Part shown: piece by piece, positions 1 to 64,000 of the stretch | Layout of the letters: each line of letters starts with the position of its first letter | Position numbering within the stretch: position 1 is the stretch's first letter | Assembly: GCF_009931435.1 (NCBI RefSeq) | Contig: NZ_CP043414.1 | Length of the DNA: 64,000 nucleotides | Reading direction: 5' to 3' (one strand) | Source of the DNA: Escherichia coli | Lineage (GTDB): Bacteria; Pseudomonadota; Gammaproteobacteria; Enterobacterales; Enterobacteriaceae | Made by a program: the position numbers and the translations under genes | The notes under the pieces: model-generated | What the model was told of the DNA's origin: nothing | Databases searched by the model: none | Seen by the model: only the letters and a program-made list of their open reading frames with translations

Positions 1-323
1 TGCGCTTTGTGCGTGGCGGTGTGGTTAATCCATTGATGCGTCTGCCGCGCAGTAATCTGCTCACCGTCGGTTACCGCATTCATGACGGTTATCTCGAACG
101 GTTAGCCTGGCCGCTGACCGATGCCGCAGGCAGCGTGAAGCCAACAACGCAAAAGTTGATTCCGGCGGATTCACTTCGTTTGCAGTTTTACGACGGCACT
201 CGCTGGCAGGAAACCTGGTCATCAGTGCAGGCGATCCCTGTGGCAGTGCGCATGACTCTGCATTCGCCGCAATGGGGCGAGATTGAACGCATCTGGTTGT
301 TACGCGGGCCGCAATTATCATGA
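1..323 (+). CDS. gspJ: Type II secretion minor pseudopilin GspJ, C-terminal part (5' end lies outside window)
   Basis: ORF runs from the window edge with no start; position directly upstream of gspK/L/M-like genes; stop overlaps the next gene's ATG (ATGA). Confidence 0.6.
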   Translation, partial: RFVRGGVVNPLMRLPRSNLLTVGYRIHDGYLERLAWPLTDAAGSVKPTTQKLIPADSLRLQFYDGTRWQETWSSVQAIPVAVRMTLHSPQWGEIERIWLLRGPQLS

Positions 324-1297
324 TCACCTCACCACCAAAACGCGGAATGGCACTGGTCGTAGTGCTGGTATTGCTGGCGGTCATGATGCTGGTAACCATC
401 ACGCTTTCCGGGCGGATGCAGCAACAACTTGGGCGAACGCGCAGCCAGCAGGAGTACCAGCAGGCGCTGTGGTATAGCGCCAGTGCAGAAAGCCTCGCGC
501 TGAGCGCACTCAGTCTGAGCCTGAAAAATGAAAAGCGCGTGCATCTGGCGCAGCCGTGGGCTTCCGGCCCTCGTTTGTTGCCACTGCCGCAGGGGCAAAT
601 TGCCGTCACTCTGCGTGACGCTCAGGCCTGCTTTAACCTGAATGCCCTTGCTCAACCAACAACGGCGTCGCGTCCGCTCGCGGTACAACAACTGATTGCC
701 CTGATCTCGCGCCTGGATGTGCCTGCTTATCGGGCCGAACTGATAGCCGAAAGCCTGTGGGAATTTATTGACGAAGACCGCAGCGTGCAGACGCGTCTGG
801 GCCGTGAAGACAGCGAGTATCTCGCCCGTTCGGTACCGTTCTACGCCGCCAATCAACCGCTGACCGATATCAGCGAAATGCGCGTGGTACAGGGAATGGA
901 CGCCGGCCTTTATCAAAAACTCAAACCGCTGGTCTGTGCGCTGCCGATGACCCACCAGCAAATCAACATCAACACCCTGGACGTCACGCAAAGTGTGATT
1001 CTTGAGGCGCTGTTTGACCCGTGGTTAAGCCCTGTTCAGGCGCGGGCGTTATTACAACAACGTCCGGCGAAGGGCTGGGAAGATGTCGATCAGTTTCTTG
1101 CACAGCCGCTACTTGCTGACGTCGATGAACGTACTAAAAAACAGCTAAAAACCGTCCTGAGCGTGGACAGCAATTACTTCTGGCTGCGTTCAGATATCAC
1201 CGTGAATGAGATTGAACTGACGATGAATTCGTTAATTGTCCGCATGGGCCCACAACACTTTTCTGTTCTCAGGCATCAGACAGGAGAAAGTGAGTGA
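320..1297 (+). CDS. gspK: Type II secretion minor pseudopilin GspK
   Basis: 325 aa; N-terminal hydrophobic pseudopilin-like segment (MALVVVLVLLAVMMLVTITL); size and position between gspJ- and gspL-like genes. Confidence 0.75.
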   Translation: MITSPPKRGMALVVVLVLLAVMMLVTITLSGRMQQQLGRTRSQQEYQQALWYSASAESLALSALSLSLKNEKRVHLAQPWASGPRLLPLPQGQIAVTLRDAQACFNLNALAQPTTASRPLAVQQLIALISRLDVPAYRAELIAESLWEFIDEDRSVQTRLGREDSEYLARSVPFYAANQPLTDISEMRVVQGMDAGLYQKLKPLVCALPMTHQQININTLDVTQSVILEALFDPWLSPVQARALLQQRPAKGWEDVDQFLAQPLLADVDERTKKQLKTVLSVDSNYFWLRSDITVNEIELTMNSLIVRMGPQHFSVLRHQTGESE

Positions 1298-2472
1298 GTT
1301 CCATGCTTGAGATTTTTTTCCCGCTTTGCGCCGCTGATTCCATCCGTTGGCAGCGTCGTACCGCCGACGTGGAGTGCGGCATCTGGCCTGACGTTGCTGA
1401 CGAACGTCTCCAGCAATGGCTGCAAACTGATGCGATTCGACTCTACATTCCCGGCGAATGGATCAGCGTCTGGCAGGTTGAACTGCCTGATGTCCCCCGC
1501 AAGCAGATACCAACTATTCTGCCCGCCTTACTGGAAGAAGAGCTGAACCAGGATATCGACGAACTGCATTTTGCCGCGTTGAAAATCGACCAGCAACAGG
1601 CAACCGTGGCAGTGATTCACCAGCAGCATATGCGCAACATTGCGCAGTGGTTGCAGACAAACGGCATTACCCGCGCCACCGTTGCACCGGACTGGATGTC
1701 CATTCCTTGTGGCTATATGGCTGGCGATGCGCAACGGGTTATCTGCCGCATCAATGAGTGCCGGGGATGGAGCGCCGGGCGGGCGCTGACTCCGGTCATG
1801 TTCCGCGCACAGTGCAATGAGCAGGATTTACCGCTTTCGCTAACCGTGGTCGGCATTGCTCCGGAAGAACTGTCTGCATGGGCTGGTGCGGACGCCGAAC
1901 GCCTGACCGTTACGGCTCTGCCCGCCATTACCATTTATGGCGAACCGGAAGGGAATCTGCTAACAGGGCCGTGGCAGCCTCGGGTCAGCTACCGAAAACA
2001 GTGGGCGCGCTGGCGGGTGATGATTCTGCCGATATTGCTGATTCTGGTTGCGCTGGCAGTGGAACGGGGCGTGACGTTATGGAGCATCAGCGAACAGGTG
2101 GCGCAAAGCCGCACCCAGGCGGAAAAAAAGTTCTTAACACTGTTCCCGGAGCAGAAGCGGATTGTGAATTTGCGTTCCCAGGTGACGATGGCGCTGAAAA
2201 AATATCGCCCGCAGGCCGATGATACCCGGCTGCTCGCCGAGTTGTCAGCGATAGCCAGCACCCTGAAATCAGCATCACTTTCCGACATCGAAATGCGTGG
2301 TTTCACCTTTGATCAAAAACGCCAGACGCTCCACCTTCAGTTGCGGGCCGCGAACTTTGCCAGTTTCGACAAACTGCGTAGCGCACTGGCGGCAGATTAT
2401 GTTGTGCAACAGGACGCGTTACAGAAAGAGGGTGATGCGGTTTCCGGCGGCGTAACGTTGCGGAGGAAATAA
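1294..2472 (+). CDS. gspL: Type II secretion inner-membrane protein GspL (K-12 yghE is a remnant of this gene)
   Basis: 392 aa; GTG start overlapping the gspK stop by 4 nt; single internal TM segment (WRVMILPILLILVALAV); followed by gspM-like gene. Confidence 0.75.
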   Translation: MSSMLEIFFPLCAADSIRWQRRTADVECGIWPDVADERLQQWLQTDAIRLYIPGEWISVWQVELPDVPRKQIPTILPALLEEELNQDIDELHFAALKIDQQQATVAVIHQQHMRNIAQWLQTNGITRATVAPDWMSIPCGYMAGDAQRVICRINECRGWSAGRALTPVMFRAQCNEQDLPLSLTVVGIAPEELSAWAGADAERLTVTALPAITIYGEPEGNLLTGPWQPRVSYRKQWARWRVMILPILLILVALAVERGVTLWSISEQVAQSRTQAEKKFLTLFPEQKRIVNLRSQVTMALKKYRPQADDTRLLAELSAIASTLKSASLSDIEMRGFTFDQKRQTLHLQLRAANFASFDKLRSALAADYVVQQDALQKEGDAVSGGVTLRRK

Positions 2473-2473
2473 C

Positions 2474-3010
2474 ATGTTACGCGATAAATTTATTCACTAT
2501 TTTCAGCAATGGCGTGAACGCCAGTTAAGCCGTGGCGAACACTGGCTGGCACAACACCTAGCGGGGCGTTCTCCGCGCGAAAAGGGCATGTTACTGGCTG
2601 CGGTAGTGTTCCTGTTTAGTGCCGGATATTACGTCCTCATCTGGCAACCGCTGAGCGAACGGATTGAGCAACAGGAGACGATGTTGCAGCAACTGGAGGC
2701 AATGAACACCCGACTGAAGCGCGCCGCGCCGGATATTATTGCAGCGCGAAACTCCGCCACAACAACGCCTGCGCAGGTATCGCGGGTCATCAGTGATAGT
2801 GCTTCCGCGCACTCGGTGGTCATCAAACGGATAGCCGAGCGTGGGGAGAATATTCAAGTCTGGATAGAACCTGTGGTGTTTAATGACCTGCTGAATTGGT
2901 TAAACGCGCTGGATGAAAAGTATGCGCTGCGGGTGACACAAATTGATGTCAGCGCTGGTGAGAAGACTGGGATGGTGAATGTGCAGCGGCTGGAGTTTGG
3001 ACGGGGATAA
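2474..3010 (+). CDS. gspM: Type II secretion protein GspM (YghD-like)
   Basis: 178 aa, same length as K-12 YghD; N-terminal TM; immediately after gspL; last gene before pheV. Confidence 0.8.
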   Translation: MLRDKFIHYFQQWRERQLSRGEHWLAQHLAGRSPREKGMLLAAVVFLFSAGYYVLIWQPLSERIEQQETMLQQLEAMNTRLKRAAPDIIAARNSATTTPAQVSRVISDSASAHSVVIKRIAERGENIQVWIEPVVFNDLLNWLNALDEKYALRVTQIDVSAGEKTGMVNVQRLEFGRG

Positions 3011-3120
3011 AGTATCAGGAGATTAATATCAATAAAATTACTCTCGTTAACGTGGCGAGAGTAATTCCCCCAGCCCTTATAAGCTAAGTTTTTTCGTGAA
3101 GGTTATTGTCAGATCCAAAA

Positions 3121-3148
3121 GCAAAAACCCGCCTTGTGGGCGGGTTCT
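3121..3148 (-). terminator. Rho-independent terminator downstream of pheV
   Basis: Minus-strand hairpin ACCCGCC-CACAA-GGCGGGT followed by a T-run, immediately 3' of the tRNA. Confidence 0.55.
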
Positions 3149-3157
3149 TTAGAATAG

Positions 3158-3233
3158 TGGTGCCCGGACTCGGAATCGAACCAAGGACACGGGGATTTTC
3201 AATCCCCTGCTCTACCGACTGAGCTATCCGGGC
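3158..3233 (-). tRNA. pheV: tRNA-Phe (GAA anticodon)
   Basis: Minus-strand sequence GCCCGGATAGCTCAGTCGGTAGAGCAGGGGATTGAAAATCCCCGTGTCCTTGGTTCGATTCCGAGTCCGGGCACCA matches E. coli tRNA-Phe; the CCA end is encoded. Confidence 0.95.
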
Positions 3234-3338
3234 AACGGGGCGCATTAAACCTGATTCGCCTCGTCTCGTCAATCAAATTTCTTCAATTTACTGCAGACTG
3301 CACAATCTATCATCACTTTGCCGCTATTGCACGCATTG

Positions 3339-4046
3339 TCAGGCAAACCAGGCGGTCCAGGCGGCGGAAAGCGGCATTGCCAGAAGCAATGCTGGAAGCA
3401 TGTTGACCACCGGGAACATTTTAATGCCACAAATGCGTAATCCGGTTGCCAGCAGCAATAAACCGCCTACAGCGCTGAAGTCTGCCATCATCGACGGTGT
3501 GGTCAGCGGTAATATCAGCGCGGCAGCCCACGCCAGCGTTAACTGGATGATCAGTAATGGGATACTAATTACCGACACCGCAATACCCAACGAGCAGGCG
3601 AAGATCATCGCCGTAAAGAAATCGAGAAATGACTTGGCGATTAAAATACTCGGATCGCCGGTCATCCCTTCGTTCATCGCCCCGAAGATCCCGGTGCCGC
3701 TGGCGCAAAACAGGACAATAATCGCGACATAATTCTGAATAAAAGATTCATGCGCTGGCTTCTTACGTGAGTGGCGAAACAGATTTTGCGCTTTGGCGAC
3801 CACTGTATTGACGCCTTTTTCCAGCAGACAAATTTCGCCAATTAGAGCGCCAAGTAGCGTAGCTAAAACCATCGCTGGAAGGTTGGCGCATTTCACCACC
3901 AGTAAAATACCAATCCCCAGCGATGCCAGACCAAAAATAGATGTCATGGAAACGCGGATACGTTCCGGTAAACGTTGGCTGAGCAGAGCGCCGATAACGC
4001 CACCCAGTAAGACTGCACTCGCGTTGATAAAAGGGCCGATGACCAC
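3339..4046 (-). CDS. yqgA: Inner membrane protein YqgA (DUF554 family)
   Basis: 235 aa polytopic membrane protein; length and position between pheV and speC as in K-12. Confidence 0.85.
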   Translation of the reverse strand: MVIGPFINASAVLLGGVIGALLSQRLPERIRVSMTSIFGLASLGIGILLVVKCANLPAMVLATLLGALIGEICLLEKGVNTVVAKAQNLFRHSRKKPAHESFIQNYVAIIVLFCASGTGIFGAMNEGMTGDPSILIAKSFLDFFTAMIFACSLGIAVSVISIPLLIIQLTLAWAAALILPLTTPSMMADFSAVGGLLLLATGLRICGIKMFPVVNMLPALLLAMPLSAAWTAWFA

Positions 4047-4438
4047 AAGAGTTCCTGTTAACTGTATTGTTTGATTTTCTTATTATGAACTTTTTGCCTT
4101 GTTGATGGCTTGTTTGGTCGCAAAGTCCTGGCTTGCACGCTTTAGCGAAAGGTGCCATGATTGCGCGAATTTTCTCCTCTCTGTACGGAGTTTGCCCGAT
4201 GCACGCCACCTCCTTACATTCTCTCGCTTATCGCCGTTTCGCGCGAAACTCCTCCCTTTTTCTGCTCATGCGGTGAAGTTAACGCACGCTCACTGCAGGA
4301 CAACAGTAAAATCAGAGCGTTTCTGCTTTTACTGATGTCTGGCGGTCGGAGCTGGTGACCAGTTTGACCCATATCTCGTGGGGCAGGGTTTTTCACCTTG
4401 TCCGGTATTCTTACTTCCCCGAAACGGGTTTTGCGCTT

Positions 4439-6574
4439 ATGAAATCAATGAATATTGCCGCCAGTAGTGAACTGGTATCCCGACTTTCTACTCATCGCCG
4501 CGTGGTGGCGTTGGGAGATACTGATTTTACGGACGTCGCGGCAGTCGTCATTACCGCTGCGGATAGTCGCAGTGGCATTCTTACGTTGCTTAAGCGCACC
4601 GGTTTTCATCTACCGGTGTTTTTGTATTCCGAACATGCTGTTGAATTACCTGCGGGCGTTACGGCGGTAATCAACGGCAACGAGCAGCAGTGGCTGGAGC
4701 TGGAATCCGCAGCCTGTCAGTATGAAGAGAATTTGCTGCCACCGTTTTATGACACGCTGACGCAGTACGTTGAGATGGGCAATAGCACCTTTGCTTGCCC
4801 TGGGCATCAACATGGTGCTTTCTTTAAAAAGCATCCTGCCGGACGCCATTTTTACGATTTCTTTGGCGAGAACATCTTTCGCGCCGATATGTGTAACGCT
4901 GACGTAAAATTGGGCGATCTGCTTATTCATGAAGGATCGGCGAAAGATGCGCAGAAATTCGCAGCCAAAGTCTTTCATGCCGATAAAACCTATTTTGTAC
5001 TGAACGGCACATCGGCAGCGAATAAAGTGGTGACGAATGCGCTATTAACGCGTGGCGATCTGGTGCTCTTCGACCGTAACAACCATAAGTCGAATCATCA
5101 TGGCGCGTTGATTCAGGCGGGGGCGACGCCGGTCTATCTGGAAGCTTCACGCAACCCGTTTGGTTTCATTGGTGGTATTGATGCGCACTGCTTTAATGAA
5201 GAGTATCTGCGCCAGCAAATTCGCGACGTTGCGCCAGAAAAAGCCGACCTGCCGCGTCCGTTTCGTCTGGCGATTATTCAGCTGGGAACCTATGACGGCA
5301 CTGTCTATAACGCCCGACAGGTGGTCGATACCATTGGGCATCTGTGTGATTACATTCTGTTTGATTCCGCGTGGGTCGGTTACGAACAGTTTATCCCGAT
5401 GATGGCAGATAGCTCGCCGCTGCTGTTAGAGCTTAACGAAAACGATCCGGGGATCTTTGTGACGCAGTCGGTGCATAAACAGCAGGCGGGCTTCTCGCAG
5501 ACATCGCAGATCCATAAAAAAGATAACCATATTCGCGGGCAGGCGCGTTTTTGCCCGCATAAGCGGTTAAATAATGCCTTTATGCTCCATGCTTCTACCA
5601 GCCCGTTCTATCCGCTGTTTGCCGCGCTGGACGTTAACGCCAAAATTCATGAAGGGGAGAGTGGGCGTCGGCTGTGGGCGGAGTGCGTTGCGTTGGGGAT
5701 TGAAGCCCGGAAGGCGATTCTTGCGCGCTGTAAGCTGTTCCGCCCGTTTATTCCACCCGTTGTTGATGGCAAATTGTGGCAGGATTATCCGACGTCAGTG
5801 TTAGCCAGCGACCGTCGTTTTTTCAGTTTTGAGCCGGGGGCGAAGTGGCACGGCTTTGAAGGATATGCCGCGGAGCAGTATTTTGTCGATCCGTGTAAGC
5901 TGTTACTGACCACACCAGGTATTGATGCTGAAACCGGTGAATATAGCGACTTTGGCGTTCCGGCGACGATTCTGGCGCATTATCTGCGTGAGAACGGTAT
6001 TGTGCCGGAGAAGTGCGATCTCAACTCCATTCTGTTCTTATTAACGCCGGCGGAAAGCCACGAGAAGCTGGCACAACTGGTGGCGATGCTGGCGCAGTTT
6101 GAACAGCATATTGAGGATGACTCACCGCTGGCTGAGGTGTTGCCGAGCGTTTATAACAAATATCCGGTGCGCTATCGCGACTACACTTTGCGCCAGTTGT
6201 GTCAGGAGATGCACGATCTGTATGTCAGTTTCGACGTTAAAGATCTCCAAAAAGCGATGTTCCGCCAGCAGAGTTTCCCGTCAGTGGTGATGAACCCCCA
6301 GGACGCGCATAGCGCTTATATTCGCGGTGAAGTGGAGTTGGTGCGGATTCGTGATGCCGAAGGGCGAATTGCGGCAGAAGGGGCGTTGCCTTATCCACCA
6401 GGCGTGCTTTGCGTGGTACCCGGGGAGGTCTGGGGCGGGGCGGTCCAGCGTTATTTCCTTGCGCTGGAAGAAGGGGTGAATTTGCTGCCAGGTTTTTCAC
6501 CGGAGCTGCAAGGTGTCTATAGCGAAACCGATGCGGATGGTATGAAACGGTTGTACGGGTATGTGTTGAAGTAA
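4439..6574 (+). CDS. speC: Ornithine decarboxylase, constitutive
   Basis: ORF is 739 aa; trimmed to the internal MKSMNIAASSELVSRL start (711 aa), the K-12 SpeC N terminus; fold-type I PLP decarboxylase. Confidence 0.93.
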   Translation: MKSMNIAASSELVSRLSTHRRVVALGDTDFTDVAAVVITAADSRSGILTLLKRTGFHLPVFLYSEHAVELPAGVTAVINGNEQQWLELESAACQYEENLLPPFYDTLTQYVEMGNSTFACPGHQHGAFFKKHPAGRHFYDFFGENIFRADMCNADVKLGDLLIHEGSAKDAQKFAAKVFHADKTYFVLNGTSAANKVVTNALLTRGDLVLFDRNNHKSNHHGALIQAGATPVYLEASRNPFGFIGGIDAHCFNEEYLRQQIRDVAPEKADLPRPFRLAIIQLGTYDGTVYNARQVVDTIGHLCDYILFDSAWVGYEQFIPMMADSSPLLLELNENDPGIFVTQSVHKQQAGFSQTSQIHKKDNHIRGQARFCPHKRLNNAFMLHASTSPFYPLFAALDVNAKIHEGESGRRLWAECVALGIEARKAILARCKLFRPFIPPVVDGKLWQDYPTSVLASDRRFFSFEPGAKWHGFEGYAAEQYFVDPCKLLLTTPGIDAETGEYSDFGVPATILAHYLRENGIVPEKCDLNSILFLLTPAESHEKLAQLVAMLAQFEQHIEDDSPLAEVLPSVYNKYPVRYRDYTLRQLCQEMHDLYVSFDVKDLQKAMFRQQSFPSVVMNPQDAHSAYIRGEVELVRIRDAEGRIAAEGALPYPPGVLCVVPGEVWGGAVQRYFLALEEGVNLLPGFSPELQGVYSETDADGMKRLYGYVLK

Positions 6575-6577
6575 GAA

Positions 6578-6613
6578 TAAAAAAACGGGTCACCTTCTGG
6601 CGACCCGTTTTTC
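6578..6613. terminator. Bidirectional intrinsic terminator between convergent speC and nupG
   Basis: Hairpin ACGGGTC-N-GACCCGT flanked by an A-run on one side and a T-run on the other. Confidence 0.5.
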
Positions 6614-6622
6614 TTTGCGTAA

Positions 6623-7879
6623 TTAGTGGCTAACCGTCTGTGTGCCTGTCGGGACACGAACGTGTTTATATTTGAACATCGCCATGAACGCGAAGGCCAG
6701 AACCACGGAGTAACCTGCGAAAATCAGCCATACGGTCTGCCAGTCGGTAATGCCGTTTTGGGTGTACATCTCAACCACTTTACCGCTCACGATGCCGCCG
6801 AGGATACAGCCGAAGCCGTTAGTCATCATCAGGAACATCCCCTGCGCACTGGCGCGAATTGCCGGGCTAACTTCTTTTTCGACAAACACCGAACCAGAGA
6901 TGTTGAAGAAGTCGAATGCGCAACCGTAAACGATCATCGACAGTACCAGCAGCACGGTACCGAACGGAGTCGGGTCGCCGTAAGCAAACAGCGCAAAACG
7001 CAGGATCCACGCCACGATACTGATCATCATTACGTTCTTAATACCGTAGCGGCTTAAGAAGAACGGGATGGTCAGAATGAACAGGGTTTCAGAGATCTGC
7101 GAAATCGACATGATGATTGACGCATGCTGCACGATGAAGCTGCTGGCAAACATCGGATCTTTGTCGAAGCTGTGCAGGAAGGTGTTACCGAACATGTTGG
7201 TAATCTGCAGTTCCGCGCCCAGCAGCATTGAGAAGATGAAGAAGATTGCCATACGCTTGTTTTTAAACAGCGCGAATGCATCGAGGCCCAGCAGGGTTGT
7301 CCAGCTCTGATTCGCTTGTTGTTTAGCAACCGGAATATGCGGCAGAGTCAGGGTAAACAGAACCAGAACGGCGGAAAGAGCTGCGCCAATATACAGCTGC
7401 ATGTGGCTTAATTCGAAGCCAGACAGGCTCACCACCCACATTGCCATGATAAAGCCGATGGTGCCCCAGATACGGATTGGCGGGAAGTCAGTAACGATAT
7501 CCATCCCGGCATTTTGCAGGCGATAGTATGAGATGGTGTTGATTAACCCAAGCGTTGGCATATAAGCAAACGAGTTAATCAATATCACAAGGAACATCGC
7601 CTCCGGCGTCGTGACCTGTGCTGCCATGAACAGCGTGATAGCGCCAATGGTGTGGCAAATGGCATATACCCATTTCGCACTTAACCATTTGTCGGCCACA
7701 ATCCCCAGCAGCGCAGGCATAAAGACCGCGGCGATACCCAGTGAGCTATAAACTGCGCCAATAGAAGCACCGTCAAACTTCAGGGTAACAAACATATAGG
7801 AACCGAGGGTCGTCAGCCAACTTCCCCACAGACAGAACTGCAGAAAAGAGAGGATTTTCAGCTGCAGCTTAAGATTCAT
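6623..7879 (-). CDS. nupG: Nucleoside:H+ symporter NupG (MFS)
   Basis: ORF trimmed to MNLKLQLKILSFLQF start (418 aa); 12-TM profile. Confidence 0.9.
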   Translation of the reverse strand: MNLKLQLKILSFLQFCLWGSWLTTLGSYMFVTLKFDGASIGAVYSSLGIAAVFMPALLGIVADKWLSAKWVYAICHTIGAITLFMAAQVTTPEAMFLVILINSFAYMPTLGLINTISYYRLQNAGMDIVTDFPPIRIWGTIGFIMAMWVVSLSGFELSHMQLYIGAALSAVLVLFTLTLPHIPVAKQQANQSWTTLLGLDAFALFKNKRMAIFFIFSMLLGAELQITNMFGNTFLHSFDKDPMFASSFIVQHASIIMSISQISETLFILTIPFFLSRYGIKNVMMISIVAWILRFALFAYGDPTPFGTVLLVLSMIVYGCAFDFFNISGSVFVEKEVSPAIRASAQGMFLMMTNGFGCILGGIVSGKVVEMYTQNGITDWQTVWLIFAGYSVVLAFAFMAMFKYKHVRVPTGTQTVSH

Positions 7880-8026
7880 GTTAATTTCCTCACATCGTGA
7901 TGCGGATGAGTGTTTGAAAAAGCACATTTGACCGTGCGAGATGATGCGATTCTATCAACTTCGCAGACTGGTTTTTTGTTACCTGTGGCAAATAATTGCA
8001 AACATTCCCAATTTGCAAAACGAAAT

Positions 8027-8042
8027 TGTGATGTGGATAACA
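8027..8042 (-). promoter_or_regulatory. Candidate CRP-binding site upstream of nupG
   Basis: TGTGA-N6-TAACA close to the CRP consensus TGTGA-N6-TCACA, about 150 bp upstream of the nupG start; nupG is CRP/CytR-controlled in K-12 (from memory). Confidence 0.3.
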
Positions 8043-8080
8043 TTTTTGCCCCTGAGCATCGTCAGGGGCGGTTAGTGGAA

Positions 8081-9187
<1,107 letters not shown>

Positions 9188-9224
9188 TTATGCAAGTTGC
9201 CGGAGACGTGCTCCGGCACTGTTT

Positions 9225-9503
<279 letters not shown>

Positions 9504-9527
9504 TCATCCTCTTTATCGACTCACGCG

Positions 9528-10580
9528 CTAAACCGGCGCGCCAGTGCGTAACTGCTGTAACAAACGCTCCACGGGAGCCGCCAGGCCAACTGACGGCGGT
9601 TGCGCTAAGTTATACCAGAGCGCATTGCCTTCATCCATGCAGCCGGTGAATGACGACACGGGAAGCCACATAGGCACAATATCTAAGTGGAAATGGCTGA
9701 AGGTATGCCGAAACGCGGTCAGTTGCGTCAGGTTATCGGCAGAAATCTGCCGTTGCGCCAGCCACTGCCGCAAACTTTCTTCATCGGCAAACTGCGGGAA
9801 ACAGTATAAACCGCCCCACAATCCGCTCGGCGGACGCTGCGCCAGCAATACTTCATCTTCGTGCTGTAACAGCAAAAAGTAGCCGGTGCGCTCCGGTAGC
9901 GTCTGTTTCGGTTTTTTGCCCGGATAAAGCGACCAGCTATTGTTGGCGGCGGCAATACATCCGTTTTGTAGCGGACAGAGCGAACATTTCGGCTTAGAGC
10001 GCGTACAAATCATCGCGCCCAAATCCATCATCGCCTGGTTAAACCGTTCCACGCCAACCGCGGGCGTCACCTGCTCGCTCAAACTCCATAGTTTATTCTC
10101 GACCTCTTTTTTCCCAGGCCAGCCGCTTACAGCATAGCAGCGCGCCAGCACGCGTTTGACGTTACCGTCGAGAATCGGAAAGTGCTTACCCAGAGAAAGC
10201 GAGAGAATCGCGCCTGCGGTGGAACGCCCGACGCCCGGTAACGCGGCAACCTCATCAAAGGTTTCCGGGAATTTACCGCCGTGTAAGGTGGCAACTTGCT
10301 GTGCCGCTTTATGTAGATTGCGCGCGCGGGCGTAATAGCCCAGTCCGGTCCACAAGTGGAGAACTTCGTCCAGCGGCGCATTGGCGAGATCGGTCACCGT
10401 CGGGAAGCGCGCCATAAAGCGTTCAAAATAGGGGATAACGGTCGCAACCTGAGTTTGTTGCAACATCACTTCTGAGAGCCATACTTTGTAGGGCGTCTTG
10501 TCAATTTGCCAGGGCAGAGTTTTTCGCCCGTATTTATCGTACCAGTCCAGAACCTGAGCTGAAAATTGCGACGCTTGCAT
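9528..10580 (-). CDS. mutY: Adenine DNA glycosylase MutY
   Basis: ORF trimmed to [25 protein letters not shown] start (350 aa); HhH-GPD fold with C-terminal Cys cluster ([17 protein letters not shown]). Confidence 0.9.
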
Positions 10581-10740
10581 GGTCACCGAATTAACTGTTG
10601 TTGGGGGCAAGATTGCAGCACAGCGACGGCAGGGTGTAAACCGGAACTTTCCGCAGCCACGGCCTTATCATGCTTGCATCCGGCAACTAACTTTGGATAA
10701 TGCCCGTTTTCAGAACACTTTCACAAGCGACTAAATCTTT

Positions 10741-11460
10741 ATGAAAAACGACGTCATCTCACCGGAATTTGATGAAAACGGCCGCCCACTGCGCCGTATC
10801 CGTAGTTTTGTGCGCCGCCAGGGGCGACTGACCAAAGGCCAGGAACATGCGCTGGAAAACTACTGGCCGGTGATGGGCGTTGAGTTCAGCGAAGATATGC
10901 TGGATTTCCCTGCGCTTTTTGGCCGTGAAGCGCCAGTGACGCTTGAGATTGGTTTCGGCATGGGGGCGTCGCTGGTGGCAATGGCTAAAGATCGCCCTGA
11001 GCAGGACTTCCTCGGCATTGAAGTGCATTCACCAGGCGTTGGTGCGTGCCTGGCTTCTGCGCATGAAGAGGGCTTAAGCAACCTGCGCGTGATGTGTCAC
11101 GATGCGGTTGAAGTGCTACACAAAATGATTCCTGACAATTCATTGCGCATGGTACAGCTCTTTTTCCCTGACCCGTGGCACAAAGCGCGCCATAATAAAC
11201 GCCGTATCGTTCAGGTGCCGTTTGCCGAACTGGTAAAAAGCAAACTGCAACTGGGGGGCGTATTCCATATGGCGACCGACTGGGAACCTTATGCGGAACA
11301 TATGCTTGAAGTGATGTCTTCGATTGACGGTTATAAAAACCTGTCAGAGAGCAATGATTACGTACCGCGTCCGGCATCACGTCCGGTGACGAAATTTGAA
11401 CAACGTGGTCATCGTCTTGGTCACGGAGTATGGGACTTAATGTTCGAGAGGGTGAAATAA
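10741..11460 (+). CDS. trmB: tRNA (guanine46-N7)-methyltransferase
   Basis: 239 aa; divergent from mutY as in K-12. Confidence 0.9.
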
Positions 11461-11786
11461 TGGCAAAGAACCGTAGCCGTCGTCTGCGTAAAAAAATGCA
11501 CATCGACGAATTCCAGGAATTAGGATTTTCGGTGGCATGGCGATTCCCGGAAGGTACATCGGAAGAACAGATTGATAAAACCGTTGATGACTTTATTAAC
11601 GAGGTTATCGAACCGAACAAACTGGCCTTTGACGGCAGCGGATATCTGGCCTGGGAAGGTCTGATCTGCATGCAGGAAATCGGCAAATGCACCGAAGAAC
11701 ATCAGGCGATTGTGCGTAAGTGGCTGGAAGAACGCAAACTGGAAGAGGTACGCACCAGCGAACTTTTCGACGTTTGGTGGGACTAA
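11460..11786 (+). CDS. yggL: DUF469 protein YggL
   Basis: ORF trimmed to [18 protein letters not shown] start (108 aa); ATG overlaps the trmB stop by 1 nt. Confidence 0.85.
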   Translation: MAKNRSRRLRKKMHIDEFQELGFSVAWRFPEGTSEEQIDKTVDDFINEVIEPNKLAFDGSGYLAWEGLICMQEIGKCTEEHQAIVRKWLEERKLEEVRTSELFDVWWD

Positions 11787-11814
11787 GAAAGCATACGGGC
11801 GATGACAAATGCAA

Positions 11815-11905
<91 letters not shown>

Positions 11906-11969
11906 CATGTACTTTGTTATCAATCTGGGGCCAGCAAATGCTGGCCTGATTTGTTCTTGAGGGAAGACT

Positions 11970-23737: not shown

Positions 23738-23813
23738 AGCGGCAGAGGATAGAGCGAAGAAAAGATGACTGCAAGAGGTGGCTTCCTCCGCGACGGGAGG
23801 AAGCCAGAGGAGA

Positions 23814-25208
23814 TTAATCGTGAGCGCCGATTTCGCGCAGTTTACGACCTTTCATCAGATTACGTTCAATATGTTCCAGCGAAACGTGTTTGGTTTCCGG
23901 TACCAGCCACAATGTCAGCAGAATAAACAGTACGTTCAGAGCCGCATACACCCAGAAGGTGTTGGCGTTACCCAGCGTGTTGAGCATGGTCAGGAACGTT
24001 GCGCCAACGATCATGTTGGCAATCCAGTTGGTGGCGGTGGAGCAGGTGATGCCAAAATCGCGGCCTTTCAGCGGCTGAATTTCGGAGCACAGTACCCAAA
24101 TCAGCGGACCGGCACTCATGGCAAAGCCGACAATAAACATCAGCAGCATGGCGATAGCGAAATACTGCGCCGACGGAGAGTGGATACCGATATGCATCAT
24201 TGTACCGAGTACGCCCATGCCAGCAGCCATCACCAGGAAGCCCAGCGTTAGCGTTGGTTTACGTCCCCAGCGGTCAACAAGGCCTATTGCGATAAAGGTG
24301 GCGAGTACGTTGGTGAGACCGACGATCACTGTCCCCCACATTTGCTCGGTGGTGTTGGTATAACCCGCCAGTTCGAAGATTTTCGGCGCGTAATACATGA
24401 TGACGTTCATCCCGGTGAATTGCTGCATTACCTGCAACAGTACGCCAAGGAACACCGCGCGGCGGAAGTTGCTGTTCTCTTTAAACAGCGCCCAGCCACT
24501 CTGTTTAACCTGCAAACTTTCACGGATTTCATCCAGTTCGCGTTTCGCTTCCGCACTGGTGTCGCGCAGGCGCAGCAGCACGCGCTCGGCATCAACAAAA
24601 CGGCGTTTGGCAGCAAACCAACGTGGGCTGTCTGGCAGGAAGAAAACACCAATCAGCAGCAAAATTGCCGGGATGATAATCACACCCAGCATCCAGCGCC
24701 ATGCACCAGTGTAGCTAAAGGCGGTATCAGAAAGATAAGCACCGAGGATCCCGATAGTGATCATCAACTGATACATCGAGATCATACTGCCGCGAATTTT
24801 TTCCGGCGCAATTTCAGAGAGATACAGTGGTGCGGTATAAGAGGCCACACCCACCGCCAGCCCCAGCAGAACGCGGGAAAGAATCAGTACTTCAACGTTT
24901 GGCGCAGCCGCAGAGAACAGTGAACCGGCAACAAACAGAATTGCGCCGATCATCAGGCTCTTTTTGCGCCCGAGTTTAAAGGAGAGCCAGCCGCTACCCA
25001 CCGCACCGACTGCCGCACCGAACATCATGGAGCTTACGACCCATTCTTGCGTGTGCGAAGTAATCTGGAATTCATCAGCAATAAACGGCAGTGCGCCAGC
25101 AATTACACCGATATCCAGGCCAAAGAGTAATCCCGCCAGAGCGGCAAGGAAGCAGACGAAAAACGTCATTGCCTTGTTTGACCGCCCCTGTTTTTTAGCG
25201 TCAGGCAT
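23814..25208 (-). CDS. galP: Galactose:H+ symporter GalP (MFS sugar porter)
   Basis: ORF trimmed to [24 protein letters not shown] start (464 aa). Confidence 0.95.
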
Positions 25209-25551
25209 GATGCCCTCCAAAATGGTTATTTTTTATTGTGAATTAAGATAGGTGAGTACGACGTAAAAAGATGTGAAGCAAATCACATCAGTGTAATCGC
25301 TTACACTAACATTTATCTTAGTTATGATTTAAGTGCATGAAAATAATTGAGTTATATCATCATAGATTAAACGCAGTTATCTGCAATTAAGACTTTACTG
25401 AAAAGAAATGTAACAGCTGTGAAAACTGAATAATAATATGAAAATATTACAAATATTTGGCTGGTGTGGTGGGTGTAATCGGTTTCAGTCGTGGTGATGA
25501 TTTGCGGTAAAACGTGTTGAGGAAGAATGATGTTATTGCGGGCGGTTTTTT

Positions 25552-25626
25552 GCCGGATGTGGCGTGAACGCCTTATCCACTTACATGTGACAGCGGTTGT
25601 GGGCCTGATAAGCGTAGCGCATCAGG
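25552..25626. repeat. REP pair (BIME-like)
   Basis: GCCGGATGTGGCGTGAACGCCTTATCC and GCCTGATAAGCGTAGCGCATCAGGC in the metK-galP gap. Confidence 0.55.
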
Positions 25627-25640
25627 CATTTCTCTGGAAA

Positions 25641-25672
25641 AGAAAAAGGCCAGCGCGAGGCTGGCCTTTGAA
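25641..25672 (-). terminator. Intrinsic terminator of metK
   Basis: Minus-strand hairpin AAAGGCCAGCCTCGCGCTGGCCTTT followed by a T-run. Confidence 0.5.
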
Positions 25673-25688
25673 AGCAGGTGAAGAAAGA

Positions 25689-26843
25689 TTACTTCAGACC
25701 GGCAGCATCGCGCAGCAGCTGCGCTTTGTCGGTTTTTTCCCACGGGAAATGTTCACGACCAAAGTGACCGTATGCTGCGGTTTCTTTGTAGATCGGATGC
25801 AGCAGATCCAGCATCTGAATCAGACCATATGGACGCAGGTCAAAGAACTCACGTACCAGCAGAGTCAGTTGTTCAGAAGGCACTTTCTCGGTACCGAAAG
25901 TTTCCACCATGATGGAGGTCGGTTCAGCCACGCCGATTGCGTAGGAAACCTGAATTTCACAACGATCGGCCAGGCCAGCCGCAACGATGTTTTTCGCGAC
26001 ATAACGTGCTGCGTACGCTGCTGAACGGTCCACTTTTGATGGATCCTTACCAGAGAATGCACCGCCACCGTGACGCGCCATGCCGCCGTAGGTATCAACG
26101 ATGATTTTACGACCAGTCAGACCGCAGTCACCCATCGGGCCACCGATAACGAAACGACCGGTCGGGTTGATGAAGAATTTGGTGGCAGAAGTCAGCCATT
26201 CAGCGGGCAGAATCGGCTTGATGATCTCTTCCATTACCGCTTCTTGCAGCGATTTCTGGTCGATCTCTTCAGAGTGCTGGGTGGAAAGTACTACAGCATC
26301 GATGCCAACGATTTTGCCGTCGTCATACTGGAAAGTCACCTGGCTTTTCGCGTCCGGGCGCAGCCACGGCAGAGTGCCGTTTTTACGTACTTCAGCCTGA
26401 CGCTGAACCAGACGGTGTGCATAGGTGATAGGTGCTGGCATCAGCACGTCGGTTTCATTGGTTGCGTAGCCAAACATCAGACCCTGGTCGCCCGCGCCCT
26501 GTTCCAGCGGATCGGCACGATCAACGCCCTGGTTGATGTCAGGAGATTGTTTGCCGATAGCGCTCAGGACCGCACAGGAGTTAGCGTCAAAGCCCATGTC
26601 GGAATGTACATAGCCAATTTCGCGAACGGTGTTACGGGTGATCTCTTCGATGTCTACCCAGGCGCTGGTGGTGATTTCACCGCCAACTAAAACCATGCCG
26701 GTTTTTACGTAGGTTTCGCAAGCAACACGTGCTTTCGGATCCTGTTCGAGGATCGCGTCTAAAACGGCATCAGAGATTTGGTCAGCAATTTTGTCAGGAT
26801 GCCCTTCAGAGACGGACTCGGACGTAAAAAGGTGTTTTGCCAT
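25689..26843 (-). CDS. metK: S-adenosylmethionine synthetase
   Basis: ORF trimmed to [22 protein letters not shown] start (384 aa). Confidence 0.95.
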
Positions 26844-26883
26844 ATTTAATATCACCTAAAGAGAATTTGGTTAGCTCAAACTG

Positions 26884-27150
26884 TTGTGTGGATTTTCTGT
26901 GGTAGCGGATCCTACCACGACTCTGCAGGTTAAAAACACTGGCAGTCTGAGTGTTAATCGGTATGGATGGATTAACATCTGGATGGCTATTTTAGGTCAG
27001 TTCTTCACCCAATTTCCACTTTTTTTTGAATCGTGTCTCATTCTGTTAAAAACGTGGCTGGAAATTTTTCCTGACAATGCTGGCATTCTGCGTATTTATC
27101 TTTTGCAATTTTCTGCCATTGTGGGGTATAAAACGCGGCGCGCGGCTTAA
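26884..27150 (+). CDS. Small uncharacterised ORF at the K-12 yqgD position
   Basis: 88-codon ORF in the metK-speA gap; only position and approximate size support it. Confidence 0.3.
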
Positions 27151-27362
27151 ATAAAAAGCACACGACGTTTCTTTCGTGTTGCCACTTCCAGCCGGGTTGA
27201 AATCAGAGTTTTGGCTTGTGGGTTCGTCTTAACAGGCGGCCGTGGAGGTGATACGAAATAATGAACCGTTGTCTGCTGCTTAACCTGTCTCACCGTTCTG
27301 GTGAAGATTCGTTCCCCGCACTCTGCATCTCTGCTTTGCATACCTGCCGATGTTATACCCAT
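27147..27362 (-). CDS. Small uncharacterised ORF at the K-12 yqgC position
   Basis: 71-codon ORF, matching the remembered length of K-12 YqgC; positional evidence only. Confidence 0.3.
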
Positions 27363-27497
27363 CTCGGCGCTTCTCAGGATTCAAGAGCTGGTTACAGTTA
27401 CTGAGGACTGAACAAGGGCGCTCTTGTAAAAACAAGAGTTTTCTCGTGGTTTCGCCGAACTGTCACACTTACGTTCGGTTATGTGTTTAATAATGTT

Positions 27498-27629
27498 ATG
27501 AAAAAGAAACCGGTTGCGCAGTCGGAGCGTCAGCATACTTTGCTGGAAAATCCGTGTGCTTATGGGTTGTTATCGCAGTCCCAGGCTGCGATAGTCGTTA
27601 ACTGTTTTACACTTAATAAAATAATTTGA
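27498..27629 (+). CDS. yqgB: Small protein YqgB (43 aa)
   Basis: Translates to [43 protein letters not shown]; ends 8 nt before the speA ATG; below the 60-aa track threshold, read directly from the sequence. Confidence 0.7.
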
Positions 27630-27637
27630 GGTTCGCT

Positions 27638-29614
27638 ATGTCTGACGACATGTCTATGAGTTTGCCTTCGTCAGCGGGCGAACACGGTGTACTACGCTCC
27701 ATGCAGGAGGTTGCAATGAGCTCCCAGGAAGCCAGCAAGATGCTGCGTACTTACAATATTGCCTGGTGGGGCAATAACTATTATGACGTTAACGAGCTGG
27801 GCCACATTAGCGTGTGCCCGGACCCGGACGTCCCGGAAGCTCGCGTCGATCTCGCGCAGTTAGTGAAAACTCGTGAAGCACAGGGTCAGCGTCTGCCTGC
27901 ACTGTTCTGTTTCCCACAGATCCTGCAGCACCGTTTGCGTTCCATTAACGCCGCGTTCAAACGTGCGCGGGAATCCTACGGCTATAACGGCGATTACTTC
28001 CTCGTTTATCCGATCAAAGTTAACCAGCACCGCCGCGTGATTGAATCCCTGATTCATTCGGGCGAACCGCTGGGCCTGGAAGCCGGTTCCAAAGCTGAGT
28101 TGATGGCGGTACTGGCGCATGCTGGCATGACCCGTAGCGTCATCGTGTGCAATGGTTATAAAGACCGCGAATATATCCGCCTGGCATTAATTGGCGAGAA
28201 GATGGGCCATAAGGTCTATCTGGTCATTGAGAAGATGTCAGAAATCGCCATTGTGCTGGATGAAGCAGAACGTCTGAATGTCGTTCCTCGTCTGGGCGTG
28301 CGCGCGCGTCTGGCGTCTCAAGGTTCTGGCAAATGGCAGTCTTCTGGCGGGGAAAAATCGAAGTTCGGCCTGGCGGCGACTCAGGTACTGCAACTGGTTG
28401 AAACCCTGCGTGAAGCCGGACGTCTCGACAGCCTGCAACTGCTGCACTTCCACCTCGGTTCGCAGATGGCGAATATTCGCGATATCGCCACGGGCGTTCG
28501 TGAATCCGCGCGTTTCTATGTGGAACTGCACAAGCTGGGCGTCAATATTCAGTGCTTTGATGTCGGCGGCGGTCTGGGTGTGGACTATGAAGGTACTCGT
28601 TCGCAGTCCGACTGTTCAGTGAATTACGGCCTCAATGAATACGCCAACAACATCATTTGGGCGATTGGCGATGCGTGTGAAGAAAATGGTCTGCCGCATC
28701 CGACAGTAATCACCGAATCAGGTCGTGCGGTGACTGCGCATCACACCGTGCTGGTGTCGAATATCATCGGCGTGGAACGTAACGAATACACGGTGCCGAC
28801 CGCGCCAGCAGAAGACGCACCGCGCGCGCTGCAAAGCATGTGGGAAACCTGGCAGGAGATGCACGAACCGGGAACTCGCCGTTCTCTGCGTGAGTGGTTA
28901 CATGACAGCCAGATGGACTTGCACGATATTCATATCGGCTATTCTTCGGGCACCTACAACCTGCAAGAACGCGCGTGGGCTGAGCAGCTTTATCTGAGCA
29001 TGTGTCATGAAGTGCAAAAGCAGCTGGATCCGCAAAACCGCGCACATCGCCCGATTATCGACGAATTGCAGGAACGTATGGCGGACAAAATGTACGTCAA
29101 CTTCTCGCTGTTCCAGTCGATGCCGGACGCATGGGGGATCGACCAGTTGTTCCCGGTTCTGCCGCTGGCAGGGCTGAATCAAGTTCCGGAGCGGCGCGCC
29201 GTGCTGCTGGATATTACCTGTGACTCTGACGGTGCCATCGACCACTATATCGATGGTGATGGTATTGCCACGACAATGCCTATGCCGGAGTACGATCCAG
29301 AGAATCCGCCGATGCTCGGTTTCTTTATGGTCGGCGCATATCAGGAGATCCTCGGCAACATGCACAACCTGTTTGGTGATACCGAAGCGGTTGATGTGTT
29401 CGTCTTCCCTGATGGTAGCGTAGAAGTGGAACTGTCTGACGAAGGCGATACCGTGGCGGACATGCTGCAATATGTACAGCTCGATCCGAAAACGCTGTTA
29501 ACCCAGTTCCGTGATCAAGTGAAGAAAACCGATCTTGATGCTGAACTGCAACAACAGTTCCTGGAAGAGTTCGAGGCAGGTTTGTACGGTTATACCTATC
29601 TTGAAGATGAATAA
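27638..29614 (+). CDS. speA: Biosynthetic arginine decarboxylase
   Basis: ORF trimmed to [21 protein letters not shown] start (658 aa). Confidence 0.95.
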
Positions 29615-29759
29615 TTAAGATTATTCCGCTATCGGGTCGATTTATTTACGTAAATCGGCCCGCTTTCTTTTTATATATTCTTAAAAATAATTTAGCTGCT
29701 TTCCTTATTGAATAATCTCCCTACAATCGCTGCATTAATTAAATGCAGAGGGAACGGTT

Positions 29760-30491
29760 ATGAAAAAATGGAAAGTACGTAGCGCGTTGGTGGCATTAGT
29801 CGTGCTGTTGGCCGGTTGTTCCAGTAATGCGCAGTATAATAGCAGTGCATCGGGCAATGTCGGCACCGCCTGGGGTGGGGATGTGCACTCAACGGTTCAG
29901 GGCGTATCTGCTGAACGAGCCTGGCGCGATCCGGCAGAGATGATCGTTATTAGTTATTCGACTAATGTTCCTTCCGGCTACGACCGCGTTTATAGCATTC
30001 GTATTAACGAACTTGAATATGCTATTCGCGATGGTAATTTTAATTCTCTACCTATTACGCGGGTTTATAATTCATCAGGTAAAGAACTACGCTATATAGT
30101 CCATGCCAGAGTAGGAATGAATTACCAATTATATGTCCGCAATTACAGTCGTAACACCAACTACGAGATCGTTGCGACAGTTGATGGCCTGGATGTTCTC
30201 AATGGTAAACAAGGTTCCCTGAATAACAACGGCTATATTGTGAATGCCGGGGATTCGTTGGCGATTAAAGGATTCCGCAAAGATAAACATACCGAAGCGG
30301 CTTTTCAGTTCGCCAACGTTGCGGATTCCTACGCAGCCAATTCGGCGCAAGGCGATGTGCGTAATACCGGTGTAATTGGCTTTGCAGCTTTCGAATTGCA
30401 AGGCCCGGCGCAAAACACGCTGCCGCCGTGCTCTGGACAAGCCTTCCCGGCAGATAACAATGGCTATGCGCCGCCACCGTGTCGGAAATAG
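29760..30491 (+). CDS. Predicted lipoprotein of unknown function (not present at this position in K-12 as far as I recall)
   Basis: 243 aa; signal peptide with lipobox LAGC; N/S/Y/G-rich; AT-rich coding sequence with rare ATA/AGT/AGA codons; preceded by an AT-rich gap. Confidence 0.7.
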   Translation: MKKWKVRSALVALVVLLAGCSSNAQYNSSASGNVGTAWGGDVHSTVQGVSAERAWRDPAEMIVISYSTNVPSGYDRVYSIRINELEYAIRDGNFNSLPITRVYNSSGKELRYIVHARVGMNYQLYVRNYSRNTNYEIVATVDGLDVLNGKQGSLNNNGYIVNAGDSLAIKGFRKDKHTEAAFQFANVADSYAANSAQGDVRNTGVIGFAAFELQGPAQNTLPPCSGQAFPADNNGYAPPPCRK

Positions 30492-30626
30492 TAACCTCGC
30501 TTGATGCCTCGCCCATTTAAGGCGATAATTAGCACAAAATTGTGTTTCGCAAATCCAACCCTTCCTCGTCGGGCCTAACGACGCGGAAGGGTTTTTTTAT
30601 ATCGACTTTGTAATAGGAGTCCACCC

Positions 30627-31547
30627 ATGAGCACCTTAGGTCATCAATACGATAACTCACTGGTTTCCAACGCCTTTGGTTTTTTACGCCTGCCGATGAA
30701 CTTCCAGCCGTATGACAGCGATGCTGACTGGGTAATTACCGGCGTGCCGTTCGATATGGCCACTTCTGGTCGTGCGGGTGGACGCCACGGTCCAGCGGCG
30801 ATCCGTCAGGTTTCGACGAATCTGGCCTGGGAACACAACCGCTTCCCGTGGAATTTCGACATGCGCGAGCGTCTGAACGTGGTGGACTGTGGCGATCTGG
30901 TGTATGCCTTCGGCGATGCTCGTGAGATGAGCGAGAAGCTGCAGGCGCATGCTGAAAAGCTGCTGGCTGCCGGTAAGCGTATGCTCTCCTTCGGTGGTGA
31001 CCACTTTGTCACGCTGCCACTGCTGCGTGCTCATGCGAAGCATTTCGGCAAAATGGCGCTGGTACACTTTGACGCCCACACCGATACCTATGCGAACGGT
31101 TGTGAATTTGACCACGGCACTATGTTCTATACCGCGCCGAAAGAAGGTCTGATCGACCCGAATCACTCCGTACAGATTGGTATTCGTACCGAGTTTGATA
31201 AAGACAACGGCTTTACCGTACTGGACGCCTGCCAGGTGAACGATCGCAGCGTGGATGACGTTATCGCCCAGGTGAAACAGATTGTAGGTGATATGCCAGT
31301 TTACCTGACTTTTGATATCGACTGCCTGGATCCTGCTTTCGCGCCGGGCACCGGTACGCCGGTGATCGGCGGCCTGACCTCCGATCGCGCCATTAAACTG
31401 GTACGTGGCCTGAAAGATCTCAACATTGTTGGGATGGACGTAGTGGAAGTGGCTCCGGCATACGATCAGTCGGAAATCACCGCTCTGGCAGCAGCGACGC
31501 TGGCGCTGGAGATGCTGTATATTCAGGCGGCGAAAAAGGGCGAGTAA
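30627..31547 (+). CDS. speB: Agmatinase
   Basis: 306 aa [43 protein letters not shown]; arginase-fold metal ligands. Confidence 0.95.
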
Positions 31548-31805
31548 TTCGCTAAATATTTCCCGGTGTGCATAGTCATGCCGGGAAACATTCATCAGTG
31601 CGATATATGTTTTTATATTTCTACGCGACTTTTTCTTAGCTCTGTTCACCTGCCTGGTTGTTTCAGAACATAAGTAATATTTAAAACACGAATATTCAGA
31701 AACCAGATTGTCACAAGGAATATTAATTCTTCCCGGTAGTTCTCATTCTTACGTTTACAAATAGTGTATGTTCTGAACAACTATTGTTTTTTAAGCGGTA
31801 AAGAA

Positions 31806-34604
31806 ATGAGACGGATTGATGTTATTTGCAAGGAGCTGGAGCGACTGACGTATGGGCTGGAACTGTCTGATTTAGCGAAGGAGAAAGCATTTACTGCTGA
31901 GGCGATTGGTTTTAACCTTGGGCTGGCACGTAACTCGGTTAGTAAAGATCTTAATCAATTATGGAATGAAGGCCTGGTGGTAAAAAGTCAGGGACGTCCT
32001 GTTTTTTTTCTACATCGTCACGCACTAGAATTGCTCATTAATCGAAAACTGGATGATTGCGAATGCATAGTTCATTCAGTGGCTAGTTTATTGCCAAAGA
32101 AAGAAAAATATACAGATGATGATCCGTTTTCCGGACTTATCGGATACGACCGTAGTCTCCGTGATGCGGTAGAAAAAGGCCGCGCAGCGGTGCTCTATCC
32201 CCACGGACTGCATGTGCTGTTAACCGGGGCATCTGGTGTTGGCAAAACATTCTTTGCTGAGTTAATGCATTGCTTCGCTTGTAAGCACACCATAGGTTCG
32301 CCACCTCCGTTGGTTTACTTTAACTGTGCCGAATATGCTCATAATCCGGAGTTGCTTTCCTCTCATCTGTTTGGTCACCATAAGGGGGCATTTACCGGGG
32401 CAAGCGAGAATAAAACGGGGCTGGTGGAGCAAGCTGACGGAGGTTATTTACTTCTGGATGAAGTGCATCGCCTCCCGTATGAAGGACAAGAGAAGCTCTT
32501 TTCTATTCTCGATAAAGGTGAATACCGCCCGCTTGGTTCAAGTGGGCCAACATATTCAATTTCGGTGCGCCTTATTTGCGCCACCACAGAGTTGGTCAAC
32601 TCCTCACTATTGCGTACCTTCCAGCGGCGTATCCAGGTGTATATCGACTTACCGGGTATTCGCCAGCGTTCGGTCGAGGAGCAACTCGAATTGATTGTCA
32701 GCTTCTTCCAGCGCGAAAGTCGTAAAATTGAACGTACCATAAGCCTTGATAAAACCCTTTTGCACTGGTTGTTAAGTAAACCCCTGGAAGGCAATATCGG
32801 CCAGCTTAAAAGCGATATTCAGTTCTTGTGCGCGCAGGCGTGGGCGTCGGGAATGACCGAGCGCAATGATACACTAGAGTTAGATAAACGACTGGCGGAG
32901 ATGCCGTTTAATACCACGCCGGAGCAGCGCCTGCTGGTCGATGCGTTGTTTGGCGGTAAAGATCGTTTGAACGTGGATGCGCGTACGTTGCCCGCGTTAA
33001 AAAATTCGTTGGCGACCAGCGCGGAAATAGAAGAGAGCGATCTGTTTTACAGTTTCCTGACTCGTGAATATGTCAATCTGCGCAACAGTAACGTGCCGCC
33101 CGCAGAAACGCTGGCTATCCTGAAAAACAAACTCAGTTCGATTTTTGAATACGGTCTCTATAGCCGCCATAGTACGGCGCATCCACCGCGCTATGGCGAT
33201 CAAATTGAGGAGCGGGTGACGTTGCTGATCGGTTACGTGGAGCAGGTATTAGGATTTACGTTGCCAGAAAACCTGGCGAACCCGTTACGTAAACACTTTC
33301 TTGCGCTGATTGGCTATGTGCGGCGAGGGCTTATACCTCAACTCTATTCCTCCAGCTTGATTCTGGATCGCTGTAAAGATGAGTATGACAATGCCACGCT
33401 TCTGTGCCGCAAAATCAATGAGCTGCTGCATATTCAGTGCCCGGCGATGGAGGTGGTCTGGCTGTGCCTGTTCCTGAAAGAGTGTCGCCACTACCGCCAG
33501 CGCATCGACACCAGCCCGGATTGCGGCGTGATTCTAATCGCTCACGGTGCGACCACCGCAACGAGCCAGGCGCAATATGTGAATCGGGTGCTGGAGCGCG
33601 ATCTGTTCTACGCAATTGATATGCCATTTGAGCAGTCGGTGCATGACACCCTGGAAACCCTGACCCGGATGATTCAGGACCGGTGCTGGCAGCGGCTGAT
33701 ACTGATGGTGGATATCGGATCGCTGGTTCATTTTGGCAGCACCATCAGCAAGCTGTTCCAGATTGACGTTCTGTTGTTGCCAAATATCACTCTGACCAGC
33801 CTGCTGGAGGTGGGGCTGGATTTAAGCTACGAAACTGGGGATCTATCGCAATTGGCTGTGCTTATGCAGAGTAAAAATATCCCTTGTCGGCTCTGCACGC
33901 CGCAGCAAGAGAGCGGTGGCAAAGTGCTGGTTATCTCATGTATAACCGGAATGGGGACGGCAGAAAAGATCAAAAAAGTGCTGGAGGAGAGCTTTGGCGA
34001 GCTGATGTCGCAGGACACGCGTATGGTGATTCTCGACTATAACGAGGTGCGCAGCCTGGAGCGTATTCAGCAGGCGCTTAATGCCAGTGAACGGCTGGCA
34101 GGGATCGTCGGCACCTTCCAGCCGGGACTGCCGGATATTCCGTTTATCTCGCTGGAGGAACTGTTTTCCGAGCAAGGGCCGGAGCTGGTGCTTAGCCTGC
34201 TGACTCCGGATCTCTCAAGCAGCGAGCGCCGACTGGAGATGGAGCGCAGCGCCATGCGCTTTATCAGCGCGCTGACCATGGAGAGCATCATCAACCATAT
34301 TTCGGTGCTCAACCCGCAGCGAATTCTGAAAGAGATCGAGGACGTTCTGAACCACTTAACCAACACGCTCTCCCTGAAACCGAGCCGCCAGGTGACACTA
34401 CGTTTTCTGATCCATTGCTGCTGCATGGTCGAGCGTATCGTGATTAACCGCAAACCGTTACAGATGGCGCTGGAAAACCGGCTTGATCTGGACGCTCGTG
34501 CCTTTAGCGTCATCAAATCCTCCTTTTTGCCGATTGAAGAGGCTTACGCTATCCGTTTATCGGACGCAGAATATTTTTATATCTACGAACTGCTCTACAG
34601 CTGA
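31806..34604 (+). CDS. Sigma-54-dependent LevR-type transcriptional activator with PTS regulation domains (DgaR-like)
   Basis: Start chosen at MRRIDVICKELERL (ORF extends 14 codons further upstream); Walker A GASGVGKT; GAFTGA motif (HHKGAFTGASENKTG); about 930 aa, a size that accommodates PRD/EII-like regulatory domains. Confidence 0.8.
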   Translation: MRRIDVICKELERLTYGLELSDLAKEKAFTAEAIGFNLGLARNSVSKDLNQLWNEGLVVKSQGRPVFFLHRHALELLINRKLDDCECIVHSVASLLPKKEKYTDDDPFSGLIGYDRSLRDAVEKGRAAVLYPHGLHVLLTGASGVGKTFFAELMHCFACKHTIGSPPPLVYFNCAEYAHNPELLSSHLFGHHKGAFTGASENKTGLVEQADGGYLLLDEVHRLPYEGQEKLFSILDKGEYRPLGSSGPTYSISVRLICATTELVNSSLLRTFQRRIQVYIDLPGIRQRSVEEQLELIVSFFQRESRKIERTISLDKTLLHWLLSKPLEGNIGQLKSDIQFLCAQAWASGMTERNDTLELDKRLAEMPFNTTPEQRLLVDALFGGKDRLNVDARTLPALKNSLATSAEIEESDLFYSFLTREYVNLRNSNVPPAETLAILKNKLSSIFEYGLYSRHSTAHPPRYGDQIEERVTLLIGYVEQVLGFTLPENLANPLRKHFLALIGYVRRGLIPQLYSSSLILDRCKDEYDNATLLCRKINELLHIQCPAMEVVWLCLFLKECRHYRQRIDTSPDCGVILIAHGATTATSQAQYVNRVLERDLFYAIDMPFEQSVHDTLETLTRMIQDRCWQRLILMVDIGSLVHFGSTISKLFQIDVLLLPNITLTSLLEVGLDLSYETGDLSQLAVLMQSKNIPCRLCTPQQESGGKVLVISCITGMGTAEKIKKVLEESFGELMSQDTRMVILDYNEVRSLERIQQALNASERLAGIVGTFQPGLPDIPFISLEELFSEQGPELVLSLLTPDLSSSERRLEMERSAMRFISALTMESIINHISVLNPQRILKEIEDVLNHLTNTLSLKPSRQVTLRFLIHCCCMVERIVINRKPLQMALENRLDLDARAFSVIKSSFLPIEEAYAIRLSDAEYFYIYELLYS

Positions 34605-34668
34605 TCCCCTGATTTACGGGGCTTAAGGCCTCATCCAATCTCTTTTCCTCTGAGCGTGACACAAATTC

Positions 34669-34683
34669 TGGCACGTCCTTTGC
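34669..34683 (+). promoter_or_regulatory. Sigma-54 (RpoN) -24/-12 promoter for the PTS operon
   Basis: TGGCAC-GTCCT-TTGC matches the TGGCAC-N5-TTGC consensus exactly, about 40 nt upstream of the EIIA start and just downstream of the activator gene. Confidence 0.7.
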
Positions 34684-34722
34684 TCCTGACGAAATGTAAA
34701 CACTGGAGCAAAGGAGGCTATT

Positions 34723-35151
34723 TTGACCACAACTGTATCTATTCATCCGTTACCTGAAATTTTGCTGCTAACTCACGGCGGCTGGGGGCTGCAGCTCTGC
34801 AACAGTCTGCGCATGGTGATGGGCGAAATCGAAGGCGTGACGGAAATCGCGCTGATGCCTGTCGATACGCTGGGCGAGTTTTACCAGCGCGTCGAAGCCG
34901 TGGTGAAAACCATGCCAGAAGGTTCGCTTATCGTGACCGATTTTATCGGCGGCACCACCTCTAACGTGGCGGCGCGGCTGAGCGCCGATTATCCGGTGGC
35001 GGTGATCTCCGGGCTTAATGCCTCGCTGCTGCTGGAGGCGCTGGACAAGCGCGAACATGGCCCACTGACCGCCTGCGTGGCCGATCTGGTGGAAGCTGGG
35101 CGCAACAGTTGCCTGGACGTCGTCTCCCATATTCGTCAATTACAACAGTAA
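34723..35151 (+). CDS. PTS mannose-family EIIA component (DgaA-like)
   Basis: 142 aa; TTG start 5 nt after AAGGAGG; EIIA-Man-like N-terminal region (LLLTHGGWG) with candidate phosphorylatable His. Confidence 0.75.
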   Translation: MTTTVSIHPLPEILLLTHGGWGLQLCNSLRMVMGEIEGVTEIALMPVDTLGEFYQRVEAVVKTMPEGSLIVTDFIGGTTSNVAARLSADYPVAVISGLNASLLLEALDKREHGPLTACVADLVEAGRNSCLDVVSHIRQLQQ

Positions 35152-35161
35152 GGAAAATCGT

Positions 35162-35647
35162 ATGGCAAACATCGTGTTATGTCGCATTGACAGCCGTCTT
35201 ATCCACGGACAGGTGGTGACGAAGTGGGTGGGGCAATCCCAGGCCAACCGTATTGCGGTGGTCAGCGACGAGCTGGATGCCGATCCGTTTATGAAAAATA
35301 TCTACCTGATGGCCGCGCCGCCGAATATCAAAGTGGACTGCTTCAGCAACCAGAGCTTCGCGGCCGCGTGGAAAGACAACCAGCTGGGCGACGGCAACGT
35401 GCTGGTGCTGTTCCCGTCGCTGGCGGCGATTCAGGAAGCGGTGCAGCAGGGCTTTGACGTGGCTGATATTCAGGTTGGCGGCTTAGGCGGCGGGCCAAAC
35501 CGTAAAGCGGTGTTCCAGAACATAACTCTGGATGAAAAAGACGTTGGCATTCTTAACGATTTGAAAAGTCGCGGCATTAAGGCTGTTTTCCAGACCATCC
35601 CGGAAGATAAGCCGCAGTCGCTGGACGATATCCTGAAAAAATTCTGA
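35162..35647 (+). CDS. PTS mannose/sorbose-family EIIB component (DgaB-like)
   Basis: 161 aa; MANIVLCRIDSRLIHGQVVTKW is the EIIB-Man N-terminal signature including the phospho-His. Confidence 0.8.
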   Translation: MANIVLCRIDSRLIHGQVVTKWVGQSQANRIAVVSDELDADPFMKNIYLMAAPPNIKVDCFSNQSFAAAWKDNQLGDGNVLVLFPSLAAIQEAVQQGFDVADIQVGGLGGGPNRKAVFQNITLDEKDVGILNDLKSRGIKAVFQTIPEDKPQSLDDILKKF

Positions 35648-35672
35648 CCCTCTGAACATGGGATAACAAATT

Positions 35673-36422
35673 ATGGATACCTTACTTTTTGCAAGCCTGA
35701 TGGGGCTGTATTACTGGTTTGCCCGGTTGCGCCTTGGCTATACCTTCTCCGCCATGCTGTTACAGCCAGTGGTGGTGGCGGTCTTTGTCGGCCTGCTGCT
35801 CGGCAACATGCCTGCGGCGATGATTATCGGCGCGGGGATGCAGTTGGTATATCTGGGTGTGACCTCAACGCCAGGCGGCAATGTGCCGTCAGACCCGGCG
35901 CTGGCGGCCTGTATCGCCATTCCTATCGCCGTTAAGGCCAATATGGACCCGAACCTGGCGATTGCACTGGCGATTCCATTTGGCGTTATCGGCGTATTCC
36001 TCGACCAGTTGCGTCGCACGCTAAATGCGGCCTGGGTGCATATGGCCGATAAACACGCGGAAACGGCCAATATGTCAGCCATTATGCGCTGCGCCTTTCT
36101 CTACCCGGCGCTGCTGGGGCTGGTGCTACGTTTCCCAGTGGTGTTCGCCGCCAACTACTTCGGCCAGAACGTAGTGGAAAGTTTCCTCAAGCTGATGCCG
36201 CACTGGCTGACCCACTCGTTTGAAATCATGGGCGGGATTCTCCCGGCGCTGGGCTTCGCCATCACCATTATGGTGATTGGTAAAAAGAGCCTACTGCCGT
36301 GGTTTATCGGCGGATTCTTCGCGGTGCTGTACCTCAAGGTGGACATCATGGCGATGGCGATTTTCGGCACCTGCGTGGCCTTCCTGATTAAAGGCCTGGC
36401 GAAAAATGAAGGAGCGGCATAA
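35673..36422 (+). CDS. PTS mannose-family EIIC component (DgaC-like)
   Basis: 249 aa polytopic membrane protein in EIIB-EIIC-EIID order. Confidence 0.8.
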   Translation: MDTLLFASLMGLYYWFARLRLGYTFSAMLLQPVVVAVFVGLLLGNMPAAMIIGAGMQLVYLGVTSTPGGNVPSDPALAACIAIPIAVKANMDPNLAIALAIPFGVIGVFLDQLRRTLNAAWVHMADKHAETANMSAIMRCAFLYPALLGLVLRFPVVFAANYFGQNVVESFLKLMPHWLTHSFEIMGGILPALGFAITIMVIGKKSLLPWFIGGFFAVLYLKVDIMAMAIFGTCVAFLIKGLAKNEGAA

Positions 36423-37279
36423 TGAGCGGCGGCGTAATGCAGCATGAACTGGTGGAGCGCGCGCGGGAGTCCGGGGCGCTGACCAAAGCGGATATCACCA
36501 AAGCGTGGTTTATCTACTGGCTTGGCGCGGAAGTTTCCAGCTCCTATGAGCGTTTACAGAGCCTGATTTTCTGCGCCTCGATGACGCCGATTATTAAAAA
36601 GCTCTATCCGCAAAAGGAGGAGCAGGTGGAGGCGTTAAAACGCCATCTGAACTTCTTCAACTCAGAGCAGACGTTTGGCGCGGTGATCCAGGGGATCTCC
36701 ATCGCCATGGAAGAGCAAAAGACCCGCGGCGAGGCGATTAACGATGCCTCTATCACCGGGATTAAAACCGGCCTGATGGGGCCGCTGGCCGGAATGGGCG
36801 ACTCCATCATCTGGGCGGCCGTGATGCCGCTGTTGATTGCTATTTTTATCCCGTTCGCCGCCAATGGCAGCGCAATGGGCGGTATTTTGCCGCTGATTCT
36901 CTACCCGGCGATTACGCTGGCAATCAGCTACGGCATGGTGCACAAGGGCTATACGCTAGGGCGCGATTCGATTATCAGCCTGCTGCAGGGGGGGCGCATC
37001 AAGGAGCTTATCTACGGCGCTAACGTACTGGGGCTTATCATGATGGGTGCGCTATCCGCGAGCTTTGTCAAGATAACCTCACCTTTAAAAATTAGCGCAC
37101 TGAAAGGCTCTGAAGTGGTGGTACAGCAGATTCTTGACTCCATCGCGCCCGGCCTACTGCCGCTGGCGGCAGTGTTCGCGATCTACTTCTATCAGGTGAA
37201 AAAGGGACCGCGTTACACCACGATTTTGCTGTCAATTGTGGCGTTGAGCGTGGTCTGCTCGCTGCTGGGAGTGCTGTAA
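36422..37279 (+). CDS. PTS mannose-family EIID component (DgaD-like)
   Basis: 285 aa; start shares one nt with the EIIC stop; soluble N-terminal part then membrane helices, typical of EIID-Man. Confidence 0.8.
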   Translation: MSGGVMQHELVERARESGALTKADITKAWFIYWLGAEVSSSYERLQSLIFCASMTPIIKKLYPQKEEQVEALKRHLNFFNSEQTFGAVIQGISIAMEEQKTRGEAINDASITGIKTGLMGPLAGMGDSIIWAAVMPLLIAIFIPFAANGSAMGGILPLILYPAITLAISYGMVHKGYTLGRDSIISLLQGGRIKELIYGANVLGLIMMGALSASFVKITSPLKISALKGSEVVVQQILDSIAPGLLPLAAVFAIYFYQVKKGPRYTTILLSIVALSVVCSLLGVL

Positions 37280-37282
37280 GCC

Positions 37283-38392
37283 ATGACGCAGAATATCTAT
37301 CAACAACTGGGGCTGAAACAAGTGATTAACGCTTGCGGTAAGATGACGATTCTCGGCGTCTCCAGTGTCGCGCCGGAGGTGATGCAGGCCACCGCGCGTG
37401 CGGCATCCTCTTTCGTGGAGATTGATCAGCTGGTGGACAAAACCGGCGAGCTGGTCTCTCGCTTTACCGGGGCGGAGGATAGCTACGTTACCTCCTGCGC
37501 CTCGGCAGGGATCGCCATCGCTATCGCCGCCGCCATTACCCGCGGCGACAAGGCCCGGGTGGCGCTCATGCCGGATAGCTCCGGCATGGCCAATGAAGTG
37601 GTGATGCTGCGCGGCCATAACGTCGATTACGGCGCATCGATCCTCAGCGCGATCCGCTTAGGCGGCGGGCGCGTGGTGGAGGTGGGGTCAAGTAACCTGG
37701 CGGCTCTCTGGCAGCTGGAGAGTGCCATTACCGACGCGACCGCCGCGCTGCTGTATGTGAAGTCGCATCACTGCGTGCAGAAGGGGATGTTGAACATCGA
37801 GGACTTCGCCCAAGTCGCGCAGATGCACAACCTGCCGTTGATTGTCGATGCCGCCGCCGAAGAGGATTTACGTGCCTGGGTGGTGAGCGGAGCGGATATG
37901 GTGGTCTACAGCGGCGCAAAAGCCTTTAACGCGCCTACCTCCGGGTTTATCACTGGTAAAAAAATCTGGATTGCAGCCTGTAAAGCGCAGCATTACGGCA
38001 TTGCCAGGGCGATGAAAATCGGCAAGGAGAACATGGTTGGGCTGGTTTACGCGCTGGAGAATTATCACCAGGGGCAGGCAATCATCACCGCGGAACAGCT
38101 CCAGCCAGTGGTTGAAGCGATTTCTGCGATTCACGGGTTAACGGCTGATATTGAGCAGGATGAAGCCGGGCGTGCAATCTGGCGTATTCGTATTCGGGTA
38201 AATGCGCAAGAATTTGGAGTTGCCGCTCGCGTCGTCGAAGCGCAACTGCGTGGTGGCGATATCGCGATTTATACACGGCGGTATAACCTCCACCAGGGCG
38301 TTTTTAGCCTTGATCCGCGTACGGTGGCGGATGGGGAGATGGCGCTTATCGTGGCGCGACTGAAGGAGATTGCAGATCATGCAAAAGATTAA
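37283..38392 (+). CDS. SelA-like PLP-dependent enzyme, putative sugar-acid-6-phosphate ammonia-lyase (DgaE-like)
   Basis: 369 aa; Gly/Ala-rich fold-type I PLP-like core (SCASAGIAIAIAAAI, SGAKAF with candidate PLP lysine); follows the PTS genes. Confidence 0.65.
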   Translation: MTQNIYQQLGLKQVINACGKMTILGVSSVAPEVMQATARAASSFVEIDQLVDKTGELVSRFTGAEDSYVTSCASAGIAIAIAAAITRGDKARVALMPDSSGMANEVVMLRGHNVDYGASILSAIRLGGGRVVEVGSSNLAALWQLESAITDATAALLYVKSHHCVQKGMLNIEDFAQVAQMHNLPLIVDAAAEEDLRAWVVSGADMVVYSGAKAFNAPTSGFITGKKIWIAACKAQHYGIARAMKIGKENMVGLVYALENYHQGQAIITAEQLQPVVEAISAIHGLTADIEQDEAGRAIWRIRIRVNAQEFGVAARVVEAQLRGGDIAIYTRRYNLHQGVFSLDPRTVADGEMALIVARLKEIADHAKD

Positions 38393-39122
38393 TTTCTATC
38401 ATAATCGTGTGGCAATTAATGTGCTGGCGAAAGATATCGCCAATGCCCGTGAAATCTATGACGCCGCCGAAGGCCACGCGGTGATTGGCGTGCTTTCCGC
38501 GCAGTTCTCCTCGGTGGATGAGGGGATCCAGGAAGTTAAACGTTGGATGGCGGAAATACCGTCCATTTCAGTAGGTCTGGGGGCGGGTGACCCGGCGCAG
38601 TATTACAAAGCTGCGATGATTGCGGCGCAGATTCATCCAGCACACGTTAACCAGACCTTTACCGGTTGTGGTTTCGCGGCAGGCGCGCTTGCGACGACGG
38701 GCGGTGAGCAGACCCATGTCAACGCGCTGGTTAGCCCGACGGGAACGCCGGGCGAAGTGCTGATTTCCACTGGCGTTAGCAGCAGCCAGGGTACGCCTGC
38801 CCGCGTATCCTGCGATACGGCAGTGCGAATGATGCTAGATATGGGCGCACACGCGGCGAAGTTCTTTCCGATGGGCGGCGAGAAGTCGCTTCCGGAGCTA
38901 TACGCGCTGGCGACCACGGCGGCGCGCAATGGTATGACGCTGATTGAGCCAACCGGCGGGATTGATTTGGATAACTTCAGTGTGATTCTAAAAACTTGTC
39001 TGGAGGCGGGTGTGCCGCGCATTATGCCGCATGTTTACAGCTCGATTATAGACCCTGATACGGGATATACCCGACCGGATGATGTAGCCGTTTTGCTGAA
39101 TAAAGTGAAATCACTACTCTGA
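38379..39122 (+). CDS. Putative KDGP/KDPG-type aldolase (DgaF-like), family assignment tentative
   Basis: About 247 aa from ATG at 38379 (the track ORF starts 9 nt earlier at a TTG); overlaps the end of the preceding gene; last gene of the operon. Confidence 0.55.
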   Translation: MQKINFYHNRVAINVLAKDIANAREIYDAAEGHAVIGVLSAQFSSVDEGIQEVKRWMAEIPSISVGLGAGDPAQYYKAAMIAAQIHPAHVNQTFTGCGFAAGALATTGGEQTHVNALVSPTGTPGEVLISTGVSSSQGTPARVSCDTAVRMMLDMGAHAAKFFPMGGEKSLPELYALATTAARNGMTLIEPTGGIDLDNFSVILKTCLEAGVPRIMPHVYSSIIDPDTGYTRPDDVAVLLNKVKSLL

Positions 39123-39177
39123 TCGGGGATTCAGGCGTTACCGACCTACAATTATGTTGTAGATCGGTATGTCTGAC

Positions 39178-39936
39178 TTATTTTATCCCATCCGCGCTCA
39201 TACGATCGCGAATATGCTGGGCGCGTTCGGCGGATGCCGGATGGTCGTCAAACATTGAGCTTTGGCGGCCTTCTTCCAGTTTCGCCAGTTTTTCAAAGCT
39301 GGTGGCAAGACCAGCCGGGCTGATGCCGCGTTGGCGCAGAAGATCGTAAGAATAATCATCGGCTTCTGCTTCCTGGCGCTGGGAGAATTGCGAATTGACT
39401 AATTTCTCGCCCAGATCACCAAGTTGCGATTGCGATAAACTGCCGACAATCCCGCCCGCAGAGGCTGCCGCGACTCTCACGGCGTTGGTACCTAATGCAA
39501 CTTGCATCCCTTTCTTCACATGGCCTAACGCGACGTGCCCCATTTCGTGACCGATCACCGCTTCGACTTCGTTATCCGTCATCATATCCATTAGCCCGCT
39601 ATAGACGCGGATACAGCCGTTAGCCATTGCAAAGGCGTTCACATCCTTCGCCATATACACTTTGTAATTCACCGGCTGACCGTTGATATTGTTGCCTAGC
39701 GCATTGGCAATAGTTGTCAGACGTTTAGCGTATTCGCTATTGGCTGGCGCAATCGTCGCCTTGCTGTCCATCTCCTGACATGCCTGATCGCTCAGGGCTT
39801 TCACCTGCGCATCACTCAAACTGTAAGCCTGAAAAGCTTCCGCTCCTGATGAGAGCAGTCCGTTGGAGTCCATATTCTGGCAACCGGTCAGTACCGTTGC
39901 CACGCTCATTGCTACCAATAAGGCGCGAATTTTCAT
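39178..39936 (-). CDS. loiP: Periplasmic/outer-membrane M48 metalloprotease LoiP (YggG)
   Basis: ORF trimmed to MKIRALLVAMSVATVLTGC start (252 aa); HEMGH zinc motif. Confidence 0.9.
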   Translation of the reverse strand: MKIRALLVAMSVATVLTGCQNMDSNGLLSSGAEAFQAYSLSDAQVKALSDQACQEMDSKATIAPANSEYAKRLTTIANALGNNINGQPVNYKVYMAKDVNAFAMANGCIRVYSGLMDMMTDNEVEAVIGHEMGHVALGHVKKGMQVALGTNAVRVAAASAGGIVGSLSQSQLGDLGEKLVNSQFSQRQEAEADDYSYDLLRQRGISPAGLATSFEKLAKLEEGRQSSMFDDHPASAERAQHIRDRMSADGIK

Positions 39937-40213
39937 GTTTTCTCTTCCGCACAAGGTCAGGATTATTCTAAAAATGCGCCGTTTGCAGGTGAATCGACGC
40001 TCAGTCTCAGTATAAGGAAAAGCGCAGCGGACGGGCGAGCAGATTGCGCAACATGCGAGCATGATCCAGAGATTTCTGAAGCGGCAAAAGGATGTTCCAT
40101 GTACATGACGCGCGGCTTGCGGTAAATTGTTGGCAAATTTTCCGGCGTAGCCCAAAACGCGCTGTCGTCAAGTCGTTAAGGGCGTGCCCTTCATCATCCG
40201 ATCTGGAGTCAAA

Positions 40214-42205
40214 ATGTCCTCACGTAAAGAGCTTGCCAATGCTATTCGTGCGCTGAGCATGGACGCAGTACAGAAAGCCAAATCCGGTCACCCGGGTGCC
40301 CCTATGGGTATGGCTGACATTGCCGAAGTCCTGTGGCGTGATTTCCTGAAACACAACCCGCAGAATCCGTCCTGGGCTGACCGTGACCGCTTCGTGCTGT
40401 CCAACGGCCACGGCTCCATGCTGATCTACAGCCTGCTGCACCTCACCGGTTACGATCTGCCGATGGAAGAACTGAAAAACTTCCGTCAACTGCATTCCAA
40501 AACTCCGGGCCACCCGGAAGTGGGTTACACCGCTGGTGTGGAAACCACTACAGGTCCGCTGGGTCAGGGTATTGCCAATGCAGTCGGTATGGCGATTGCA
40601 GAAAAAACGCTGGCGGCACAGTTTAACCGTCCGGGCCACGACATCGTCGACCACTACACCTACGCCTTCATGGGCGACGGCTGCATGATGGAAGGCATCT
40701 CCCATGAAGTTTGCTCTCTGGCGGGTACGCTGAAGCTGGGTAAACTGATTGCGTTCTACGATGACAACGGTATCTCTATCGATGGTCACGTTGAAGGCTG
40801 GTTCACCGACGACACCGCAATGCGTTTCGAAGCTTACGGCTGGCACGTTATTCGCGGCATCGACGGTCATGACGCGGCATCCATCAAACGCGCAGTAGAA
40901 GAAGCGCGCGCAGTGACTGACAAACCGTCCCTGCTGATGTGCAAAACCATCATCGGTTTCGGTTCACCGAACAAAGCCGGTACGCACGACTCCCACGGTG
41001 CGCCGCTGGGCGACGCTGAAATTGCCCTGACCCGCGAACAGCTGGGCTGGAAATATGCACCGTTCGAAATCCCGTCTGAAATCTATGCTCAGTGGGATGC
41101 GAAAGAAGCAGGCCAGGCGAAAGAATCCGCATGGAACGAGAAATTCGCTGCTTACGCCAAAGCTTATCCGCAGGAAGCCGCTGAATTTACCCGCCGTATG
41201 AAAGGCGAAATGCCGTCTGACTTCGATGCCAAAGCGAAAGAATTCATCGCTAAACTGCAGGCTAATCCGGCGAAAATCGCCAGCCGTAAAGCGTCTCAGA
41301 ATGCGATTGAAGCGTTCGGCCCGCTGTTGCCGGAATTCCTCGGCGGCTCTGCTGACCTGGCACCGTCTAACCTGACCCTGTGGTCTGGTTCTAAAGCAAT
41401 CAACGAAGATGCTGCGGGTAACTACATCCACTATGGTGTTCGCGAGTTCGGTATGACCGCGATTGCTAACGGTATCTCCCTGCACGGTGGCTTCCTGCCG
41501 TACACCTCCACCTTCCTGATGTTCGTGGAATACGCACGTAACGCCGTACGTATGGCTGCGCTGATGAAACAGCGTCAGGTGATGGTTTACACCCACGACT
41601 CCATCGGTCTGGGCGAAGATGGCCCGACTCACCAGCCGGTAGAGCAGGTCGCTTCTCTGCGCGTGACCCCGAACATGTCCACATGGCGTCCGTGTGACCA
41701 GGTTGAATCCGCGGTCGCGTGGAAATACGGCGTTGAGCGTCAGGACGGCCCGACTGCGCTTATCCTCTCCCGTCAGAACCTGGCGCAGCAGGAACGCACT
41801 GAAGAGCAGCTGGCAAACATCGCGCGCGGTGGTTATGTGCTGAAAGACTGTGCCGGTCAGCCGGAACTGATCTTCATCGCTACCGGTTCTGAAGTTGAAC
41901 TGGCGGTTGCTGCCTACGAAAAACTGACTGCTGAAGGCGTGAAAGCGCGCGTGGTTTCCATGCCGTCTACCGACGCATTCGACAAGCAGGATGCGGCTTA
42001 CCGTGAGTCTGTACTGCCGAAAGCGGTTACTGCACGCGTTGCGGTGGAAGCTGGCATTGCTGACTACTGGTACAAGTATGTTGGCCTGAACGGTGCTATC
42101 GTCGGCATGACCACCTTCGGTGAATCTGCTCCGGCAGAGCTGCTGTTTGAAGAGTTCGGCTTCACCGTTGACAATGTTGTTGCGAAAGCAAAAGAACTGC
42201 TGTAA
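40214..42205 (+). CDS. tktA: Transketolase 1
   Basis: ORF trimmed to [35 protein letters not shown] start (663 aa). Confidence 0.95.
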
Positions 42206-42213
42206 TCGGTAAG

Positions 42214-42420
<207 letters not shown>

Positions 42421-42423
42421 TTT

Positions 42424-43332
42424 TTACTTAGTAGAGATAAACGGAACTGTACTGCCGGGGATCATGGTATCGGGTAGCTTACCGTCCCAACGCTCAGCAG
42501 TGGTGAGGGCAACAAGTCCGGGATTATCCCGCAGAGCTTCACCGCGCAGGCGGATCGCTTCTGCTTCAGCCGCACTTTTTAAACGAATAGTTTCAGCCTC
42601 TGCCGCGCCTCTTACGCGAATAGTCTCAGCTTCTGCTTTGGCTGCCGCCAGTTTACTGTCTGCTTCTGCCTGGGCCTGAGTTACCGCTATTTGCGCCTGG
42701 ATTTTCTCTGTTTCCAGATTTTGCTTACGTGTGGCAATGGCGACTTCTGCTTTCATTCGATCTTCAATCGATTTTTCATAAGCGTCAGAAAAATCAATAT
42801 TTTCAATCTGGACACCATCAATCACCACCGGGCCAACAACGGCTTTACGCATTGCATTTTGCAGATCCTGAACCAGTTTTGTACGATCCTGTACCGCGCT
42901 GATGGCGGTATATTGGCCGAAAACGTTCTCCAGTTGGGTTGGCAGCTGGCGGACGATCAGACGCTCTTTTAAAGATTCAATGGTGTTGTAGGTTGTATAA
43001 ACTGCGCCAGCTTCTGAAGGCTTAATATGAAAACTAACCGACACGGTCATTTGTGCCGGTTGCTGGTCGCGGCTGTAGGCCTGTAATCCCTGATAAACCA
43101 CAGCCTGATTACGCGTGGAAATTTTCTCTACGCTTTCCATAAAAGGGATCTTAAAACCCAGACCCGGCTCGGCAACTTTTACGATTTTTCCGTAGCGCAG
43201 CAAAATGCCGCGTTCACCTTCATTAACGGTGTAATACGAGAGAAATGGCAGCACAACCACGGTAAGCACGCCAATGGCGATAGCAATAGATTTTTGTGGG
43301 CGAAATGAGGTTATTGAAACAGGCGCTTTCAT
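42424..43332 (-). CDS. SPFH/band-7 (HflC/prohibitin-like) membrane protein (not a K-12 gene at this position, from memory)
   Basis: 302 aa; N-terminal TM (IAIAIGVLTVVVLPFL), then SPFH-like core and Ala/Glu-rich coiled-coil repeats (AEAETIRVRGAAEAETIRLKSAAEAEAIRLRGEA). Confidence 0.75.
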   Translation of the reverse strand: MKAPVSITSFRPQKSIAIAIGVLTVVVLPFLSYYTVNEGERGILLRYGKIVKVAEPGLGFKIPFMESVEKISTRNQAVVYQGLQAYSRDQQPAQMTVSVSFHIKPSEAGAVYTTYNTIESLKERLIVRQLPTQLENVFGQYTAISAVQDRTKLVQDLQNAMRKAVVGPVVIDGVQIENIDFSDAYEKSIEDRMKAEVAIATRKQNLETEKIQAQIAVTQAQAEADSKLAAAKAEAETIRVRGAAEAETIRLKSAAEAEAIRLRGEALRDNPGLVALTTAERWDGKLPDTMIPGSTVPFISTK

Positions 43333-43707
43333 GAGAATCTTCCTTGAGTAAAGTGTGGGAATATGTCACATGAGGTGAGGAGAAAACAGCCAACAGGTGA
43401 GAATTCAGAATCTATAAAGGGGGAGAGCGAAAAACATCGGCTAAAAAAGTATGTTTTCGAACATTCAATAGATAAATAGAGATATGCATCACAAATACAT
43501 AGGCAGATAAAACATTGGTTTTGTGATAAACATAACAAACACAAACTTGACTTTATAAGTATAAATTTCATGTTGTTGTTATTTAACATTTTATTATTTT
43601 GGTTCATGTTTTTTTTCTTCTCGCGTGCCCAATTGCTTTCATTAAATCGCACGAGTATTTTATTTTTACCGCCGGACGGTACCCTAAAAATAAAATAAGG
43701 ATAATTT

Positions 43708-44151
43708 ATGCGGCTTATTGATTATTTTCCAGAATCATCAATCTCAGTTATACATTCAGCAAAAGATTGGCAGGAAGCTATCAATTTCTCGATGGCATCA
43801 TTGCTGGATAAAAACTATATCAGCGAGAATTACATTCAGGCTATTAAAGATTCCACCATTAACAATGGCCCTTATTATATTCTCGCACCAGGCGTGGCAA
43901 TGCCTCATGCGCGACCGGAATGTGGGGCGCTTAAAACCGGGATGTCTTTGACGTTACTTAAACAAGGCGTTTATTTTCCGGGGAATGACGAACCGATTAA
44001 ATTACTTATCGGTCTTTCTGCTGCCGATGCCGATTCGCACATTGGCGCTATTCAGGCGTTAAGTGAATTGCTGTGCGAAGAAGAAATACTTGAACAACTC
44101 TTAACTGCAACATCAGAAAAACAATTAGCGGACATTATCAGCCGCGAATAA
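43708..44151 (+). CDS. cmtB: Cryptic mannitol-type PTS EIIA
   Basis: 147 aa, same size as K-12 CmtB; immediately upstream of a mannitol-family EIICB. Confidence 0.85.
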   Translation: MRLIDYFPESSISVIHSAKDWQEAINFSMASLLDKNYISENYIQAIKDSTINNGPYYILAPGVAMPHARPECGALKTGMSLTLLKQGVYFPGNDEPIKLLIGLSAADADSHIGAIQALSELLCEEEILEQLLTATSEKQLADIISRE

Positions 44152-44178
44152 TGACTCTCTCCTCTACAGGATAATATT

Positions 44179-45567
44179 ATGGAAAACAAGTCTGCTCGTG
44201 CAAAGGTCCAGGCTTTTGGGGGCTTTTTGACGGCAATGGTCATCCCCAATATTGGTGCTTTTATTGCCTGGGGTTTTATTACTGCATTATTTATTCCTAC
44301 TGGTTGGCTGCCTAACGAACATTTCGCCAAAATTGTCGGCCCGATGATTACCTATTTATTGCCCGTAATGATTGGTTCTACCGGTGGCCATTTAGTCGGC
44401 GGTAAACGCGGCGCAGTCATGGGCGGAATAGGGACAATTGGTGTAATCGTCGGCGCAGAAATCCCGATGTTCCTTGGTTCAATGATCATGGGACCGTTAG
44501 GTGGGCTGGTCATAAAATATGTCGATAAGGCACTGGAAAAACGCATACCTGCTGGTTTTGAGATGGTTATCAATAACTTCTCATTAGGTATCACCGGGAT
44601 GCTCCTTTGTCTGCTGGGTTTTGAAGTTATCGGCCCGGCGGTGTTAATTGCCAATACTTTCGTCAAAGAGTGTATTGAGGCGCTGGTACATGCGGGCTAT
44701 CTGCCTTTGCTGTCAGTCATCAATGAACCGGCGAAAGTGCTTTTCCTCAATAACGCGATAGATCAGGGCGTCTATTACCCGTTGGGGATGCAACAGGCTT
44801 CAGTTAACGGTAAATCCATCTTCTTTATGGTGGCGTCCAACCCTGGGCCTGGCTTAGGACTGCTGCTGGCGTTTACTTTGTTTGGTAAAGGGATGAGTAA
44901 ACGTTCTGCGCCCGGGGCGATGATTATTCACTTCCTCGGTGGGATCCACGAACTGTATTTCCCGTATGTGCTGATGAAGCCGCTGACCATTATTGCCATG
45001 ATTGCCGGCGGTATGTCTGGCACCTGGATGTTTAACTTACTGGACGGTGGTCTGGTGGCTGGTCCAAGTCCGGGGTCTATCTTTGCTTACCTTGCACTGA
45101 CGCCGAAAGGCTCGTTCCTGGCGACAATTGCCGGTGTTACGGTAGGTACCCTGGTGTCCTTTGCTATCACTTCCGTAATACTGAAGATGGAAAAAACGGT
45201 GGAAACGGAGAGCGAAGATGAGTTTGTGCAGTCCGCCAATGCGGTTAAGGCGATGAAACAAGAAGGTACATTCTCGTTAAGCCGGGTTAAGCGTATCGCC
45301 TTTGTTTGCGATGCGGGAATGGGCTCTAGCGCGATGGGCGCAACCACCTTCCGTAAGCGCCTGGAAAAAGCGGGGCTGGCAATAGAAGTAAAACATTACG
45401 CGATAGAAAACGTGCCTGCAGATGTGGATATCGTCGTTACTCACGCTAGTCTGGAAGGGCGCGTGAAACGTGTGACGGATAAACCGCTGATATTGATTAA
45501 TAACTATATTGGCGATCCCAAACTCGACACTTTATTTAATCAATTAACCGCTGAACATAAAAACTGA
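44179..45567 (+). CDS. cmtA: Cryptic mannitol-type PTS EIICB
   Basis: 462 aa; polytopic EIIC then C-terminal EIIB with CDAGMGSSAMG phospho-Cys motif. Confidence 0.85.
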   Translation: MENKSARAKVQAFGGFLTAMVIPNIGAFIAWGFITALFIPTGWLPNEHFAKIVGPMITYLLPVMIGSTGGHLVGGKRGAVMGGIGTIGVIVGAEIPMFLGSMIMGPLGGLVIKYVDKALEKRIPAGFEMVINNFSLGITGMLLCLLGFEVIGPAVLIANTFVKECIEALVHAGYLPLLSVINEPAKVLFLNNAIDQGVYYPLGMQQASVNGKSIFFMVASNPGPGLGLLLAFTLFGKGMSKRSAPGAMIIHFLGGIHELYFPYVLMKPLTIIAMIAGGMSGTWMFNLLDGGLVAGPSPGSIFAYLALTPKGSFLATIAGVTVGTLVSFAITSVILKMEKTVETESEDEFVQSANAVKAMKQEGTFSLSRVKRIAFVCDAGMGSSAMGATTFRKRLEKAGLAIEVKHYAIENVPADVDIVVTHASLEGRVKRVTDKPLILINNYIGDPKLDTLFNQLTAEHKN

Positions 45568-45581
45568 TTGCCGAGGTAAAA

Positions 45582-46859
45582 ATGAAAACCAAAGTTGTTG
45601 CTATTTATGGCAAGCGGGATGTCCGTCTGCGCGAATTTGAACTGCCCAAAATTACCGATAATGAACTGCTGGTGAGTGTAATTTCTGACAGTGTGTGTTT
45701 ATCGACCTGGAAAGCGGCGTTACTCGGTAGCGAACATAAACGCGTGCCCGACGATTTAGAAAATCATCCGGTCATTACCGGGCATGAATGTGCCGGGATT
45801 ATTGTTGAAGTGGGGAAAAATCTTACCGACAAATATAAAAAAGGCCAACGTTTTGTATTGCAACCGGCGATGGGGCTACCAAGCGGGTATTCTGCGGGAT
45901 ACAGCTACGAATATTTTGGCGGTAACGCCACCTATATGATTATTCCAGAGGTAGCCATTAATTTGGGCTGCGTATTACCGTATCACGGATCTTATTTTGC
46001 TGCGGCGTCGCTGGCAGAGCCGATGTGCTGCATTATTGGCGCTTATCATGCCAATTATCACACCACGCAATATGTTTATGAGCATCGCATGGGCGTCAAA
46101 CCTGGCGGCAATATTGCGCTGCTGGCGTGTGCGGGCCCGATGGGGATAGGCGCTATCGATTACGCTATTCACGGCGGCATACAACCGTCGCGGGTAGTGG
46201 TGGTCGATATCGACGACAAACGCCTGGCACAGGTGCAGAAGCTGCTGCCGGTGGAGCTGGCGGCCAGCAAAGGCATTGAGCTGATATATGTGAATACCAA
46301 AGGAATGGCCGATCCGGTACAGAAGCTGCGGGCGCTGACAGGAGATGCTGGGTTCGATGACATTTTTGTTTATGCGGCGGTGCCTGCTGTCGTTGAGATG
46401 GCTGACGAATTACTGGCGGAAGATGGCTGCCTGAACTTCTTTGCCGGGCCGACGGATAAAAACTTCAAAGTGCCGTTTAATTTCTACAACGTCCATTACA
46501 ACAGCACGCACGTCGTCGGTACATCGGGTGGTTCAACGGACGATATGAAAGAGGCGATTGCCCTGAGCGCCACGGGGCAGTTGCAACCGTCGTTTATGGT
46601 GACGCATATCGGTGGCCTGGATGCAGTGCCAGAAACCGTTCTCAATTTACCGGATATCCCCGGTGGTAAAAAACTCATTTACAACGGCGTTACCATGCCG
46701 CTCACCGCCATTGCCGATTTTGCCGAAAAAGGCAAAACCGATCCGCTGTTTAAAGAGCTGGCGCGGTTAGTTGAGGAAACGCACGGCATCTGGAATGAAC
46801 AGGCCGAGAAATATCTGCTGGCACAATTTGGCGTTGATATCGGGGAGGCCGCGCAATGA
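45582..46859 (+). CDS. yggP: Zinc-type alcohol dehydrogenase-like protein YggP
   Basis: 425 aa MDR-family protein; position after cmtA. Confidence 0.8.
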   Translation: MKTKVVAIYGKRDVRLREFELPKITDNELLVSVISDSVCLSTWKAALLGSEHKRVPDDLENHPVITGHECAGIIVEVGKNLTDKYKKGQRFVLQPAMGLPSGYSAGYSYEYFGGNATYMIIPEVAINLGCVLPYHGSYFAAASLAEPMCCIIGAYHANYHTTQYVYEHRMGVKPGGNIALLACAGPMGIGAIDYAIHGGIQPSRVVVVDIDDKRLAQVQKLLPVELAASKGIELIYVNTKGMADPVQKLRALTGDAGFDDIFVYAAVPAVVEMADELLAEDGCLNFFAGPTDKNFKVPFNFYNVHYNSTHVVGTSGGSTDDMKEAIALSATGQLQPSFMVTHIGGLDAVPETVLNLPDIPGGKKLIYNGVTMPLTAIADFAEKGKTDPLFKELARLVEETHGIWNEQAEKYLLAQFGVDIGEAAQ

Positions 46860-47821
46860 TGTCCCTGGCGTGGCCATTATTTCGCGTTACGGAGCAGGCA
46901 GCGTTGGCTGCCTGGCCGCAAACCGGATGTGGCAACAAAAATAAAATTGATGGCCTGGCGGTCACCGCGATGCGCCAGGCATTAAACGATGTCGCTTTTC
47001 GTGGGCGAGTGGTTATCGGCGAGGGAGAAATTGACCATGCGCCGATGCTGTGGATTGGCGAAGAGGTGGGCAAAGGCGATGGGCCAGAAGTCGATATCGC
47101 GGTTGATCCCATTGAAGGTACGCGGATGGTGGCGATGGGGCAGAGCAATGCGCTGGCGGTCATGGCTTTCGCCCCTCGAGATAGCCTGTTACACGCGCCC
47201 GATATGTATATGAAAAAACTGGTTGTTAATCGGCTGGCGGCGGGCGCGATTGATCTGTCTTTGCCTCTGGCGGACAACTTGCGCAACGTGGCGAAAGCGT
47301 TGGGCAAACCGCTGGACCAGCTACGTATGGTTACGCTAGATAAACCGCGCCTGAGAGCCGCAATTGAGGAAGCGACACAACTGGGCGTGAAGGTTTTTGC
47401 CCTGCCGGATGGCGATGTCGCCGCCAGCGTGCTGACCTGCTGGCAAGATAATCCTTACGACGTGATGTACACCATCGGTGGCGCGCCGGAAGGTGTTATT
47501 TCTGCCTGTGCTGTTAAAGCATTGGGTGGGGATATGCAGGCCGAGCTGATTGATTTTTGTCAGGCAAAAGGGGATTACACGGAAAATCGGCAGATTGCAG
47601 AGCAGGAGCGCAAGCGTTGCAAGGAAATGGGCGTTGACGTTAACCGTGTGTACTCGCTCGATGAACTGGTGAGGGGGAACGATATCCTCTTTAGCGCTAC
47701 GGGCGTGACGGGCGGTGAGTTGGTGAACGGTATCCAACAGACGGCGAATGGGGTGCGGACGCAGACATTACTGATCGGCGGCGCGGACCAAACGTGTAAT
47801 ATAATAGACTCCCTGCATTGA
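46856..47821 (+). CDS. yggF: Class II fructose-1,6-bisphosphatase (GlpX paralogue) YggF
   Basis: 321 aa; overlaps the yggP stop by 4 nt. Confidence 0.85.
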   Translation: MMSLAWPLFRVTEQAALAAWPQTGCGNKNKIDGLAVTAMRQALNDVAFRGRVVIGEGEIDHAPMLWIGEEVGKGDGPEVDIAVDPIEGTRMVAMGQSNALAVMAFAPRDSLLHAPDMYMKKLVVNRLAAGAIDLSLPLADNLRNVAKALGKPLDQLRMVTLDKPRLRAAIEEATQLGVKVFALPDGDVAASVLTCWQDNPYDVMYTIGGAPEGVISACAVKALGGDMQAELIDFCQAKGDYTENRQIAEQERKRCKEMGVDVNRVYSLDELVRGNDILFSATGVTGGELVNGIQQTANGVRTQTLLIGGADQTCNIIDSLH

Positions 47822-47842
47822 TGGTGATCTATCGGAAGACCA

Positions 47843-48352
47843 ATGGCGACGCTGACAGAAGATGATGTGCTTGAGCAACTGGACGCACAGGACAATTTAT
47901 TGTCATTTATGAGAACTACACATGTCATTTTGCTCCAGGGGATACGCCAGTTTCTGCCGTCGCTGTTTGTCGATAATGATGAAGAGATCGTGGAATATGC
48001 AGTGAAGCCGTTACTCGCTCAAAGCGGCCCGCTTGACGATATTGATGTTGCGCTACGTTTGATTTTTGCGCTGGGGAAAATGGACAAATGGCTGTATGCC
48101 GATATCACGCACTTTTCCCAGTTCTGGCATTACCTGAATGAACAGGATGAAACGCCCGGATTTGCCGATGACATTACCTGGGATTTTATCAGCAACGTCA
48201 ATAGCATAACCCGCAATGCGACGCTCTATGACGCGTTAAAAGCGATGAAGTTCGCTGATTTCGCCGTCTGGTCAGAGGTGCGTTTTAGTGGGATGGTCAA
48301 AACGGCGCTGACGCTGGCAGTAACGACCACCTTAAAGGAATTAACGCCGTGA
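47843..48352 (+). CDS. yggD: MtlR-family regulator YggD
   Basis: 169 aa; position between yggF and yggC. Confidence 0.8.
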   Translation: MATLTEDDVLEQLDAQDNLLSFMRTTHVILLQGIRQFLPSLFVDNDEEIVEYAVKPLLAQSGPLDDIDVALRLIFALGKMDKWLYADITHFSQFWHYLNEQDETPGFADDITWDFISNVNSITRNATLYDALKAMKFADFAVWSEVRFSGMVKTALTLAVTTTLKELTP

Positions 48353-49062
48353 AAATCGAACTGACGGTGAATGGATTGAAGGTACAGGCGCAGTACCCGA
48401 ACGAAGAGATTGAAAATGTGCATAAACCGTTGCTGCGTATGCTGGCAGCCTTACAGACGGTAAATCCGCAGCGGCGTACCGTGGTTTTTCTTTGCGCTCC
48501 GCCGGGGACGGGTAAATCTACCCTAACCACTTTCTGGGAATATCTCGCGCAACAAGACCCGGAACTACCCGCTATTCAGACGCTGCCGATGGATGGTTTT
48601 CACCATTACAATAGCTGGCTGGATGCGCATCAATTGCGCCCCTTTAAAGGCGCACCAGAGACATTCGATGTGGCAAAACTGGCGGAAAATCTGCGCCAGG
48701 TAATGGAAGGGGATTGTACGTGGCCGCAGTACGATCGACAAAAGCATGATCCTGTTGAAGATGCGTTGCACGTTACCGCACCACTCGTCATCGTCGAAGG
48801 AAACTGGTTGTTGCTGGATGACGAGAAGTGGCGCCAGCTTGCGCAATTTTGTGATTTCTCGATCTTTATCAACGCGCCAGCTACTGCGTTGCGGGAACGA
48901 CTGGTGGGGCGCAAGCTGGCGGGAGGGTTATCGCTGGCAGACGCAGAAGCCTTTTATGACCGTACCGATGGGCCGAATGTTCGCCGGGTGCTGGAAGAGA
49001 GTCTGCCTGCAAATTTGACCTTAATGATGACCGCTACGGGTGAATATCGTCTGGTGGATTAA
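48349..49062 (+). CDS. yggC: P-loop kinase-like protein YggC
   Basis: 237 aa; Walker A GTGKST (LCAPPGTGKSTL). Confidence 0.85.
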   Translation: MKIELTVNGLKVQAQYPNEEIENVHKPLLRMLAALQTVNPQRRTVVFLCAPPGTGKSTLTTFWEYLAQQDPELPAIQTLPMDGFHHYNSWLDAHQLRPFKGAPETFDVAKLAENLRQVMEGDCTWPQYDRQKHDPVEDALHVTAPLVIVEGNWLLLDDEKWRQLAQFCDFSIFINAPATALRERLVGRKLAGGLSLADAEAFYDRTDGPNVRRVLEESLPANLTLMMTATGEYRLVD

Positions 49063-49711
49063 CGTTCCTGATTACACCATCTTCCAGTCGCACCACACGA
49101 GAGAAATGACGCCGGGTAAATGCGGCGTCATGACTGATTGCTACGACGCTCGTGCCTCGCTGGCGGCACTTTTCCAGCCAGCTTTCAAACACGCTCATCC
49201 AATTTTCGTCAAAATCCCGACTCGGCTCGTCCAGCAGCAATAGCGGCGGAGAGAGTGCTTCCAGGCAGGCGACGGCGACCATCCGTCGCTGCGCACTATG
49301 CAGATCTAACGGATGCGCGCTGGCAGTGTCTGCTAACTGACAGCATTGCAGGGCAGCATTGGTACGTTGAGTGATTTCATCCGCCAGGCATTTTTGCAGT
49401 TTCAAACCAAATGCGATCTCGTCAGCGACGGTGCTGTGAAAAAGCTGGTTTTCCGCTTCCTGAAACAGTACGCCAATCTTTGCTGCACGTTGGCGGTTTT
49501 TCAGGTTTTTCATCGCCTGTTGTTGCAGCATAACCGTACCGGCTGTGGGCGTAAGAAGACCTGCCATTACTCGTAACAGCGTCGATTTTCCCGCGCCATT
49601 GTCGCCGGTCAGCGCCAACCATTCACCTTGTTTGAGTTGCAGAGAAATGTCGCAAAGACAATCCGTTGCCGCGCCAGGCCAGCGATAAGACATCTGATTT
49701 AACGTTAACAT
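49034..49711 (-). CDS. ABC-type ATPase, second ATPase of an ECF-type transporter, with degenerate signature motif
   Basis: Walker A GDNGAGKST; Walker B LLLLDEP; H-loop ISHD; signature position reads LHSAQ instead of LSGGQ. Start ambiguous: 49711 (MLTLNQMSYRW) or 49744. Confidence 0.65.
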   Translation of the reverse strand: MLTLNQMSYRWPGAATDCLCDISLQLKQGEWLALTGDNGAGKSTLLRVMAGLLTPTAGTVMLQQQAMKNLKNRQRAAKIGVLFQEAENQLFHSTVADEIAFGLKLQKCLADEITQRTNAALQCCQLADTASAHPLDLHSAQRRMVAVACLEALSPPLLLLDEPSRDFDENWMSVFESWLEKCRQRGTSVVAISHDAAFTRRHFSRVVRLEDGVIRNVNPPDDIHP

Positions 49712-50388
49712 AGTGGCTGGAGCGCTCCGTTTTGCAATTGCCACGCTTGCTGGCAGTAGTTCAGGAAAGGTGTGCGATGACGTTCAAAAAGAATAATCAG
49801 CGAACCACGTTCAAACGCCCAGTGTTGTAAGCGCTGCAACAGCATTTCGCTGGCCTGCGGCGTCAGGCGACTAAAGGCTTCATCAAGAATTAATAGTTTT
49901 GGCTGCATCGCGATGGCGCAGGCGATGACCACGCGCTGTGTCTCTCCACCGGAGAGTGTTGCCGGGTGACGATGGCGCAACGGCTGGCACTCGGTCAGAG
50001 TCAGGGCAGCATCAATCCGCGCCATAATCTCCTCTTCAGCAAGACACAGATTTTCTGGCCCAAAGGCAACTTCTTCTTCCACGCTAAAGGTACAGCCGGA
50101 GAGCTGCAAATAGGGCGATTGCTGAACGAGCTGGATGGTGGCGGATTGTTCATTAAGCGGGAGATACCCAATGGGCGTACCGAGAAGCGTCCCCGTGCCG
50201 GTTATCTCTCCTGGCAGAAAGTCCGGATACCAGCCCGCCATCAGTTGCGCCAGCGTACTTTTGCCACTGCCGTTGTCACCAAAGATGGCGACTATCCCCG
50301 GTTTGACATAGTGAAAGTCATAACAGAACGGAGGGTGCGTTGAGTGTGTCGGGCAATAGCGAAACTGTTCTAACGTAACCATATCCAC
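49705..50388 (-). CDS. ABC-type ATPase, first ATPase of an ECF-type transporter
   Basis: Walker A GDNGSGKST; Q-loop; canonical signature LSGGETQRV; Walker B LLILDEA; about 227 aa. Confidence 0.75.
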   Translation of the reverse strand: MDMVTLEQFRYCPTHSTHPPFCYDFHYVKPGIVAIFGDNGSGKSTLAQLMAGWYPDFLPGEITGTGTLLGTPIGYLPLNEQSATIQLVQQSPYLQLSGCTFSVEEEVAFGPENLCLAEEEIMARIDAALTLTECQPLRHRHPATLSGGETQRVVIACAIAMQPKLLILDEAFSRLTPQASEMLLQRLQHWAFERGSLIILFERHRTPFLNYCQQAWQLQNGALQPLC

Positions 50389-51077
50389 GCTCCGAATTCT
50401 GCCAGCATCAGCAAGATCATGGCGTAACGTGCCACTTTTTCCAGGTTACTGTCAGGCGGTGCCCATAACGTAGTGCGCCGGTTGTGGATCCGAAATGCCC
50501 GCATATCCAGCGCCGCACCACGGATAGCCAGATCGTTTAGCGCATTGTGTGTTAGCGGAATAATTAGCGCGGGTATAGCACGTAAACGCTGATACCAGCC
50601 CTCATCCAGCGGCACCCCACGGGCGCGCTGCGCTTCATGAATAATCGCTAATTGCCGTTTTAACTGCTCAACGACCAACAAAGGCCCAGCGAACAGATAA
50701 GCGACGCCCGGCGGCAGGCGAGAAGCAAACAAAGCGCGGATAAAACGTTGCACTGGGACGAATTGCATCCACAACTGCGAGGTTGAAACAATCGCCAGAA
50801 TCCGCAACCAGAGCGTAATAGCATGCGTCCACCGTTCTGGCGAGCGTGGCGTGCCGCTTAGCCATTCTGTCAGCCAGCCACCGTGTACCAGCCACAGTCC
50901 AGCCCCCAGCGAGAACATCAGCCAGACAACATATTTTACCCGCCGCCGCGTGGCCTTTAGCGCAATAAGGCAGAAAAAGGTCGCCGCGCTATAGAATGGC
51001 AGTATTGTCTGTGTGGGCAGGATAAGCGTGGTGCAGGCCGCCAGCGCCCACAGCGTTAGGGATGTAAACGGATGCAT
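50370..51077 (-). CDS. ECF transporter transmembrane T component (EcfT/CbiQ-like)
   Basis: 235 aa polytopic protein with Arg-containing coupling motif (EAQRARGVPLD); start codon abuts the stop of the upstream gene. Confidence 0.65.
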   Translation of the reverse strand: MHPFTSLTLWALAACTTLILPTQTILPFYSAATFFCLIALKATRRRVKYVVWLMFSLGAGLWLVHGGWLTEWLSGTPRSPERWTHAITLWLRILAIVSTSQLWMQFVPVQRFIRALFASRLPPGVAYLFAGPLLVVEQLKRQLAIIHEAQRARGVPLDEGWYQRLRAIPALIIPLTHNALNDLAIRGAALDMRAFRIHNRRTTLWAPPDSNLEKVARYAMILLMLAEFGAWIWLR

Positions 51078-51656
51078 TTAGCGCACGGCAGCCATTGCCG
51101 GAAAATGGCGCGTGGTGCGAATCGGCAGCTGACGCAGTAAAAGCCAGACAATCACCGCTGTAAGAATTTTATCGACCAGGTTTGCGCCTATCACCGTAAT
51201 CGCCACCGACTCCACCAGGTTTTGCCCCATAGAGTGCATCCAGGCAACGAACAAATCGGCTCCGCTACCGGTGACACCGCCGAACAGCGCAGTACGCAGC
51301 GGTACAGCGACGACCGTTACTGCAAGCGTAATAATCACGCCGCTGACAACGACTTTTGGCAGGGTGCGAAACCAACCCGCTCGCGCCAGCCAACCGGCGA
51401 CCAGGCCAATAACCATCGCCACGGGGGCAAAGGCGGCGGCGATCGGGTCGGTGAGCAATCCCCAGAGTAAATTGGTCAGTAAGCCGGTCAGCATCCCGAT
51501 CACCGGACCAAGCAGTACCGCGCTAATAAGTGTGCCGATGGAGTCGAGAAATATAGGTAATTTGACCATGCTGGCCAGTTGCCCGCCAATCATATTGATG
51601 GCGATAGAGATAACAATCAACACCAGTGCTTGACTGGAAAAGTGGCGACGCGCCAT
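51078..51656 (-). CDS. Putative ECF transporter substrate-capture S component
   Basis: About 190 aa small polytopic protein (start chosen at MARRHFSSQALVLIVISIAINMIGG; ORF extends further); LDSIGT-like motif; first membrane gene of the module. Confidence 0.5.
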   Translation of the reverse strand: MARRHFSSQALVLIVISIAINMIGGQLASMVKLPIFLDSIGTLISAVLLGPVIGMLTGLLTNLLWGLLTDPIAAAFAPVAMVIGLVAGWLARAGWFRTLPKVVVSGVIITLAVTVVAVPLRTALFGGVTGSGADLFVAWMHSMGQNLVESVAITVIGANLVDKILTAVIVWLLLRQLPIRTTRHFPAMAAVR

Positions 51657-51678
51657 AAGAAAACCTCTCTGAAAGTAG

Positions 51679-52110
51679 TTATTTAACGGGGGAAATATGC
51701 AATTCGTCGTAACCAGAAAGCGCGCAAGGTTGGCGGCTAAACGCCAGCTCCTCAAGGCAGCCGATCACCAGTTCAAGCGTGGTCCGCACGGTACAGCCGG
51801 GCATCATATGACCGCCAAGCATCGTGCCGTGTGGATCGGAAACGCAGAGATGAAGATGTTCACCACTCTGTTCCAGTGTGCCGTTCAATGCGATGACTTC
51901 GAACTTACCGCTTAGTAGGGCCGTGTTTTCTTGCCCGGCATAGCGTAAGGCGACGTCAGTCAGACTGCCGGTACAACCTGCAATCCACGCGGCGTGGAGT
52001 TGTTGTTGCTGCGCGAAGGCGCGTAATTGGGAGAGAACTTCCTGCCCTGGGAGCAGGCGCAGCGCGTAAAAGCGTGCGGAGGAAGAATATGGGTAGGGCA
52101 ATGTCATCAT
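51679..52110 (-). CDS. Small cytoplasmic protein, possibly PPC/DUF296 domain
   Basis: 143 aa soluble protein; first gene of the minus-strand operon, divergent from epd; domain call by resemblance only. Confidence 0.45.
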   Translation of the reverse strand: MMTLPYPYSSSARFYALRLLPGQEVLSQLRAFAQQQQLHAAWIAGCTGSLTDVALRYAGQENTALLSGKFEVIALNGTLEQSGEHLHLCVSDPHGTMLGGHMMPGCTVRTTLELVIGCLEELAFSRQPCALSGYDELHISPVK

Positions 52111-52481
52111 TGGAGTACTCCGAAACTCGGACGTATTGCGGATAATATCGACGCTGCATCAGTCATATTCTGATATAAGTCAGGGTTTGTGACGGCACAA
52201 CGAAAAGATTTTGCTACGCTTATTCGTGATTCTGCAAAGTGGAATAAATTCCACAGGGGCGGGGATGAAAACGTGACGTAAGTCAGATAATTGTCTTCTT
52301 TGACTGGACAATCATTCCTTTTATTCCACGTTTCGCTTATCCTAGCTGAAGCGTTTCAGTCGATTAAATGTTCGACAATTAACCAATCAGTCGCAGTTTG
52401 CGACAGGTAAGGTTTCCCCGGACGATTTGCTGGATTACTCTGTCTGGCAAATTTGCTCAGGGAAAACCTTGCAGGAGATCT

Positions 52482-53501
52482 ATGACCGTACGCGTAGCGA
52501 TAAATGGCTTCGGTCGCATCGGGCGTAATGTGGTTCGTGCTTTGTATGAATCCGGACGCCGGGCGGAAATTACCGTGGTGGCAATCAACGAACTGGCGGA
52601 TGCTGCGGGCATGGCGCATTTGTTGAAATATGACACCAGTCATGGCCGTTTTGCATGGGAAGTACGACAGGAACGCGATCAACTTTTTGTTGGTGATGAC
52701 GCCATCCGCGTATTGCATGAACGTTCACTGCAATCGCTCCCATGGCGTGAACTGGGCGTCGATGTGGTTCTCGACTGCACCGGCGTATATGGCTCCCGCG
52801 AGCATGGCGAAGCACATATTGCCGCCGGGGCCAAAAAAGTGCTCTTTTCACATCCTGGCAGTAACGATCTCGATGCGACCGTTGTTTACGGCGTCAATCA
52901 GGATCAACTTCGTGCGGAACACCGCATCGTTTCTAACGCTTCCTGTACCACGAATTGCATAATTCCCGTCATCAAATTGTTAGATGATGCGTACGGTATT
53001 GAGTCCGGCACTGTGACCACAATTCACTCCGCCATGCACGATCAACAGGTTATTGATGCATACCATCCTGACCTGCGTCGCACCCGGGCAGCCAGCCAGT
53101 CGATCATTCCGGTCGATACTAAACTGGCCGCCGGTATCACACGATTTTTTCCGCAATTTAACGATCGCTTTGAAGCGATTGCGGTACGTGTGCCAACCAT
53201 AAATGTGACGGCAATCGATTTAAGCGTGACGGTGAAGAAACCTGTAAAAGCCAATGAAGTCAACCTGTTGCTGCAAAAAGCAGCACAAGGTGCATTTCAT
53301 GGTATAGTTGACTATACGGAATTGCCGTTGGTCTCTGTAGATTTTAACCACGATCCGCACAGTGCCATTGTCGATGGCACCCAAACCCGGGTCAGTGGCG
53401 CACACCTGATCAAAACGTTGGTCTGGTGCGATAACGAATGGGGCTTTGCTAACCGAATGCTCGACACGACGTTAGCTATGGCTACTGTTGCTTTCAGGTA
53501 A
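52482..53501 (+). CDS. epd: D-erythrose-4-phosphate dehydrogenase
   Basis: ORF trimmed to [25 protein letters not shown] start (339 aa); SCTTNC active-site motif. Confidence 0.95.
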
Positions 53502-53550
53502 GACGCAAGCAGCGTCTGCAAAACTTTTAGAATCAACGAGAGGATTCACC

Positions 53551-54714
53551 ATGTCTGTAATTAAGATGACCGATCTGGATCTTGCTGGGAAACGTGTATT
53601 TATCCGTGCGGATCTGAACGTACCAGTAAAAGACGGGAAAGTAACCAGCGACGCGCGTATCCGTGCTTCTCTGCCGACCATCGAACTGGCCCTGAAACAA
53701 GGCGCGAAAGTGATGGTAACTTCCCACCTGGGTCGTCCTACCGAAGGCGAGTACAACGAAGAATTCTCTCTGCTGCCGGTTGTTAACTACCTGAAAGACA
53801 AACTGTCTAACCCGGTTCGTCTGGTTAAAGATTACCTCGACGGCGTTGACGTTGCTGAAGGTGAACTGGTTGTTCTGGAAAACGTTCGCTTCAACAAAGG
53901 CGAGAAGAAAGACGACGAAACTCTGTCCAAAAAATATGCTGCACTGTGTGACGTGTTCGTAATGGACGCATTCGGTACTGCTCACCGCGCGCAGGCTTCT
54001 ACTCACGGTATCGGTAAATTCGCTGATGTTGCGTGCGCAGGCCCGCTGCTGGCAGCTGAACTGGACGCGCTGGGTAAAGCACTGAAAGAACCTGCTCGCC
54101 CGATGGTGGCTATCGTTGGTGGTTCTAAAGTATCTACCAAACTGACCGTTCTGGATTCCCTGTCCAAAATCGCTGACCAGCTGATCGTGGGTGGTGGTAT
54201 CGCTAACACCTTTATCGCGGCACAAGGCCACGATGTGGGTAAATCCCTGTACGAAGCTGACCTGGTTGACGAAGCAAAACGTCTGCTGACCACCTGCAAC
54301 ATTCCGGTTCCGTCTGACGTTCGCGTAGCAACTGAGTTCTCTGAAACTGCACCGGCTACCCTGAAATCTGTTAACGATGTGAAAGCTGACGAGCAGATCC
54401 TGGATATCGGCGATGCTTCTGCGCAGGAACTGGCTGAAATCCTGAAGAATGCGAAAACCATTCTGTGGAACGGCCCGGTTGGCGTGTTCGAATTCCCGAA
54501 CTTCCGCAAAGGTACTGAAATCGTGGCTAACGCTATCGCAGACAGCGAAGCGTTCTCCATCGCTGGTGGCGGTGACACTCTGGCAGCAATCGACCTGTTC
54601 GGCATTGCTGACAAAATCTCCTACATCTCCACTGGCGGCGGCGCATTCCTCGAATTCGTGGAAGGTAAAGTACTGCCTGCAGTAGCGATGCTCGAAGAGC
54701 GCGCTAAGAAGTAA
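53551..54714 (+). CDS. pgk: Phosphoglycerate kinase
   Basis: ORF trimmed to [25 protein letters not shown] start (387 aa). Confidence 0.95.
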
Positions 54715-54722
54715 AAAATCAC

Positions 54723-54745
54723 AGGGCAGGGAAACCTGCCCTTGT
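54723..54745 (+). terminator. Putative attenuating hairpin between pgk and fbaA
   Basis: AGGGCAGG-GAAA-CCTGCCCT hairpin right after the pgk stop; weak T-run. Confidence 0.35.
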
Positions 54746-54928
54746 TGCAGCGCGCTTTTAGAGCACGCATTTTTTCATACTCTAAATAATTCGAGTTGCA
54801 GGAAGGCGACAAGAGAGTGAATCCTCAGGAGCTTACATAAGTAAGTGACTGGGGGGAGCGAACGCAGACGCAGCACATGCAACTTGAAGTATGACGAGTA
54901 TAAGGCCCGACGATACAGGACAAGAGAC

Positions 54929-56008
54929 ATGTCTAAGATTTTTGATTTCGTAAAACCTGGCGTAATCACTGGTGATGACGTACAGAAAGTTTTCCAGGTA
55001 GCAAAAGAAAACAACTTCGCACTGCCAGCAGTAAACTGCGTCGGTACTGACTCCATCAACGCCGTACTGGAAACCGCGGCTAAAGTTAAAGCGCCGGTTA
55101 TCGTTCAGTTCTCCAACGGTGGTGCTTCCTTTATCGCTGGTAAAGGCGTGAAATCTGACGTTCCGCAGGGTGCTGCTATCCTGGGTGCGATCTCTGGTGC
55201 GCATCACGTTCACCAGATGGCTGAACACTATGGTGTTCCGGTTATCCTGCACACCGACCACTGCGCGAAAAAACTGCTGCCGTGGATCGACGGTCTGCTG
55301 GACGCGGGTGAAAAACACTTCGCAGCTACCGGTAAGCCGCTGTTCTCTTCTCACATGATCGACCTGTCTGAAGAATCTCTGCAAGAGAACATCGAAATCT
55401 GCTCTAAATACCTGGAGCGTATGTCCAAAATCGGCATGACTCTGGAAATCGAACTGGGTTGCACCGGTGGTGAAGAAGACGGCGTGGACAACAGCCACAT
55501 GGACGCTTCTGCACTGTACACCCAGCCGGAAGACGTTGATTACGCATACACTGAGCTGAGCAAAATCAGCCCGCGCTTCACCATCGCAGCGTCCTTCGGT
55601 AACGTACACGGCGTATACAAGCCGGGTAACGTTGTTCTGACTCCGACCATCCTGCGTGACTCTCAGGAATATGTTTCCAAGAAACACAACCTGCCGCACA
55701 ACAGCCTGAACTTCGTATTCCACGGCGGTTCCGGTTCTACTGCTCAGGAAATCAAAGACTCCGTAAGCTACGGCGTAGTGAAAATGAACATCGATACCGA
55801 TACCCAATGGGCAACCTGGGAAGGTGTTCTGAACTATTACAAAGCGAACGAAGCTTATCTGCAGGGTCAGCTGGGTAACCCGAAAGGCGAAGATCAGCCG
55901 AACAAGAAATACTACGATCCGCGCGTATGGCTGCGTGCCGGTCAGACTTCGATGATCGCTCGTCTGGAAAAAGCATTCCAGGAACTGAACGCGATCGACG
56001 TTCTGTAA
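54929..56008 (+). CDS. fbaA: Fructose-bisphosphate aldolase class II
   Basis: ORF trimmed to MSKIFDFVKPGVITGDDVQKVF start (359 aa). Confidence 0.95.
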   Translation: MSKIFDFVKPGVITGDDVQKVFQVAKENNFALPAVNCVGTDSINAVLETAAKVKAPVIVQFSNGGASFIAGKGVKSDVPQGAAILGAISGAHHVHQMAEHYGVPVILHTDHCAKKLLPWIDGLLDAGEKHFAATGKPLFSSHMIDLSEESLQENIEICSKYLERMSKIGMTLEIELGCTGGEEDGVDNSHMDASALYTQPEDVDYAYTELSKISPRFTIAASFGNVHGVYKPGNVVLTPTILRDSQEYVSKKHNLPHNSLNFVFHGGSGSTAQEIKDSVSYGVVKMNIDTDTQWATWEGVLNYYKANEAYLQGQLGNPKGEDQPNKKYYDPRVWLRAGQTSMIARLEKAFQELNAIDVL

Positions 56009-56027
56009 GATATTCCTTTCTGCTTAC

Positions 56028-56230
56028 CTCAAGGCCCGCTCTGCGGGTCTTTTTTTCGCCAAAAGCAAAATTGCCTGATGCGCTACGCTTATCAGGCCTA
56101 CATGTATCCTGCAATATACTGAATTTACAGGCTTTTGTAGGCTGGATAAGGCGTTCACGCCGCATCCGGCATGACAAAGTGCACATTGATATCTGTCTGA
56201 GCCCCGCTCTGCGGATCTTTTTTCACCATA
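56028..56230. repeat. REP/BIME cluster bounded by duplicated terminator-like hairpins
   Basis: CCCGCTCTGCGGGTCTTTTTTT (56037-56058) and CCCGCTCTGCGGATCTTTTTT (56206-56226) flank REP units GCCTGATGCGCTACGCTTATCAGGCC and GGATAAGGCGTTCACGCCGCATCCGGC. Confidence 0.6.
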
Positions 56231-56365
56231 AGCAAGGTGATGCAGATGAGAAATCTGTGATCTATTTGGCAAAATTATGCTTTATTGTTTACCCTTGTCA
56301 GACTGCCCGTCATAAGGCGGCGGAGTGTATTTCTCCATTTTGAGTCAGTTGAAAAGGAATATTGA

Positions 56366-57226
<861 letters not shown>

Positions 57227-57364
57227 TCAACGCTGAGGCCAGATAATACTCTCTGGCCTCTCTCTTATTAGTTTTTCTGATTGCCAATTAATATTATCAA
57301 TTTCCGCTAATAACAATCCCGCGATATAGTCTCTGCATCAGATACTTAATTCGGAATATCCAAC

Positions 57365-58000
57365 GTGTTTTCTTATTATTTTCAAGGTCTTGCACTTGGG
57401 GCGGCTATGATCCTACCGCTCGGTCCACAAAATGCTTTTGTGATGAATCAGGGCATACGTCGTCAGTACCACATTATGATTGCCTTACTTTGTGCTATCA
57501 GCGATTTGGTCCTGATTTGCGCCGGGATTTTTGGTGGCAGTGCGTTATTGATGCAGTCGCCGTGGTTGCTTGCGCTGGTCACCTGGGGCGGCGTAGCCTT
57601 CTTGCTGTGGTATGGTTTTGGCGCTTTTAAAACAGCAATGAGCAGTAATATTGAGTTAGCCAGTGCCGAAGTCCTGAAGCAAGGCAGATGGAAAATTATC
57701 GCCACCATGTTGGCAGTGACCTGGCTGAATCCGCATGTTTACCTGGATACTTTTGTTGTACTGGGCAGCCTTGGTGGGCAGCTTGACGTCGAACCAAAAC
57801 GTTGGTTTGCGCTCGGGACAATTAGCGCCTCTTTCCTGTGGTTCTTTGGTCTGGCTCTTCTCGCAGCCTGGCTGGCACCGCGCCTGCGCACGGCAAAATC
57901 ACAGCGCATTATCAATCTGGTAGTGGGATGTGTTATGTGGTTTATTGCCTTGCAGCTGGCGAGAGACGGTATTGCGCATGCACAAGCCTTGTTCAGTTAG
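57365..58000 (+). CDS. argO: Arginine exporter ArgO (LysE family)
   Basis: 211 aa [31 protein letters not shown]. Confidence 0.9.
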
Positions 58001-58092
58001 GCGCTATCTGATGGAAAAATAAAACAGAGGCGCTAAGCTTGCCTCCAGAGGTCCTGAATTTTGGGCAAGTCAATTAACACGGAGAGACTAAC

Positions 58093-58833
58093 GTGAAGTT
58101 CAAAGTTATCGCCCTGGCGGCATTAATGGGTATTAGCGGGATGGCAGCGCAGGCTAACGAATTGCCGGATGGACCGCATATTGTCACCTCCGGTACGGCA
58201 AGCGTGGATGCGGTGCCAGACATTGCCACTCTTGCGATTGAAGTCAACGTGGCCGCGAAGGATGCCGCTACTGCCAAGAAACAGGCGGATGAGCGCGTCG
58301 CACAATACATTTCCTTCCTTGAACTCAATCAGATCGCGAAAAAAGATATCAGCTCAGCGAACTTACGCACCCAGCCAGATTATGATTATCAGGATGGTAA
58401 AAGTATCCTGAAAGGCTACCGTGCTGTGAGAACGGTGGAAGTCACGCTCCGTCAGTTAGACAAACTGAATTCCTTGCTGGATGGTGCGCTGAAGGCGGGT
58501 CTTAACGAAATTCGTTCTGTATCGCTGGGCGTGGCGCAGCCGGATGCCTATAAAGACAAAGCGCGTAAGGCAGCGATTGATAACGCGATTCATCAGGCGC
58601 AGGAACTGGCGAACGGCTTTCATCGTAAACTAGGGCCGGTATATAGCGTGCGCTACCATGTTTCCAACTATCAGCCCAGCCCAATGGTGCGGATGATGAA
58701 AGCCGATGCCGCGCCGGTCTCAGCCCAGGAAACTTACGAGCAGGCTGCTATTCAGTTTGATGATCAGGTCGATGTGGTCTTCCAGTTAGAACCTGTGGAT
58801 CAACAACCCGCTAAAACACCTGCCGCACAATAA
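58093..58833 (+). CDS. yggE: DUF541 periplasmic protein YggE
   Basis: 246 aa, GTG start, signal peptide MKFKVIALAALMGISGMAAQA. Confidence 0.85.
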   Translation: MKFKVIALAALMGISGMAAQANELPDGPHIVTSGTASVDAVPDIATLAIEVNVAAKDAATAKKQADERVAQYISFLELNQIAKKDISSANLRTQPDYDYQDGKSILKGYRAVRTVEVTLRQLDKLNSLLDGALKAGLNEIRSVSLGVAQPDAYKDKARKAAIDNAIHQAQELANGFHRKLGPVYSVRYHVSNYQPSPMVRMMKADAAPVSAQETYEQAAIQFDDQVDVVFQLEPVDQQPAKTPAAQ

Positions 58834-59000
58834 TACTTGTAGCCCGACGTATTGGTCGGGCTAATGCCTTTACCCGATATTGCCTCCTTTTTCTGTAATT
58901 TTCTGTAAAACCATGACGTAATCACCTATCTTTGCTCGCGGTTTCATCAAGGATAGGCTAACTGAAACGGTTAAGCGGACAAGGATGCGGGGGAGCTGGG

Positions 59001-59897
59001 ATGGACATTTTTATTTCGAAAAAGATGCGCAATTTCATTTTATTAGCGCAAACTAATAATATTGCCCGGGCGGCAGAAAAAATCCATATGACGGCTTCGC
59101 CATTTGGCAAAAGCATTGCCGCGCTGGAAGAACAAATTGGCTATACGCTATTTACCCGCAAAGATAATAATATCAGCCTCAATAAAGCCGGGCAGGAACT
59201 GTATCAAAAACTGTTCCCGGTTTATCAACGGCTTTCTGCGATTGATAATGAAATCCATAACTCAGGACGTCGTTCACGAGAAATTGTGATAGGCATAGAT
59301 AATACTTATCCGACCATTATTTTTGATCAGTTGATTAGTCTCGGAGATAAGTACGAAGGCGTGACCGCCCAGCCAGTTGAGTTCAGCGAAAACGGCGTTA
59401 TCGATAATCTTTTTGACCGTCAGTTAGATTTTATAATCTCCCCACAGCATGTATCTGCACGAGTTCAGGAACTGGAAAATCTGACTATCAGTGAACTACC
59501 ACCGCTGCGATTGGGCTTTCTCGTTTCTCGCCGTTATGAAGAGCGACAAGAGCAAGAGTTGCTTCAGGAGCTACCCTGGCTACAAATGCGCTTTCAGAAC
59601 CGGGCCAACTTCGAAGCAATGATTGATGCGAATATGCGTCCTTGTGGGATCAATCCCACCATTATTTATCGACCTTACAGTTTTATGGCCAAAATCAGCG
59701 CCGTGGAGCGCGGACATTTTCTGACGGTGATCCCGCATTTTGCCTGGCGACTGGTGAATCCGGCAACGCTGAAATATTTTGATGCGCCGCACAGGCCGAT
59801 GTATATGCAGGAATATCTTTATTCAATCAGAAATCATCGTTATACCGCCACGATGCTTCAGCATATTGCTGAAGATCGTGACGGGACGAGTCATTAA
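59001..59897 (+). CDS. ygfI: LysR-family transcriptional regulator (K-12 ygfI position)
   Basis: 298 aa; N-terminal HTH region; divergent from the scp operon. Confidence 0.75.
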   Translation: MDIFISKKMRNFILLAQTNNIARAAEKIHMTASPFGKSIAALEEQIGYTLFTRKDNNISLNKAGQELYQKLFPVYQRLSAIDNEIHNSGRRSREIVIGIDNTYPTIIFDQLISLGDKYEGVTAQPVEFSENGVIDNLFDRQLDFIISPQHVSARVQELENLTISELPPLRLGFLVSRRYEERQEQELLQELPWLQMRFQNRANFEAMIDANMRPCGINPTIIYRPYSFMAKISAVERGHFLTVIPHFAWRLVNPATLKYFDAPHRPMYMQEYLYSIRNHRYTATMLQHIAEDRDGTSH

Positions 59898-61372
59898 CCC
59901 AGCATCGAGCCGGTTGCAATTAAATTACGGTGTAAATCGAAGACGTGGCTAAGATCGTGGTGAATATGTCCGCCGGGCGCATTTTCCAGATAGCGATGCA
60001 GATAATCCCGATACATAGGATGTGCACAATTATCAATGATGGTGCGGGCGCGTTGAAGCGGGGAAAGACCACGCAGATCGGCGATCCCTTGTTCGGTGAT
60101 GATCACTTTGACGCTGTGTTCGCTGTGATCAACATGGCTGCACATTGGCACGACGGTTGAGATCTTGCCTTCTTTAGCAATCGACGGGGCCATAAAGATC
60201 GACAGATACGCGTTGCGTTCAAAATCACCGCTGCCACCGATGCCGTTCATCAGATCGACCCCGGCTACGTGCGTTGAGTTGGCATGCCCGTAAATATCAA
60301 ACTCCAGGCCGACGTTCAGAGCGATGACGCCCAGACGACGGATGATTTCCGGGTTATTGGAAATCTCCTGCGGACGCAACACAATGCGGCTGGCAAAGTA
60401 ATCCATATTGTCGTAAATCTTGCGCAGGGAATCGGCCGAGATAGTCAGGCTGGAGGCGCTGGCCCCGCTGATTTTGCCCGTTTCCAGTAAATGCACCACC
60501 GATTCCTGTAGCACTTCCGAATACATCATGAACGGAGGAATTTCCGGGTTTTCCCCTAGTCGCGCCATGACTGCATTATTGATATTGCCCACGCCACTTT
60601 GCAGCGGCAGAAATTCCGGCGGAATACGCCCATGCGCCATTTCCTGCAACAAGAACGTGACCACGTTATCGGCAATCTGCTGGCACATGGGATTTTGCTT
60701 ATCCAGCATATTACCGGCGTCGGGCAAGTTGGTTTCCACGACGGCGACAATCTTTTTCGGATCGATTTGCACATAGCGGGTACCGACGCGATCCATTGCA
60801 TGGAAGATCGACACGCTATTGCGCCGCGGTGGCGCGCCAGGAATCACAATATCCGCCAGTTCTGCAACGCGCGGATCGTGATAGTGATTGAGTTCAATGA
60901 TCACTTTCTTCGCCCGCAGCAGCCAGGTCGGCGCATTACCGATCCCGCTGGTTAACCAGACTCGACCATCCGGTGCCAGTGCCGATGCTTCAATGACGGC
61001 AACATCAATTTCGCCGAAGAAACCGTAATTGACCATTTGCGCCACTTCGCTCAAATGCAGGTCAACGAAACTCACCGCGCCCTGATTGATCTTTTTACGT
61101 AAACCGGACGATGTTTGATATGGCGCACGCCAGGAAACAGCATCGGCGTCAGAAAGTACATCGTCAGCGGCGGCGCTGATTGACGCCCCCGTCAGTAGGC
61201 GGATTTGATACGGCTTTTTGGCCTCATGCTGTTCGTTAGCTCTGCGGGCAATGGCGGTGGGAAGGGCTTTCGGCGAACCCGCCGGGGTAAAGCCGCTAAA
61301 TGCCACCATGTCGTTATGCTGGATAATTTCTGCCGCTTCATCGGCGGTCATCCTTGTCCACTGAGTTTCCAT
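59894..61372 (-). CDS. scpC: Propionyl-CoA:succinate CoA-transferase
   Basis: 492 aa acetyl-CoA hydrolase/transferase family; last gene of the sbm operon. Confidence 0.9.
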   Translation of the reverse strand: METQWTRMTADEAAEIIQHNDMVAFSGFTPAGSPKALPTAIARRANEQHEAKKPYQIRLLTGASISAAADDVLSDADAVSWRAPYQTSSGLRKKINQGAVSFVDLHLSEVAQMVNYGFFGEIDVAVIEASALAPDGRVWLTSGIGNAPTWLLRAKKVIIELNHYHDPRVAELADIVIPGAPPRRNSVSIFHAMDRVGTRYVQIDPKKIVAVVETNLPDAGNMLDKQNPMCQQIADNVVTFLLQEMAHGRIPPEFLPLQSGVGNINNAVMARLGENPEIPPFMMYSEVLQESVVHLLETGKISGASASSLTISADSLRKIYDNMDYFASRIVLRPQEISNNPEIIRRLGVIALNVGLEFDIYGHANSTHVAGVDLMNGIGGSGDFERNAYLSIFMAPSIAKEGKISTVVPMCSHVDHSEHSVKVIITEQGIADLRGLSPLQRARTIIDNCAHPMYRDYLHRYLENAPGGHIHHDLSHVFDLHRNLIATGSMLG

Positions 61373-61395
61373 TTTTACTCCTTCGTTCGCAGGGA

Positions 61396-62181
61396 TTAAT
61401 GACCAACGAAATTAGGTTTACGTTTTTCGAGGAAAGCGTTCATCCCTTCCTGGTAATCTTCGCTGTCATAAACCGCGCGGCGCATCCCCTGAATACGTTC
61501 AAATTCATCGGAGTTCATGGTGTGCGCTTCGCCCAGTACACGCAGTTCTTCTTTGATAACGGCAATGGCTAACGGCGCTTTCTCAGAGATGTGGTGCGCC
61601 ATTTGTAAGGTGAAATCTTCCAGTTCTTCCACTTCCACAACATGGTTGAGGATGCCGACAGCCAGCGCGCGCTGGGCTGTGATTGGCGAAGCGGTAAAAA
61701 TCAGCTCTTTGACAATGTGGAAGCCCGCGTCGCGGGTCAGGTTGTGAATGCCGACCAGGTTATACGGGACGCCGAGGTTTACAGGCGTCATTGAGAAGGT
61801 TGAGGTACTGGCGGCGATGATCAGATCGGAACTCATGATCATTTCAAATGCGCCCCCCCAAACACTACCTTCCACCATCGAAATGATCGGTTTCGGGAAT
61901 TTTTGGATCATGCGGGTGATTTGACGCAACGGATCATCATAGGAGAGCGGATCGCGACCGCCAGACGGCAGTTCGTGAATATCGTGACCTGCGGAGAAGA
62001 CTTTGGATCCACTCGGCGCGCGCAAAATGATACAGCGAATTTCCGGCCGGTTGAGATCGCTTAATGCCTGCATAAGATCATCAATAAAGACTTTACTTAA
62101 GGCATTAAGTTTTCGGCCATAGTTAAACTCAATGACCGCCACTTTGTTGATAGTGACAACGTTCACATACTGATAAGACAT
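61396..62181 (-). CDS. scpB: Methylmalonyl-CoA decarboxylase (crotonase fold)
   Basis: ORF trimmed to MSYQYVNVVTINKVAVIEFNYGRKLNALS start (261 aa). Confidence 0.9.
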   Translation of the reverse strand: MSYQYVNVVTINKVAVIEFNYGRKLNALSKVFIDDLMQALSDLNRPEIRCIILRAPSGSKVFSAGHDIHELPSGGRDPLSYDDPLRQITRMIQKFPKPIISMVEGSVWGGAFEMIMSSDLIIAASTSTFSMTPVNLGVPYNLVGIHNLTRDAGFHIVKELIFTASPITAQRALAVGILNHVVEVEELEDFTLQMAHHISEKAPLAIAVIKEELRVLGEAHTMNSDEFERIQGMRRAVYDSEDYQEGMNAFLEKRKPNFVGH

Positions 62182-62191
62182 AAAAATTCCT

Positions 62192-63187
62192 TTAATCAAA
62201 ATATTGCGTCTGGATAAATTCACTGAGCTGTCGCAGGCCGGTGCGCGGTGAGAGCGTATTGTTTTTGACCGCTAAAAGCGTCTGGCGGTAATAGCGATCG
62301 AAATCTTCATTCGCGAACAGGTGATTCAGTACTTCTTCTTCGGTTTGTTTACGCAGCCATTCCACCGATTGTTGTTGCCGCACTTGCTGTAAACGACCAC
62401 TGGCAGTTAGCGCGGTTTTGAAGTCGATGATGGCGTGCCAGATCTCATCGATTCCACGTTTTTCCAGTGCGCTACAAGTCAGAACTCGTGGCTGCCATTC
62501 GTCGTATTTACGTCGCAGAATATGCAGGGCACTCTCGTACATATGCCGGGCAATGGCGACATTGGTATGGTTATCGCCATCGTCTTTGTTGATAACGATC
62601 AGATCTGCCACTTCCATCAGCCCCTTTTTAATCCCCTGCAGATCATCGCCGCCACCGGCAATTTGCAACGAGATAAAACAGTCCACCATGCGGGCGACTT
62701 CCGTTTCCGACTGTCCGACGCCAACCGTTTCGACAATCACTACGTCATAACCCGCCGCTTCGCATAACAGCATTAATTCCCGCGCTCGCTGACTGGCACC
62801 GCCCAGATGGCCGGAGGATGGTACCGGGCGAATAAACGCCGCCTCGGCACGCGCCAGGTCATTCATGCGGGTTTTATCTCCGAGAATGCTACCGCCAGTG
62901 ACCGGGCTGCTGGGATCGACCGCAATAACTGCAACCTTTAATCCCTCACGAATCAACAACATGCCAAAGGCTTCAAGAAAGGTGCTTTTCCCCGCACCGG
63001 GTGTGCCAGTAACGCCCAGTCGCAGGGCGTTACCGCAGTACGGCATAATGGCATCAAGTAGTTGCGTACTTAGCGCCTGATGACGCGGGTGACGGCTTTC
63101 CACCAGCGTCATGGCCTGGGCGAGCGTGGCACGCTCACCCTGACGTAAGCGGCGAATACTTTCTGCCAGCGTGGCTTCATTAATCAT
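62192..63187 (-). CDS. argK: Methylmalonyl-CoA mutase-associated GTPase (MeaB/ArgK)
   Basis: 331 aa; P-loop GVTGTPGAGKST. Confidence 0.9.
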   Translation of the reverse strand: MINEATLAESIRRLRQGERATLAQAMTLVESRHPRHQALSTQLLDAIMPYCGNALRLGVTGTPGAGKSTFLEAFGMLLIREGLKVAVIAVDPSSPVTGGSILGDKTRMNDLARAEAAFIRPVPSSGHLGGASQRARELMLLCEAAGYDVVIVETVGVGQSETEVARMVDCFISLQIAGGGDDLQGIKKGLMEVADLIVINKDDGDNHTNVAIARHMYESALHILRRKYDEWQPRVLTCSALEKRGIDEIWHAIIDFKTALTASGRLQQVRQQQSVEWLRKQTEEEVLNHLFANEDFDRYYRQTLLAVKNNTLSPRTGLRQLSEFIQTQYFD

Positions 63188-64000
63188 GATGCTGGCTTAT
63201 CAGATTCAGTACGTCGCGCACGCTGTCGAGCATAGGCGTACCTGGACCATAAATCGCCGCCACGCCGCGCTCCTGCAGGAAGGCGTAATCCTGCGGCGGA
63301 ATGACGCCACCCGCGACCACGCAGATATCTTCGCGTCCCCATTTTTTCAGCGCTTCGACCAGTTCCGGGATCAGCGTTTTATGACCGGCAGCCAGTGAAG
63401 ATGCGCCCACTACGTGAACGTCGTTTTCTACTGCCAGGCGAGCGATCTCTTCAGGTGTAGAGAACATCGGGCTTAAATCTACGTCGAAACCGAGATCGGA
63501 ATAGGCGCTGGCGATCACTTTCGCGCCGCGATCGTGCCCATCCTGGCCCATTTTGGCGATCAGAATGCGCGGGCGACGACCATTGTCGGCAAGGAACTGC
63601 TCCGTTTGCGCAACAATAGCATCGAACTCGGAGGCCGATTTCTCAGACTGATGATAGCTTTGCGCAATCACGCCGGTAACACACTGGCTTGGCACCAGAT
63701 AACGGTCGAAAGCGGCTTCCAGCGCATCGGAAATTTCACCCAGGGTGGCGCGAACGCGAGCGGCATTAACAGCGGCAGCCAGCAGGTTTTCGTTATGCTG
63801 TGCGGCGTGAGTCAGGGCGTTCAACGCGGCGGTTACGGCGGCATCATCACGGGTGGCGCGAATGCGTTCCAGCGAAGCAATTTGCTCGTTACGCACCATC
63901 ACGTTGTCGATCTCAAGTACATCGGTTTCGTCTTCGTGATCCAGTTTGTACTTGTTGACACCAACGATGACACGCTTGCCCTGGTCGATCAACGACTGTT
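63180..64000 (-). CDS. scpA: Methylmalonyl-CoA mutase, C-terminal B12-binding part (5' end lies beyond window)
   Basis: ORF runs to the window edge; C-terminal cobalamin-binding region (MGQDGHDRGAKVIASAYSDLGFDV) is present. Confidence 0.9.
   Translation of the reverse strand, partial: QSLIDQGKRVIVGVNKYKLDHEDETDVLEIDNVMVRNEQIASLERIRATRDDAAVTAALNALTHAAQHNENLLAAAVNAARVRATLGEISDALEAAFDRYLVPSQCVTGVIAQSYHQSEKSASEFDAIVAQTEQFLADNGRRPRILIAKMGQDGHDRGAKVIASAYSDLGFDVDLSPMFSTPEEIARLAVENDVHVVGASSLAAGHKTLIPELVEALKKWGREDICVVAGGVIPPQDYAFLQERGVAAIYGPGTPMLDSVRDVLNLISQHHD

Follow-up and report, generated by a model that had tools for sequence, protein, structure and literature searches.

Of the type II secretion systems (T2SSs) described in Escherichia coli, T2SS-alpha (gspA-O) is situated between rpsJ and bfr and secretes chitinase (PMC3032704). 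The T2SS-beta operon, its place beside pheV, its function and the deletion of gspD-K from K-12 have also been described (PMC3707838, PMC3032704). Secretion of SslE by T2SS-beta has been shown in strains W, E2348/69 and H10407, and the system has been assigned to the group that has 'Vibrio-type secretins' (PMC3707838).

The DNA analysed here (the window) is a stretch of 64,000 nucleotides from an E. coli contig (NZ_CP043414.1). Its positions 1-3010 can be assigned with high confidence to the distal part of the T2SS-beta operon on the E. coli chromosome (sslE/yghJ-pppA-yghG/gspS-beta-gspCDEFGHIJKLM), which lies between glcA and pheV-yqgA-speC. This identity rests on the presence of the same locus in complete genomes, on the annotated gene order and on the identity of GspK and GspJ to proteins of PDB 3CI0. 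Coordinates of the features are collected in Table 1.

Table 1. Features at the start of the window, in order of position
Feature	Position	Strand	Description or basis
gspJ-beta, 3' part	1..323	+	Last 106 of 201 codons; minor pseudopilin
gspK-beta	320..1297	+	Full length, 325 aa; minor pseudopilin capping the pseudopilus tip
gspL-beta	1294..2472	+	Full length, 392 aa, GTG start; bitopic inner-membrane platform protein, binds GspE
Mosaic (recombinant) tract	1333..2723	+	Covers most of gspL and extends into the 5' part of gspM
Right end of the K-12 internal deletion	1508..1510	+	K-12 yghE starts at GspL residue P73; window sequence to the left is absent from K-12
gspM-beta (yghD)	2474..3010	+	Full length, 178 aa; last gene of the order gspJ-K-L-M
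Intrinsic terminator of pheV	3123..3149	-	GC-rich hairpin followed by a T-run (terminator scan, sequence)
pheV, tRNA-Phe(GAA)	3158..3233	-	ARAGORN; Rfam tRNA, 68.3 bits
yqgA	3339-4046	-	ORF listing
speC	4439-6574	+	ORF listing

The synteny of the window, gspJKLM-pheV-yqgA-speC, is the order found at an annotated E. coli locus (L001), and in the best complete-genome match the annotated order is glcA-sslE-pppA-gspS2-gspC-D-E-F-G-H-I-J-K-L-yghD-tRNA-Phe-yqgA-speC. Residues 30-325 of GspK are approximately 98% identical to GspK of enterotoxigenic E. coli (ETEC; PDB 3CI0 chain K), and 102 of 104 residues of the GspJ fragment are identical to ETEC GspJ (3CI0 chain J). We take 3CI0, the GspK-GspI-GspJ crystal structure, to represent the pseudopilins of the ETEC system that secretes heat-labile toxin (LT). 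The original prediction had placed these genes in a second T2SS adjacent to pheV, and the position of the tRNA, the gene order, the match of GspM to a YghD-specific model and the identity to 3CI0 all bear this out. A block from gspJ to gspM (≥ 80% of 3.3 kb) is carried at the same chromosomal position by 3,510 of 5,426 complete E. coli genomes (approximately 65%). Intact gspK-L-M, carried by roughly two thirds of the complete E. coli genomes, is thus an ordinary feature that has already been described.

All four gsp products score above the curated cut-offs of their NCBIfam models. GspJ matches TIGR01711 (86.5 bits, profile positions 92-191 of 192) as well as Pfam T2SSJ. GspK matches NF037980 (281.4 bits, profile positions 2-304 of 307) together with Pfam PF21687 (T2SSK_1st) and PF03934 (T2SSK), and has the layout expected of a pseudopilin, with a single N-terminal hydrophobic helix (residues 6-33). 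GspL matches TIGR01709 (182.3 bits), Pfam T2SSL (PF05134, residues 37-139) and GspL_C (PF12693, residues 234-391); a cytoplasmic domain, one transmembrane segment at about residues 243-263 and a periplasmic domain make up the expected layout. The length and GTG start of gspL match those of the PGAP-annotated gspL at L001. GspM matches NF007274, 'GspM family T2SS protein YghD', with 403.6 bits (cut-off 352) over profile positions 1-178 of 178, and Pfam T2SSM (PF04612) over residues 24-177; a transmembrane segment at residues 38-58 gives it the expected layout.

From the junctions as read in the sequence, gspJ, gspK, gspL and gspM are translationally coupled. The gspJ stop codon (TGA, 321-323) overlaps the gspK ATG within ATGA at 320-323, gspK and gspL share GTGA at 1294-1297, and gspL and gspM meet at TAA-C-ATG (2470-2476). 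These junctions and the open reading frames agree with the GspK of 325 residues, GspL of 392 residues and tightly overlapping GspM of the original prediction. Its description of gspJ-K-L-M as apparently intact holds for gspK, gspL and gspM, which are full length; it does not extend to gspJ, of whose 201 codons the window contains the last 106. Frameshifts in gspK or gspL had been named as a possible flaw; neither a frameshift nor an internal stop was seen in the gsp genes in the ORF listing of window positions 1-6000. PGAP annotation of other E. coli genomes gives the gsp genes the same lengths. Judged from codon substitutions, gspK, gspL and gspM are under purifying selection: compared with other alleles dN/dS was 0.06 to 0.38 (0.12 to 0.15 for gspL), and stop codons occurred in none of the alleles compared. 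The G+C content of the gsp block is 55 to 58%, compared with 49 to 53% in the flank.

How T2SS-beta works is known from published studies of H10407, E2348/69 and W and from established knowledge of the protein families, restated in part in PMC3707838. Substrates (the lipoprotein mucinase SslE and, in ETEC, heat-labile toxin) enter the periplasm by Sec-dependent export. The inner-membrane assembly platform consists of GspL, GspM, GspC and GspF, and the ATPase GspE is docked there by the cytoplasmic domain of GspL. GspE powers assembly of a GspG pseudopilus tipped by the GspK-GspI-GspJ complex, and the pseudopilins are processed by the prepilin peptidase PppA. Folded substrate is expelled by the pseudopilus through the secretin GspD, which the pilotin GspS-beta directs to the outer membrane.

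The start of the window falls within gspJ. A complete T2SS-beta operon, which the original prediction expected to extend further upstream, is very likely present in the source genome, to judge from a near-identical locus, four contexts of the exact GspL allele and counts among complete genomes. Positions 1-3176 are 100% identical to CP057959.1 and positions 3152-16574 are 99.985% identical. In CP057959.1, sslE-pppA-gspS-beta-gspCDEFGHIJ lies directly upstream of gspK, and the upstream genes are called at normal lengths. Exactly this GspL is encoded in four distinct genomic contexts, and in each of them pppA, gspS-beta and gspC-J come before gspK, again at normal lengths, and sslE precedes pppA in the exact-protein look-up that reaches further upstream. 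The 8.8 kb upstream (≥ 80%) are held by 3,216 of the 5,426 complete genomes (59%), compared with 3,510 with the gspJ-M block, so the base rate alone for the upstream block is about nine-tenths. It could be argued that only the distal genes are intact and that the operon is broken further upstream by a deletion, an IS insertion or a frameshift, leaving gspK-L-M recently orphaned like yghD in K-12. Such breaks do occur. Among complete genomes there are several independent internal deletions of the operon besides that of K-12, including gspD'-'gspK, gspF'-'gspL and one that retains only pppA to part of gspD; the gspJ-M block is found in about 8% more genomes than the upstream block at ≥ 80%, and E. 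coli B has been reported to have a truncated gspL (PMC3032704). Against a break in the source strain, however, stand the normal-length upstream genes of CP057959.1 and of the remaining three contexts encoding the same GspL, as well as purifying selection on gspK, gspL and gspM, and this explanation is very unlikely. A single BLAST gap relative to the CP057959.1 locus (L004) was considered as a frameshift and rejected, being an artefact of the alignment end at window position 3177, where the island of that genome begins.

With a complete operon, T2SS-beta is presumably expressed and secretes SslE in the source strain. It is possible, though doubtful, that the system is complete and effectively silent, either repressed like T2SS-alpha of K-12 or dependent on rich medium at 37°C for its expression, in which case intact genes would not imply secretion under most conditions. 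In strain W no SslE secretion could be detected at 30°C or in minimal medium, and in H10407 expression is regulated by temperature (PMC3707838). However, conditional expression is already part of the known biology, which makes silence no real competitor of a functional T2SS-beta, and purifying selection on gspK, gspL and gspM argues that the genes are used. An origin of the gsp genes from T2SS-alpha, or from a horizontally acquired island at pheV, is extremely improbable. pheV is a known hot spot for island integration and the G+C content of the gsp block is somewhat above that of its flank. Yet the gsp block is on the opposite side of the attachment repeat from the islands of relatives, hence outside them, and the gspJ-M block keeps its position in 65% of complete genomes. 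T2SS-alpha is sited elsewhere (PMC3032704): the flanks in the window are pheV, yqgA and speC, which is not the rpsJ-bfr position. Moreover, GspM passes the YghD-specific model and GspK and GspJ are 98% identical to the 3CI0 proteins. Both origins are ruled out by position and orthology, leaving the distal end of the resident T2SS-beta operon as the preferred reading.

The attachment site for islands at pheV is unoccupied in the window, where the direct repeat of the island corresponds to about positions 3156-3176. In CP057959.1, an island of approximately 31 kb has a 21-bp repeat of the 3' end of pheV at its boundaries, and islands are also present at pheV in the other contexts with the same GspL that extend downstream. 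Exact-protein look-ups with GspK, SpeC and GspL recovered genomes that encode identical copies of these proteins; none of them has this gspL allele together with an empty pheV. An empty pheV where the closest relatives bear an island is a mild curiosity. Apart from the tRNA, nothing was detected by an Rfam scan of the region. A shorter part of the stem of the pheV terminator (3128-3140) scores as terminator-like on the plus strand, after gspM.

Over its first 12 kb, the window is 96.8% identical to K-12. In J53, a K-12 derivative, the gene order at the locus is sslE-pppA-gspS2-gspC-'gspL(partial)-yghD-pheV. The deletion was mapped by comparing the K-12 locus (L002) with the complete locus L004 in blastn and by inspecting the junction. 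It removes approximately 8.0 kb, comprising gspD-K and codons 1-72 of gspL. Its left end is the last base of the TAA stop codon of gspC and the junction has 2 bp (TA) of microhomology; gspC thereby gains 12 sense codons read out of frame, followed by a new stop. The alignment proposed in the original prediction for locating the truncation of yghE places it at GspL P73 (window 1508-1510). The same prediction held that K-12 keeps just yghE (a gspL fragment) and yghD. Both are there, yghE without codons 1-72 and yghD intact, but K-12 also retains sslE (yghJ), pppA, gspS-beta (yghG) and gspC (yghF).

Within the operon, gspL is set apart by its divergence. Of the 89 mismatches that separate the first 3.2 kb from two comparison loci (L003 and L010), 88 lie within 1333-2723, and outside this tract gspJ, gspK and speC are 99.9 to 100% identical. 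dS against these loci is approximately 0.21 over the tract, compared with 0.002 to 0.004 in gspK and speC. Taken alone, gspL is at best 97.2% identical to its counterpart in any complete RefSeq genome, and the mismatch profiles of the window against five alleles are patchy. The tract shows an ordinary homologous recombination signature beside a known hypervariable locus. That it reflects selection for swapping alleles of the GspL-GspM platform, for instance because L/M pairs are co-adapted or because the periplasmic domains have to evade some targeting agent, with gspL acting as a diversifying module, seems quite unlikely. Co-transfer of the divergent tract with a pheV island was also considered but found no support, since the tract ends at about 2723, well short of the attachment site at 3156. 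A mosaic, highly polymorphic gspL is a mild curiosity in its own right.

Among complete RefSeq E. coli genomes, identity to the window reaches at best 96.2% over positions 1-3300 and 98.6% over the flanking core (3300-20000). Over the latter region the last of the 12 best-listed genomes is at approximately 97%, and identities in the band from 95 to 99% account for 5,434 of the 5,460 matching records. The source lineage, some 3% away from the majority of complete genomes, is a somewhat divergent one within E. coli.

Taken together, the feature is confirmed as real, intact, common and already known. The gene content suggests that the source strain very probably has a working SslE-secreting T2SS-beta, and it differs from K-12 in a well-documented way. 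SslE acts in colonisation and biofilm formation and is a candidate antigen for vaccines. The import of the result is mainly correct annotation; the end of the K-12 deletion is a handy annotation detail, no discovery.

In comparison with known systems, the closest are the T2SS-beta systems of ETEC H10407, EPEC E2348/69 and strain W, which share with the window the pheV locus, the gene order and the coupling, and from which it shows no structural difference. The window allele has approximately 94 to 96% DNA identity to most complete E. coli genomes. The remnant locus of K-12 shares the flanks pheV, yqgA and speC. Its yghD is 94.4% identical in amino acid sequence to gspM of the window, and its yghE is likewise 94.4% identical to GspL residues 73-392. 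In contrast to K-12, which is without gspK and the start of gspL, the window has gspK and the whole of gspL. T2SS-alpha of E. coli is the same type of machine, built from the same Gsp protein families, but is encoded at another chromosomal locus by a paralogous gene set. More distant is the Eps T2SS of Vibrio cholerae, whose EpsJ, EpsK, EpsL and EpsM are homologous but have only distant sequence similarity, and whose substrates are different. The cytoplasmic domain of GspL (residues 24-230) is similar to a chain of PDB 4PHT that is labelled 'Type II secretion system protein L' (E = 2e-13).

The window carries a tract with sharp edges that covers gspL and extends over the 5' part of gspM (Table). 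Compared with two other loci, L003 and L010, the tract is approximately 6% divergent (dS ~0.21), while the surrounding DNA is 99.9 to 100% identical. The closest match to gspL in a complete genome is 97.2%. In E. coli as a whole, the alleles of gspL have a patchy, mosaic appearance. Another cluster of mismatches, with approximately 2% divergence from the otherwise near-identical L003 and L010, was seen over mltC-yggX-mutY and is probably a further recombination tract.

Features of the window and their coordinates
Feature	Coordinates	Strand	Genes or products
Divergent tract	1333-2723		gspL, 5' part of gspM
pheV site region	3123-3233		no island
Second mismatch cluster	8073-10935		mltC-yggX-mutY
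PTS cluster, flanked by speB and loiP	31764-39122		dagR (transcriptional regulator); mannose-family PTS subunits IIA-IID (four); dgaE (D-glucosaminate-6-phosphate ammonia-lyase); dagF (KDPG-type aldolase)
ES036 (CssrF sRNA) match, Rfam, 43 nt	42312-42354	+	
ECF-type transporter cluster, flanked by fumE-side genes and epd	49034-52110	-	two ATPase subunits, T component, S component; PPC-domain DNA-binding protein
ES036 (CssrF sRNA) match, Rfam, 43 nt	56094-56136	-	

No island is present at pheV in the window. In the closest relative, CP057959.1, which is 100% identical to the window over 1-3176, an island of approximately 31 kb is inserted between gspM and pheV. It carries genes for a P4-type integrase, ParDE, CbtA/CbeA and RadC, together with antirestriction genes. 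The island is bounded on both sides by a direct repeat of 21 bp that corresponds to the 3' end of pheV (AGTGGTGCCCGGACTCGGAAT). All contexts found that encode exactly the same GspL protein and extend downstream have an island at the pheV site; the window is without one. The empty site is consistent with either precise excision or the state before insertion.

Only 561 of the 5,426 complete genomes cover 20000-44000 at ≥ 80% in one place, indicating that part of this stretch is variable. The variable part is probably the cluster that joins dagR and the PTS genes to dgaE and dagF. In the matching E. coli genome, the ECF-type transporter cluster has only a generic annotation.

The two matches to ES036 score 48.9 and 39.9 bits (Rfam gathering score 37.6) and both are intergenic, lying after tkt and before mscS. 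The presence of two oppositely oriented copies suggests that this is a short repeat and not a gene dedicated to an sRNA.

Over 1-20000 as a whole, the source lineage is unusually far from the complete E. coli genomes in RefSeq (5,426). Among these, the closest match to the core is 98.6%, and the band from 95 to 99% holds nearly all records. Near-identical genomes are GenBank assemblies only (for example, CP057959.1). This distance from complete RefSeq genomes, with near-identical sequences confined to GenBank assemblies, suggests that the source belongs to a deep-branching or under-sampled lineage of E. coli. K-12 shows 96.8% identity to the first 12 kb of the window, with a dS of 0.17 for speC.

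Follow-up and report, generated by a model that had tools for sequence, protein, structure and literature searches.

The small gene yqgB, which ends at the start of speA, appears from our comparative analysis to be conserved for translation up to the speA start within a structured leader, rather than for its peptide. We analyzed this region in a stretch of 64,000 nucleotides from Escherichia coli (hereafter the window) and in the speA loci of other Enterobacteriaceae. We lean, with little better than even confidence, towards the reading that yqgB is a cis-acting translated upstream ORF (uORF) that promotes speA by translational coupling and by protection of the leader from Rho. The speA gene is the entry of the arginine route to putrescine, and its control once transcription has begun is poorly understood. 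The yqgB gene and the candidate uORF pair were already known, Adams et al. (2021) having named yqgB-speA a candidate uORF-regulated pair by analogy with mdtU-mdtJI. What is new here is the comparative evidence for conserved translation and RNA structure over conserved peptide, which questions the label 'acid stress response protein'.

The yqgB frame and the leader of speA

The original prediction had described a 43-codon ORF ending 8 nt before the speA ATG. Its coordinates were right except for the end at 27637, which counts the spacer; the ORF itself ends at 27629 (Table 1). The spacer between yqgB and speA comprises the 8 nt from 27630 to 27637 (GGTTCGCT) and the TGA of yqgB overlaps the GAGG that constitutes the speA Shine-Dalgarno (SD) sequence (tTGAGGttcgctATG). 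Recognition of this ORF as the K-12 small protein YqgB was also borne out. The peptide matches Pfam PF11036 (YqgB) over residues 1-43 of 43 with a score of 105.2 bits (E 1.4e-30; gathering threshold 24 bits), it is identical to K-12 YqgB (b2939) at 40 of 43 positions (93%; substitutions L9S, S14T and F28S) and the gap in K-12 is also 8 nt (yqgB 3085920-3086051, speA ending at 3085911). Compared with the annotated YqgB of E. coli 2013C-4282 the window peptide shows no differences. An 841-nt stretch around yqgB was found in 5425 of the 5426 complete E. coli genomes, and the RefSeq annotation of that stretch reads yqgD - yqgG - yqgB ('acid stress response protein YqgB') - speA; YqgB also goes by the name 'virulence promoting factor'. 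In short, yqgB is a known, annotated small gene and not a new object. An in-frame GTG is present at 27483, 15 nt 5' of the yqgB ATG, and would give a 48-aa version; its context (GTG TTT TAC AAT GAT ATG) is kept in most genera, and RefSeq and INRI-seq use the ATG.

The gene order metK-yqgD-yqgG-yqgB-speA is common to K-12 and the window. Adams et al. built their speA 5'UTR fusion with a forward primer, GCGCGGCTTAAATAAAAAGC, that matches positions 27140-27159. Since the leader begins at 27140, yqgG and yqgB both lie inside the speA transcript. Translation of yqgG has been reported (Weaver 2019). This ORF is conserved across the family, including a stretch of 17 residues, with a flat codon-position entropy (0.57/0.54/0.67) and a dN/dS of 0.58. 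The sole C-rich, G-poor stretch of the leader lies under yqgG (GC skew -0.2 to -0.3) and is a candidate Rho loading region. The yqgB sequence is G-rich (skew +0.1 to +0.24), and a rut-type C-rich, G-poor region shielded by yqgB translation was absent, the only leader stretch with C in excess of G being the one under yqgG.

Two other annotated genes overlap the leader and promoter region of speA, namely yqgD (26884-27150, + strand) and yqgC (27147-27362, - strand), the latter antisense to yqgG. According to Weaver et al., yqgC shows neither ribosome density nor a tagged protein and is not translated; it is therefore unlikely to be a real gene. Between the SD and the ATG of yqgG falls an RNA 3' end that has been mapped to K-12 3086295, equivalent to window position 27254. 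An Rfam scan of positions 25000-30000 returned no family, the only hit being a chance-level one to BASRCI337 (23 bits, where the gathering score is 229).

Table 1 Location of the features of the speA leader and early speA in the window
Feature	Position	Strand	Remarks
-10-like TATAAA	27127-27132	+	from the sequence
5' end of the speA leader	27140	+	K-12 3086409 (Adams et al.); leader of about 498 nt
yqgG, first small leader ORF	27261-27404	+	47 codons; annotated; Pfam PF23505, E 3e-38
Hairpin T1, then invariant UUUUCUCGUGG	27420-27448	+	stem 27420-27439; terminator- or attenuator-like; between yqgG and yqgB
Hairpin P1	27454-27479	+	just 5' of the yqgB start; from folding and compensatory changes
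yqgB ORF	27498-27629	+	ATG 27498-27500, 43 sense codons, TGA 27627-27629; no Shine-Dalgarno sequence, A/U-rich start context
Predicted RNA domain P2	27508-27568	+	in yqgB codons 4-24; AACC/GGUU closing stem, inner stem, CAGC/GCUG hairpin
Predicted hairpin P3	27565-27603	+	inside yqgB; invariant UUAUCGC and GCGAUAG arms, 11-nt variable segment
Almost invariant 19-mer TGAGGTTCGCTATGTCTGA	27627-27645	+	yqgB stop and speA SD (GAGG), speA ATG at 27638, second TGA at 27643-27645
Predicted hairpin P4	27631-27683	+	SD end, spacer and UG of the speA AUG paired with speA codons 11-16
speA, biosynthetic arginine decarboxylase, long isoform	27638-29614	+	658-codon ORF
Dominant Rho-dependent RNA 3' end	27695	+	K-12 3085854 (Adams 2021); directly 3' of the predicted domain of P4 and long-range helices
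Internal speA start, codon 27	27705-27718	+	AGGAGG 27705-27710, ATG 27716; short SpeA isoform (Meydan 2019, INRI-seq)

Conservation of the frame, its end point and the predicted RNA structure

Scanning one genome per species gave 80 Enterobacteriaceae speA loci, 78 of them with upstream sequence. A yqgB homologue was found directly upstream of speA in 78/78 of these species loci as well as in the window and in one further E. coli strain, which together make up the 80 sequences compared below. The family follows the pattern M[KNE]KKPVA..QH..L....VYGLLS....AIVVNCFTL.... and was found only in Enterobacteriaceae by a profile search of 5.8 billion proteins, which returned 132 clusters. One locus labelled Chryseobacterium sp. 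18061 (L025) has a typical Enterobacteriaceae yqgB-speA region with 96% SpeA identity, and two YqgB entries are labelled Vagococcus sp. WN89Y (P0105) and Stenotrophomonas sp. MY15 (P0119). These assemblies are probably contaminated or mislabelled.

The yqgB frame was open in 80/80 sequences. When stop codons were counted in the 74 distinct orthologous sequences we found none in the yqgB frame and 265 and 169 in the two off-frames, which amounts to 2-4 per sequence; the openness of the yqgB frame is thus far beyond chance. The length of the ORF varies widely, with 43 codons in the majority and 38, 45, 47, 48, 49, 55, 60, 68, 87, 90 or 91 codons in the others. In 57 of the 80 sequences the yqgB stop is the TGA overlapping the speA SD. 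The other 23 end at a TGA inside ATGTCTGA (speA codons 2-3), resulting in an 8-nt overlap with speA and a peptide that terminates in ...EVRYV. Both configurations alternate inside genera (Citrobacter, Silvania). The variable tail falls into 12 length classes, all of them 0 or 2 mod 3, and never into the class that would fuse yqgB to speA. Adjacency is partly a by-product of the invariance of the 19-mer because two of the three frames terminate within it anyway; the informative part is the absence of any stop before the 19-mer, together with the avoidance of the third phase.

Part of the length variation comes from insertions of about 20-130 nt, all located at one TA in CTGTTT-TA-CACTT, a predicted internal loop. 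This site is equivalent to window positions ~27609-27610 and is occupied in loci L013, L032, L038, L043, L047, L050, L053, L054, L076 and L077. Each insert folds as a self-contained hairpin with the shared base AUACCC...GGGUAU, and all are read through in frame. The longest inserts (L054 and L077) appear to resemble ERIC elements, judging from the ERIC PCR primer sequences.

We then considered where substitutions fall. For the 43 distinct 43-codon sequences the mean entropy at the three codon positions of yqgB was 0.45/0.57/0.54; it was 0.08/0.02/0.88 for speA codons 61-300 in the same species. By the Nei-Gojobori method over 14 independent species pairs, dN/dS was 0.75 for yqgB overall (pS 0.10) and 0.02 for speA (pS 0.30). 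The 17 variable codons of yqgB had a dN/dS of 1.04 and vary at all three positions. The 26 conserved codons had a dN/dS of 0.23 with a pS of only 0.06, and conserved blocks such as AAG AAA CCG, GGG TTG TTA TCG, GCG ATA GT and TGT TTT ACA CT show no variation at any codon position. The peptide may be under some selection since dN/dS is 0.23 in the conserved codons and the third-position changes in AIVVNCFTL were all synonymous in the 43-codon class. Taken together, a large part of YqgB drifts neutrally without acquiring stops, and the remainder is constrained at synonymous sites too. Such a signature points to an ORF whose translation is required and to an RNA (or DNA) sequence that needs to be retained, and not to a folded protein.

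A few rare YqgB alleles of E. coli and Shigella flexneri (P0005, P0008, P0012 and P0009) carry compensated frameshifts or a 6-codon in-frame deletion. They regain the frame and retain the C-terminus, and some may be sequencing errors; we regard these scrambled alleles as anecdotal because annotation takes in intact ORFs only. On the speA side, codons 11-26 have the lowest synonymous diversity among the 16-codon windows of the first 300 codons (0.42 bits vs a median of 0.94), a conservation that was already noted by Meydan et al. Synonymous variation is strongly suppressed over speA codons 1-26 as a whole (27638-27718 region).

The conserved nucleotides coincide with helices predicted by folding. 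P1 shows compensatory changes at two pairs (e.g. AU:32 GC:9 GU:8). P2 has a predicted dG of -26.2 kcal/mol and a z of -2.9, 0 of 200 shuffles being equally stable, and its inner stem covaries (AU:34 GC:10, and AU:26 GU:14 GC:3). For P3 the dG is -15.9 kcal/mol and the z -2.45; its variable segment is always 11 nt in the 45 distinct variants and extends the stem beyond shuffles in 36 of them. The T1 stem is retained through many compensatory changes across genera. As judged from these alignments, T1, P1 and the inner stem of P2 are backed by covariation, and P3 in part. The T1 hairpin with its U-tract, followed by the invariant TTTTCTCGTGGTTTC, resembles an intrinsic terminator or attenuator. 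The terminator scan detected no terminator-like site between yqgB and speA, its only + strand site being at 27420-27439, upstream of yqgB. The 3'-end list in supplementary file 1 of Adams et al. has no entry between window positions 27254 and 27695, and hence none at T1.

P4 begins 2 nt after the yqgB stop and has a dG of -19.1 kcal/mol with a z of only -0.87, i.e. it is no stabler than shuffled sequence. Its 16 pairs are kept in 50/50 species, with 98.9% of cells paired, and among the changes in its 3' arm 26 cells keep the pair as G-U and 9 cells break it. Long-range helices that join speA codons 16-24 to invariant stretches of the leader or of yqgB are put forward by RNAalifold as well. P4 and these long-range helices are beyond a covariation test because they are invariant. 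One such RNAalifold pairing joins the invariant UUCUCGUGG to CCAUGCAGGA (27698-27708), which adjoins the SD of the internal speA start, and shows no variation. Across the consensus structure as a whole, pairing holds in 98.7% of cells, a figure that is inflated because the structure was derived from the same sequences, and in 34-47% with the partners slid; changes on both sides of a pair were found in 23 cells vs 8.8 in shuffles (0/500).

A possible cis-acting role and the alternatives

Published data bear on the speA leader in several ways. Adams et al. (2021) demonstrated Rho-dependent premature termination there with a 5'UTR-lacZ fusion in rhoR66S and by northern blot, and the 3' end that they list at K-12 3085854 has a Rho score of 3.09 and is flagged 'uORF'. 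Initiation at the yqgB start codon was seen in vitro by INRI-seq but not by Ribo-RET in vivo; the two methods agree on the annotated speA start and on the internal in-frame start at codon 27. In Salmonella, deletion of yqgB lowers speA and speB mRNA, arginine decarboxylase and spermidine and sensitizes the bacteria to acid and colistin (Cai et al. 2026). The words 'complement' and 'polar' are absent from the text of that paper. A fall in speA and speB upon deletion of yqgB is the outcome that a cis effect would give.

The mechanism we favor takes as its starting points the ORF, its co-transcription with speA, the use of its start codon in vitro, the Rho attenuation, the open frame, the end point and the substitution pattern. 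Translating yqgB up to the speA start would matter, and the 43-aa product would not. Ribosomes would initiate at the SD-less, A/U-rich yqgB start, unwind the conserved helices inside the ORF and terminate at the TGA overlapping the speA Shine-Dalgarno sequence or within speA codons 2-3. From there we infer that termination would melt the predicted P4 over the speA AUG and leave the ribosome beside the speA SD and AUG. The outcome would be translational coupling, either by termination-reinitiation or by facilitated de novo initiation. The footprint of a ribosome extends some 12-15 nt in the 3' direction from the A site, so that one standing at either yqgB stop would open at least the lower P4 helix. 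Ribosome traffic through the leader into speA would in turn keep Rho from terminating prematurely, and some physiological signal (polyamines, pH) may modulate the coupling between yqgB and speA.

A cis-acting uORF of this kind would explain why the frame is open, why its end point is fixed despite indels and why the speA frame is avoided. It would likewise account for the neutral peptide segments, the synonymous constraint and the drop in speA and speB on yqgB deletion. Two further observations fit indirectly, namely the low synonymous diversity in speA codons 11-26 and the location of the Rho-dependent 3' end at 27695, adjoining the predicted domain. Against a strict cis model stands the predicted stability of P4, which is not unusual for its composition. 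The speA start is moreover occupied by ribosomes in Ribo-RET and INRI-seq while upstream elongation is blocked, so coupling of speA to yqgB is not obligatory, and yqgB translation may be too weak to feed much speA translation because its start was unseen by Ribo-RET. Since the sole rut-like C-rich stretch lies under yqgG, it is also possible that yqgG is the main anti-Rho element.

The suggestion that the arrangement reflects translational coupling or leader-peptide-type control has accordingly to be divided. Coupling gains strong comparative support from an end at the speA start in 80/80 sequences despite indels, from the overlap of the stop with the SD and from the predicted hairpin, but its obligatory form does not survive the initiation seen at the speA start with elongation blocked. 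Leader-peptide-type control applies in the loose sense of a uORF inside a Rho-attenuated leader (Adams 2021), whereas the classical form is not supported: yqgB lacks a run of codons for Arg or another regulating amino acid, its C-terminal residues show none of the conservation of an arrest motif, and the scan detected no terminator between yqgB and speA that could pair with an alternative antiterminator. Arg-codon attenuation of the classical trpL/hisL type was rejected on the grounds that no regulatory codons are conserved; the sole Arg in the window peptide (R11) is itself not conserved.

The first alternative to weigh, which we consider unlikely, takes YqgB as a small protein that serves the acid stress response in trans and whose position next to speA reflects operon organization only. 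Its RefSeq and Pfam names point in this direction, as do the acid sensitivity and colistin sensitization of the deletion mutant, the reported binding of a drug to YqgB, the dN/dS of 0.23 in the conserved codons and the synonymous changes in AIVVNCFTL in the 43-codon class. Tagged YqgB is said to have been detected by Hemm et al. in 2008, and the acid phenotype and the 'acid stress' name reportedly go back to Hobbs et al. in 2010, both of which would also speak for a protein; Moore and Boyle are said to have mapped the speA promoter in 1990. A protein under selection is hard to reconcile with neutral evolution of 17 of 43 codons (dN/dS 1.04) without a third-position excess, with lengths of 38-91 aa, with inserts that derive from unrelated hairpins, with a C-terminus that depends on the frame, and with conserved blocks that are invariant at synonymous sites. 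The deletion phenotypes match the loss of speA and speB expression, complementation and polarity being unmentioned in the paper, and overexpression elicits an aggregation-type heat-shock response.

Somewhat less probable still is that YqgB acts as a nascent-peptide sensor of the SpeFL/MdtU/TnaC kind, in which ribosomes stalled on yqgB by a metabolite (polyamine, arginine or agmatine) would govern Rho termination as well as the translation of speA. Genes of the polyamine pathway do use such sensors, the pair was put forward by Adams et al. by analogy with mdtU, Rho attenuation takes place with a 3' end less than 200 nt downstream, and the AIVVNCFTL block is conserved at the amino-acid level. 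However, this block is kept at the nucleotide level, inserts of 7-48 codons part it from the stop in several genera, and the last 4-9 residues vary, being unlike in the two stop configurations. An Arg codon run is missing, and in an arrest-peptide screen YqgB overexpression gave the aggregation-type heat-shock response and not the arrest-like cold-shock response.

The least probable explanation, to which we give very little weight, holds the ORF to be incidental and the conserved blocks to be signals in DNA or RNA that have nothing to do with translation. A candidate internal speA promoter can be drawn (TTGTTA, a 17-bp spacer and TGcGATAGT, giving a TSS near 27605); two invariant blocks around a variable spacer of constant length would fit a 17-bp promoter spacer, and the flat codon-position entropy fits as well. 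But the hexamers match the consensus at only 4/6 and 4/6 positions and were not called by the scan, the invariance extends exactly over the predicted helices with a spacer that often extends the stem, and neither TSS data nor TSS tables covering speA were found in the literature. With variable codons that evolve neutrally and off-frames that hold 2-4 stops each, the lack of any stop across the 74 distinct sequences cannot be incidental; the yqgB start codon was also detected by INRI-seq.

Beyond the cis-acting uORF itself we put forward a broader proposal, which is tentative and which we think more likely to fail than to hold. YqgB would not be a functional protein but the ribosome-transit segment of a speA riboregulatory leader composed of yqgG, a terminator-like hairpin, yqgB and a start-codon hairpin, and the acid and colistin phenotypes of the deletion would be cis effects on speAB. 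Translation of yqgB could then set both Rho read-through and the ratio of long to short SpeA isoforms, possibly in response to polyamines or pH. An influence of the leader on the isoform ratio is conceivable because the uORF-adjacent start would give the long isoform only.

Implications and comparison with known systems

Should yqgB prove to act in cis, its label as an 'acid stress response protein', which has spread across the annotations of RefSeq E. coli and many Enterobacteriaceae, would be misleading. YqgB phenotypes, including those behind a 2026 drug-discovery effort with YqgB as the protein target, would then need to be re-read as speAB effects, and the speA leader would offer a tractable two-uORF, Rho-linked and structure-rich regulator of polyamine synthesis.

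K-12 YqgB is the same gene with the same gap and the same neighbours; its annotation implies a protein function that the substitution pattern described here does not support. The spermidine-responsive mdtU-mdtJI system (Adams et al. 2021) likewise has a small translated ORF in a long leader ahead of a polyamine-related operon, and Rho-dependent premature termination with a 3' end just inside the downstream gene. It differs in that 106 nt separate the mdtU stop from mdtJ downstream, whereas yqgB abuts or overlaps the speA start, and in that the C-terminal peptide sequence of MdtU is conserved while that of YqgB is variable; for mdtU, a start-codon mutant has been tested. In speFL-speF, which encodes an ornithine-sensing arrest peptide, a leader ORF also precedes a polyamine biosynthetic decarboxylase gene and Rho is involved. 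This likeness is one of arrangement: a C-terminal arrest motif is not conserved in yqgB, and we found no evidence that ribosomes stall on it. The residues adjoining the stop, whose conservation is a defining feature of arrest sensors such as SpeFL, MdtU and TnaC, are in YqgB variable and frame-dependent over the last 4-9 positions.

In a third group of systems, exemplified by MS2 coat-replicase and the ribosomal protein operons, genes are coupled by an upstream ribosome that melts a hairpin over the downstream start. In such pairs only a few nt, or none at all, part the stop from the downstream SD or AUG, and the start sits in a stem just 3' of the stop; yqgB-speA shares the first property and would share the second if the predicted P4 forms. 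It differs from them in that yqgB is apparently without a constrained protein product and in that the speA start is usable alone. The yqgB TGA overlaps GAGG 8 nt before the speA ATG or lies within ATGTCTGA, and this arrangement is kept despite indels in 80/80 sequences, with 12 tail classes and none in the speA frame.

Follow-up and report, generated by a model that had tools for sequence, protein, structure and literature searches.

A predicted lipoprotein gene in the speA–speB spacer of Escherichia coli that is conserved in enterobacteria and absent from K-12

INTRODUCTION

In Escherichia coli K-12 the genes speA and speB are separated by a short gap, as stated in an earlier reading of the present locus made from the DNA letters alone (the sequence-only reading); in MG1655 this gap measures 137 bp and contains no further gene. 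In the window, which is the whole stretch of 64,000 nt analyzed here (E. coli contig NZ_CP043414.1 of assembly GCF_009931435.1), the speA–speB spacer extends over 1012 bp (29615–30626), from the end of speA at position 29614 to the start of speB at position 30627, and an open reading frame (ORF) with the N-terminus of a lipoprotein is found within it. The locus raises the question of whether this gene was horizontally acquired, as the sequence-only reading had proposed, or whether it is an old gene that K-12 has lost, and of what its product does. We found no literature on the localization, expression or function of the gene or of its domain family.

RESULTS

A protein-coding gene between speA and speB

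The ORF list places three genes in a row on the plus strand. The upstream neighbor is speA (27638–29614), coding for the biosynthetic arginine decarboxylase and named after the RefSeq annotation both of a 99.4% identical locus and of K-12; the downstream neighbor is speB (30627–31547), coding for agmatinase. Between them, at 29760–30491, lies a coding sequence of 243 aa that starts with ATG and ends with TAG followed by TAA, so that the ORF described in the sequence-only reading was confirmed inside the exact spacer. A Shine–Dalgarno sequence GAGGG (29748–29752, plus strand) was read 7 nt 5' of the ATG, and its GGGA/AGGA core is conserved in an alignment of the spacers of 12 enterobacterial loci. 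Homologues of the predicted protein were found in many genera with E-values from 1e-150 down to 1e-33 (287 in the first search), and the dN/dS ratio amounts to 0.09–0.12 within E. coli and to 0.07–0.15 in comparison with Salmonella and Klebsiella. These data show that the ORF is a real protein-coding gene under purifying selection. A pseudogene or a chance ORF was considered as well and was rejected on the grounds of the same homologues and the same dN/dS values within E. coli.

The composition of the gene differs from that of its neighbors. We observed a GC content of 48.6% (GC3 46.7%), compared to 54.1% (60.8%) for speA and 55.3% (62.5%) for speB, which means that the gene lies 5–7 points below its flanks in this window. 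The 145-bp spacer upstream of the gene has a GC content of only 33.8%, and the share of strictly rare codons is 4.1% in the gene compared to 0.3–0.8% in speA, speB and metK. The AT-rich, rare-codon character and the AT-rich upstream region that had been noticed before are thus borne out by the counts, and so is the richness of the mature protein in Asn (10.3%), Ser (8.9%), Tyr (6.2%) and Gly (9.4%).

Presence and absence among complete E. coli genomes

Next, we investigated the distribution of the spacer by megablast of the 1012-bp sequence against 5426 complete E. coli genomes, where a match over at least 80% of the spacer was counted as presence. The segment was found in 3550 genomes (65%), while the remaining ones match only the last ~77 bp. 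The sequence-only reading would have given way if most E. coli carried the gene at this site, and this is what we observed. For the reciprocal search we used a query composed of the 3' end of speA, the K-12-type spacer of 137 bp and the start of speB, and this junction was found in 1867 of the 5426 genomes. Either the presence allele or the K-12-type junction is carried by 5417 of the 5426 genomes; a disrupted state was observed in a few genomes, for example in strain N10, where the gene is truncated by IS1. Carriers of the gene include EPEC E2348/69, APEC O2 strains, strain uk_P46212 and CDC clinical isolates, and carriers of the K-12-type junction include MG1655, C600, J53, E. coli C and ATCC 8739. 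The allele of our window is rare: identity to it reaches 98% or more in only about ten genomes and amounts to ~95–96% in most others; speA and speB of the window are equally divergent from other E. coli (95–96%).

The spacer alignment and the junction in the 1867 genomes define a segment of 877 bp (29615–30491, plus strand) that is absent from K-12-type genomes and comprises a terminator-like hairpin (T1, see below), the candidate promoter and the coding sequence. Over its whole length the 137-bp spacer of K-12-type genomes aligns only with the 135 bp downstream of the gene (30492–30626). The two parts of this alignment are of very different quality: the last 77 bp are 99–100% identical to the presence allele, whereas the first ~60 bp show an identity of just ~46–50% (31–34 of 68 columns, with any Escherichia) and match the Escherichia presence alleles no better than those of Citrobacter or Klebsiella. 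Because of this low identity the K-12-type allele cannot be regarded as a plain recent deletion from a present-day allele. A search for direct repeats that could have mediated the deletion gave only imperfect repeats of 15–22 nt, which are at chance level and whose positions do not fit the junction. The best 60 of the 1867 K-12-type junctions are 100% identical over 211 bp.

Position and divergence of the gene in enterobacteria

To place the gene in its wider context we fetched 90 loci and clustered the flanking ORFs by all-against-all BLAST. Apart from E. coli, the gene was found in E. albertii, E. whittamii, E. fergusonii and further Escherichia sp. isolates, and homologues with 53–77% amino acid identity occur in Salmonella, Citrobacter, Klebsiella, Kluyvera, Raoultella, Enterobacter, Kosakonia, Phytobacter, Intestinirhabdus and Entomohabitans. 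We observed speA upstream of the gene in 10 genera at a median distance of 146 bp and speB downstream of it in 9 genera at a median distance of 136 bp. Klebsiella shows the order speA, lipoprotein gene, speB; in Salmonella, speA and the lipoprotein gene are followed by unrelated genes, with no adjoining speB. Within E. coli, the dS values for the same strain pairs range from 0.09 to 0.19 for the lipoprotein gene, from 0.13 to 0.22 for speA and from 0.11 to 0.23 for speB. From this agreement it follows that the gene shares the history of its flanks. As far as can be judged from these comparisons, the gene appears to have resided in the speA–speB spacer since before the enterobacterial genera diverged.

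In every genus compared, the GC content of the gene was found to be 1–13 points lower than that of speA and speB, and it rises in hosts with higher GC content (55% in Enterobacter, 59.8% in Intestinirhabdus). Such a low GC content would be consistent with a gene that has long resided at its site, is expressed weakly and codes for much Asn, Tyr and Ile. In the ORF list no integrase, IS element or tRNA gene flanks the gene, and the search for insertion-type repeats found none.

These observations bear on the proposed horizontal origin, according to which the gene would be an islet acquired between speA and speB by some E. coli and kept silent by H-NS. The difference in GC content to the flanks (48.6% versus 54–55%) and the low GC content of the upstream spacer, the rare codons (4.1% versus under 1% in the neighbors) and the absence from K-12 would all suit an islet of this kind. 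However, a recent arrival is hard to bring in line with the same position in 9–10 genera, with dS values that match those of speA and speB, with a GC content that lies under that of the flanks in each of the genera and is higher in hosts of higher GC content, with the lack of flanking insertion repeats, integrase or tRNA, and with a carriage of 65% among E. coli. We therefore dismiss the horizontal origin as highly improbable. Binding of H-NS taken on its own is a possibility that we would grant with considerable doubt, given the AT-rich promoter region, but silencing by H-NS is no longer needed as an explanation. Taken together, it is quite probable that the lipoprotein gene is ancestral at the speA–speB site, vertically inherited and organized as a transcription unit of its own, and that the state of K-12 is a derived loss: a single derived haplotype, devoid of T1, the candidate promoter and the coding sequence, is shared by K-12 and roughly a third of E. 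coli.

Terminators and promoters in the spacer

The organization of the spacer was analyzed by terminator and promoter scans, RNA folding and an alignment of 12 enterobacterial loci. Just 3' of the speA stop codon we found T1 (29633–29672, plus strand), a hairpin resembling an intrinsic terminator with its stem at 29633–29662 and a U-rich tract. The terminator scan gave 13 pairs and a 4-nt loop, and RNA folding gave −18.4 kcal/mol (z = −5.1). Across 12 enterobacterial sequences 93.9% of the cells pair, with 9 of the 13 pairs changed on both sides; this covariation was reached by none of 500 shuffles, and slid controls pair in only 20–47% of the cells. The preserved pairing and the compensatory changes argue that T1 is a conserved terminator of speA.

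Between T1 and the ATG the sole element conserved in position is the −10-like hexamer TACAAT (29722–29727, plus strand), which appears as TACAAT, TACTAT, TACACT or TAAGCT in the 12 loci and which we regard as the candidate promoter of the lipoprotein gene. A good −35 partner for this hexamer was not found and the consensus promoter scan did not call it; the putative promoter is probably weak or activator-dependent. Downstream of the gene, the promoter scan reported TTGATG-17-GATAAT (30501–30529, plus strand). Its GATAAT does not vary among 10 enterobacterial sequences, one of them the K-12-type spacer, which keeps the element in the form TTGAnn-17-GATAAT as well as its distance to the hairpin that follows, and this promoter-like element probably serves speB. 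The hairpin in question, T2 (30557–30600, plus strand), was detected as an inverted repeat and by RNA folding (−24.4 kcal/mol, z = −4.6). It is terminator-like, with the hairpin at 30557–30593 followed by U7, lies 27 nt before the ATG of speB and is kept in K-12, with 99–100% identity in K-12-type genomes. An Rfam search of 29400–30800 found no RNA family. As the gene is bracketed by two terminator-like hairpins, it appears to be an independent transcription unit, which would consist of the speA terminator T1, a weak promoter of its own, the coding sequence and the hairpin T2.

Signal peptide and predicted sorting

The N-terminus of the predicted protein reads MKKWKVRSALVALVVLLAG-C20-SS. An n-region MKKWKVR with three Lys and one Arg is followed by the h-region SALVALVVLLAG, so that a charged segment precedes a hydrophobic one as in a signal peptide. 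For the lipobox we searched the pattern [LVI][ASTVI][GAS]C with the Cys located 15–35 residues from the start, and found it as L-A-G-C20 with Ser at both +2 and +3. By this reading residues 1–19 form the signal peptide (29760–29819, plus strand, including the lipobox), and Cys20 (29817–29819) is the predicted acylated N-terminus of the mature protein. The classical lipobox LAGC noticed in the sequence-only reading thus holds, and a lipobox is also present in 247 of 269 full-length family members. Asp at position +2, the signal for retention in the inner membrane in Enterobacteriaceae, was observed in none of the 269. According to these established sorting rules, the gene is predicted to encode an outer-membrane-type lipoprotein. 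The precursor would be exported by Sec and lipidated at Cys20 by Lgt, LspA and Lnt, and Lol would transfer it to the outer membrane because residue +2 is Ser and not Asp. A tether of ~13 residues would then hold a β-sandwich domain in the periplasm.

A large family without a curated model

In a profile search of 1.84 billion representative proteins we found 4228 clusters (50% identity) at E ≤ 1e-3, of which 3263 reach E ≤ 1e-10. The family occurs in Enterobacterales, Neisseria/Kingella, Acinetobacter/Psychrobacter/Moraxella, Pseudomonas, Halomonas, Comamonadaceae, Ralstonia, Paracoccus/Pseudorhodobacter, Inquilinus and Myxococcota, and all members are annotated as 'hypothetical', 'lipoprotein' or 'outer membrane lipoprotein'. 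The libraries searched gave no assignment: Pfam showed no match for the lipoprotein at E ≤ 10, nor for any of 17 diverse relatives at E ≤ 0.001, NCBIfam only matches to the signal peptide far under the cut-offs, PADLOC no match, and the sequence profile search of the PDB a best match of E = 0.41. The earlier statement that no family can be recognized for the protein agrees with these results. The lipoprotein gene is entered in RefSeq as hypothetical in thousands of genomes, and its domain family has no curated model in the libraries used.

The invariant residues of the family include W38, G39, R53, Y66, Y122, N128, S130, E136, D142, G143, Y159, F172, R173, Y191, A237 and P240. We observed two variations of the architecture. 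Some members are circularly permuted, with the core domain first and the 'LGTxYGE' segment after it, and retain AFPxxxRYAPPPP as their C-terminus. In high-GC members the lipobox is followed by P/A/S-rich linkers of about 100–130 residues.

Predicted fold and C-terminal tail

An AlphaFold2 model based on an alignment of 25 sequences reached a mean pLDDT of 82.9 and a pTM of 0.74. The model, together with the invariant columns, delimits a predicted β-sandwich core of residues ~33–215 (29856–30404, plus strand), which contains the invariant motifs GTxWG, TVDGLDV, GFRK and NxGVIG and is all-β with pLDDT values mostly between 86 and 97. In Foldseek the search against AFDB50 returned only family members. 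The best fold matches were MATH/TRAF-like and DUF7918-type sandwiches, with no enzyme fold among them; the modeled fold can be described as a MATH/DUF7918-type sandwich by resemblance and not by membership, and no functional annotation is attached to it.

Residues 216–243 (30405–30488, plus strand) form a C-terminal tail that is modeled with low confidence (pLDDT 60–64). It contains Cys224 (30429–30431) and Cys241 (30480–30482) and ends in Arg-Lys. The tail pointed out in the sequence-only reading as PPCSGQ...PPPCRK reads in full LPPC224SGQAFPADNNGYAPPPC241RK and is followed by the tandem stops TAG TAA. Within it, the motif F229-P230...Y236-A237-P-P239-P240 is conserved: the pattern [FWY][PQ]...[YF]AxPP was found in 219 of 269 members, almost always 0–5 residues from the C-terminus. 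The two cysteines covary, since 75 of the 269 members have both, 149 have neither, 10 have only the first and none has only the second. From this covariation we infer that a Cys224–Cys241 disulfide is likely and hence that the tail is located in an oxidizing environment, either in the periplasm or at the surface. The predicted pair would pin the tail at the C-terminus.

Genomic context outside the enterics

Beyond the speA/speB synteny of the enterics, the clustering of flanking ORFs in the 90 loci revealed no partner gene common to the lineages. In Comamonadaceae the gene is found in the order hisD, lipoprotein gene, a Rap1a-like gene (Pfam E = 7.3e-6), hisC; in Providencia it lies between metJ and a gene for an outer-membrane-protein-like product. 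Acinetobacter shows yggS, uppP and one more gene followed by two tandem copies of the lipoprotein gene, and in Psychrobacter two tandem copies follow pgsA. The small secreted neighbor in Acinetobacter is unrelated to the Rap1a-like protein of Variovorax, which has no counterpart in Acinetobacter. A paralogue in Trabulsiella is arranged as ynfD, paralogue, ynfC and a SpeG-like acetyltransferase. As the context is not conserved outside the enterics, it points to no functional partner.

DISCUSSION

For the function of the lipoprotein we tentatively favor a non-catalytic binding or adaptor module of the envelope, a reading that could well turn out to be wrong. We arrive at it because the predicted fold is a sandwich of the peptide-binding type with no enzyme-like fold among its matches, because the short flexible motif stays C-terminal even after circular permutation, and because the gene is dispensable. 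The free C-terminal peptide F-P...Y-A-P-P-P would dock onto an envelope partner. The function of such an adaptor would be dispensable under many conditions, and for this reason the gene could be lost. A broader version of this picture, which we consider rather doubtful, applies to the family as a whole: a large, mainly proteobacterial family with some members in Myxococcota would combine a lipid anchor and a sandwich known to date only from uncharacterised eukaryotic models of the DUF7918 type with a C-terminal peptide. This peptide, which in enterics would be fastened by the disulfide, would serve an envelope machine as a signal for docking or sorting that has not been described before, and the family would have been overlooked since K-12 deleted the gene.

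The invariant polar residues R53, N128, S130, E136, D142 and R173 would also fit an active site, which speaks against an adaptor. An enzyme, that is a periplasmic hydrolase or transferase instead of a binding module, would moreover be in line with the clustering of E136, D142, D145, R173, K174, N128, S130, Y122, Y159 and Y191 in short motifs. The protein shows no similarity to any catalytic fold or family, however, and its best fold matches are sandwiches of the peptide-binding type, so that we judge an enzyme to be unlikely. Somewhat more remote still is a protective inhibitor or immunity lipoprotein directed against an enzyme that degrades the cell wall, for instance a lysozyme or a T6SS amidase, comparable to MliC/PliG or Rap/Tsi. 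The predicted small periplasmic β-sandwich would suit this role, as would the Rap1a-family neighbor in Comamonadaceae, the tandem duplicates in Acinetobacter and Psychrobacter, which are common for immunity genes, and the variable presence among strains. On the other hand, we found neither a PADLOC match nor a sequence or fold match to known inhibitor families; the Rap1a neighbor is specific to its lineage, the neighbor in Acinetobacter is unrelated, no effector gene lies nearby, and the strong conservation over ~220 residues together with vertical inheritance is atypical for immunity genes.

As the gene keeps its place between speA and speB in no fewer than 9 genera, a role linked to polyamines could be suggested, with the lipoprotein as an envelope partner of SpeA or of agmatine/putrescine traffic, and such a role would account for the conserved location. 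In Trabulsiella, moreover, a SpeG-like acetyltransferase is found two genes away from the paralogue. We nevertheless regard this role as improbable: terminator hairpins on both sides indicate that co-transcription is not intended by design, the neighbors outside the enterics are unrelated (his operon, metJ, uppP/yggS, pgsA), the Salmonella gene adjoins speA without speB beside it, and K-12 makes putrescine without the lipoprotein gene. The C-terminus, finally, resembles that of Lpp, which ends in Y-R-K. Our protein ends in C-R-K and many distant members in Y-R-K, and the tail is flexible, so that one could imagine a tether anchored in the outer membrane by its lipid, with L,D-transpeptidases cross-linking Lys243 to peptidoglycan. 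But of the members bearing the motif 82 end in Lys, 56 in Arg and 20 in Tyr, the conserved element is YAPPP and not the terminal Lys, the model contains no coiled coil, and the NCBIfam Lpp/OprI match (E = 0.38) concerns the signal peptide only. The chance of such a tether is very slim.

What we describe is by prediction a gene for an outer-membrane-type lipoprotein and as such nothing out of the ordinary; its product is a conserved enterobacterial envelope protein that escaped study because the model strain deleted the gene. As K-12 is devoid of the gene, the K-12 knockout collections, expression compendia and interaction maps cannot cover it, although it is under purifying selection and is present in Salmonella, Klebsiella, Citrobacter and the majority of E. 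coli genomes. The protein shows clearly that a conserved component of the envelope can be absent from the model strain, and it belongs to a family that has no Pfam or NCBIfam model despite thousands of members; its characterization would close a minor gap in our inventory of the outer-membrane lipoproteins of enterobacteria. The locus also illustrates that 'absent from K-12 and AT-rich' does not equal 'horizontally acquired'.

Among known systems, the E. coli lipoproteins LpoB, RcsF and NlpI are sorted to the outer membrane by Lol and serve as adaptors of the envelope. The protein described here is like them in its signal peptide of the Sec/Lgt/LspA type with a lipobox, in a +2 residue other than Asp, in being encoded by a non-essential gene and in its short unstructured tether followed by a small globular periplasmic domain, which is predicted in our case. 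It differs in that no sequence or fold similarity to them is seen, and the three proteins are without the conserved proline-rich motif at the C-terminus. DUF7918 and MATH(TRAF)-like domains, to which the modeled fold comes closest, show 9–22% identity and no Pfam HMM match and belong to cytosolic proteins of eukaryotes; no function is known for DUF7918. Lpp/OprI share the features of an outer-membrane-type lipoprotein ending in Arg-Lys, but they are coiled coils whereas the model predicts a β-sandwich, and the family studied here shows no conservation of the terminal Lys. In comparison with other strain-variable genes lost from K-12, the lipoprotein gene is similar in that it occurs in 65% of complete genomes and that its absence is one uniform haplotype; it is set apart by its location outside any mobile island and by a presence that appears to be ancestral.

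Divergence of the speA–speB spacer

When we compared the 137-bp speA–speB spacer of the K-12 type with those Escherichia spacers that contain the lipoprotein gene (presence alleles), we observed a sharp break after its first ~60 bp. This first part, for which we compared positions 30492–30549 of the window with positions 3941–4000 of L002, a locus carrying the K-12-type spacer, shows only ~46–50% identity to the matching stretch of any presence allele, while the following 77 bp are 99–100% identical to the presence alleles.

The haplotype of the window (speA–lipoprotein gene–speB, 27638–31547) is rare: among 5426 complete genomes, only about 10 reach 98% identity to it over the spacer. Compared to the alleles of a B2-type APEC strain (L091) and of strain 2013C_3964 (L092), each of the three genes shows a dS of ~0.2, and these two alleles are closer to one another (dS 0.09–0.13) than either is to the window haplotype. 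Independent inactivations of the lipoprotein gene were observed as well. In strain N10 (L093, 2748–3934) it is truncated by IS1 and the upstream region is rearranged (actS, tRNA-Gly), and in Shigella dysenteriae it is represented by fragments of 174–181 aa.

Sequence elements upstream and downstream of speB

By combining a promoter scan, RNA folding and an alignment we found a promoter-like sequence, TTGATG-17-GATAAT, in the region directly upstream of speB (30501–30626), followed after 27 nt by T2, a terminator-like hairpin (30557–30593) with a U7 tract; the speB start comes next. In all 10 aligned enterobacterial sequences, including the K-12-type spacer, the GATAAT hexamer is unchanged. Judged from its sequence, this element looks like a candidate speB promoter, and its leader of ~90 nt would include the terminator; because of this position within the leader, T2 may act as an attenuator. 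Elsewhere in the window, a tRNA and two members of the ES036 (CssrF) sRNA family match Rfam models above the gathering score (3161–3233 (−), 42312–42354 (+) and 56094–56136 (−)).

Downstream, a 7.6-kb insertion (31548–39177) lies between speB and loiP. It encodes the sigma-54-dependent regulator DagR, the IIA, IIB, IIC and IID components of a mannose-family PTS, and two enzymes, the D-glucosaminate-6-phosphate ammonia lyase DgaE and the aldolase DagF; both enzymes and DagR exceed the NCBIfam equivalog cut-offs. In our locus comparison the insertion is missing in K-12 and in strain R32_14_1F, the carrier of the nearest lipoprotein allele, and strain 2013C_3964 has dagR, i.e. its beginning.

Relatives of the lipoprotein at other loci

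Three family members (P0265, P0266 and P0281) show a circularly permuted domain, in which the core leads and the N-terminal ‘LGTxYGE’ segment is shifted behind it, while AFPxxxRYAPPPP stays at the extreme C-terminus. In other members the lipobox is followed by a P/A/S-rich linker of about 100–130 residues. Tandem paralogue pairs occur in Acinetobacter (L050, L058, L071, L073, L076, L085) and Psychrobacter (L047, L089), and in Comamonadaceae the homologue lies within the his operon (Variovorax, L005, 6001–7205) in the order hisD, homologue, Rap1a-like gene (Pfam Rap1a, E = 7.3e-6), hisC. In Trabulsiella guamensis a 38%-identical relative (L009, 5001–5759) is found outside the speA site, flanked by ynfD (DUF1161) and ynfC (UPF0257) and two genes from a SpeG-like acetyltransferase, a second proximity to a polyamine gene that is probably coincidental.

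Follow-up and report, generated by a model that had tools for sequence, protein, structure and literature searches.

The closest described relative of the locus analysed here is the Salmonella dgaR-dgaABCDEF cluster (STM3773-STM3766; Miller et al., 2013, as cited in PMC4987338), whose promoter, TGGCACAACCTTTGCT, is listed among sigma-54 binding sites (Samuels et al., PMC3844500). Two further systems share its general plan. Like DgaR, LevR of B. subtilis joins an N-terminal DNA-binding region to a sigma-54 AAA+ domain with a GAFTGA motif, followed by PRD, EIIA-like and PRD domains, and levDEFG-sacC, like dga, is a mannose-family PTS operon under dual PTS phosphorylation control (PMC4987338), but it serves another substrate with other catabolic enzymes and is distant in sequence; the comparison extends to other sigma-54-dependent mannose-family PTS operons of the LevR type. 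The Salmonella gfrR-gfrABCDEF cluster for fructoselysine/glucoselysine likewise combines a LevR-type activator, a mannose-family PTS, two catabolic enzymes and a sigma-54 promoter (PMC4987338); its enzymes and substrate differ from those of dga, and GfrR lacks the HPr-target histidine (PMC4987338), whereas the DgaR described below retains it as His580.

Within a 64,000-nucleotide stretch of Escherichia coli DNA (hereafter, the window), the first-pass annotation had placed a 7.6 kb block between speB and loiP and had given these genes as neighbours in K-12. Both statements hold: the block (31548-39177) is exactly the interval from the speB stop codon to the loiP stop codon, and in K-12 (strain MC1061) the two genes are adjacent and convergent, with 205 bp of REP-type repeats between them. 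E. coli genomes whose site is empty match the window up to exactly 31547 and again from 39178. A 325-aa ORF was considered as loiP and rejected in favour of a 252-aa gene (Table 1). The ORF map and family matches place seven intact genes in the block, dgaR, A, B, C, D, E and F, in an order collinear with the Salmonella locus and all on the + strand, and these supply everything that had been read into it: a LevR-type activator, four mannose-family PTS components, a SelA-like PLP enzyme and an aldolase-like protein. The resemblance to the Salmonella dgaR/dgaABCDEF architecture was also supported, as BLASTP against Salmonella DgaR and DgaA-F gave 84.6-96.8% identity for the seven proteins, with no low-identity match among them, and three NCBIfam equivalog cut-offs were passed. 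We consider it very probable that the block is the Escherichia orthologue of Salmonella dgaR-dgaABCDEF and forms a self-contained cassette for catabolism of D-glucosaminate, an amino-sugar acid; both this substrate and the regulatory logic in the present organism we infer by orthology with the Salmonella system.

The S. Typhimurium locus was reached through the exact PDB 7LC0 sequence, the scan of species-representative genomes having returned no Salmonella enterica. Gene content, order and orientation are the same for all seven genes (85-97% protein identity), as are the sigma-54 core, the conserved GTGACACAAATTC element directly upstream, the TTG start of dgaA and the DgaE active-site residues, but the Salmonella locus is flanked by yicS and an EamA-family gene, adjoining mgtCB, and carries an extra REP-like element of ~100 bp between promoter and dgaA that the window lacks. 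Within E. coli, strain 11368 of O26:H11 (ECO26_RS21125 to ECO26_RS21095) has the same site and gene set at 97.9% DNA identity, differing from the window in sequence divergence only, and the dga locus of strain 2020CK-00188 is 99.8% identical to that of the window.

Table 1. Features of the dga block and its flanks, in window coordinates.
Feature	Coordinates	Strand	Basis
speB (agmatinase), left core flank	30627..31547	+	NCBIfam agmatinase, 521.8 bits
Hairpin, terminator-like, just 3' of speB stop (TTTCCCGG...CCGGGAAA)	31559..31588	+	read from sequence
dgaR-proximal conserved region, presumed dgaR promoter and 5'UTR	31727..31805	+	six-species alignment
dgaR (RefSeq dagR), LevR-type sigma-54 enhancer-binding protein, 932 aa	31806..34604	+	NCBIfam DagR equivalog
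Candidate enhancer (UAS) inside dgaR codons 857-903	34374..34514	.	synonymous-site conservation
Hairpin 3' of dgaR stop (CCCC TGATTTAC GGGG)	34606..34621	+	read from sequence
Non-coding conserved element GCGTGACACAAATTC, abutting -24 box	34654..34668	+	GTGACAC conservation
Sigma-54 promoter of dgaABCDEF, TGGCACGTCCTTTGCT (TGGCAC-N5-TTGCT)	34669..34684	+	zero-mismatch consensus match
dgaA, mannose-family PTS EIIA	34723..35151	+	EIIA-man model match
dgaB, mannose-family PTS EIIB	35162..35647	+	TIGR00854 match
dgaC, PTS EIIC membrane subunit	35673..36422	+	EII-Sor and AgaW family matches
dgaD, PTS EIID membrane subunit	36422..37279	+	TIGR00828 match
dgaE, SelA-related PLP enzyme	37283..38392	+	NCBIfam DgaE equivalog
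dgaF, 2-dehydro-3-deoxy-6-phosphogluconate (KDPG) aldolase, KDGP_aldolase family	38379..39122	+	NCBIfam DagF equivalog
Hairpin between convergent dgaF and loiP (CCGACCTACAA...TTGTAGATCGG)	39141..39167	.	read from sequence
loiP (metalloprotease), right core flank	39178..39936	-	NCBIfam LoiP, 440.9 bits

The product of dgaR scores 1515 bits against the DagR equivalog (cut-off 1400, NCBIfam) and is 87.7% identical to S. Typhimurium DgaR over its full length (BLASTP). The GTG at 31764, which opens the longest ORF, was rejected as its start in favour of the ATG at 31806. The AAA+ domain (Pfam Sigma54_activat, PF00158, 9.7e-40) bears the GAFTGA motif originally noted for the activator (residues 194-199), together with Walker A (141-148) and Walker B (215-219). 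Pfam places PRD domains at 475-558 (weak, E = 0.0054) and 846-930 (4.4e-08). Between them, an EIIA-like domain is suggested by weak matches of residues 572-667 to PDB 3GX1 (7e-05) and 3GDW (8.5e-04), deposited as Lin1832 protein and sigma-54 interaction domain protein; Pfam EIIA-man was not detected in this central region, and BLASTP of the central segment against DgaA returned no match. The C-terminal region thus has the LevR-type layout of two PRDs around a putative EIIA-like domain, with a conserved histidine in each. Walker A, GAFTGA and His497, 580, 613, 642 and 870 are invariant in 27 orthologues; the equivalence of this histidine numbering to that of LevR is our assumption. Upstream of the gene, conservation of the cassette starts ~80-110 bp 5' of the ATG in the alignment of six species and includes a TAGTGTATGTTCTGA motif, within 31727-31805, that is invariant except for its second-base A (C in Cedecea). 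A consensus scan of 31548-31805 found no canonical sigma-70 promoter, so the position presumed for the dgaR promoter is drawn from this conservation only. The hairpin next to speB is restricted to the Escherichia lineage: Escherichia sp. MOD1-EC7003 has it, and Cedecea and Salmonella do not.

The four PTS genes together span 34723-37279, and their products are identical over full length to Salmonella DgaA, DgaB, DgaC and DgaD at 85.2%, 91.3%, 96.8% and 96.5%, respectively. Translation of dgaA, which has a TTG start preceded by AAGGAGG, yields a THG motif with His18, and that of dgaB a RIDSRLIHGQ motif with His15; from established knowledge of IIAB-Man, we take these to be the phospho-histidines. 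IIC and IID form the sugar-translocating part of mannose-family PTS permeases. All four subunits match generic mannose-family models, yet below the cut-offs of those models, so that identity to the Salmonella proteins is the only basis for assigning a PTS substrate.

Both enzymes pass their NCBIfam equivalog cut-offs, DgaE at 688 bits (cut-off 600) and DgaF at 352 bits (DagF, cut-off 300). DgaE is 85.9% identical to Salmonella DgaE over full length and matches the crystallised Salmonella enzyme (PDB 7LC0/7LCE) at E = 1.9e-207. The His162/His163 loop and the phosphate-binding Arg301, Arg332 and Arg346, named as active-site residues (PMC9529869), do not vary among 82 homologues, and neither does Lys213; by our count the PLP lysine is this Lys213, versus Lys-217 as written in PMC9529869. 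DgaF, starting at ATG 38379, is 84.6% identical over full length to its Salmonella counterpart, which has Pfam PF07071, and matches PDB 3NZR at 5.9e-68. The hairpin downstream of dgaF is common to Escherichia sp. MOD1-EC7003 only. Across the block, the catalytic and phosphorylation residues that we inspected are conserved.

The sigma-54 promoter listed for Salmonella is conserved in the window, where it is the sole zero-mismatch sigma-54 match in all 64 kb. It lies 39 nt (38 intervening bases) 5' of dgaA, and a promoter in this position was found in 37 of the 37 Enterobacterales loci examined. The element abutting its -24 box retains GTGACAC in 25 of 27 orthologous loci; as a CRP-type site it matches poorly by eye. 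Most orthologous loci have a GC-rich hairpin where the window has the one after dgaR, without its sequence being conserved. The DgaR enhancer was given as not known in a 2016 review (PMC4987338). Among 27 Enterobacterales orthologues, synonymous variation in dgaR is lowest at codons 857-903 (permutation p = 0.0055), a pattern that suggests an enhancer embedded in the 3' end of the gene. Invariant blocks in this candidate UAS include CAGGTGACACT (34389-34399), AAACCGTTACAGATG (34452-34466) and TTTAG(C/T)GTCATCAAA (34503-34517). The candidate lies ~155-295 bp 5' of the -24 box, farther than most bEBP sites.

Carried over to this locus, the regulatory model described for DgaR (PMC4987338) would run as follows. 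DgaR, a LevR-type sigma-54 activator, would be made from the gene's own promoter and activated by HPr~P phosphorylation at a histidine of its central EIIA-like domain (His580 here), while in the absence of substrate the Dga EII complex would phosphorylate a PRD2 histidine (His870 here) and so inhibit it. Transport of D-glucosaminate would draw the EII phosphoryl groups to the sugar, leaving DgaR active for open-complex formation at the sigma-54 promoter. DgaABCD would then import and phosphorylate the substrate to D-glucosaminate-6-phosphate, from which the PLP enzyme DgaE would take off water and ammonia to give KDPG, cleaved in turn by DgaF to pyruvate and glyceraldehyde-3-phosphate. Given the ammonia release and the KDPG cleavage, D-glucosaminate would supply both carbon and nitrogen. 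The literature searched contained no experiment on any Escherichia strain. For the E. coli type strain, a Biolog-positive result with D-glucosaminic acid has been reported, even though the strain lacks dga and has an empty speB-loiP site, so the D-glucosaminate phenotype does not report cleanly on this locus.

Of 5426 complete E. coli genomes, 562 carry the block, always as a single chromosomal copy between speB and loiP; 561 of these carriers have an intact left junction and all 562 an intact right one. The same site is occupied in Escherichia sp. MOD1-EC7003 and Cedecea neteri, and the cassette lies elsewhere in Salmonella and Citrobacter. We conclude that in the genus the cassette is polymorphic for presence or absence at a single fixed site in the chromosome and is not a mobile island. 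The carriers listed include many O26 and O111 Shiga-toxin strains. This suggests that the ~10% carriage figure for E. coli is shaped by sampling.

A genomic island newly acquired from another genus through a mobile element would account for the ~90% of complete E. coli genomes that lack the block, for a cassette site that differs among genera and for the AT-rich left edge. Base composition does shift along the block as the first-pass annotation had described, with dgaA to dgaF at 54.5-57.8% GC (GC3 0.60-0.73), the speB-dgaR spacer at 34.9% and dgaR at 46% over its first 600 nt; the block as a whole is 53.5% GC, barely above the remaining window (51.6%). We nevertheless regard recent acquisition as unlikely. 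The marks of an integrative island (integrase/transposase, tRNA/att, direct repeats) are absent: in agreement with the initial reading, no integrase, IS or transposase ORF was found in the window's ORF list and no repeat pairs the two block ends, and neither Rfam nor tRNA features occur in the block. Its position is identical in all carrier genomes. Between Escherichia lineages the block diverges by ~1-4%, an amount comparable to that of its mosaic flanks (~1-7%), the flanking core genes of the window's lineage being ~95-97% identical to typical E. coli. The closest non-Escherichia loci reach only ~78-89% DNA identity, and third-position divergence from Cedecea in the block (27-49%) is in line with that in flanking core genes (32-53%). 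Low third-position divergence of the block relative to speA/speB was considered as a possible sign of recent lateral exchange but supports no strong conclusion, since sliding-window comparison shows the whole 20 kb region to be a mosaic (0.4-7.4%) in which the block is not uniquely low. The divergence pattern fits an old locus that was lost, or swapped by homologous recombination, within the genus. More speculatively, and with clear reservation, we propose jointly that the DgaR enhancer lies within the 3' coding end of dgaR (~34374-34514), with TGACAC-type repeats at its core and one more such repeat adjoining the -24 box, and that the speB-loiP cassette is an ancient presence/absence polymorphism common to Escherichia and Cedecea, not an acquisition. 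If this joint proposal were true, D-glucosaminate use in E. coli would be partly independent of dga, the type strain being Biolog-positive without it.

It could also be argued that the same architecture serves a different substrate, a related 2-amino aldonic acid or some other amino sugar: none of the PTS subunits matches a substrate-specific NCBIfam model, a dga-less strain is Biolog-positive for D-glucosaminate, and position 226 of DgaE is Lys here versus Arg in Salmonella, where manual docking placed it, as a proposal, near the substrate carboxylate (PMC9529869). This is very improbable, as IIC and IID are so nearly identical to those of Salmonella and, in DgaE, every substrate-binding arginine and both histidines are invariant. 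R226K was rejected as a specificity change, position 226 varying in the family with Lys the commonest residue among the 82 homologues, including in Citrobacter, which has the Salmonella genomic context. Likewise very improbable is a cryptic or decaying remnant that has lost expression. Some E. coli copies are indeed disrupted, one by an ISKpn26-family insertion in dgaR and another being partial, but the window's copy has seven complete ORFs and keeps its promoter, ribosome-binding site and catalytic residues intact, and the great majority of its substitutions are synonymous. Purifying selection is evident in the comparison with E. coli O26, with differences of 0-1.6% at first and second positions and 1.4-6.8% at third positions.

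The D-glucosaminate cassette between speB and loiP is already known, in that the Salmonella cluster is characterised and RefSeq names dagR/dgaE/dagF in the 562 E. coli genomes; it is real but ordinary, since about one in ten sequenced E. coli genomes have the cluster here, already annotated. Salmonella work has already established the pathway, the enzyme structure and the regulation, and hundreds of E. coli genomes have the genes named; apart from correct annotation, the finding is of little consequence. The small new points are the same-site cassette in Cedecea neteri, the suggestion of an enhancer in the 3' end of dgaR and the Biolog-positive, dga-less type strain. The statement in the sigma-54 regulon paper that E. 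coli has no orthologue of the DgaR activator (PMC3844500) is true for K-12 and not for the ~10% of complete E. coli genomes that carry the block. The embedded enhancer, if the prediction is true, would supply the missing DgaR binding site, and the cassette might serve, in a minor way, as a niche or nutrient marker that separates Escherichia lineages.

The space between the stop codons of speB and loiP corresponds exactly to 31548-39177 and holds seven ORFs, every one on the plus strand, so that the ORF coordinates, together with matches to NCBIfam models, bear out the seven-gene block described in the first-pass annotation. The activator and the aldolase exceed the cut-offs of the equivalog models DagR (1515 bits vs 1400) and DagF (352 bits vs 300), and the EIIA, EIIB, EIIC and EIID components match generic mannose-family PTS models only, below those models' cut-offs. 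A K-12 derivative has speB and loiP as convergent neighbours with 205 bp of REP-type repeats between them, and junction queries against empty-site genomes show homology ending at 31547 and restarting at 39178.

Features of the dga block and its surroundings (window positions)
Feature	Position	Strand	Identity to Salmonella protein (BLASTP, full length)	Remarks
trmB	10741-11460			
yggR	18347-19402			
243-aa ORF (MKKWKVRSALVALVVLLAGC...)	29760-30491	+		lipoprotein-like; between speA and speB
speB	30627-31547	+		stop codon is left limit of block
Inverted repeat	31662-31685 / 31754-31777			upstream of dgaR; cores TTCAGAACAT, ATGTTCTGAA
dgaR	31806-34604	+	87.7%	ATG start, 932 aa, in agreement with RefSeq and 27 orthologues
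dgaR codons 857-903	34374-34514			
-24/-12 element TGGCACGTCCTTTGCT	34669-34684			perfect match; upstream of dgaA
dgaABCD	34723-37279	+	DgaA 85.2%, DgaB 91.3%, DgaC 96.8%, DgaD 96.5%	
dgaE	37283-38392	+	85.9%	
dgaF	38379-39122	+	84.6%	start codon at 38379
loiP	39178-39936	-		stop codon is right limit of block; 252-aa gene
ES036 (CssrF) sRNA	42312-42354	+		immediately 3' of tktA
Prohibitin-family gene	42424-43332	-		between tktA and cmtB

The Salmonella locus and its neighbours were retrieved with the exact sequence of the PDB 7LC0/7LCE enzyme, and the seven window proteins were compared with the seven Salmonella proteins by BLASTP. This check, proposed when the block was first likened to the Salmonella dgaR/dgaABCDEF locus, upheld the likeness with full-length identities of 84.6-96.8%, and window DgaE matched the crystallised S. 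Typhimurium enzyme with E = 1.9e-207. Judged by these sequence identities, the two sets of Dga proteins are orthologues, beyond mere resemblance. The system is not novel: it has been characterised before, and RefSeq already gives dagR, dgaE and dagF in E. coli at this same site.

DgaABCD yield D-glucosaminate-6-phosphate, which DGL (DgaE) converts to KDPG and DgaF in turn to pyruvate and glyceraldehyde-3-phosphate (PMC9529869). The DgaE residues His162, His163, Arg301, Arg332 and Arg346 named in that work, as well as the SGAK lysine (Lys213 by our own count), show no variation across the 82 homologues compared. Position 226 is Arg in the Salmonella enzyme and Lys in the window; since this site varies among the homologues, most of which have Lys there, the difference was dismissed as a meaningful change. 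DgaF has matches to aldolases of its own family from structural-genomics work (best 5.9e-68).

DgaR proved to be an activator of LevR type with a GAFTGA motif, as first read: it carries a sigma-54 AAA+ domain (Pfam 9.7e-40), which contains the motifs Walker A (141-148), GAFTGA (194-199) and Walker B (215-219), together with two PRD domains, and residues 572-667 weakly match PDB 3GX1 and 3GDW (deposited as Lin1832 protein and sigma-54 interaction domain protein). According to a review (PMC4987338), DgaR is activated by HPr~P phosphorylation adjoining PRD1 and inhibited by EII-dependent phosphorylation within PRD2. Among its invariant histidines (His497, 580, 613, 642 and 870), His580 and His870 are natural candidates for the activating and inhibitory phosphorylation sites. 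These two residues would be equivalent to LevR His585 and His869.

The element TGGCACGTCCTTTGCT is the only zero-mismatch -24/-12 match across the 64 kb window and lies 39 nt (38 intervening bases) upstream of dgaA, whose TTG start codon follows an AAGGAGG. As one-mismatch matches in the window total what is expected by chance, the evidence for a promoter is position and conservation: TGGCA[CT]-N5-TTGC stands upstream of dgaA in 37 of 37 Enterobacterales loci examined, and the Salmonella counterpart TGGCACAACCTTTGCT is among listed sigma-54 binding sites (PMC3844500). In contrast to the window (34685-34722), Salmonella (7186-7300 of its dga locus, L081) and several Citrobacter loci have a REP-like insertion of ~100 bp in the 5'UTR of dgaA, past the sigma-54 promoter and ahead of the start codon, giving promoter-to-start distances of 147-154 nt vs 54-56 nt in Escherichia and others.

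With only 64 bp between the dgaR stop codon and the -24 box, any conventional enhancer must overlap the dgaR coding sequence. The DgaR enhancer is given as not known in a review (PMC4987338). Codons 857-903 of dgaR show the lowest synonymous variation among 27 orthologues (minimum-window permutation p = 0.0055), with the codons Thr864 ACA, Arg877 CGT, Leu885 TTA and Val902 GTC invariant despite degeneracy. This region contains TGACACT and its reverse complement, 114 bp apart, and 25 of 27 loci have a third GTGACAC right beside the -24 box. We hypothesize that the enhancer could possibly be embedded in these codons. Upstream of dgaR, the downstream arm of the inverted repeat holds TGTTCTGAACA, a perfect palindrome about a central T that is almost invariant across genera; the repeat may serve dgaR as an operator or as part of its promoter.

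The block is present in 562 of 5426 complete E. coli genomes, as a single chromosomal copy in every case, and its site is fixed, since 561 of these carriers keep the left junction and all 562 the right. The 10% carriage probably reflects sampling, because many of the listed carriers are O26 and O111 STEC. The species-representative genomes gave 36 Enterobacterales loci, most of which hold the complete R-to-F cassette (genera include Citrobacter, Klebsiella, Cedecea, Trabulsiella, Yokenella, Pantoea, Erwinia, Hafnia, Serratia and Rahnella), and Firmicutes and Actinobacteria have DgaE/DgaF pairs at 43-51% identity. The conserved stretch of the cassette begins ~80-110 bp ahead of the dgaR start codon and runs to the dgaF stop. 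The cassette also lies between speB and loiP in Escherichia sp. MOD1-EC7003 and Cedecea neteri, whereas yicS and an EamA-family gene flank it in Salmonella and 13 Citrobacter-labelled loci; the remaining genera carry it in other contexts. A contig labelled Chryseobacterium sp. 18061 has an Enterobacterales-type dga locus whose match values and coordinates equal those of Citrobacter sp. 18056, a genome of the same project; this looks like contamination or mislabelling of public records.

The absence of an integrase or IS ORF among the block ORFs, and of direct repeats pairing its ends, agrees with the first-pass annotation; no inverted repeat pairs the ends either, and no Rfam features were found within the block. 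The observation in that annotation that PTS and enzyme genes are GC-richer than sequence near the activator's 5' end also held (54.5-57.8% across dgaA-dgaF vs 34.9% in the speB-dgaR spacer and 46% in the first 600 nt of dgaR); the whole block, at 53.5%, is nearly equal to the remainder of the window (51.6%). Block divergence from E. coli O26 or MOD1-EC7003 is ~1-4%, within a mosaic flank at 0.4-7.4%, and third-position divergence from Cedecea is alike in the block (27-49%) and in flanking core genes (32-53%). From this pattern we read dga as an old locus of the genus that would have been lost or exchanged via ordinary homologous recombination, rather than as a mobile island.

The 243-aa ORF is a second indel polymorphism directly beside the dga site. 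It has a low GC3 (0.47) and no NCBIfam match, is variously annotated in RefSeq as hypothetical, membrane protein or lipoprotein, and is missing from K-12; a query spanning it is covered to at least 80% in 3551 of 5426 complete E. coli genomes, and to only 48% in K-12-type genomes. The prohibitin-family gene is shared with 2020CK-00188 and the E. coli type strain and is missing from K-12 MC1061 and O26:H11 11368; the neighbouring ES036 sRNA scores 48.9 bits (Rfam gathering score 37.6). Core genes (27638-42205) have only ~95-97% DNA identity to typical E. coli; against 2020CK-00188, a genome labelled E. coli, speA, loiP and tktA reach 99.3-99.7% and speB 98.4%. A divergent Escherichia lineage, possibly one of the cryptic clades, appears to be the source of the window. 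trmB and yggR, annotated as frameshifted pseudogenes in 2020CK-00188, the closest genome, are intact ORFs in the window.

On D-glucosaminic acid in Biolog assays, the E. coli type strain is reported to be positive and K-12 negative (PMC4334874). As the speB-loiP site of the type strain ATCC 11775 is empty (NZ_CP033092.2 901298-901502), a plain growth or respiration phenotype alone is no test of the dga locus. E. coli has also been said to have no orthologue of the DgaR-type activator (PMC3844500); this statement is true for K-12 and false for the species, and needs qualifying.

Follow-up and report, generated by a model that had tools for sequence, protein, structure and literature searches.

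The predicted sigma-54 promoter of the D-glucosaminate PTS operon dgaABCDEF in an accessory locus of Escherichia coli, and candidate DagR sites beside it and within dagR

The dag locus of E. coli

The window analysed here, a 64-kb stretch of DNA that is 100% identical to E. coli strain 2020CK-00188, carries the whole dagR-dgaABCDEF locus (window 31548-39177, 7.6 kb) between speB and loiP. We identified the following genes, with the evidence for each given in brackets.

31806..34604, + strand: dagR (dgaR), encoding a LevR-type sigma-54 enhancer-binding protein of 932 aa (NCBIfam DagR equivalog; RefSeq start)
34723..39122, + strand: dgaABCDEF operon (ORFs; NCBIfam; RefSeq annotation)
34723-35151, + strand: EIIA (dgaA) (NCBIfam mannose-family EII)
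35162-35647, + strand: EIIB (NCBIfam mannose-family EII)
35673-36422, + strand: EIIC (NCBIfam mannose-family EII)
36419-37279, + strand: EIID (NCBIfam mannose-family EII)
37283-38392, + strand: dgaE (NCBIfam DgaE equivalog)
38379-39122, + strand: dgaF/dagF (NCBIfam DagF equivalog)

The matches to the DgaE and DagF equivalogs exceed the respective NCBIfam cut-offs (688 against 600 and 352 against 300). In E. coli K-12, speB and loiP are neighbours and the dag locus is absent. Among 5426 complete E. coli genomes, 562 (~10%), including an O111:H8 strain, carry the locus, which in all these carriers is chromosomal and present in a single copy. The dag locus of E. coli is part of the accessory genome, inserted between speB and loiP.

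Another variable gene lies close to the locus, between speA and speB, where the window contains a 243-aa ORF (29760-30491, + strand) that is annotated as a hypothetical protein and yielded no match in Pfam and NCBIfam searches. This ORF is absent from K-12, in which the speA-speB gap is 137 bp, and is present in 3557 of the 5426 complete E. coli genomes.

The dagR product matches the NCBIfam DagR equivalog with 1515 bits (cut-off 1400), and its start at 31806 agrees with the RefSeq annotation of the 100%-identical record. Pfam searches identified a sigma-54 activator domain (Sigma54_activat, PF00158, E = 1e-39) and, in a 946-aa numbering, two PRDs (residues 489-572 and 860-944) and a weak EIIA-man match (588-665). 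The protein contains Walker A (GASGVGKT, 141-148), GAFTGA (194-199) and Walker B (DEV, 218-220) motifs; the loop is conserved as G[AS]FTGA in 31/31 aligned DagR sequences (GAFTGA in 29 and GSFTGA in 2), and His-497, His-580, Cys-712 and His-870 are invariant in the alignment. In the PDB, DagR finds sequence relatives only in AAA+ domains such as those of NtrC1, PspF and ZraR and, by weak matches, in the EIIA-Man-like domains 3gx1 and 3gdw. DagR is a protein of LevR-type architecture, with an AAA+ domain, PRDs and conserved phosphorylatable His and Cys residues. For the N-terminal HTH, Pfam returned weak matches only (TrmB, E = 0.009; HTH_Crp_2, E = 0.014), and identity between E. coli and the Firmicutes over the whole N-terminal region is 33-37%. 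The conserved segments ARNSVSxxLNxL and KIKSRPV in this region are consistent with a winged helix, and the former, the putative recognition helix, is near-invariant across phyla.

The sigma-54 promoter upstream of dgaA

The region between dagR and dgaA contains four features that are relevant to transcription of the operon.

34606..34632, + strand: weak stem-loop past the dagR stop codon, probably a decayed terminator (folding)
34669..34683, + strand: predicted sigma-54 promoter PdgaA, with -24 TGGCAC and -12 TTGC (exact match; conservation; Salmonella dgaA orthologue)
34694..34696, + strand: predicted transcription start, 11-13 nt past the C of GC (usual sigma-54 promoter geometry)
34713..34717, + strand: Shine-Dalgarno sequence GGAGG of dgaA (seen in the sequence)

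The letters at window 34669-34683 (+ strand), read directly in the sequence, are TGGCACGTCCTTTGC, an exact match to TGGCAC-N5-TTGC in which GG (34670-34671) and GC (34682-34683) show the canonical -24/-12 spacing. The T of TGG lies 64 nt downstream of the dagR stop codon, which ends at 34604, and the EIIA gene dgaA has its annotated TTG start at 34723, 40 nt past the C of GC on the same strand. Both the consensus with its correctly spaced dinucleotides and its location just past the activator gene, about 40 nt ahead of the EIIA gene, had been described in the original prediction and are borne out by these measurements. Read by eye, PdgaA agrees at 16/18 defined positions with the Barrios 1999 consensus, which is reportedly mrNrYTGGCACGrNNNTTGCWNNw. 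Transcription would be expected to start near 34695, as judged from the geometry of sigma-54 promoters. The AGGAGG followed by the TTG start of dgaA (window 34723) is an arrangement that is kept across Enterobacterales.

The exact motif occurs once in the 64-kb window, with both strands scanned. In dinucleotide-preserving shuffles of the window, the mean number of exact matches was 0.31 per shuffled window, and 28/100 shuffles contained at least one. With one mismatch allowed, the window contains 10 matches against 6.9 expected, and the remaining one-mismatch sigma-54-like matches were set aside, their count being no higher than chance. Taken alone in a 64-kb window, the motif is weak evidence, and it is the context, that is, the neighbouring genes and the conservation of the element, that gives it significance and settles the promoter call.

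Orthologous loci were sought with a profile built from an alignment of the C-terminal 330 residues of DagR, so that other AAA+ activators stayed out, and 49 loci were fetched from reference genomes. These come from Enterobacterales, Betaproteobacteria (Jeongeupia, Chitiniphilus) and Firmicutes (Vagococcus, Oceanobacillus, Lucifera, Maledivibacter). In 49/49 loci, which we count as spanning three phyla, TGGCA[CT]-N5-TTGC is present on the coding strand 24-295 nt past the dagR stop codon, at an offset of exactly 64 nt in most Enterobacterales loci, and the N5 spacer and the adjacent intergenic sequence vary freely between the loci. By our own arithmetic, the motif would be expected by chance at ~6e-4 per locus.

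The profile search of reference-genome contigs returned no Salmonella enterica itself, and the Salmonella loci were fetched separately. In Salmonella Typhimurium, dgaABCDEF (STM3772-3766) is responsible for D-glucosaminate import and catabolism and is controlled by DgaR (STM3773) and RpoN (Hartman 2016, PMC4987338). Growth of Salmonella on D-glucosaminate depends on the operon, DagR and RpoN, according to Miller 2013 as described in PMC4987338 and PMC3844500. In a microarray experiment with a promiscuous activator, the operon was 39-fold up in an RpoN-dependent manner, and ChIP-chip located a sigma-54 holoenzyme site, TGGCACAACCTTTGCTCT, at Salmonella dgaA (Samuels 2013, PMC3844500).

As a comparator, we fetched a mainstream S. 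enterica locus (L052), the DagR of which belongs to a cluster that is 89% identical to the window DagR; the Salmonella Typhimurium dga system has the same gene order and content as that of E. coli. The published 18-mer TGGCACAACCTTTGCTCT is found in this locus 64 nt past the dagR stop codon, the same offset as in E. coli; the window promoter is identical to it at 15/18 positions, and in both genomes the promoter is preceded by CGCGTGACACAAATTC. Moreover, the two species have 16 identical bases, CGTGACACAAATTCTG, that cover the proximal candidate DagR site (box C, see below) and extend into the -24 element (TGG). Given the published 18-mer at the same offset, PdgaA is, as far as sequence comparison goes, orthologous to a sigma-54 promoter characterised in Salmonella, and in this sense already known. 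The function of the E. coli operon and its dependence on RpoN and DgaR are assigned by orthology, the binding and dependence data being those of Salmonella.

The two species differ in the chromosomal site of the locus, which is speB-loiP in E. coli and near yicS/glycosyl-hydrolase in Salmonella L052, and E. coli has a weaker hairpin after dagR and a broken distal candidate site (box B). In Salmonella (L052 4383-4500), a REP-like palindrome, GCCGGATGGCGGCGTAAACGCCTTATCCGGCCTAC, separates the sigma-54 promoter from the ribosome-binding site of dgaA, and a REP-like palindrome also occurs 3' of the promoter in several Citrobacter, Enterobacter and Superficieibacter loci (L006, L011, L013, L015). 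The element adds ~100 nt to the 5' UTR; E. coli lacks it, in contrast to Salmonella. The first Salmonella-labelled locus that we considered (L051, P0058) was dropped as a comparator, being a divergent copy with a 70% identical DagR and the promoter TGGCATGCCTCTTGC. This locus (GenBank AP025685, labelled Salmonella Choleraesuis) has TENA/THI-4 and BDM genes as neighbours and retains box C and the coding boxes; it represents either a second dga lineage in Salmonella or a mislabelled record.

Folding of the stem-loop past the dagR stop codon in the window gave -8.7 kcal/mol (z +1.0), no better than shuffled sequence. The Salmonella hairpin at the same position (L052 4308-4332) gave -20.4 kcal/mol (z -4.4), Lucifera and Oceanobacillus have a hairpin followed by a U-run past the dagR stop codon, and a stem-loop is present at this place in the orthologues that were folded. 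We infer that in the relatives the operon is insulated from dagR read-through; in the window strain this is uncertain, and read-through from dagR could add some expression there because the hairpin is weak.

The weak hairpin, together with the lack of a called intrinsic terminator in 34300-34800 and the frequency of exact matches in the shuffled windows, would fit a chance motif, with the operon depending on read-through from dagR or on a sigma-70 promoter that escaped recognition. This explanation appears very improbable in view of the retention of the element, with variable spacers, in all 49 loci, of its position, which is the same as that of the ChIP-positive Salmonella promoter, and of its linkage to the gene of a sigma-54 activator in which the GAFTGA loop is intact; furthermore, no sigma-70-like promoter was predicted in 34300-34800.

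Non-promoter intragenic RpoN sites have been proposed in Salmonella, and ChIP reports binding rather than initiation, so that the site could be thought of mainly as a roadblock or repressive site for the sigma-54 holoenzyme instead of the operon promoter. The element is intergenic and correctly oriented, precedes a Shine-Dalgarno sequence and a start codon and lies beside the gene of its cognate activator, and the RpoN-dependent induction of the Salmonella operon with the promiscuous activator likewise argues against such a role, which we regard as extremely improbable. Thus, window 34669-34683 is very probably PdgaA, the sigma-54 (RpoN) promoter of the D-glucosaminate PTS/catabolic operon dgaABCDEF. 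An RpoN- and enhancer-dependent operon had been anticipated in the original prediction, and the identity of DagR, the conservation in 49/49 loci and the orthologous Salmonella promoter all back it.

Candidate DagR sites

The DgaR enhancer is listed as not known (Hartman 2016, PMC4987338). In the literature that we could search, DgaR/DagR and glucosaminate led only to the 2013 and 2016 papers, and no defined site was found; Miller 2013 may already discuss sites. Our comparison of the loci revealed four candidate sites, one next to the promoter and three within the 3' coding sequence of dagR, in its final 220 nt.

34654..34666, + strand: box C, GCGTGACACAAAT, promoter-proximal candidate DagR site (loci aligned on -24; k-mer count)
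34390..34402, + strand: box A, AGGTGACACTACG, candidate DagR site in the dagR codons Q-V-T-L-R, at -276 from the T of TGG
34455..34467, + strand: box A', CCGTTACAGATGG, candidate DagR site in the codons P-L-Q-M, at -211 from TGG
34504..34516, - strand: box B, minus-strand reading TTGATGACGCTAA, degenerate in E. coli, in the codons S-V-I-K (conservation in other genera)

In box C, TGACAC begins 12 bp upstream of TGG, and the box extends from about -41 to -29 relative to the predicted start. When the loci were aligned on the -24 element, a TGACA(C/G) core was found 10-12 bp upstream of it in 30/31 non-redundant loci of Enterobacterales, Betaproteobacteria and Firmicutes, including all loci of the latter two groups, although the surrounding intergenic DNA is unalignable between loci. 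Box C is identical in Salmonella and every E. coli variant checked. In an unbiased 6-mer count of the 45 bp upstream of the promoter, GTGACA (24/31 loci) and TGACAC (23/31) were the top words, and they were strand-specific. From -330 to -46, the same word and its complement were again near the top (27/31 loci against ~2 expected, as judged from elsewhere in these loci).

The upstream boxes lie inside dagR, where protein conservation is a confounding factor, and a codon-level test was therefore used, in which the whole dagR gene was aligned by codon and the identity of synonymous codons was compared with an amino-acid-specific expectation. The strongest peak of synonymous constraint among the 932 codons (34440-34478, O/E 1.67, z 5.2) coincides with box A'. 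Further peaks were found at 34383-34415 (z 3.4), which contains box A, and at 34491-34520 (z about 2), which contains box B; another peak, at 31791-31811 (z 3.8), covers the annotated start codon of dagR and is probably due to it. In box A, which has a matrix score of 7.6 (see below), the codons GTG ACA (V-T) are invariant in 26/26 non-redundant proteobacterial genes, with 2.3 expected, ACA representing 9% of Thr codons. In box A' (CCG TTA CAG ATG, P-L-Q-M), TTA is used in 24/26 genes against 2.2 expected, including the GC-rich Jeongeupia, in which TTA accounts for 1.6% of Leu codons. In box B, the GTC of S-V-I is found in 22/23 genes (6.2 expected), and T is the last base of the codon before it in 26/30 non-E. 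coli sequences, Firmicutes included.

A weight matrix trained solely on the non-coding proximal boxes finds full-length matches in non-coding betaproteobacterial DNA, where they are paired convergently at a distance of 39 bp (GCGTGACACAAGC and GCGTGACAGATCG in Chitiniphilus; GCGTGACAGATGT and ATGTGACAGATGC in J. chitinilytica). Compared with the non-coding betaproteobacterial GCGTGACAGATG, box A' differs solely at a base for which the consensus G would introduce TGA, an in-frame stop codon; this accounts for the frozen TTA/CTA codon. The enterobacterial counterparts of the convergent pair, boxes A' (+ strand) and B (- strand), are 49-50 bp apart. In other genera, box B reads xxT GTC AT, that is, [GC]TGTCA; Escherichia alone has AGC, rather than AGT or TCT, as the Ser codon (window 34506-34508), which changes the invariant GACA to GACG. 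The E. coli enhancer may thus be weaker than that of other genera.

A box-like match within dgaA (34835-34847, matrix score 12.6) was dropped as a chance occurrence, the orthologues lacking it. By eye, none of the consensus sequences of CRP, cre/CcpA and IHF fits box C or box A', and CRP and CcpA each occur in just one of the phyla among which the box is shared. The minus strand of the -24 element itself, ACGTGCCAGAATT, has a box-matrix score of 12.2, so that box C and the -24 element together (window 34655-34675) form an imperfect palindrome, CGTGACACAA-A-TTCTGGCACG; this palindrome may be coincidental, since TGGCAC is fixed by sigma-54.

The original prediction had assumed that the activator sites probably lie within or close to the 3' end of the activator gene. 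The synonymous constraint and the recurring box give this proposal computational support, and the candidate site beside the -24 element is one that it had not foreseen. The inverted-repeat search upstream of the promoter that it had suggested turned up no meaningful inverted repeat in the single sequence, the boxes being 7-mers that become visible by comparison only.

Several observations could be taken to mean that the promoter is real and the GTGACAC boxes are not DagR sites: they could belong to another factor or to an extended promoter element, and the frozen dagR codons could reflect a different constraint on the 3' end of the gene, for example the folding of the mRNA, a translational pause near the codon of the regulatory His-870, or an internal signal. 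The support for the boxes as DagR sites is computational, and a generic repeat finder returned nothing on the single sequence; moreover, the broken box B is tolerated in Escherichia, box C lies at a variable distance (10-12 bp) from the -24 element, and the betaproteobacterial coding boxes A and A' are kept far from the promoter.

In the Betaproteobacteria examined (L038, L039, L043; Jeongeupia, Chitiniphilus), the coding boxes GTGACACT and AAACCG(T/C)TACAGATG are kept at the nucleotide level. They lie 370-500 bp from the promoter, despite the separate intergenic pair, and fall outside what the site model accounts for. The broken Escherichia box B and the mismatch of A' at an otherwise invariant G are weaknesses that strain this model as well.

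Nonetheless, such an origin of the boxes appears unlikely, although less so than the alternatives to the promoter itself. One and the same word is found on both strands, within coding sequence as well as outside it, and the matrix derived from the non-coding proximal boxes recovers the non-coding distal pairs of Betaproteobacteria. Furthermore, box and dagR occur together across phyla that have few other regulators in common, the recognition helix of DagR is conserved alongside it, and related PRD activators have the same core. An RNA element finds no backing in the intergenic region, where an Rfam search detected no family (one spurious lncRNA match, E = 0.36) and the predicted fold was no better than background (z +0.64). 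To our knowledge, the box is also absent from other Salmonella sigma-54 promoters, namely, glnAp2 and pspA. On balance, we consider it somewhat probable that DagR binds the GTGACA(C/G)A boxes (consensus GCGTGACACAAAT), which remain candidate sites.

Comparison with LevR and MtlR

B. subtilis LevR and DagR are alike in their domain organization (N-terminal HTH, putative in DagR, AAA+ sigma-54 domain, PRD1, EIIA-Man-like domain, EIIB-Gat-like domain, PRD2), and each controls a mannose-family PTS operon, that of LevR being the levanase operon with its SigL promoter; the sugar specificity of the two systems differs. The regulatory histidines of LevR, His-585 and His-869 (literature including Hartman 2016, PMC4987338), occupy positions near-identical to those of His-580 and His-870 in DagR. 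The predicted clostridial LevR sites are TGTGTCAAA repeats, which have the GTGTCA core in common with the DagR box. In contrast, the enhancer of LevR lies in non-coding DNA, with its centre at -125, whereas the distal candidates of DagR are found inside its own coding sequence and are complemented by an extra site beside the -24 element.

A similar core is present in the operators of MtlR, a PRD activator without an AAA+ domain that activates sigma-A RNA polymerase directly, in a class II-type manner. The B. subtilis MtlR operator TTGTCACA-N4-TGTGCCAA has the TGNCAC/GTGNCA core in common with the clostridial LevR sites and the DagR box, and in the B. subtilis/Geobacillus MtlR operator TTGNCACA-N4-TGTGNCAA, which serves sigma-A promoters, the half-site TGNCACA corresponds to the DagR core TGACACA. 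The MtlR site lies 7 bp from the -35 box, and box C is likewise near its promoter, 10-12 bp from the -24 element. However, the proximal DagR box is a single half-site with no clear palindrome, in contrast to the MtlR operator, and DagR, unlike MtlR, must work through sigma-54 by ATP hydrolysis.

Proposed mechanism

The sigma-54 holoenzyme would occupy the -24 GG and -12 GC as a closed complex, and transcription from near 34695 would begin only once DagR/DgaR remodels this complex via ATP hydrolysis. As in LevR and Salmonella DgaR, DagR would be switched on by HPr-dependent phosphorylation at His-580 and, by the same analogy, inhibited through phosphorylation at His-870 by the Dga EII components when D-glucosaminate is not being transported; for E. 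coli, we infer both this phosphorylation logic and the function of the system.

DagR is predicted to act from GTGACA(C/G)A boxes, one adjoining the -24 element (34654-34666) and the others in the dagR 3' coding sequence. The codon choice in the distal sites would have been frozen since the lineages diverged, with the rare TTA Leu codon replacing the consensus TGA, a stop codon. A site centred at ~-35 is much closer to the promoter than the -80 to -150 usual for enhancer-binding proteins. One possible role of the proximal site is to tether DagR, or nucleate its oligomer, beside the closed complex; alternatively, inactive DagR phosphorylated at His-870 might hold the promoter off from there. We put forward only tentatively, from the comparison of the loci, that dga promoters from Firmicutes to Proteobacteria have an unusual enhancer layout in which a DagR box beside the -24 element (~-35) is combined with distal sites in dagR codons.

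Implications

The dga genes are already named in the NCBI annotation, and the promoter itself offers no new principle. The comparative analysis provides specific candidate DagR sites where the 2016 review has the enhancer as unknown, and the distal ones would be a clear case of regulatory DNA that lies within coding sequence and shapes codon choice. The activators of this group were claimed to have no E. coli orthologues (Samuels 2013, PMC3844500). Despite this denial, a LevR-type sigma-54 activator and its PTS operon are present in about 1/10 of the complete E. coli genomes. Because the dag locus is carried by only this fraction, the E. coli RpoN regulon differs between strains.

Follow-up and report, generated by a model that had tools for sequence, protein, structure and literature searches.

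A UUG codon behind a strong Shine-Dalgarno sequence as the start of dgaA, the EIIA gene of the D-glucosaminate PTS operon in Escherichia coli

The closest described relative of the locus considered here is the D-glucosaminate PTS operon of Salmonella enterica, dgaABCDEF/dgaR (STM3772-3766, STM3773), which was reportedly characterized by Miller et al. in 2013. Transcription of the Salmonella dgaABCDEF genes is sigma-54-dependent, activated by DgaR and induced by D-glucosaminate (PMC3844500; PMC4987338); transport of D-glucosaminate, growth on it and induction by it are known only for Salmonella, and the EII phosphorylates DgaR, thereby inhibiting it (PMC4987338). The initiation codon of the first gene, our subject, also has its precedents. 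In E. coli cyaA, whose UUG start is conserved across Enterobacterales, expression from UUG, GUG and AUG stands in the ratio 1:2:6, and phylogenetically conserved non-AUG starts are already documented as such (PMC5499595, Table 1 and section 23). Genome-wide, genes beginning with UUG are enriched for strong, conserved Shine-Dalgarno (SD) sequences (Belinky, Rogozin & Koonin 2017, PMC5622118).

In the window, by which we mean the whole 64-kb stretch of E. coli DNA analysed, the PGAP annotation reads speB, dagR (dgaR), six genes, loiP and tkt, in that order; the sequence agrees at 100% with the chromosome of E. coli 2020CK-00188. The locus is recognizable as a dga operon by its DgaE ammonia-lyase, its DgaF/DagF KDPG aldolase and DgaR/DagR, set beside four Man-family PTS genes. 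DagR scores 1515 bits against a cut-off of 1400 in the NCBIfam equivalog NF047795 and carries the Pfam domains Sigma54_activat and PRD; the NCBIfam dga-operon models NF047797 and NF047796 give 687.7 against a cut-off of 600 and 352 against 300. The operon is accessory in E. coli, being found in 562 of 5,426 complete genomes as an insertion that separates speB from loiP (31806-39122 in the window), and the dgaR-dgaABCDEF copy of the window strain is about 98.7% identical to other E. coli copies. The features to which we refer are these:

31806-34604, + strand: dgaR (dagR), a LevR-like sigma-54 enhancer-binding activator of 932-946 aa; PGAP start, with a longer open reading frame from GTG 31764
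34669-34684, + strand: sigma-54 promoter, -24/-12 elements TGGCACGTCCTTTGCT (TGGCACGTCCTTTGC at 34669-34683)
34687-34689, + strand: TGA, the closest in-frame stop upstream of the TTG, which bounds the possible N-terminus
34695-34722, + strand: predicted 5' UTR of about 28 nt
34711-34717, + strand: SD sequence AAGGAGG, whose duplex with the 16S 3' end has an energy of -11.6 kcal/mol
34718-34722, + strand: 5-nt spacer CTATT, from direct reading; among orthologues the U at -1 is nearly invariant and -2 is variable
34723-34725, + strand: TTG initiation codon of dgaA (PGAP start; orthologues; E. coli copies)
34723-35151, + strand: dgaA coding sequence, 142 aa plus stop, EIIA-Man family (Pfam PF03610; PDB homologues 3lfh and 1pdo)
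34726-34758, + strand: variable N-terminal tail, residues 2-12 (TTTVSIHPLPE), preceding beta-strand 1
34762-34764, + strand: internal in-frame TTG, codon 14 (Leu14), rejected as a start
34774-34776, + strand: His18 codon in the LTHGGWG motif, predicted phosphorylation site, invariant in 28 orthologues
34813-34815, + strand: internal ATG, Met31, invariant; the start in some older or automatic annotations, rejected here
35162-39122, + strand: dgaB, dgaC, dgaD, dgaE and dgaF (NCBIfam, Pfam, PGAP), all beginning with ATG in the most plausible reading

Direct reading upheld the preliminary description in placing AAGGAGG five nucleotides ahead of a TTG that opens the EIIA gene, an arrangement on which PGAP and the orthologues agree, and in finding no upstream ATG in frame: between the TGA at 34687-34689 and TTG 34723 there is no in-frame ATG, GTG or TTG. 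RefSeq/PGAP begins the dgaA coding sequence at TTG 34723 for the source genome and for a second strain alike, and all 562 E. coli copies agree at 100% identity over 34703-34736, a segment that takes in the SD and spacer, the TTG, and the coding sequence as far as codon four. The 5-nt spacer falls within the 4-9 nt that separate the SD from an AUG, GUG or UUG in SD-led initiation. AAGGAGG is no rarity by itself, occurring 5 times in the window against 4.45 expected, so that its meaning rests on its position before the sole viable start and on its conservation in orthologues. Translation from TTG 34723 would be expected to yield the N-terminal peptide (M)TTTVSIHPLPEILLLTHGGWGLQLCNSLR; in the literature, Miller et al. 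2013 excluded, we found, for any organism, no dgaA N-terminus determined by experiment, no signal from ribosome profiling and no transcription start that had been mapped. The dgaA gene of the window strain is the only one of the 562 E. coli copies to differ within 34696-34745, apparently having Ser6 for Pro6 in the tail.

The protein itself sets a limit on where translation can begin. Orthologues of dgaA carry the name D-glucosaminate-specific PTS IIA, and DgaA matches PF03610 over residues 13-121 with 47.7 bits (gathering score 21.4); in the narrower NCBIfam model TIGR00824 it scores 58.7, under the cut-off of 98.35, which makes it a divergent subfamily. T17-H18-G19 is invariant in 28 orthologues and falls on the THG of 3lfh and 5im4 in the alignment; the role of His18 as phospho-acceptor we take to be that known from the IIA-Man family. 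Once the THG motifs are superposed, solved IIA-Man chains align from DgaA residue 13 onward (their residues 4-8), so DgaA must start upstream of residue 13; relative to these chains it has about 9 extra residues ahead of strand 1. Among orthologues, residues 13-25 (ILLLTHGGWG..L) vary hardly or not at all, and variation in codons 13-30 is 3-periodic and of coding type, with minor-allele fractions of 0.08 at first, 0.03 at second and 0.28 at third codon positions.

These observations bear directly on whether the true start could lie elsewhere, at the ATG of Met31 (34813), at TTG 34762 or at ATT 34720. Met31 is invariant across orthologues and is the first residue of existing database entries (P0058, P0103 and others, 108-115 aa), and ATT immediately precedes the TTG in many taxa. 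A start at Met31 would, however, delete the invariant ILLLTHGGWG strand together with the phospho-His; codons 13-30, upstream of it, evolve as coding; and it has no SD, the pairing energy being +0.9 kcal/mol here and at best -3.3 among the orthologues scored. TTG 34762 likewise lacks an SD (+0.4 kcal/mol), and its codon is CTG or TTA in most orthologues, CTG being the usual one. As for ATT 34720 in the role of a non-canonical start, it stands only 2 nt from the SD, and the codon at -1 is not conserved, reading ATT, ACT, CGT, CAT, AAT, AAA or TAC according to taxon. The chance that any of these three is the true start we consider close to negligible. The preliminary description had presented TTG 34723 as the only start that keeps the EIIA N terminus; it is indeed the only viable one, but TTG 34762 also lies upstream of the active-site His. 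It had also named a conserved downstream ATG in orthologues as evidence that would tell against the TTG; such an ATG does exist in the literal sense, as Met31, but with no SD and with coding codons upstream it is clearly internal.

Public sets contain mis-called DgaA proteins (P0058, P0103, P0046, P0024, P0040), one E. coli entry having an internal deletion. P0058 and P0103 are truncated, beginning at Met31 and so lacking the phospho-His, and P0024 and P0040 are over-extended, with the TTG read as Leu ("...QEAILTT"). The analysis shows both the short (Met31) and the over-extended versions to be errors.

For comparison of the start site among orthologues, 80 loci were taken from species-representative genomes, together with one Salmonella-labelled contig; each was anchored on THGGWG and read back in frame to a stop, and SD pairing was scored for every candidate start. 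The 37 Enterobacterales loci have 36 TTG, one GTG and no ATG; the three betaproteobacterial loci all have ATG (0 TTG, 0 GTG); and in Firmicutes and others there are 30 ATG, 4 GTG and 3 TTG. In 35 of the 37 Enterobacterales a single candidate start has strong SD pairing (about -10 to -12 kcal/mol), namely a TTG some 5 nt after AGGAGG; of the remaining two loci, one has GTG at the same place and the other, from Erwinia aphidicola, has a TTG whose SD is weak. Represented are Escherichia, Citrobacter, Klebsiella, Enterobacter, Cedecea, Yokenella, Trabulsiella, Superficieibacter, Pantoea, Erwinia, Hafnia, Serratia, Rahnella and Enterobacillus. The SD-linked in-frame TTG seen in the window is present in 36 of 37 Enterobacterales loci, once with a weak SD, and the orthologous loci bear it out as the start. 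Two assemblies, L033 ('Chryseobacterium sp. 18061') and L034 ('Citrobacter sp. 18056'), have dga leaders nearly identical to that of Rahnella L035; wrong labels or contamination probably account for this.

Counted from the start, the Thr of THGG lies 10, 13, 15, 16 or 18 codons away, which makes five classes, and conservation of the tail sequence is poor; despite these differences in the tail, the SD-linked start is in frame in every orthologue, which matches the prediction of translation from the SD-linked codon. The AGGAGG core, with 0-2 parsimony changes per base among orthologues, is clearly constrained and better conserved than its flanks. The base immediately before the start (34722) is U in 27 of 28 Enterobacterales orthologues, the exceptions being A (L027) and C (L083), whereas position -2 has undergone 9 parsimony changes. 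This retention of U(-1) seems consistent with the role reported for -1 in fMet-tRNA pairing.

Within the operon, the SD of dgaA is the strongest, at -11.6 kcal/mol against -6.1 for dgaB, -4.0 for dgaC, -8.4 for dgaD, -6.8 for dgaE and -8.8 for dgaF. Two of the other starts call for comment in their own right. PGAP begins dgaD (IID) at ATA 36419, although a normal ATG, served by the good SD GAAGGAG, follows one codon downstream (36422); the choice of ATA has the look of an annotation artefact. For dgaF there are two candidates, TTG 38370 and ATG 38379 (window 38370-38381), both overlapping the end of dgaE; PGAP takes the ATG, whose SD is the better (-8.8 against -4.8 kcal/mol for the TTG).

That EIIA is the first gene of an inducible operon, as proposed earlier, agrees with the sigma-54 box at 34669-34683 and with the published induction by DgaR and D-glucosaminate (PMC4987338). 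TGGCAC-N5-TTGC has this one match in the 64 kb, against 0.31 expected; the box matches the Salmonella dgaA ChIP-chip site TGGCACAACCTTTGCTCT (PMC3844500) and is present upstream of most orthologues. From the -12 element and the usual sigma-54 geometry we infer a transcription start near 34695. No sigma-70-like promoter, intrinsic terminator or Rfam family was found in the dgaR-dgaA spacer. At several Citrobacter, Enterobacter and Superficieibacter loci a REP-like palindrome, ctgataagcgaagcgccatcaggc, is inserted between about 60 and 25 nt ahead of the dgaA start codon (L008, L010, L015, L020, L026), at the place where others have the sigma-54 box; SD and TTG are unchanged in these loci.

RNA of the initiation region (34695-34790) folds with -14.3 kcal/mol, compared with -20.8 ± 3.1 for dinucleotide shuffles (z = +2.1), and all but one of the 200 shuffles reach a fold at least this stable; such weak folding implies that the ribosome-binding site is open. 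A structured or riboswitch-like leader that masks the SD can be dismissed, the region being less structured than shuffles and having no Rfam match. Judged by eye, a CsrA-type GGA hairpin over the SD (GCC-AGGA-GGC in Citrobacter-type loci) is not favoured either: the window does not preserve its flanks (GCAAAGGAGGCT), and GGA is part of every AGGAGG.

The explanation in which we have considerable confidence is that TTG 34723 is the true start of dgaA, used in ordinary SD-led initiation, and that its UUG was inherited and compensated rather than built as a brake. The 3' end of 16S rRNA would pair with AAGGAGG and so set the UUG, 5 nt downstream, in the P site, where fMet-tRNA would read it as one of the three start codons accepted by IF3; proteins initiated at UUG do have Met at the N-terminus (Hecht et al., preprint). 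The UUG was inherited within the enterobacterial dga lineage, AUG being used by the betaproteobacterial and most Firmicutes orthologues, and the near-perfect, conserved SD and unstructured initiation region would offset the UUG. Most likely, then, the UUG is a tolerated or compensated sub-optimal codon and not a purpose-built brake. The position, SD and conservation of the start and the coding nature of the codons after it are shown directly; how efficiently it is really translated, and that it plays no part in regulation, we infer.

The main alternative is that UUG is actively kept, as in cyaA, to cap or tune DgaA output, whether for EIIA:EIIB:IIC:IID stoichiometry or for the ratio that governs EII-to-DgaR feedback. 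It draws on the presence of TTG in 36 of 37 Enterobacterales despite a four-fold-site divergence of 0.3-0.7, on the cyaA precedent of 1:2:6 for UUG:GUG:AUG (PMC5499595), and on the phosphorylation and inhibition of DgaR by EII (PMC4987338), through which EII dosage could matter. A naive parsimony test appears to favour it as well. On a 28-taxon tree, with all substitution types counted and with four-fold sites at invariant residues (n=31) for reference, these sites averaged 8 changes, against a single change at base 1 of the start codon; only 1 of the 31 had one change or fewer, giving p ~0.03. This test is unfair, because T-to-C destroys the start and only transversions (to A or G) are visible. 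The rerun recoded bases as purine or pyrimidine and drew on 129 four-fold sites of dgaA, dgaB and dgaC: these neutral sites averaged 4.1 transversion changes, and 20% of them (18% among those with a pyrimidine majority) had one or fewer, an empirical p of ~0.2. For UUG starts as a class, Belinky et al. (PMC5622118) give a switching rate of 0.0316, about half that of four-fold sites (0.0658), and compared with this generic UUG-start rate the retention of TTG in dgaA has a Poisson p of ~0.4.

The codon is conserved among Enterobacterales in the phylogenetic sense applied to cyaA (36 TTG and 1 GTG in 37 loci), but with transversions alone and 129 four-fold sites its conservation does not significantly exceed neutral expectation (p ~0.2), and the naive signal of selection disappears. 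Enterobacterial dga operons have kept the TTG of their common ancestor, in a manner that, on these data, is indistinguishable from ordinary slow turnover. Its near-total retention (36/37), with that of U(-1), is also compatible with selection, that is, with some constraint keeping UUG, given the 28 taxa.

Sigma-54 promoters are transcriptionally silent without an activator, which open-complex formation requires. Little basal dgaA mRNA would hence be present to dampen, and established knowledge of such promoters makes basal dampening unnecessary. The suggestion of the preliminary description, that a non-ATG start dampens basal translation, found no support and met some evidence to the contrary, in the strongest SD of the operon and the open initiation region (z = +2.1); it is weakened further by the retention of TTG, its turnover being not significantly slower than that of synonymous transversions (p ~0.2). 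The idea of tuning meets the same difficulties, since SD and open initiation region point to initiation that is maximised, not limited. In addition, AUG drives the same operon in other clades, and mRNA with UUG equalled that with AUG in vitro at 20-40 °C when the initiation region was optimised (PMC5499595). With the start-preserving comparisons at p ~0.2 and ~0.4, we hold active tuning by UUG to be unlikely.

A different role for the codon would be to make DgaA translation depend on conditions (ppGpp, nutrient limitation or the level of IF3), over and above control by DgaR and sigma-54. In vitro, mRNAs with non-AUG starts lost activity with extracts of nutrient-limited cells and with ppGpp, but UUG was the least affected of the non-AUG codons (PMC5499595); in favour of such a role, the conserved U(-1) might also be enlisted, at a position that PMC5622118 reports as co-evolving with the start codon and as stabilising the pairing of fMet-tRNA. 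The sequence bears no sign specific to such a mechanism, and the dgaA leader has no conserved structure or RNA family. We judge this condition-dependence highly improbable. The broader proposition that UUG and U(-1) have been selected throughout Enterobacterales as a translational gate, setting the ratio of EIIA to EIIB/C/D and DgaR or conferring sensitivity to ppGpp/IF3, is speculative, and we regard it as decidedly unlikely; were it true, the phosphorylation feedback from PTS to DgaR would be correct only with the UUG codon.

We return to inherited, SD-led initiation at TTG 34723. The start is real, ordinary and already annotated in RefSeq, and the chief value of the analysis is for annotation quality, in that the RefSeq start of dgaA is confirmed through orthologues. 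What it adds is that UUG is common to essentially all enterobacterial dga operons, which provides another example of a conserved non-AUG start behind a perfect SD.

The E. coli locus resembles the Salmonella dga operon in gene order and gene families, its DagR, DgaE and DagF equivalogs scoring above the NCBIfam cut-offs, and in having a sigma-54 -24/-12 box at the equivalent place; the Salmonella-labelled orthologue L083 has the same AGGAGG, 5 nt and TTG. It differs in that the E. coli copy is accessory and in the sequence of the N-terminal tail. The IIA-Man domain of E. coli ManX (1PDO) and other IIA-Man structures belong to the fold family of DgaA and, as it does, end beta-strand 1 with the THG phospho-histidine motif; DgaA differs in standing alone as an EIIA with no IIB fusion, in its longer tail before strand 1 and in its UUG start. 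With E. coli cyaA, dgaA has in common a UUG start conserved across Enterobacterales (PMC5499595), but the limiting effect was measured for cyaA, whereas the context of dgaA, with its perfect SD and open RNA, does not look weak. The pattern of UUG or GUG starts with strong, conserved SDs (PMC5622118) is fitted exactly by dgaA, with its UUG, its strong, conserved AGGAGG and its conserved -1 position; dgaA is one instance of that pattern, followed here over a wider phylogenetic range.

Follow-up and report, generated by a model that had tools for sequence, protein, structure and literature searches.

The two ATPases A1 and A2, encoded in the cassette of an energy-coupling factor (ECF)-type, vitamin-type importer of Escherichia coli, appear to form a heterodimer in which one ATP site is consensus and the other degenerate. 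The preliminary description of this locus had predicted such an arrangement from the signature motif of the downstream ATPase, and both sequence and evolution now lend it support. The degenerate site combines two deviations, one contributed by each partner, which are both conserved and lie in the same composite site; in a wider family of fused ATPases, deviations fall with a marked directionality on the equivalent site.

In the window, the whole stretch of 64,000 nucleotides that was analysed, the genes belong to a five-gene cassette on the minus strand with the order PPC protein, S component, T component, A1 (the upstream ATPase) and A2 (the downstream ATPase) (Table 1). Current annotation names A1 and A2 merely 'ABC transporter ATP-binding protein'. 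The genes of A1 and A2 overlap by 7 nt, sharing an ATGTTAA start/stop, and those of A1 and T by 13 nt. The reading frame originally given for A2, 49034-49744, stands at its stop end but not at its start, since RefSeq (PGAP) begins the gene at the ATG at 49711 and not at the GTG at 49744; the GTG version would overlap the upstream gene by 40 nt. For the S component, the mechanical open reading frame reaches back to a TTG at 51755.

Table 1. Genes of the cassette and nucleotide-binding motifs of A1 and A2, with positions in the window
Feature	Position	Strand	Evidence
PPC/DUF296 protein, 143 aa, first gene of the cassette	51679..52110	-	Pfam PCC 96 bits
S component, 192 aa from annotated ATG	51078..51656	-	Pfam ECF_trnsprt 34.6 bits; PGAP CDS
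T component, EcfT/CbiQ-like, 235 aa	50370..51077	-	PGAP name; Pfam CbiQ 21.8 bits, below cut-off
A1, upstream ATPase, 225 aa	49705..50382	-	Pfam ABC_tran 77 bits; PGAP CDS
A1 Walker A GDNGSGKST, consensus, Lys retained	50254..50280	-	translation, cluster conservation
A1 signature LSGGE, canonical variant	49942..49956	-	translation; 119/120 closest clusters
A1 Walker B LLILDE, Asp167-Glu168 retained	49879..49896	-	translation
A1 F-E-R, residues 199-201, Arg201 at the H-loop His position	49780..49788	-	two alignments, conservation
A2, downstream ATPase, 225 aa	49034..49711	-	Pfam ABC_tran 96 bits; PGAP CDS of equal extent
A2 Walker A GDNGAGKST, consensus	49580..49606	-	translation; conserved in orthologues
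A2 signature position LHSAQ, residues 137-141, replacing LSGGQ	49289..49303	-	translation, alignment
A2 Walker B LLLLDE, catalytic Glu162	49226..49243	-	translation; orthologue alignment
A2 H-loop S-H-D, His194 kept	49127..49135	-	translation; AISHD in 115/120 closest clusters

A2 departs from the ABC consensus at its signature motif. Positions 49280-49303 of the minus strand translate to LHSAQRRM, just as had been read before, and in phmmer alignments the L-H-S-A-Q of A2 falls exactly on the L-S-G-G-Q of ABCB4 and ABCB1. Translation also verified the retention of Walker A, Walker B and the H-loop, to which a Q-loop (FQ) and a D-loop (SRDFD) can be added. Among the 120 closest A2 protein clusters, every one of the 116 that span the region carries LH[S/T/A]AQRRM, with representatives in Escherichia, Salmonella, Citrobacter, Atlantibacter, Klebsiella and Leclercia, and more distant relatives from Serratia and Proteus as well as a fused version (P0123) show LHAGQ at this position. 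A2 has no canonical signature elsewhere in the protein, because 'SGG' is contained in none of its 120 closest homologues.

A1 has the canonical signature ascribed to it, LSGGE followed by TQRV, but it is not fully canonical, a point absent from the preliminary description: the position of its H-loop histidine is occupied by an arginine. Arg201 falls on His194 of A2 both when 290 nucleotide-binding domains are aligned with MAFFT and when the family profiles of A1 and A2 are compared with hhalign, and each of the 105 clusters holding the region has [F/L/V]ER without exception. Secondary structure assigned by DSSP to an AlphaFold model is ambiguous here, as counting from the start of the strand leads to Arg201 and counting from the end of the preceding helix to His202. 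His202 was rejected as the H-loop position, since residue 202 is hypervariable across clusters (N, H, R, Q, D, K and others) and the two alignments favour Arg201. Directly after Walker B, the D-loop of A1 (FSRLT) lacks the usual aspartate, DEAFSRLT being found in 120 of 120 clusters; the Q-loop glutamine is kept. The deviations of both proteins lie within the ABC ATPase family and give no grounds for excluding either from it, with A1 and A2 passing Pfam PF00005 at 77.4 and 96.1 bits, respectively (cut-off 25).

By definition, a composite ATP site takes its signature from one domain and its Walker A, Walker B, Q-loop and H-loop from the other (PMC7756269). Since an H-loop and the partner's signature share a composite site, the deviations of A1 and A2 fall into one and the same site. 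Judged by its motifs, this site I, built from the A1 core and the A2 signature, is non-consensus at both the H-loop and the signature. Site II, in which the A2 core meets the LSGGE of A1, reads as consensus with one minor deviation: it is not perfectly textbook because the D-loop of A1 that faces it (SRLT) is devoid of Asp. Loss of the Walker B glutamate, which PMC7544095 presents as the usual hallmark of a degenerate ABC site, is not seen here because A1 keeps D167-E168.

Membership of the ECF class was assessed for each component. The S component meets the ECF_trnsprt model PF12822 (34.6 bits, cut-off 30.7) and is named 'ECF transporter S component' by PGAP; its closest NCBIfam model, the CD3073 family (NF045596), gives 136.2 bits, under the cut-off of 180, and the protein is best described as the nearest relative, not as a member. 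The T component reaches 21.8 bits against PF02361, under the 25-bit cut-off, and matches no NCBIfam model. PGAP labels it 'energy-coupling factor transporter transmembrane component T', its gene holds a constant position across all orthologous cassettes, and its sequence contains QRARGV, whose Ala-Arg-Gly we take to be the motif typical of EcfT coupling helices. At all loci examined the cassette comprises only PPC, S, T, A1 and A2, with no extracytoplasmic solute-binding protein. Both ATPases fail the cut-offs of the group II EcfA1/EcfA2 equivalogs TIGR04520 and TIGR04521: A1 scores 120.3 bits (cut-off 315) and 106.3 bits (cut-off 330), and the best NCBIfam matches of A2 are ECF_ATPase_2 at 149.2 bits (cut-off 330) and ECF_ATPase_1 at 142.5 bits (cut-off 315).

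The PPC gene lies upstream of S-T-A1-A2 in Atlantibacter, Klebsiella, Salmonella, Serratia and Proteus and in two metagenomic fused versions. A solved close homologue of its product, 2HX0/2NMU, described as a 'putative DNA-binding protein', is probably the Salmonella orthologue, and the full-text literature searched contained no link between PPC/DUF296 and ECF transport. In search of hints at the substrate, the interval 48800-52700 was scanned with Rfam at E<=1, which yielded no riboswitch or leader, only a chance IRES match. Promoter and terminator scans stayed at background level.

Taken together, we consider it probable that the cassette encodes a dedicated ECF importer whose ATPases form an obligate heterodimer with a hydrolytic site II and a site I that binds ATP and is slow or inert. 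A1 and A2 would be the nucleotide-binding subunits of an ECF-type (type III ABC) importer resembling group I, paired 1:1 and head to tail around two unequal ATP sites. Site II, formed by Walker A, Q-loop, Glu162 and His194 of A2 and the LSGGE of A1, would hydrolyse ATP and drive the transport cycle. Site I, formed by Walker A, Q-loop, Glu168 and Arg201 of A1 and the LHSAQ of A2, deviates at two positions that contact the gamma-phosphate. It most likely binds ATP, because the P-loop of A1 is intact, and hydrolysis there is expected to be slow or missing. Loaded with ATP, site I would hold or regulate the dimer in the manner of asymmetric ABC exporters. Whereas the motifs, their conservation and meeting in one composite site, the purifying selection, the fusions and the directionality within the family are observed, we infer the impaired hydrolysis at site I, and with it which site hydrolyses, how much ATP is used and what physiological role the asymmetry has. 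A test of one group II module showed both Walker B glutamates to be needed (PMC10368641), so that operation on a single site cannot be taken as settled for the ECF class.

Alternatively, both sites could be catalytically competent, with LH[STA][AG]Q and F-E-R forming a re-wired working site in which the signature His of A2 and the Arg of A1 replace the gamma-phosphate contacts of the canonical Ser and His. A1 retains the Walker A Lys, the Walker B Asp-Glu and the Q-loop Gln, which might allow site I to turn over, and contacts to the gamma-phosphate are in principle still conceivable from a His at the second signature position and an Arg at the H-loop position. The two substituted residues are strictly conserved, unlike random drift, and group II ECF modules require both sites (PMC10368641). 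However, the deeper T-A1-A2 fusions carry LNSAE, with Asn instead of His and the Arg retained, and thus the signature His is not universally required. The exchange of a signature Gly for Ser, Thr or Ala is, moreover, a typical change of degenerate sites, as exemplified by LAAGQ in TAP2.

Unambiguous loss-of-function changes at the equivalent site of the wider fused family also speak against a re-wired site. Fused ECF-type relatives were tallied in 139 proteins drawn from the best 150 matches to A2, which makes the counts descriptive and not an unbiased survey. The site composed of the N-domain core and the C-domain signature is the only deviant one in 100 of them, the other site alone deviates in 4, both deviate in 10 and neither in 25. 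The C domain retains its Lys and Glu in all 139 proteins and its His in 138; the N domain has lost the H-loop His in 40 and the Walker B Glu in 14, and signatures at the equivalent site include LSLPW, LGPSR and IPPAR. These losses indicate a relaxed catalytic constraint at this site in the fused family. On balance, we hold two competent sites in the E. coli transporter to be rather unlikely.

The pairing of A1 with A2 can be questioned as well, as each might be homodimeric or serve a different transporter. Group I ECF ATPases, CbiO and BioM for instance, are homodimeric, and the CbiO dimer 5x40 is the best structural match to the single domains, EcfA of ECF-PanT being among the others. Nevertheless, the genes of A1 and A2 are adjacent and overlapping in every locus examined, and natural fusions occur inside the same cassette, namely A1-A2 (P0123) and T-A1-A2 (P0131, P0149). 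Because natural A1-A2 fusions exist, the two proteins can be taken to work as a 1:1 pair. In an A2 homodimer both signatures would be deviant, and in an A1 homodimer the H-loop His would be missing from both sites, so that the complementary pattern is sensible only for a heterodimer, and unpaired ATPases appear highly improbable. An AlphaFold2 model of A1-linker-A2 (pLDDT 92.5, pTM 0.87) has fused two-domain ABC ATPases as its best whole-chain structural matches, with the top TM-score for ATP-bound DppD of M. tuberculosis (TMq 0.76). In a PDB sequence search, two-domain exporters rank above the solved EcfA/EcfA' chains.

The cassette is widespread in the species, being carried by 3317 of 5426 complete E. 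coli genomes (~61%), and the 4.1-kb region is matched at an identity of at least 95% in ~3,280 complete E. coli genomes; K-12 lacks it. All five genes show a dN/dS of 0.05-0.18, A2 lying at about 0.06-0.18, and are under purifying selection. That A2 is a decaying or non-functional copy, or its motif an assembly error or the sequencing error that the preliminary description had allowed for, might be suspected from a non-consensus motif in an accessory locus missing in K-12, but conservation and dN/dS rule this out and leave it virtually no probability, as the motif is shared by thousands of independent genomes, is found in several genera and is kept in the fused versions, the reading frames are full-length and the other catalytic motifs of A2 are invariant.

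The preferred reading, a heterodimer with one hydrolytic site, invites a more far-reaching proposal that we regard as speculative and quite unlikely. The ECF transporters linked to PPC in Enterobacterales, and by extension most ECF-type transporters whose ATPase domains are duplicated, would run on a single hydrolytic site. The second site would have co-evolved instead of merely decaying, its H-loop His replaced in cis by an invariant Arg and its signature Ser in trans by a conserved His, and could serve as a permanent ATP 'latch' or sensor. Such a latch at site I might substitute for the C-terminal dimerisation domain of group II EcfA/EcfA', which is absent in A1 and A2. If true, E. coli would offer a native system for determining how many ATP molecules are spent per substrate and what site asymmetry contributes to ECF transport.

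For ABC exporters, degenerate ATP sites belong to textbook knowledge. The asymmetry of A1 and A2 is conserved and known from these exporters, and it was found in no ECF paper searched. The full-text literature searched does not describe a degenerate site in an ECF transporter, an absence that is no proof of non-publication; in this literature the two sites count as canonical and neither as dispensable (PMC10368641). A full-text search likewise retrieved no literature on this E. coli locus, and the transporter may have escaped study because K-12 is without the cassette. If the asymmetry is functional, a single ATP per cycle would be used by some ECF importers, and a genetically tractable native ECF transporter is at hand in ~61% of complete E. 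coli genomes. It would also draw attention to a large set of ECF ATPases with duplicated domains, where catalytic residues have been lost from the same site time and again.

The heterodimeric exporters TAP1/TAP2 (ABCB2/B3), TM287/288, BmrCD, PatAB, MRP1 and CFTR likewise combine one degenerate with one consensus site. Similar to site I, their degenerate site unites a deviant signature with a deviant partner core, which in ABCB2/B3 includes H-loop changes, and the orientation, with the core of the first domain and the signature of the second, is common to the exporters and A1/A2 (PMC7756269). The exporters are type IV/V systems with nucleotide-binding domains fused to transmembrane domains, whereas A1 and A2 are predicted soluble subunits of an ECF-type importer. 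Their commonest core change is the loss of the Walker B Glu that A1 retains, and the invariant Arg in the H-loop and the LHxxQ signature are particular to A1/A2. That importers can have one degenerate site is illustrated by RbsA and NupO of B. subtilis, type II importers with fused domains (PMC11466899); they represent another transporter type and, unlike A1/A2, have lost the Walker A Lys and Walker B residues.

Closer in architecture are the group II EcfA/EcfA'/EcfT modules of L. delbrueckii, L. brevis and T. maritima, which also place two different ATPases on one T and S component and whose models ECF_ATPase_1 and ECF_ATPase_2 are the best matches of A1 and A2. In group II, both sites engage LSGGQ and each Walker B Glu is required, the state of these sites being taken from PMC10368641, whereas one site of the E. 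coli pair has LHSAQ. A1 and A2 further lack the C-terminal extension of ~50 residues (225 versus ~280 aa), score far below the group II equivalog cut-offs (120-149 versus 315-330 bits) and, unlike group II, are encoded beside a dedicated S component. The fused two-domain ECF ATPases of group I (YkoD-like) provide a direct single-chain counterpart in P0123, an A1-A2 protein of the same cassette, and the same one-sided deviation recurs in 100 of the 139 fused relatives. In contrast to these fused proteins, A1 and A2 of E. coli are separate polypeptides, and their particular replacements, F-E-R and LHxxQ, are specific to the PPC-linked subfamily.

Translation places the degenerate signature of A2, the downstream ATPase of the ECF-type cassette, at residues 137-144 as LHSAQRRM, and phmmer alignments with both halves of ABCB4 and ABCB1 set its L-H-S-A-Q on L-S-G-G-Q. 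The other motifs are retained, as the preliminary description had it (Walker A GDNGAGKST, Walker B LLLLDE and H-loop SHD), together with a Q-loop FQ and a D-loop SRDFD. No canonical LSGGQ turned up elsewhere in A2: SGG occurs in 0 of the 120 closest A2 clusters, and all 116 that span the signature region read LHTAQRRM (88), LHSAQRRM (18) or LHAAQRRM (10), in Escherichia, Salmonella, Citrobacter, Atlantibacter, Klebsiella and Leclercia. Relatives from Serratia and Proteus (54-58% identity) and a fused relative (41% identity) carry LHAGQ. Rough Nei-Gojobori estimates against four genera, with dS near saturation, give dN/dS values of 0.06-0.18 for A2 and of 0.05-0.18 for the five cassette genes wherever dS is estimable. 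Conservation of the motif across clusters and genera and the low dN/dS rule out a sequencing error as its source.

The upstream ATPase, A1, has the signature LSGGE followed by TQRV that had been ascribed to it. What was missed is that A1 is not fully canonical either, its H-loop histidine being replaced according to two alignments. MAFFT alignment of 290 nucleotide-binding domains pairs A1 L-F-E-R-H with A2 A-I-S-H-D, putting Arg201 on the histidine position, and aligning the two family profiles, A1 against A2, yields the identical register. Among the 120 closest A1 clusters, F, L or V followed by E-R is found in all 105 that hold the region. Directly after it, the residue varies widely (N 43, H 17, R 15, with Q, D, K, T, S, E, G and others besides), so the E. 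coli His202 is incidental. These 120 clusters also conserve the Walker A motif, LSGGE (119/120) and DEAFSRLT (120/120).

An ABC ATP site combines Walker A, Walker B, Q-loop and H-loop of one domain with the signature of the other (PMC7756269). Since core and partner signature share a site, A1 Arg201 and A2 LHxxQ fall in one composite site, site I, and the A2 core and A1 LSGGE make up site II, which is consensus. The A1 D-loop, FSRLT, is without the usual aspartate and faces this otherwise consensus site.

Four agreeing lines support a 1:1 A1-A2 heterodimer: gene overlaps, an A1-A2 fusion, T-A1-A2 fusions and a structural model. The A2 frame described from position 49744 begins with a GTG and shares 40 nt with A1; annotation places the start at ATG 49711. 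There, in ATGTTAA, the A2 start overlaps the A1 stop; T and A1 overlap likewise, and the S stop directly abuts the T start (51078/51077). This arrangement suggests that translation of the four transporter genes is coupled. Similarly, the mechanical S frame begins at TTG 51755 and overlaps the PPC gene; the annotated ATG 51656 is kept in orthologues. At their 3' ends, A2 and the convergent plus-strand yggC (end 49062) overlap as well.

Coordinates of cassette genes and related features; cassette gene names follow the RefSeq (PGAP) annotation of a 99.9%-identical genome
Feature	Sequence	Coordinates	Strand	Length	Source
PPC domain-containing DNA-binding protein	window	51679-52110	-		PGAP
ECF transporter S component	window	51078-51656	-	192 aa	PGAP
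S component, mechanical ORF	window	51078-51755	-	225 aa	
ECF transporter T component	window	50370-51077	-		PGAP
T/A1 overlap	window	50370-50382		13 nt	
A1, ABC transporter ATP-binding protein	window	49705-50382	-	225 aa	PGAP
A1 D-loop	window	49861-49875	-		
A1/A2 overlap	window	49705-49711		7 nt	
A2, ABC transporter ATP-binding protein	window	49034-49711	-	225 aa	PGAP
A2, ORF from GTG	window	49034-49744			
A2 signature	window	49280-49303			
yggC/A2 overlap	window	49034-49062		29 nt	
A1 and A2 orthologues	L008 (Proteus)	5172-6822		281 + 273 aa	
TRAP pair	L008 (Proteus)	7782-10796			
TRAP pair	L011	889-3735			
T-A1-A2 fusion gene	L010	5001-7052		683 aa	
T-A1-A2 fusion gene	L011	5001-6959		652 aa	
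Locus without cassette	L009 (K-12 MG1655)	3072672-3074689			

The natural A1-A2 fusion (P0123, 503 aa), encoded in a PPC-S-T-ATPase cassette, has LSGGE, AFSRL and F-E-R in its N-domain and LHAGQ and SHD in its C-domain. P0131 and P0149 join T, A1 and A2 in single polypeptides with LNSAE in the C-domain; the P0149 N-domain has L-E-R, that is, Arg at the H-loop position, and the P0131 N-domain match ended before that region. PPC and S genes lie upstream at one of these two triple-fusion loci. The model of E. coli A1-(GGGGS)6-A2, for which the input alignment comprised 127 rows of concatenated orthologues and natural fusions, has pLDDT 92.5 and pTM 0.87, confidence being low only in the linker. 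The top whole-chain Foldseek matches of this model are two-domain ABC ATPases of the fused kind, among which ATP-bound M. tuberculosis DppD reaches the highest TM-score (TMq 0.76); CbiO (rmsd 1.6 Å) and EcfA of ECF-PanT are among the top single-domain matches.

Most proteins found in an exhaustive search of representatives with A2 have two domains, and for the ten checked the best NCBIfam models were ECF ATPase and CbiO. In a descriptive sample of 139 best hits with both domains complete, 106 have a non-canonical signature in the C-domain, with Walker A Lys and Walker B Glu of that domain retained in all 139 and its H-loop His in 138. In the N-domain, 125 keep a canonical signature; losses there affect the H-loop His (40), Walker B Glu (14) and Walker A Lys (6). 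Deviation is confined to the site-I equivalent in 100 proteins and to the other site in 4, with both affected in 10 and neither in 25. Proteins that lack the N-domain His tend also to have a deviant signature in the C-domain (odds ratio 3.7, Fisher p = 0.016, uncorrected for phylogeny). Given these by-site counts, the E. coli pair represents, judged by its sequence, a split-gene version of an asymmetry that is widespread and directional among duplicated-domain ECF-type ATPases.

In the best-supported reading, site II would hydrolyse ATP and drive the transport cycle. Site I, with the P-loop of A1 intact, would bind ATP but hydrolyse it poorly, and would then serve as a latch or regulator, by analogy with proposals for degenerate exporters. 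As the chief caveat, site I may be re-wired but still active: A1 keeps the Walker B Glu, whose loss is described as the hallmark of degenerate sites (PMC7544095), as well as the Walker A Lys and Q-loop Gln, and the substitutes themselves are conserved, both the His in signature position 2 and the Arg that takes the H-loop position. Two findings speak against an active site I: deeper fusions have Asn and not His at signature position 2, and the equivalent site carries clearly destructive changes in the wider family.

On the E. coli chromosome the gene order is cmtA, yggP, glpX/yggF, fumE, yggC, the five minus-strand genes, epd and pgk. At least 80% of the 4.1-kb cassette region is covered in 3317 of 5426 complete E. 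coli genomes; in K-12 MG1655 the whole five-gene cassette is absent, leaving an epd-yggC gap of 284 bp. Atlantibacter and Salmonella likewise have it between epd and yggC, and in Klebsiella it adjoins epd, with a transketolase gene in place of yggC on the other side. This common position suggests an old enterobacterial locus lost from some lineages, although lateral gain in E. coli may be an alternative.

In every split-gene locus and 2/3 fused loci (the window and comparison loci L002, L004-L008 and L011), and across unrelated genomic contexts, the cassette begins with the gene for the PPC/DUF296 protein ('putative DNA-binding protein'); the structure of a close homologue has been solved (2HX0/2NMU). 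Our literature search found no PPC proteins linked to ECF transporters. As to substrate, no riboswitch was found at the cassette, and conserved neighbours outside it were uninformative. A TAXI-type TRAP pair (NMT1_3 binding protein and DctM-family membrane protein) adjoins the cassette at two distant loci, in Proteus and at a metagenomic T-A1-A2 fusion locus; this could hint at the substrate or be chance.

Pfam assigns A1 and A2 to ABC_tran, and their nearest NCBIfam models are ECF_ATPase_1 and ECF_ATPase_2, with scores far under the equivalog cut-offs. The alignments end at about position 222-231 of these 269-279-position models; unlike EcfA/EcfA', the E. coli proteins are without the C-terminal extension. 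Proteus orthologues have extensions of about 50 residues, so presence of a C-terminal domain is variable within the subfamily. The S component exceeds the Pfam cut-off for ECF_trnsprt; its closest family is CD3073, whose cut-off it does not reach. T matches CbiQ weakly. With its dedicated S gene in the operon, the transporter resembles group I ECF systems.

Degenerate sites are already well known, a 2014 review describing them as frequent in exporters and a 2024 paper noting two fused type II importers of B. subtilis that have them (PMC11466899); for A1/A2 the assignment is sequence-based. Full-text literature searches returned no degenerate site described in an ECF transporter and no study of the E. 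coli locus. As in classical degenerate sites, signature changes in the second domain accompany core changes in the first, which include the H-loop in ABCB2/B3 (PMC7756269). The single group II module that has been tested needs both its Walker B glutamates, and both ATPs engage LSGGQ (PMC10368641); single-site operation, if true, would therefore be a real variant among ECF transporters.
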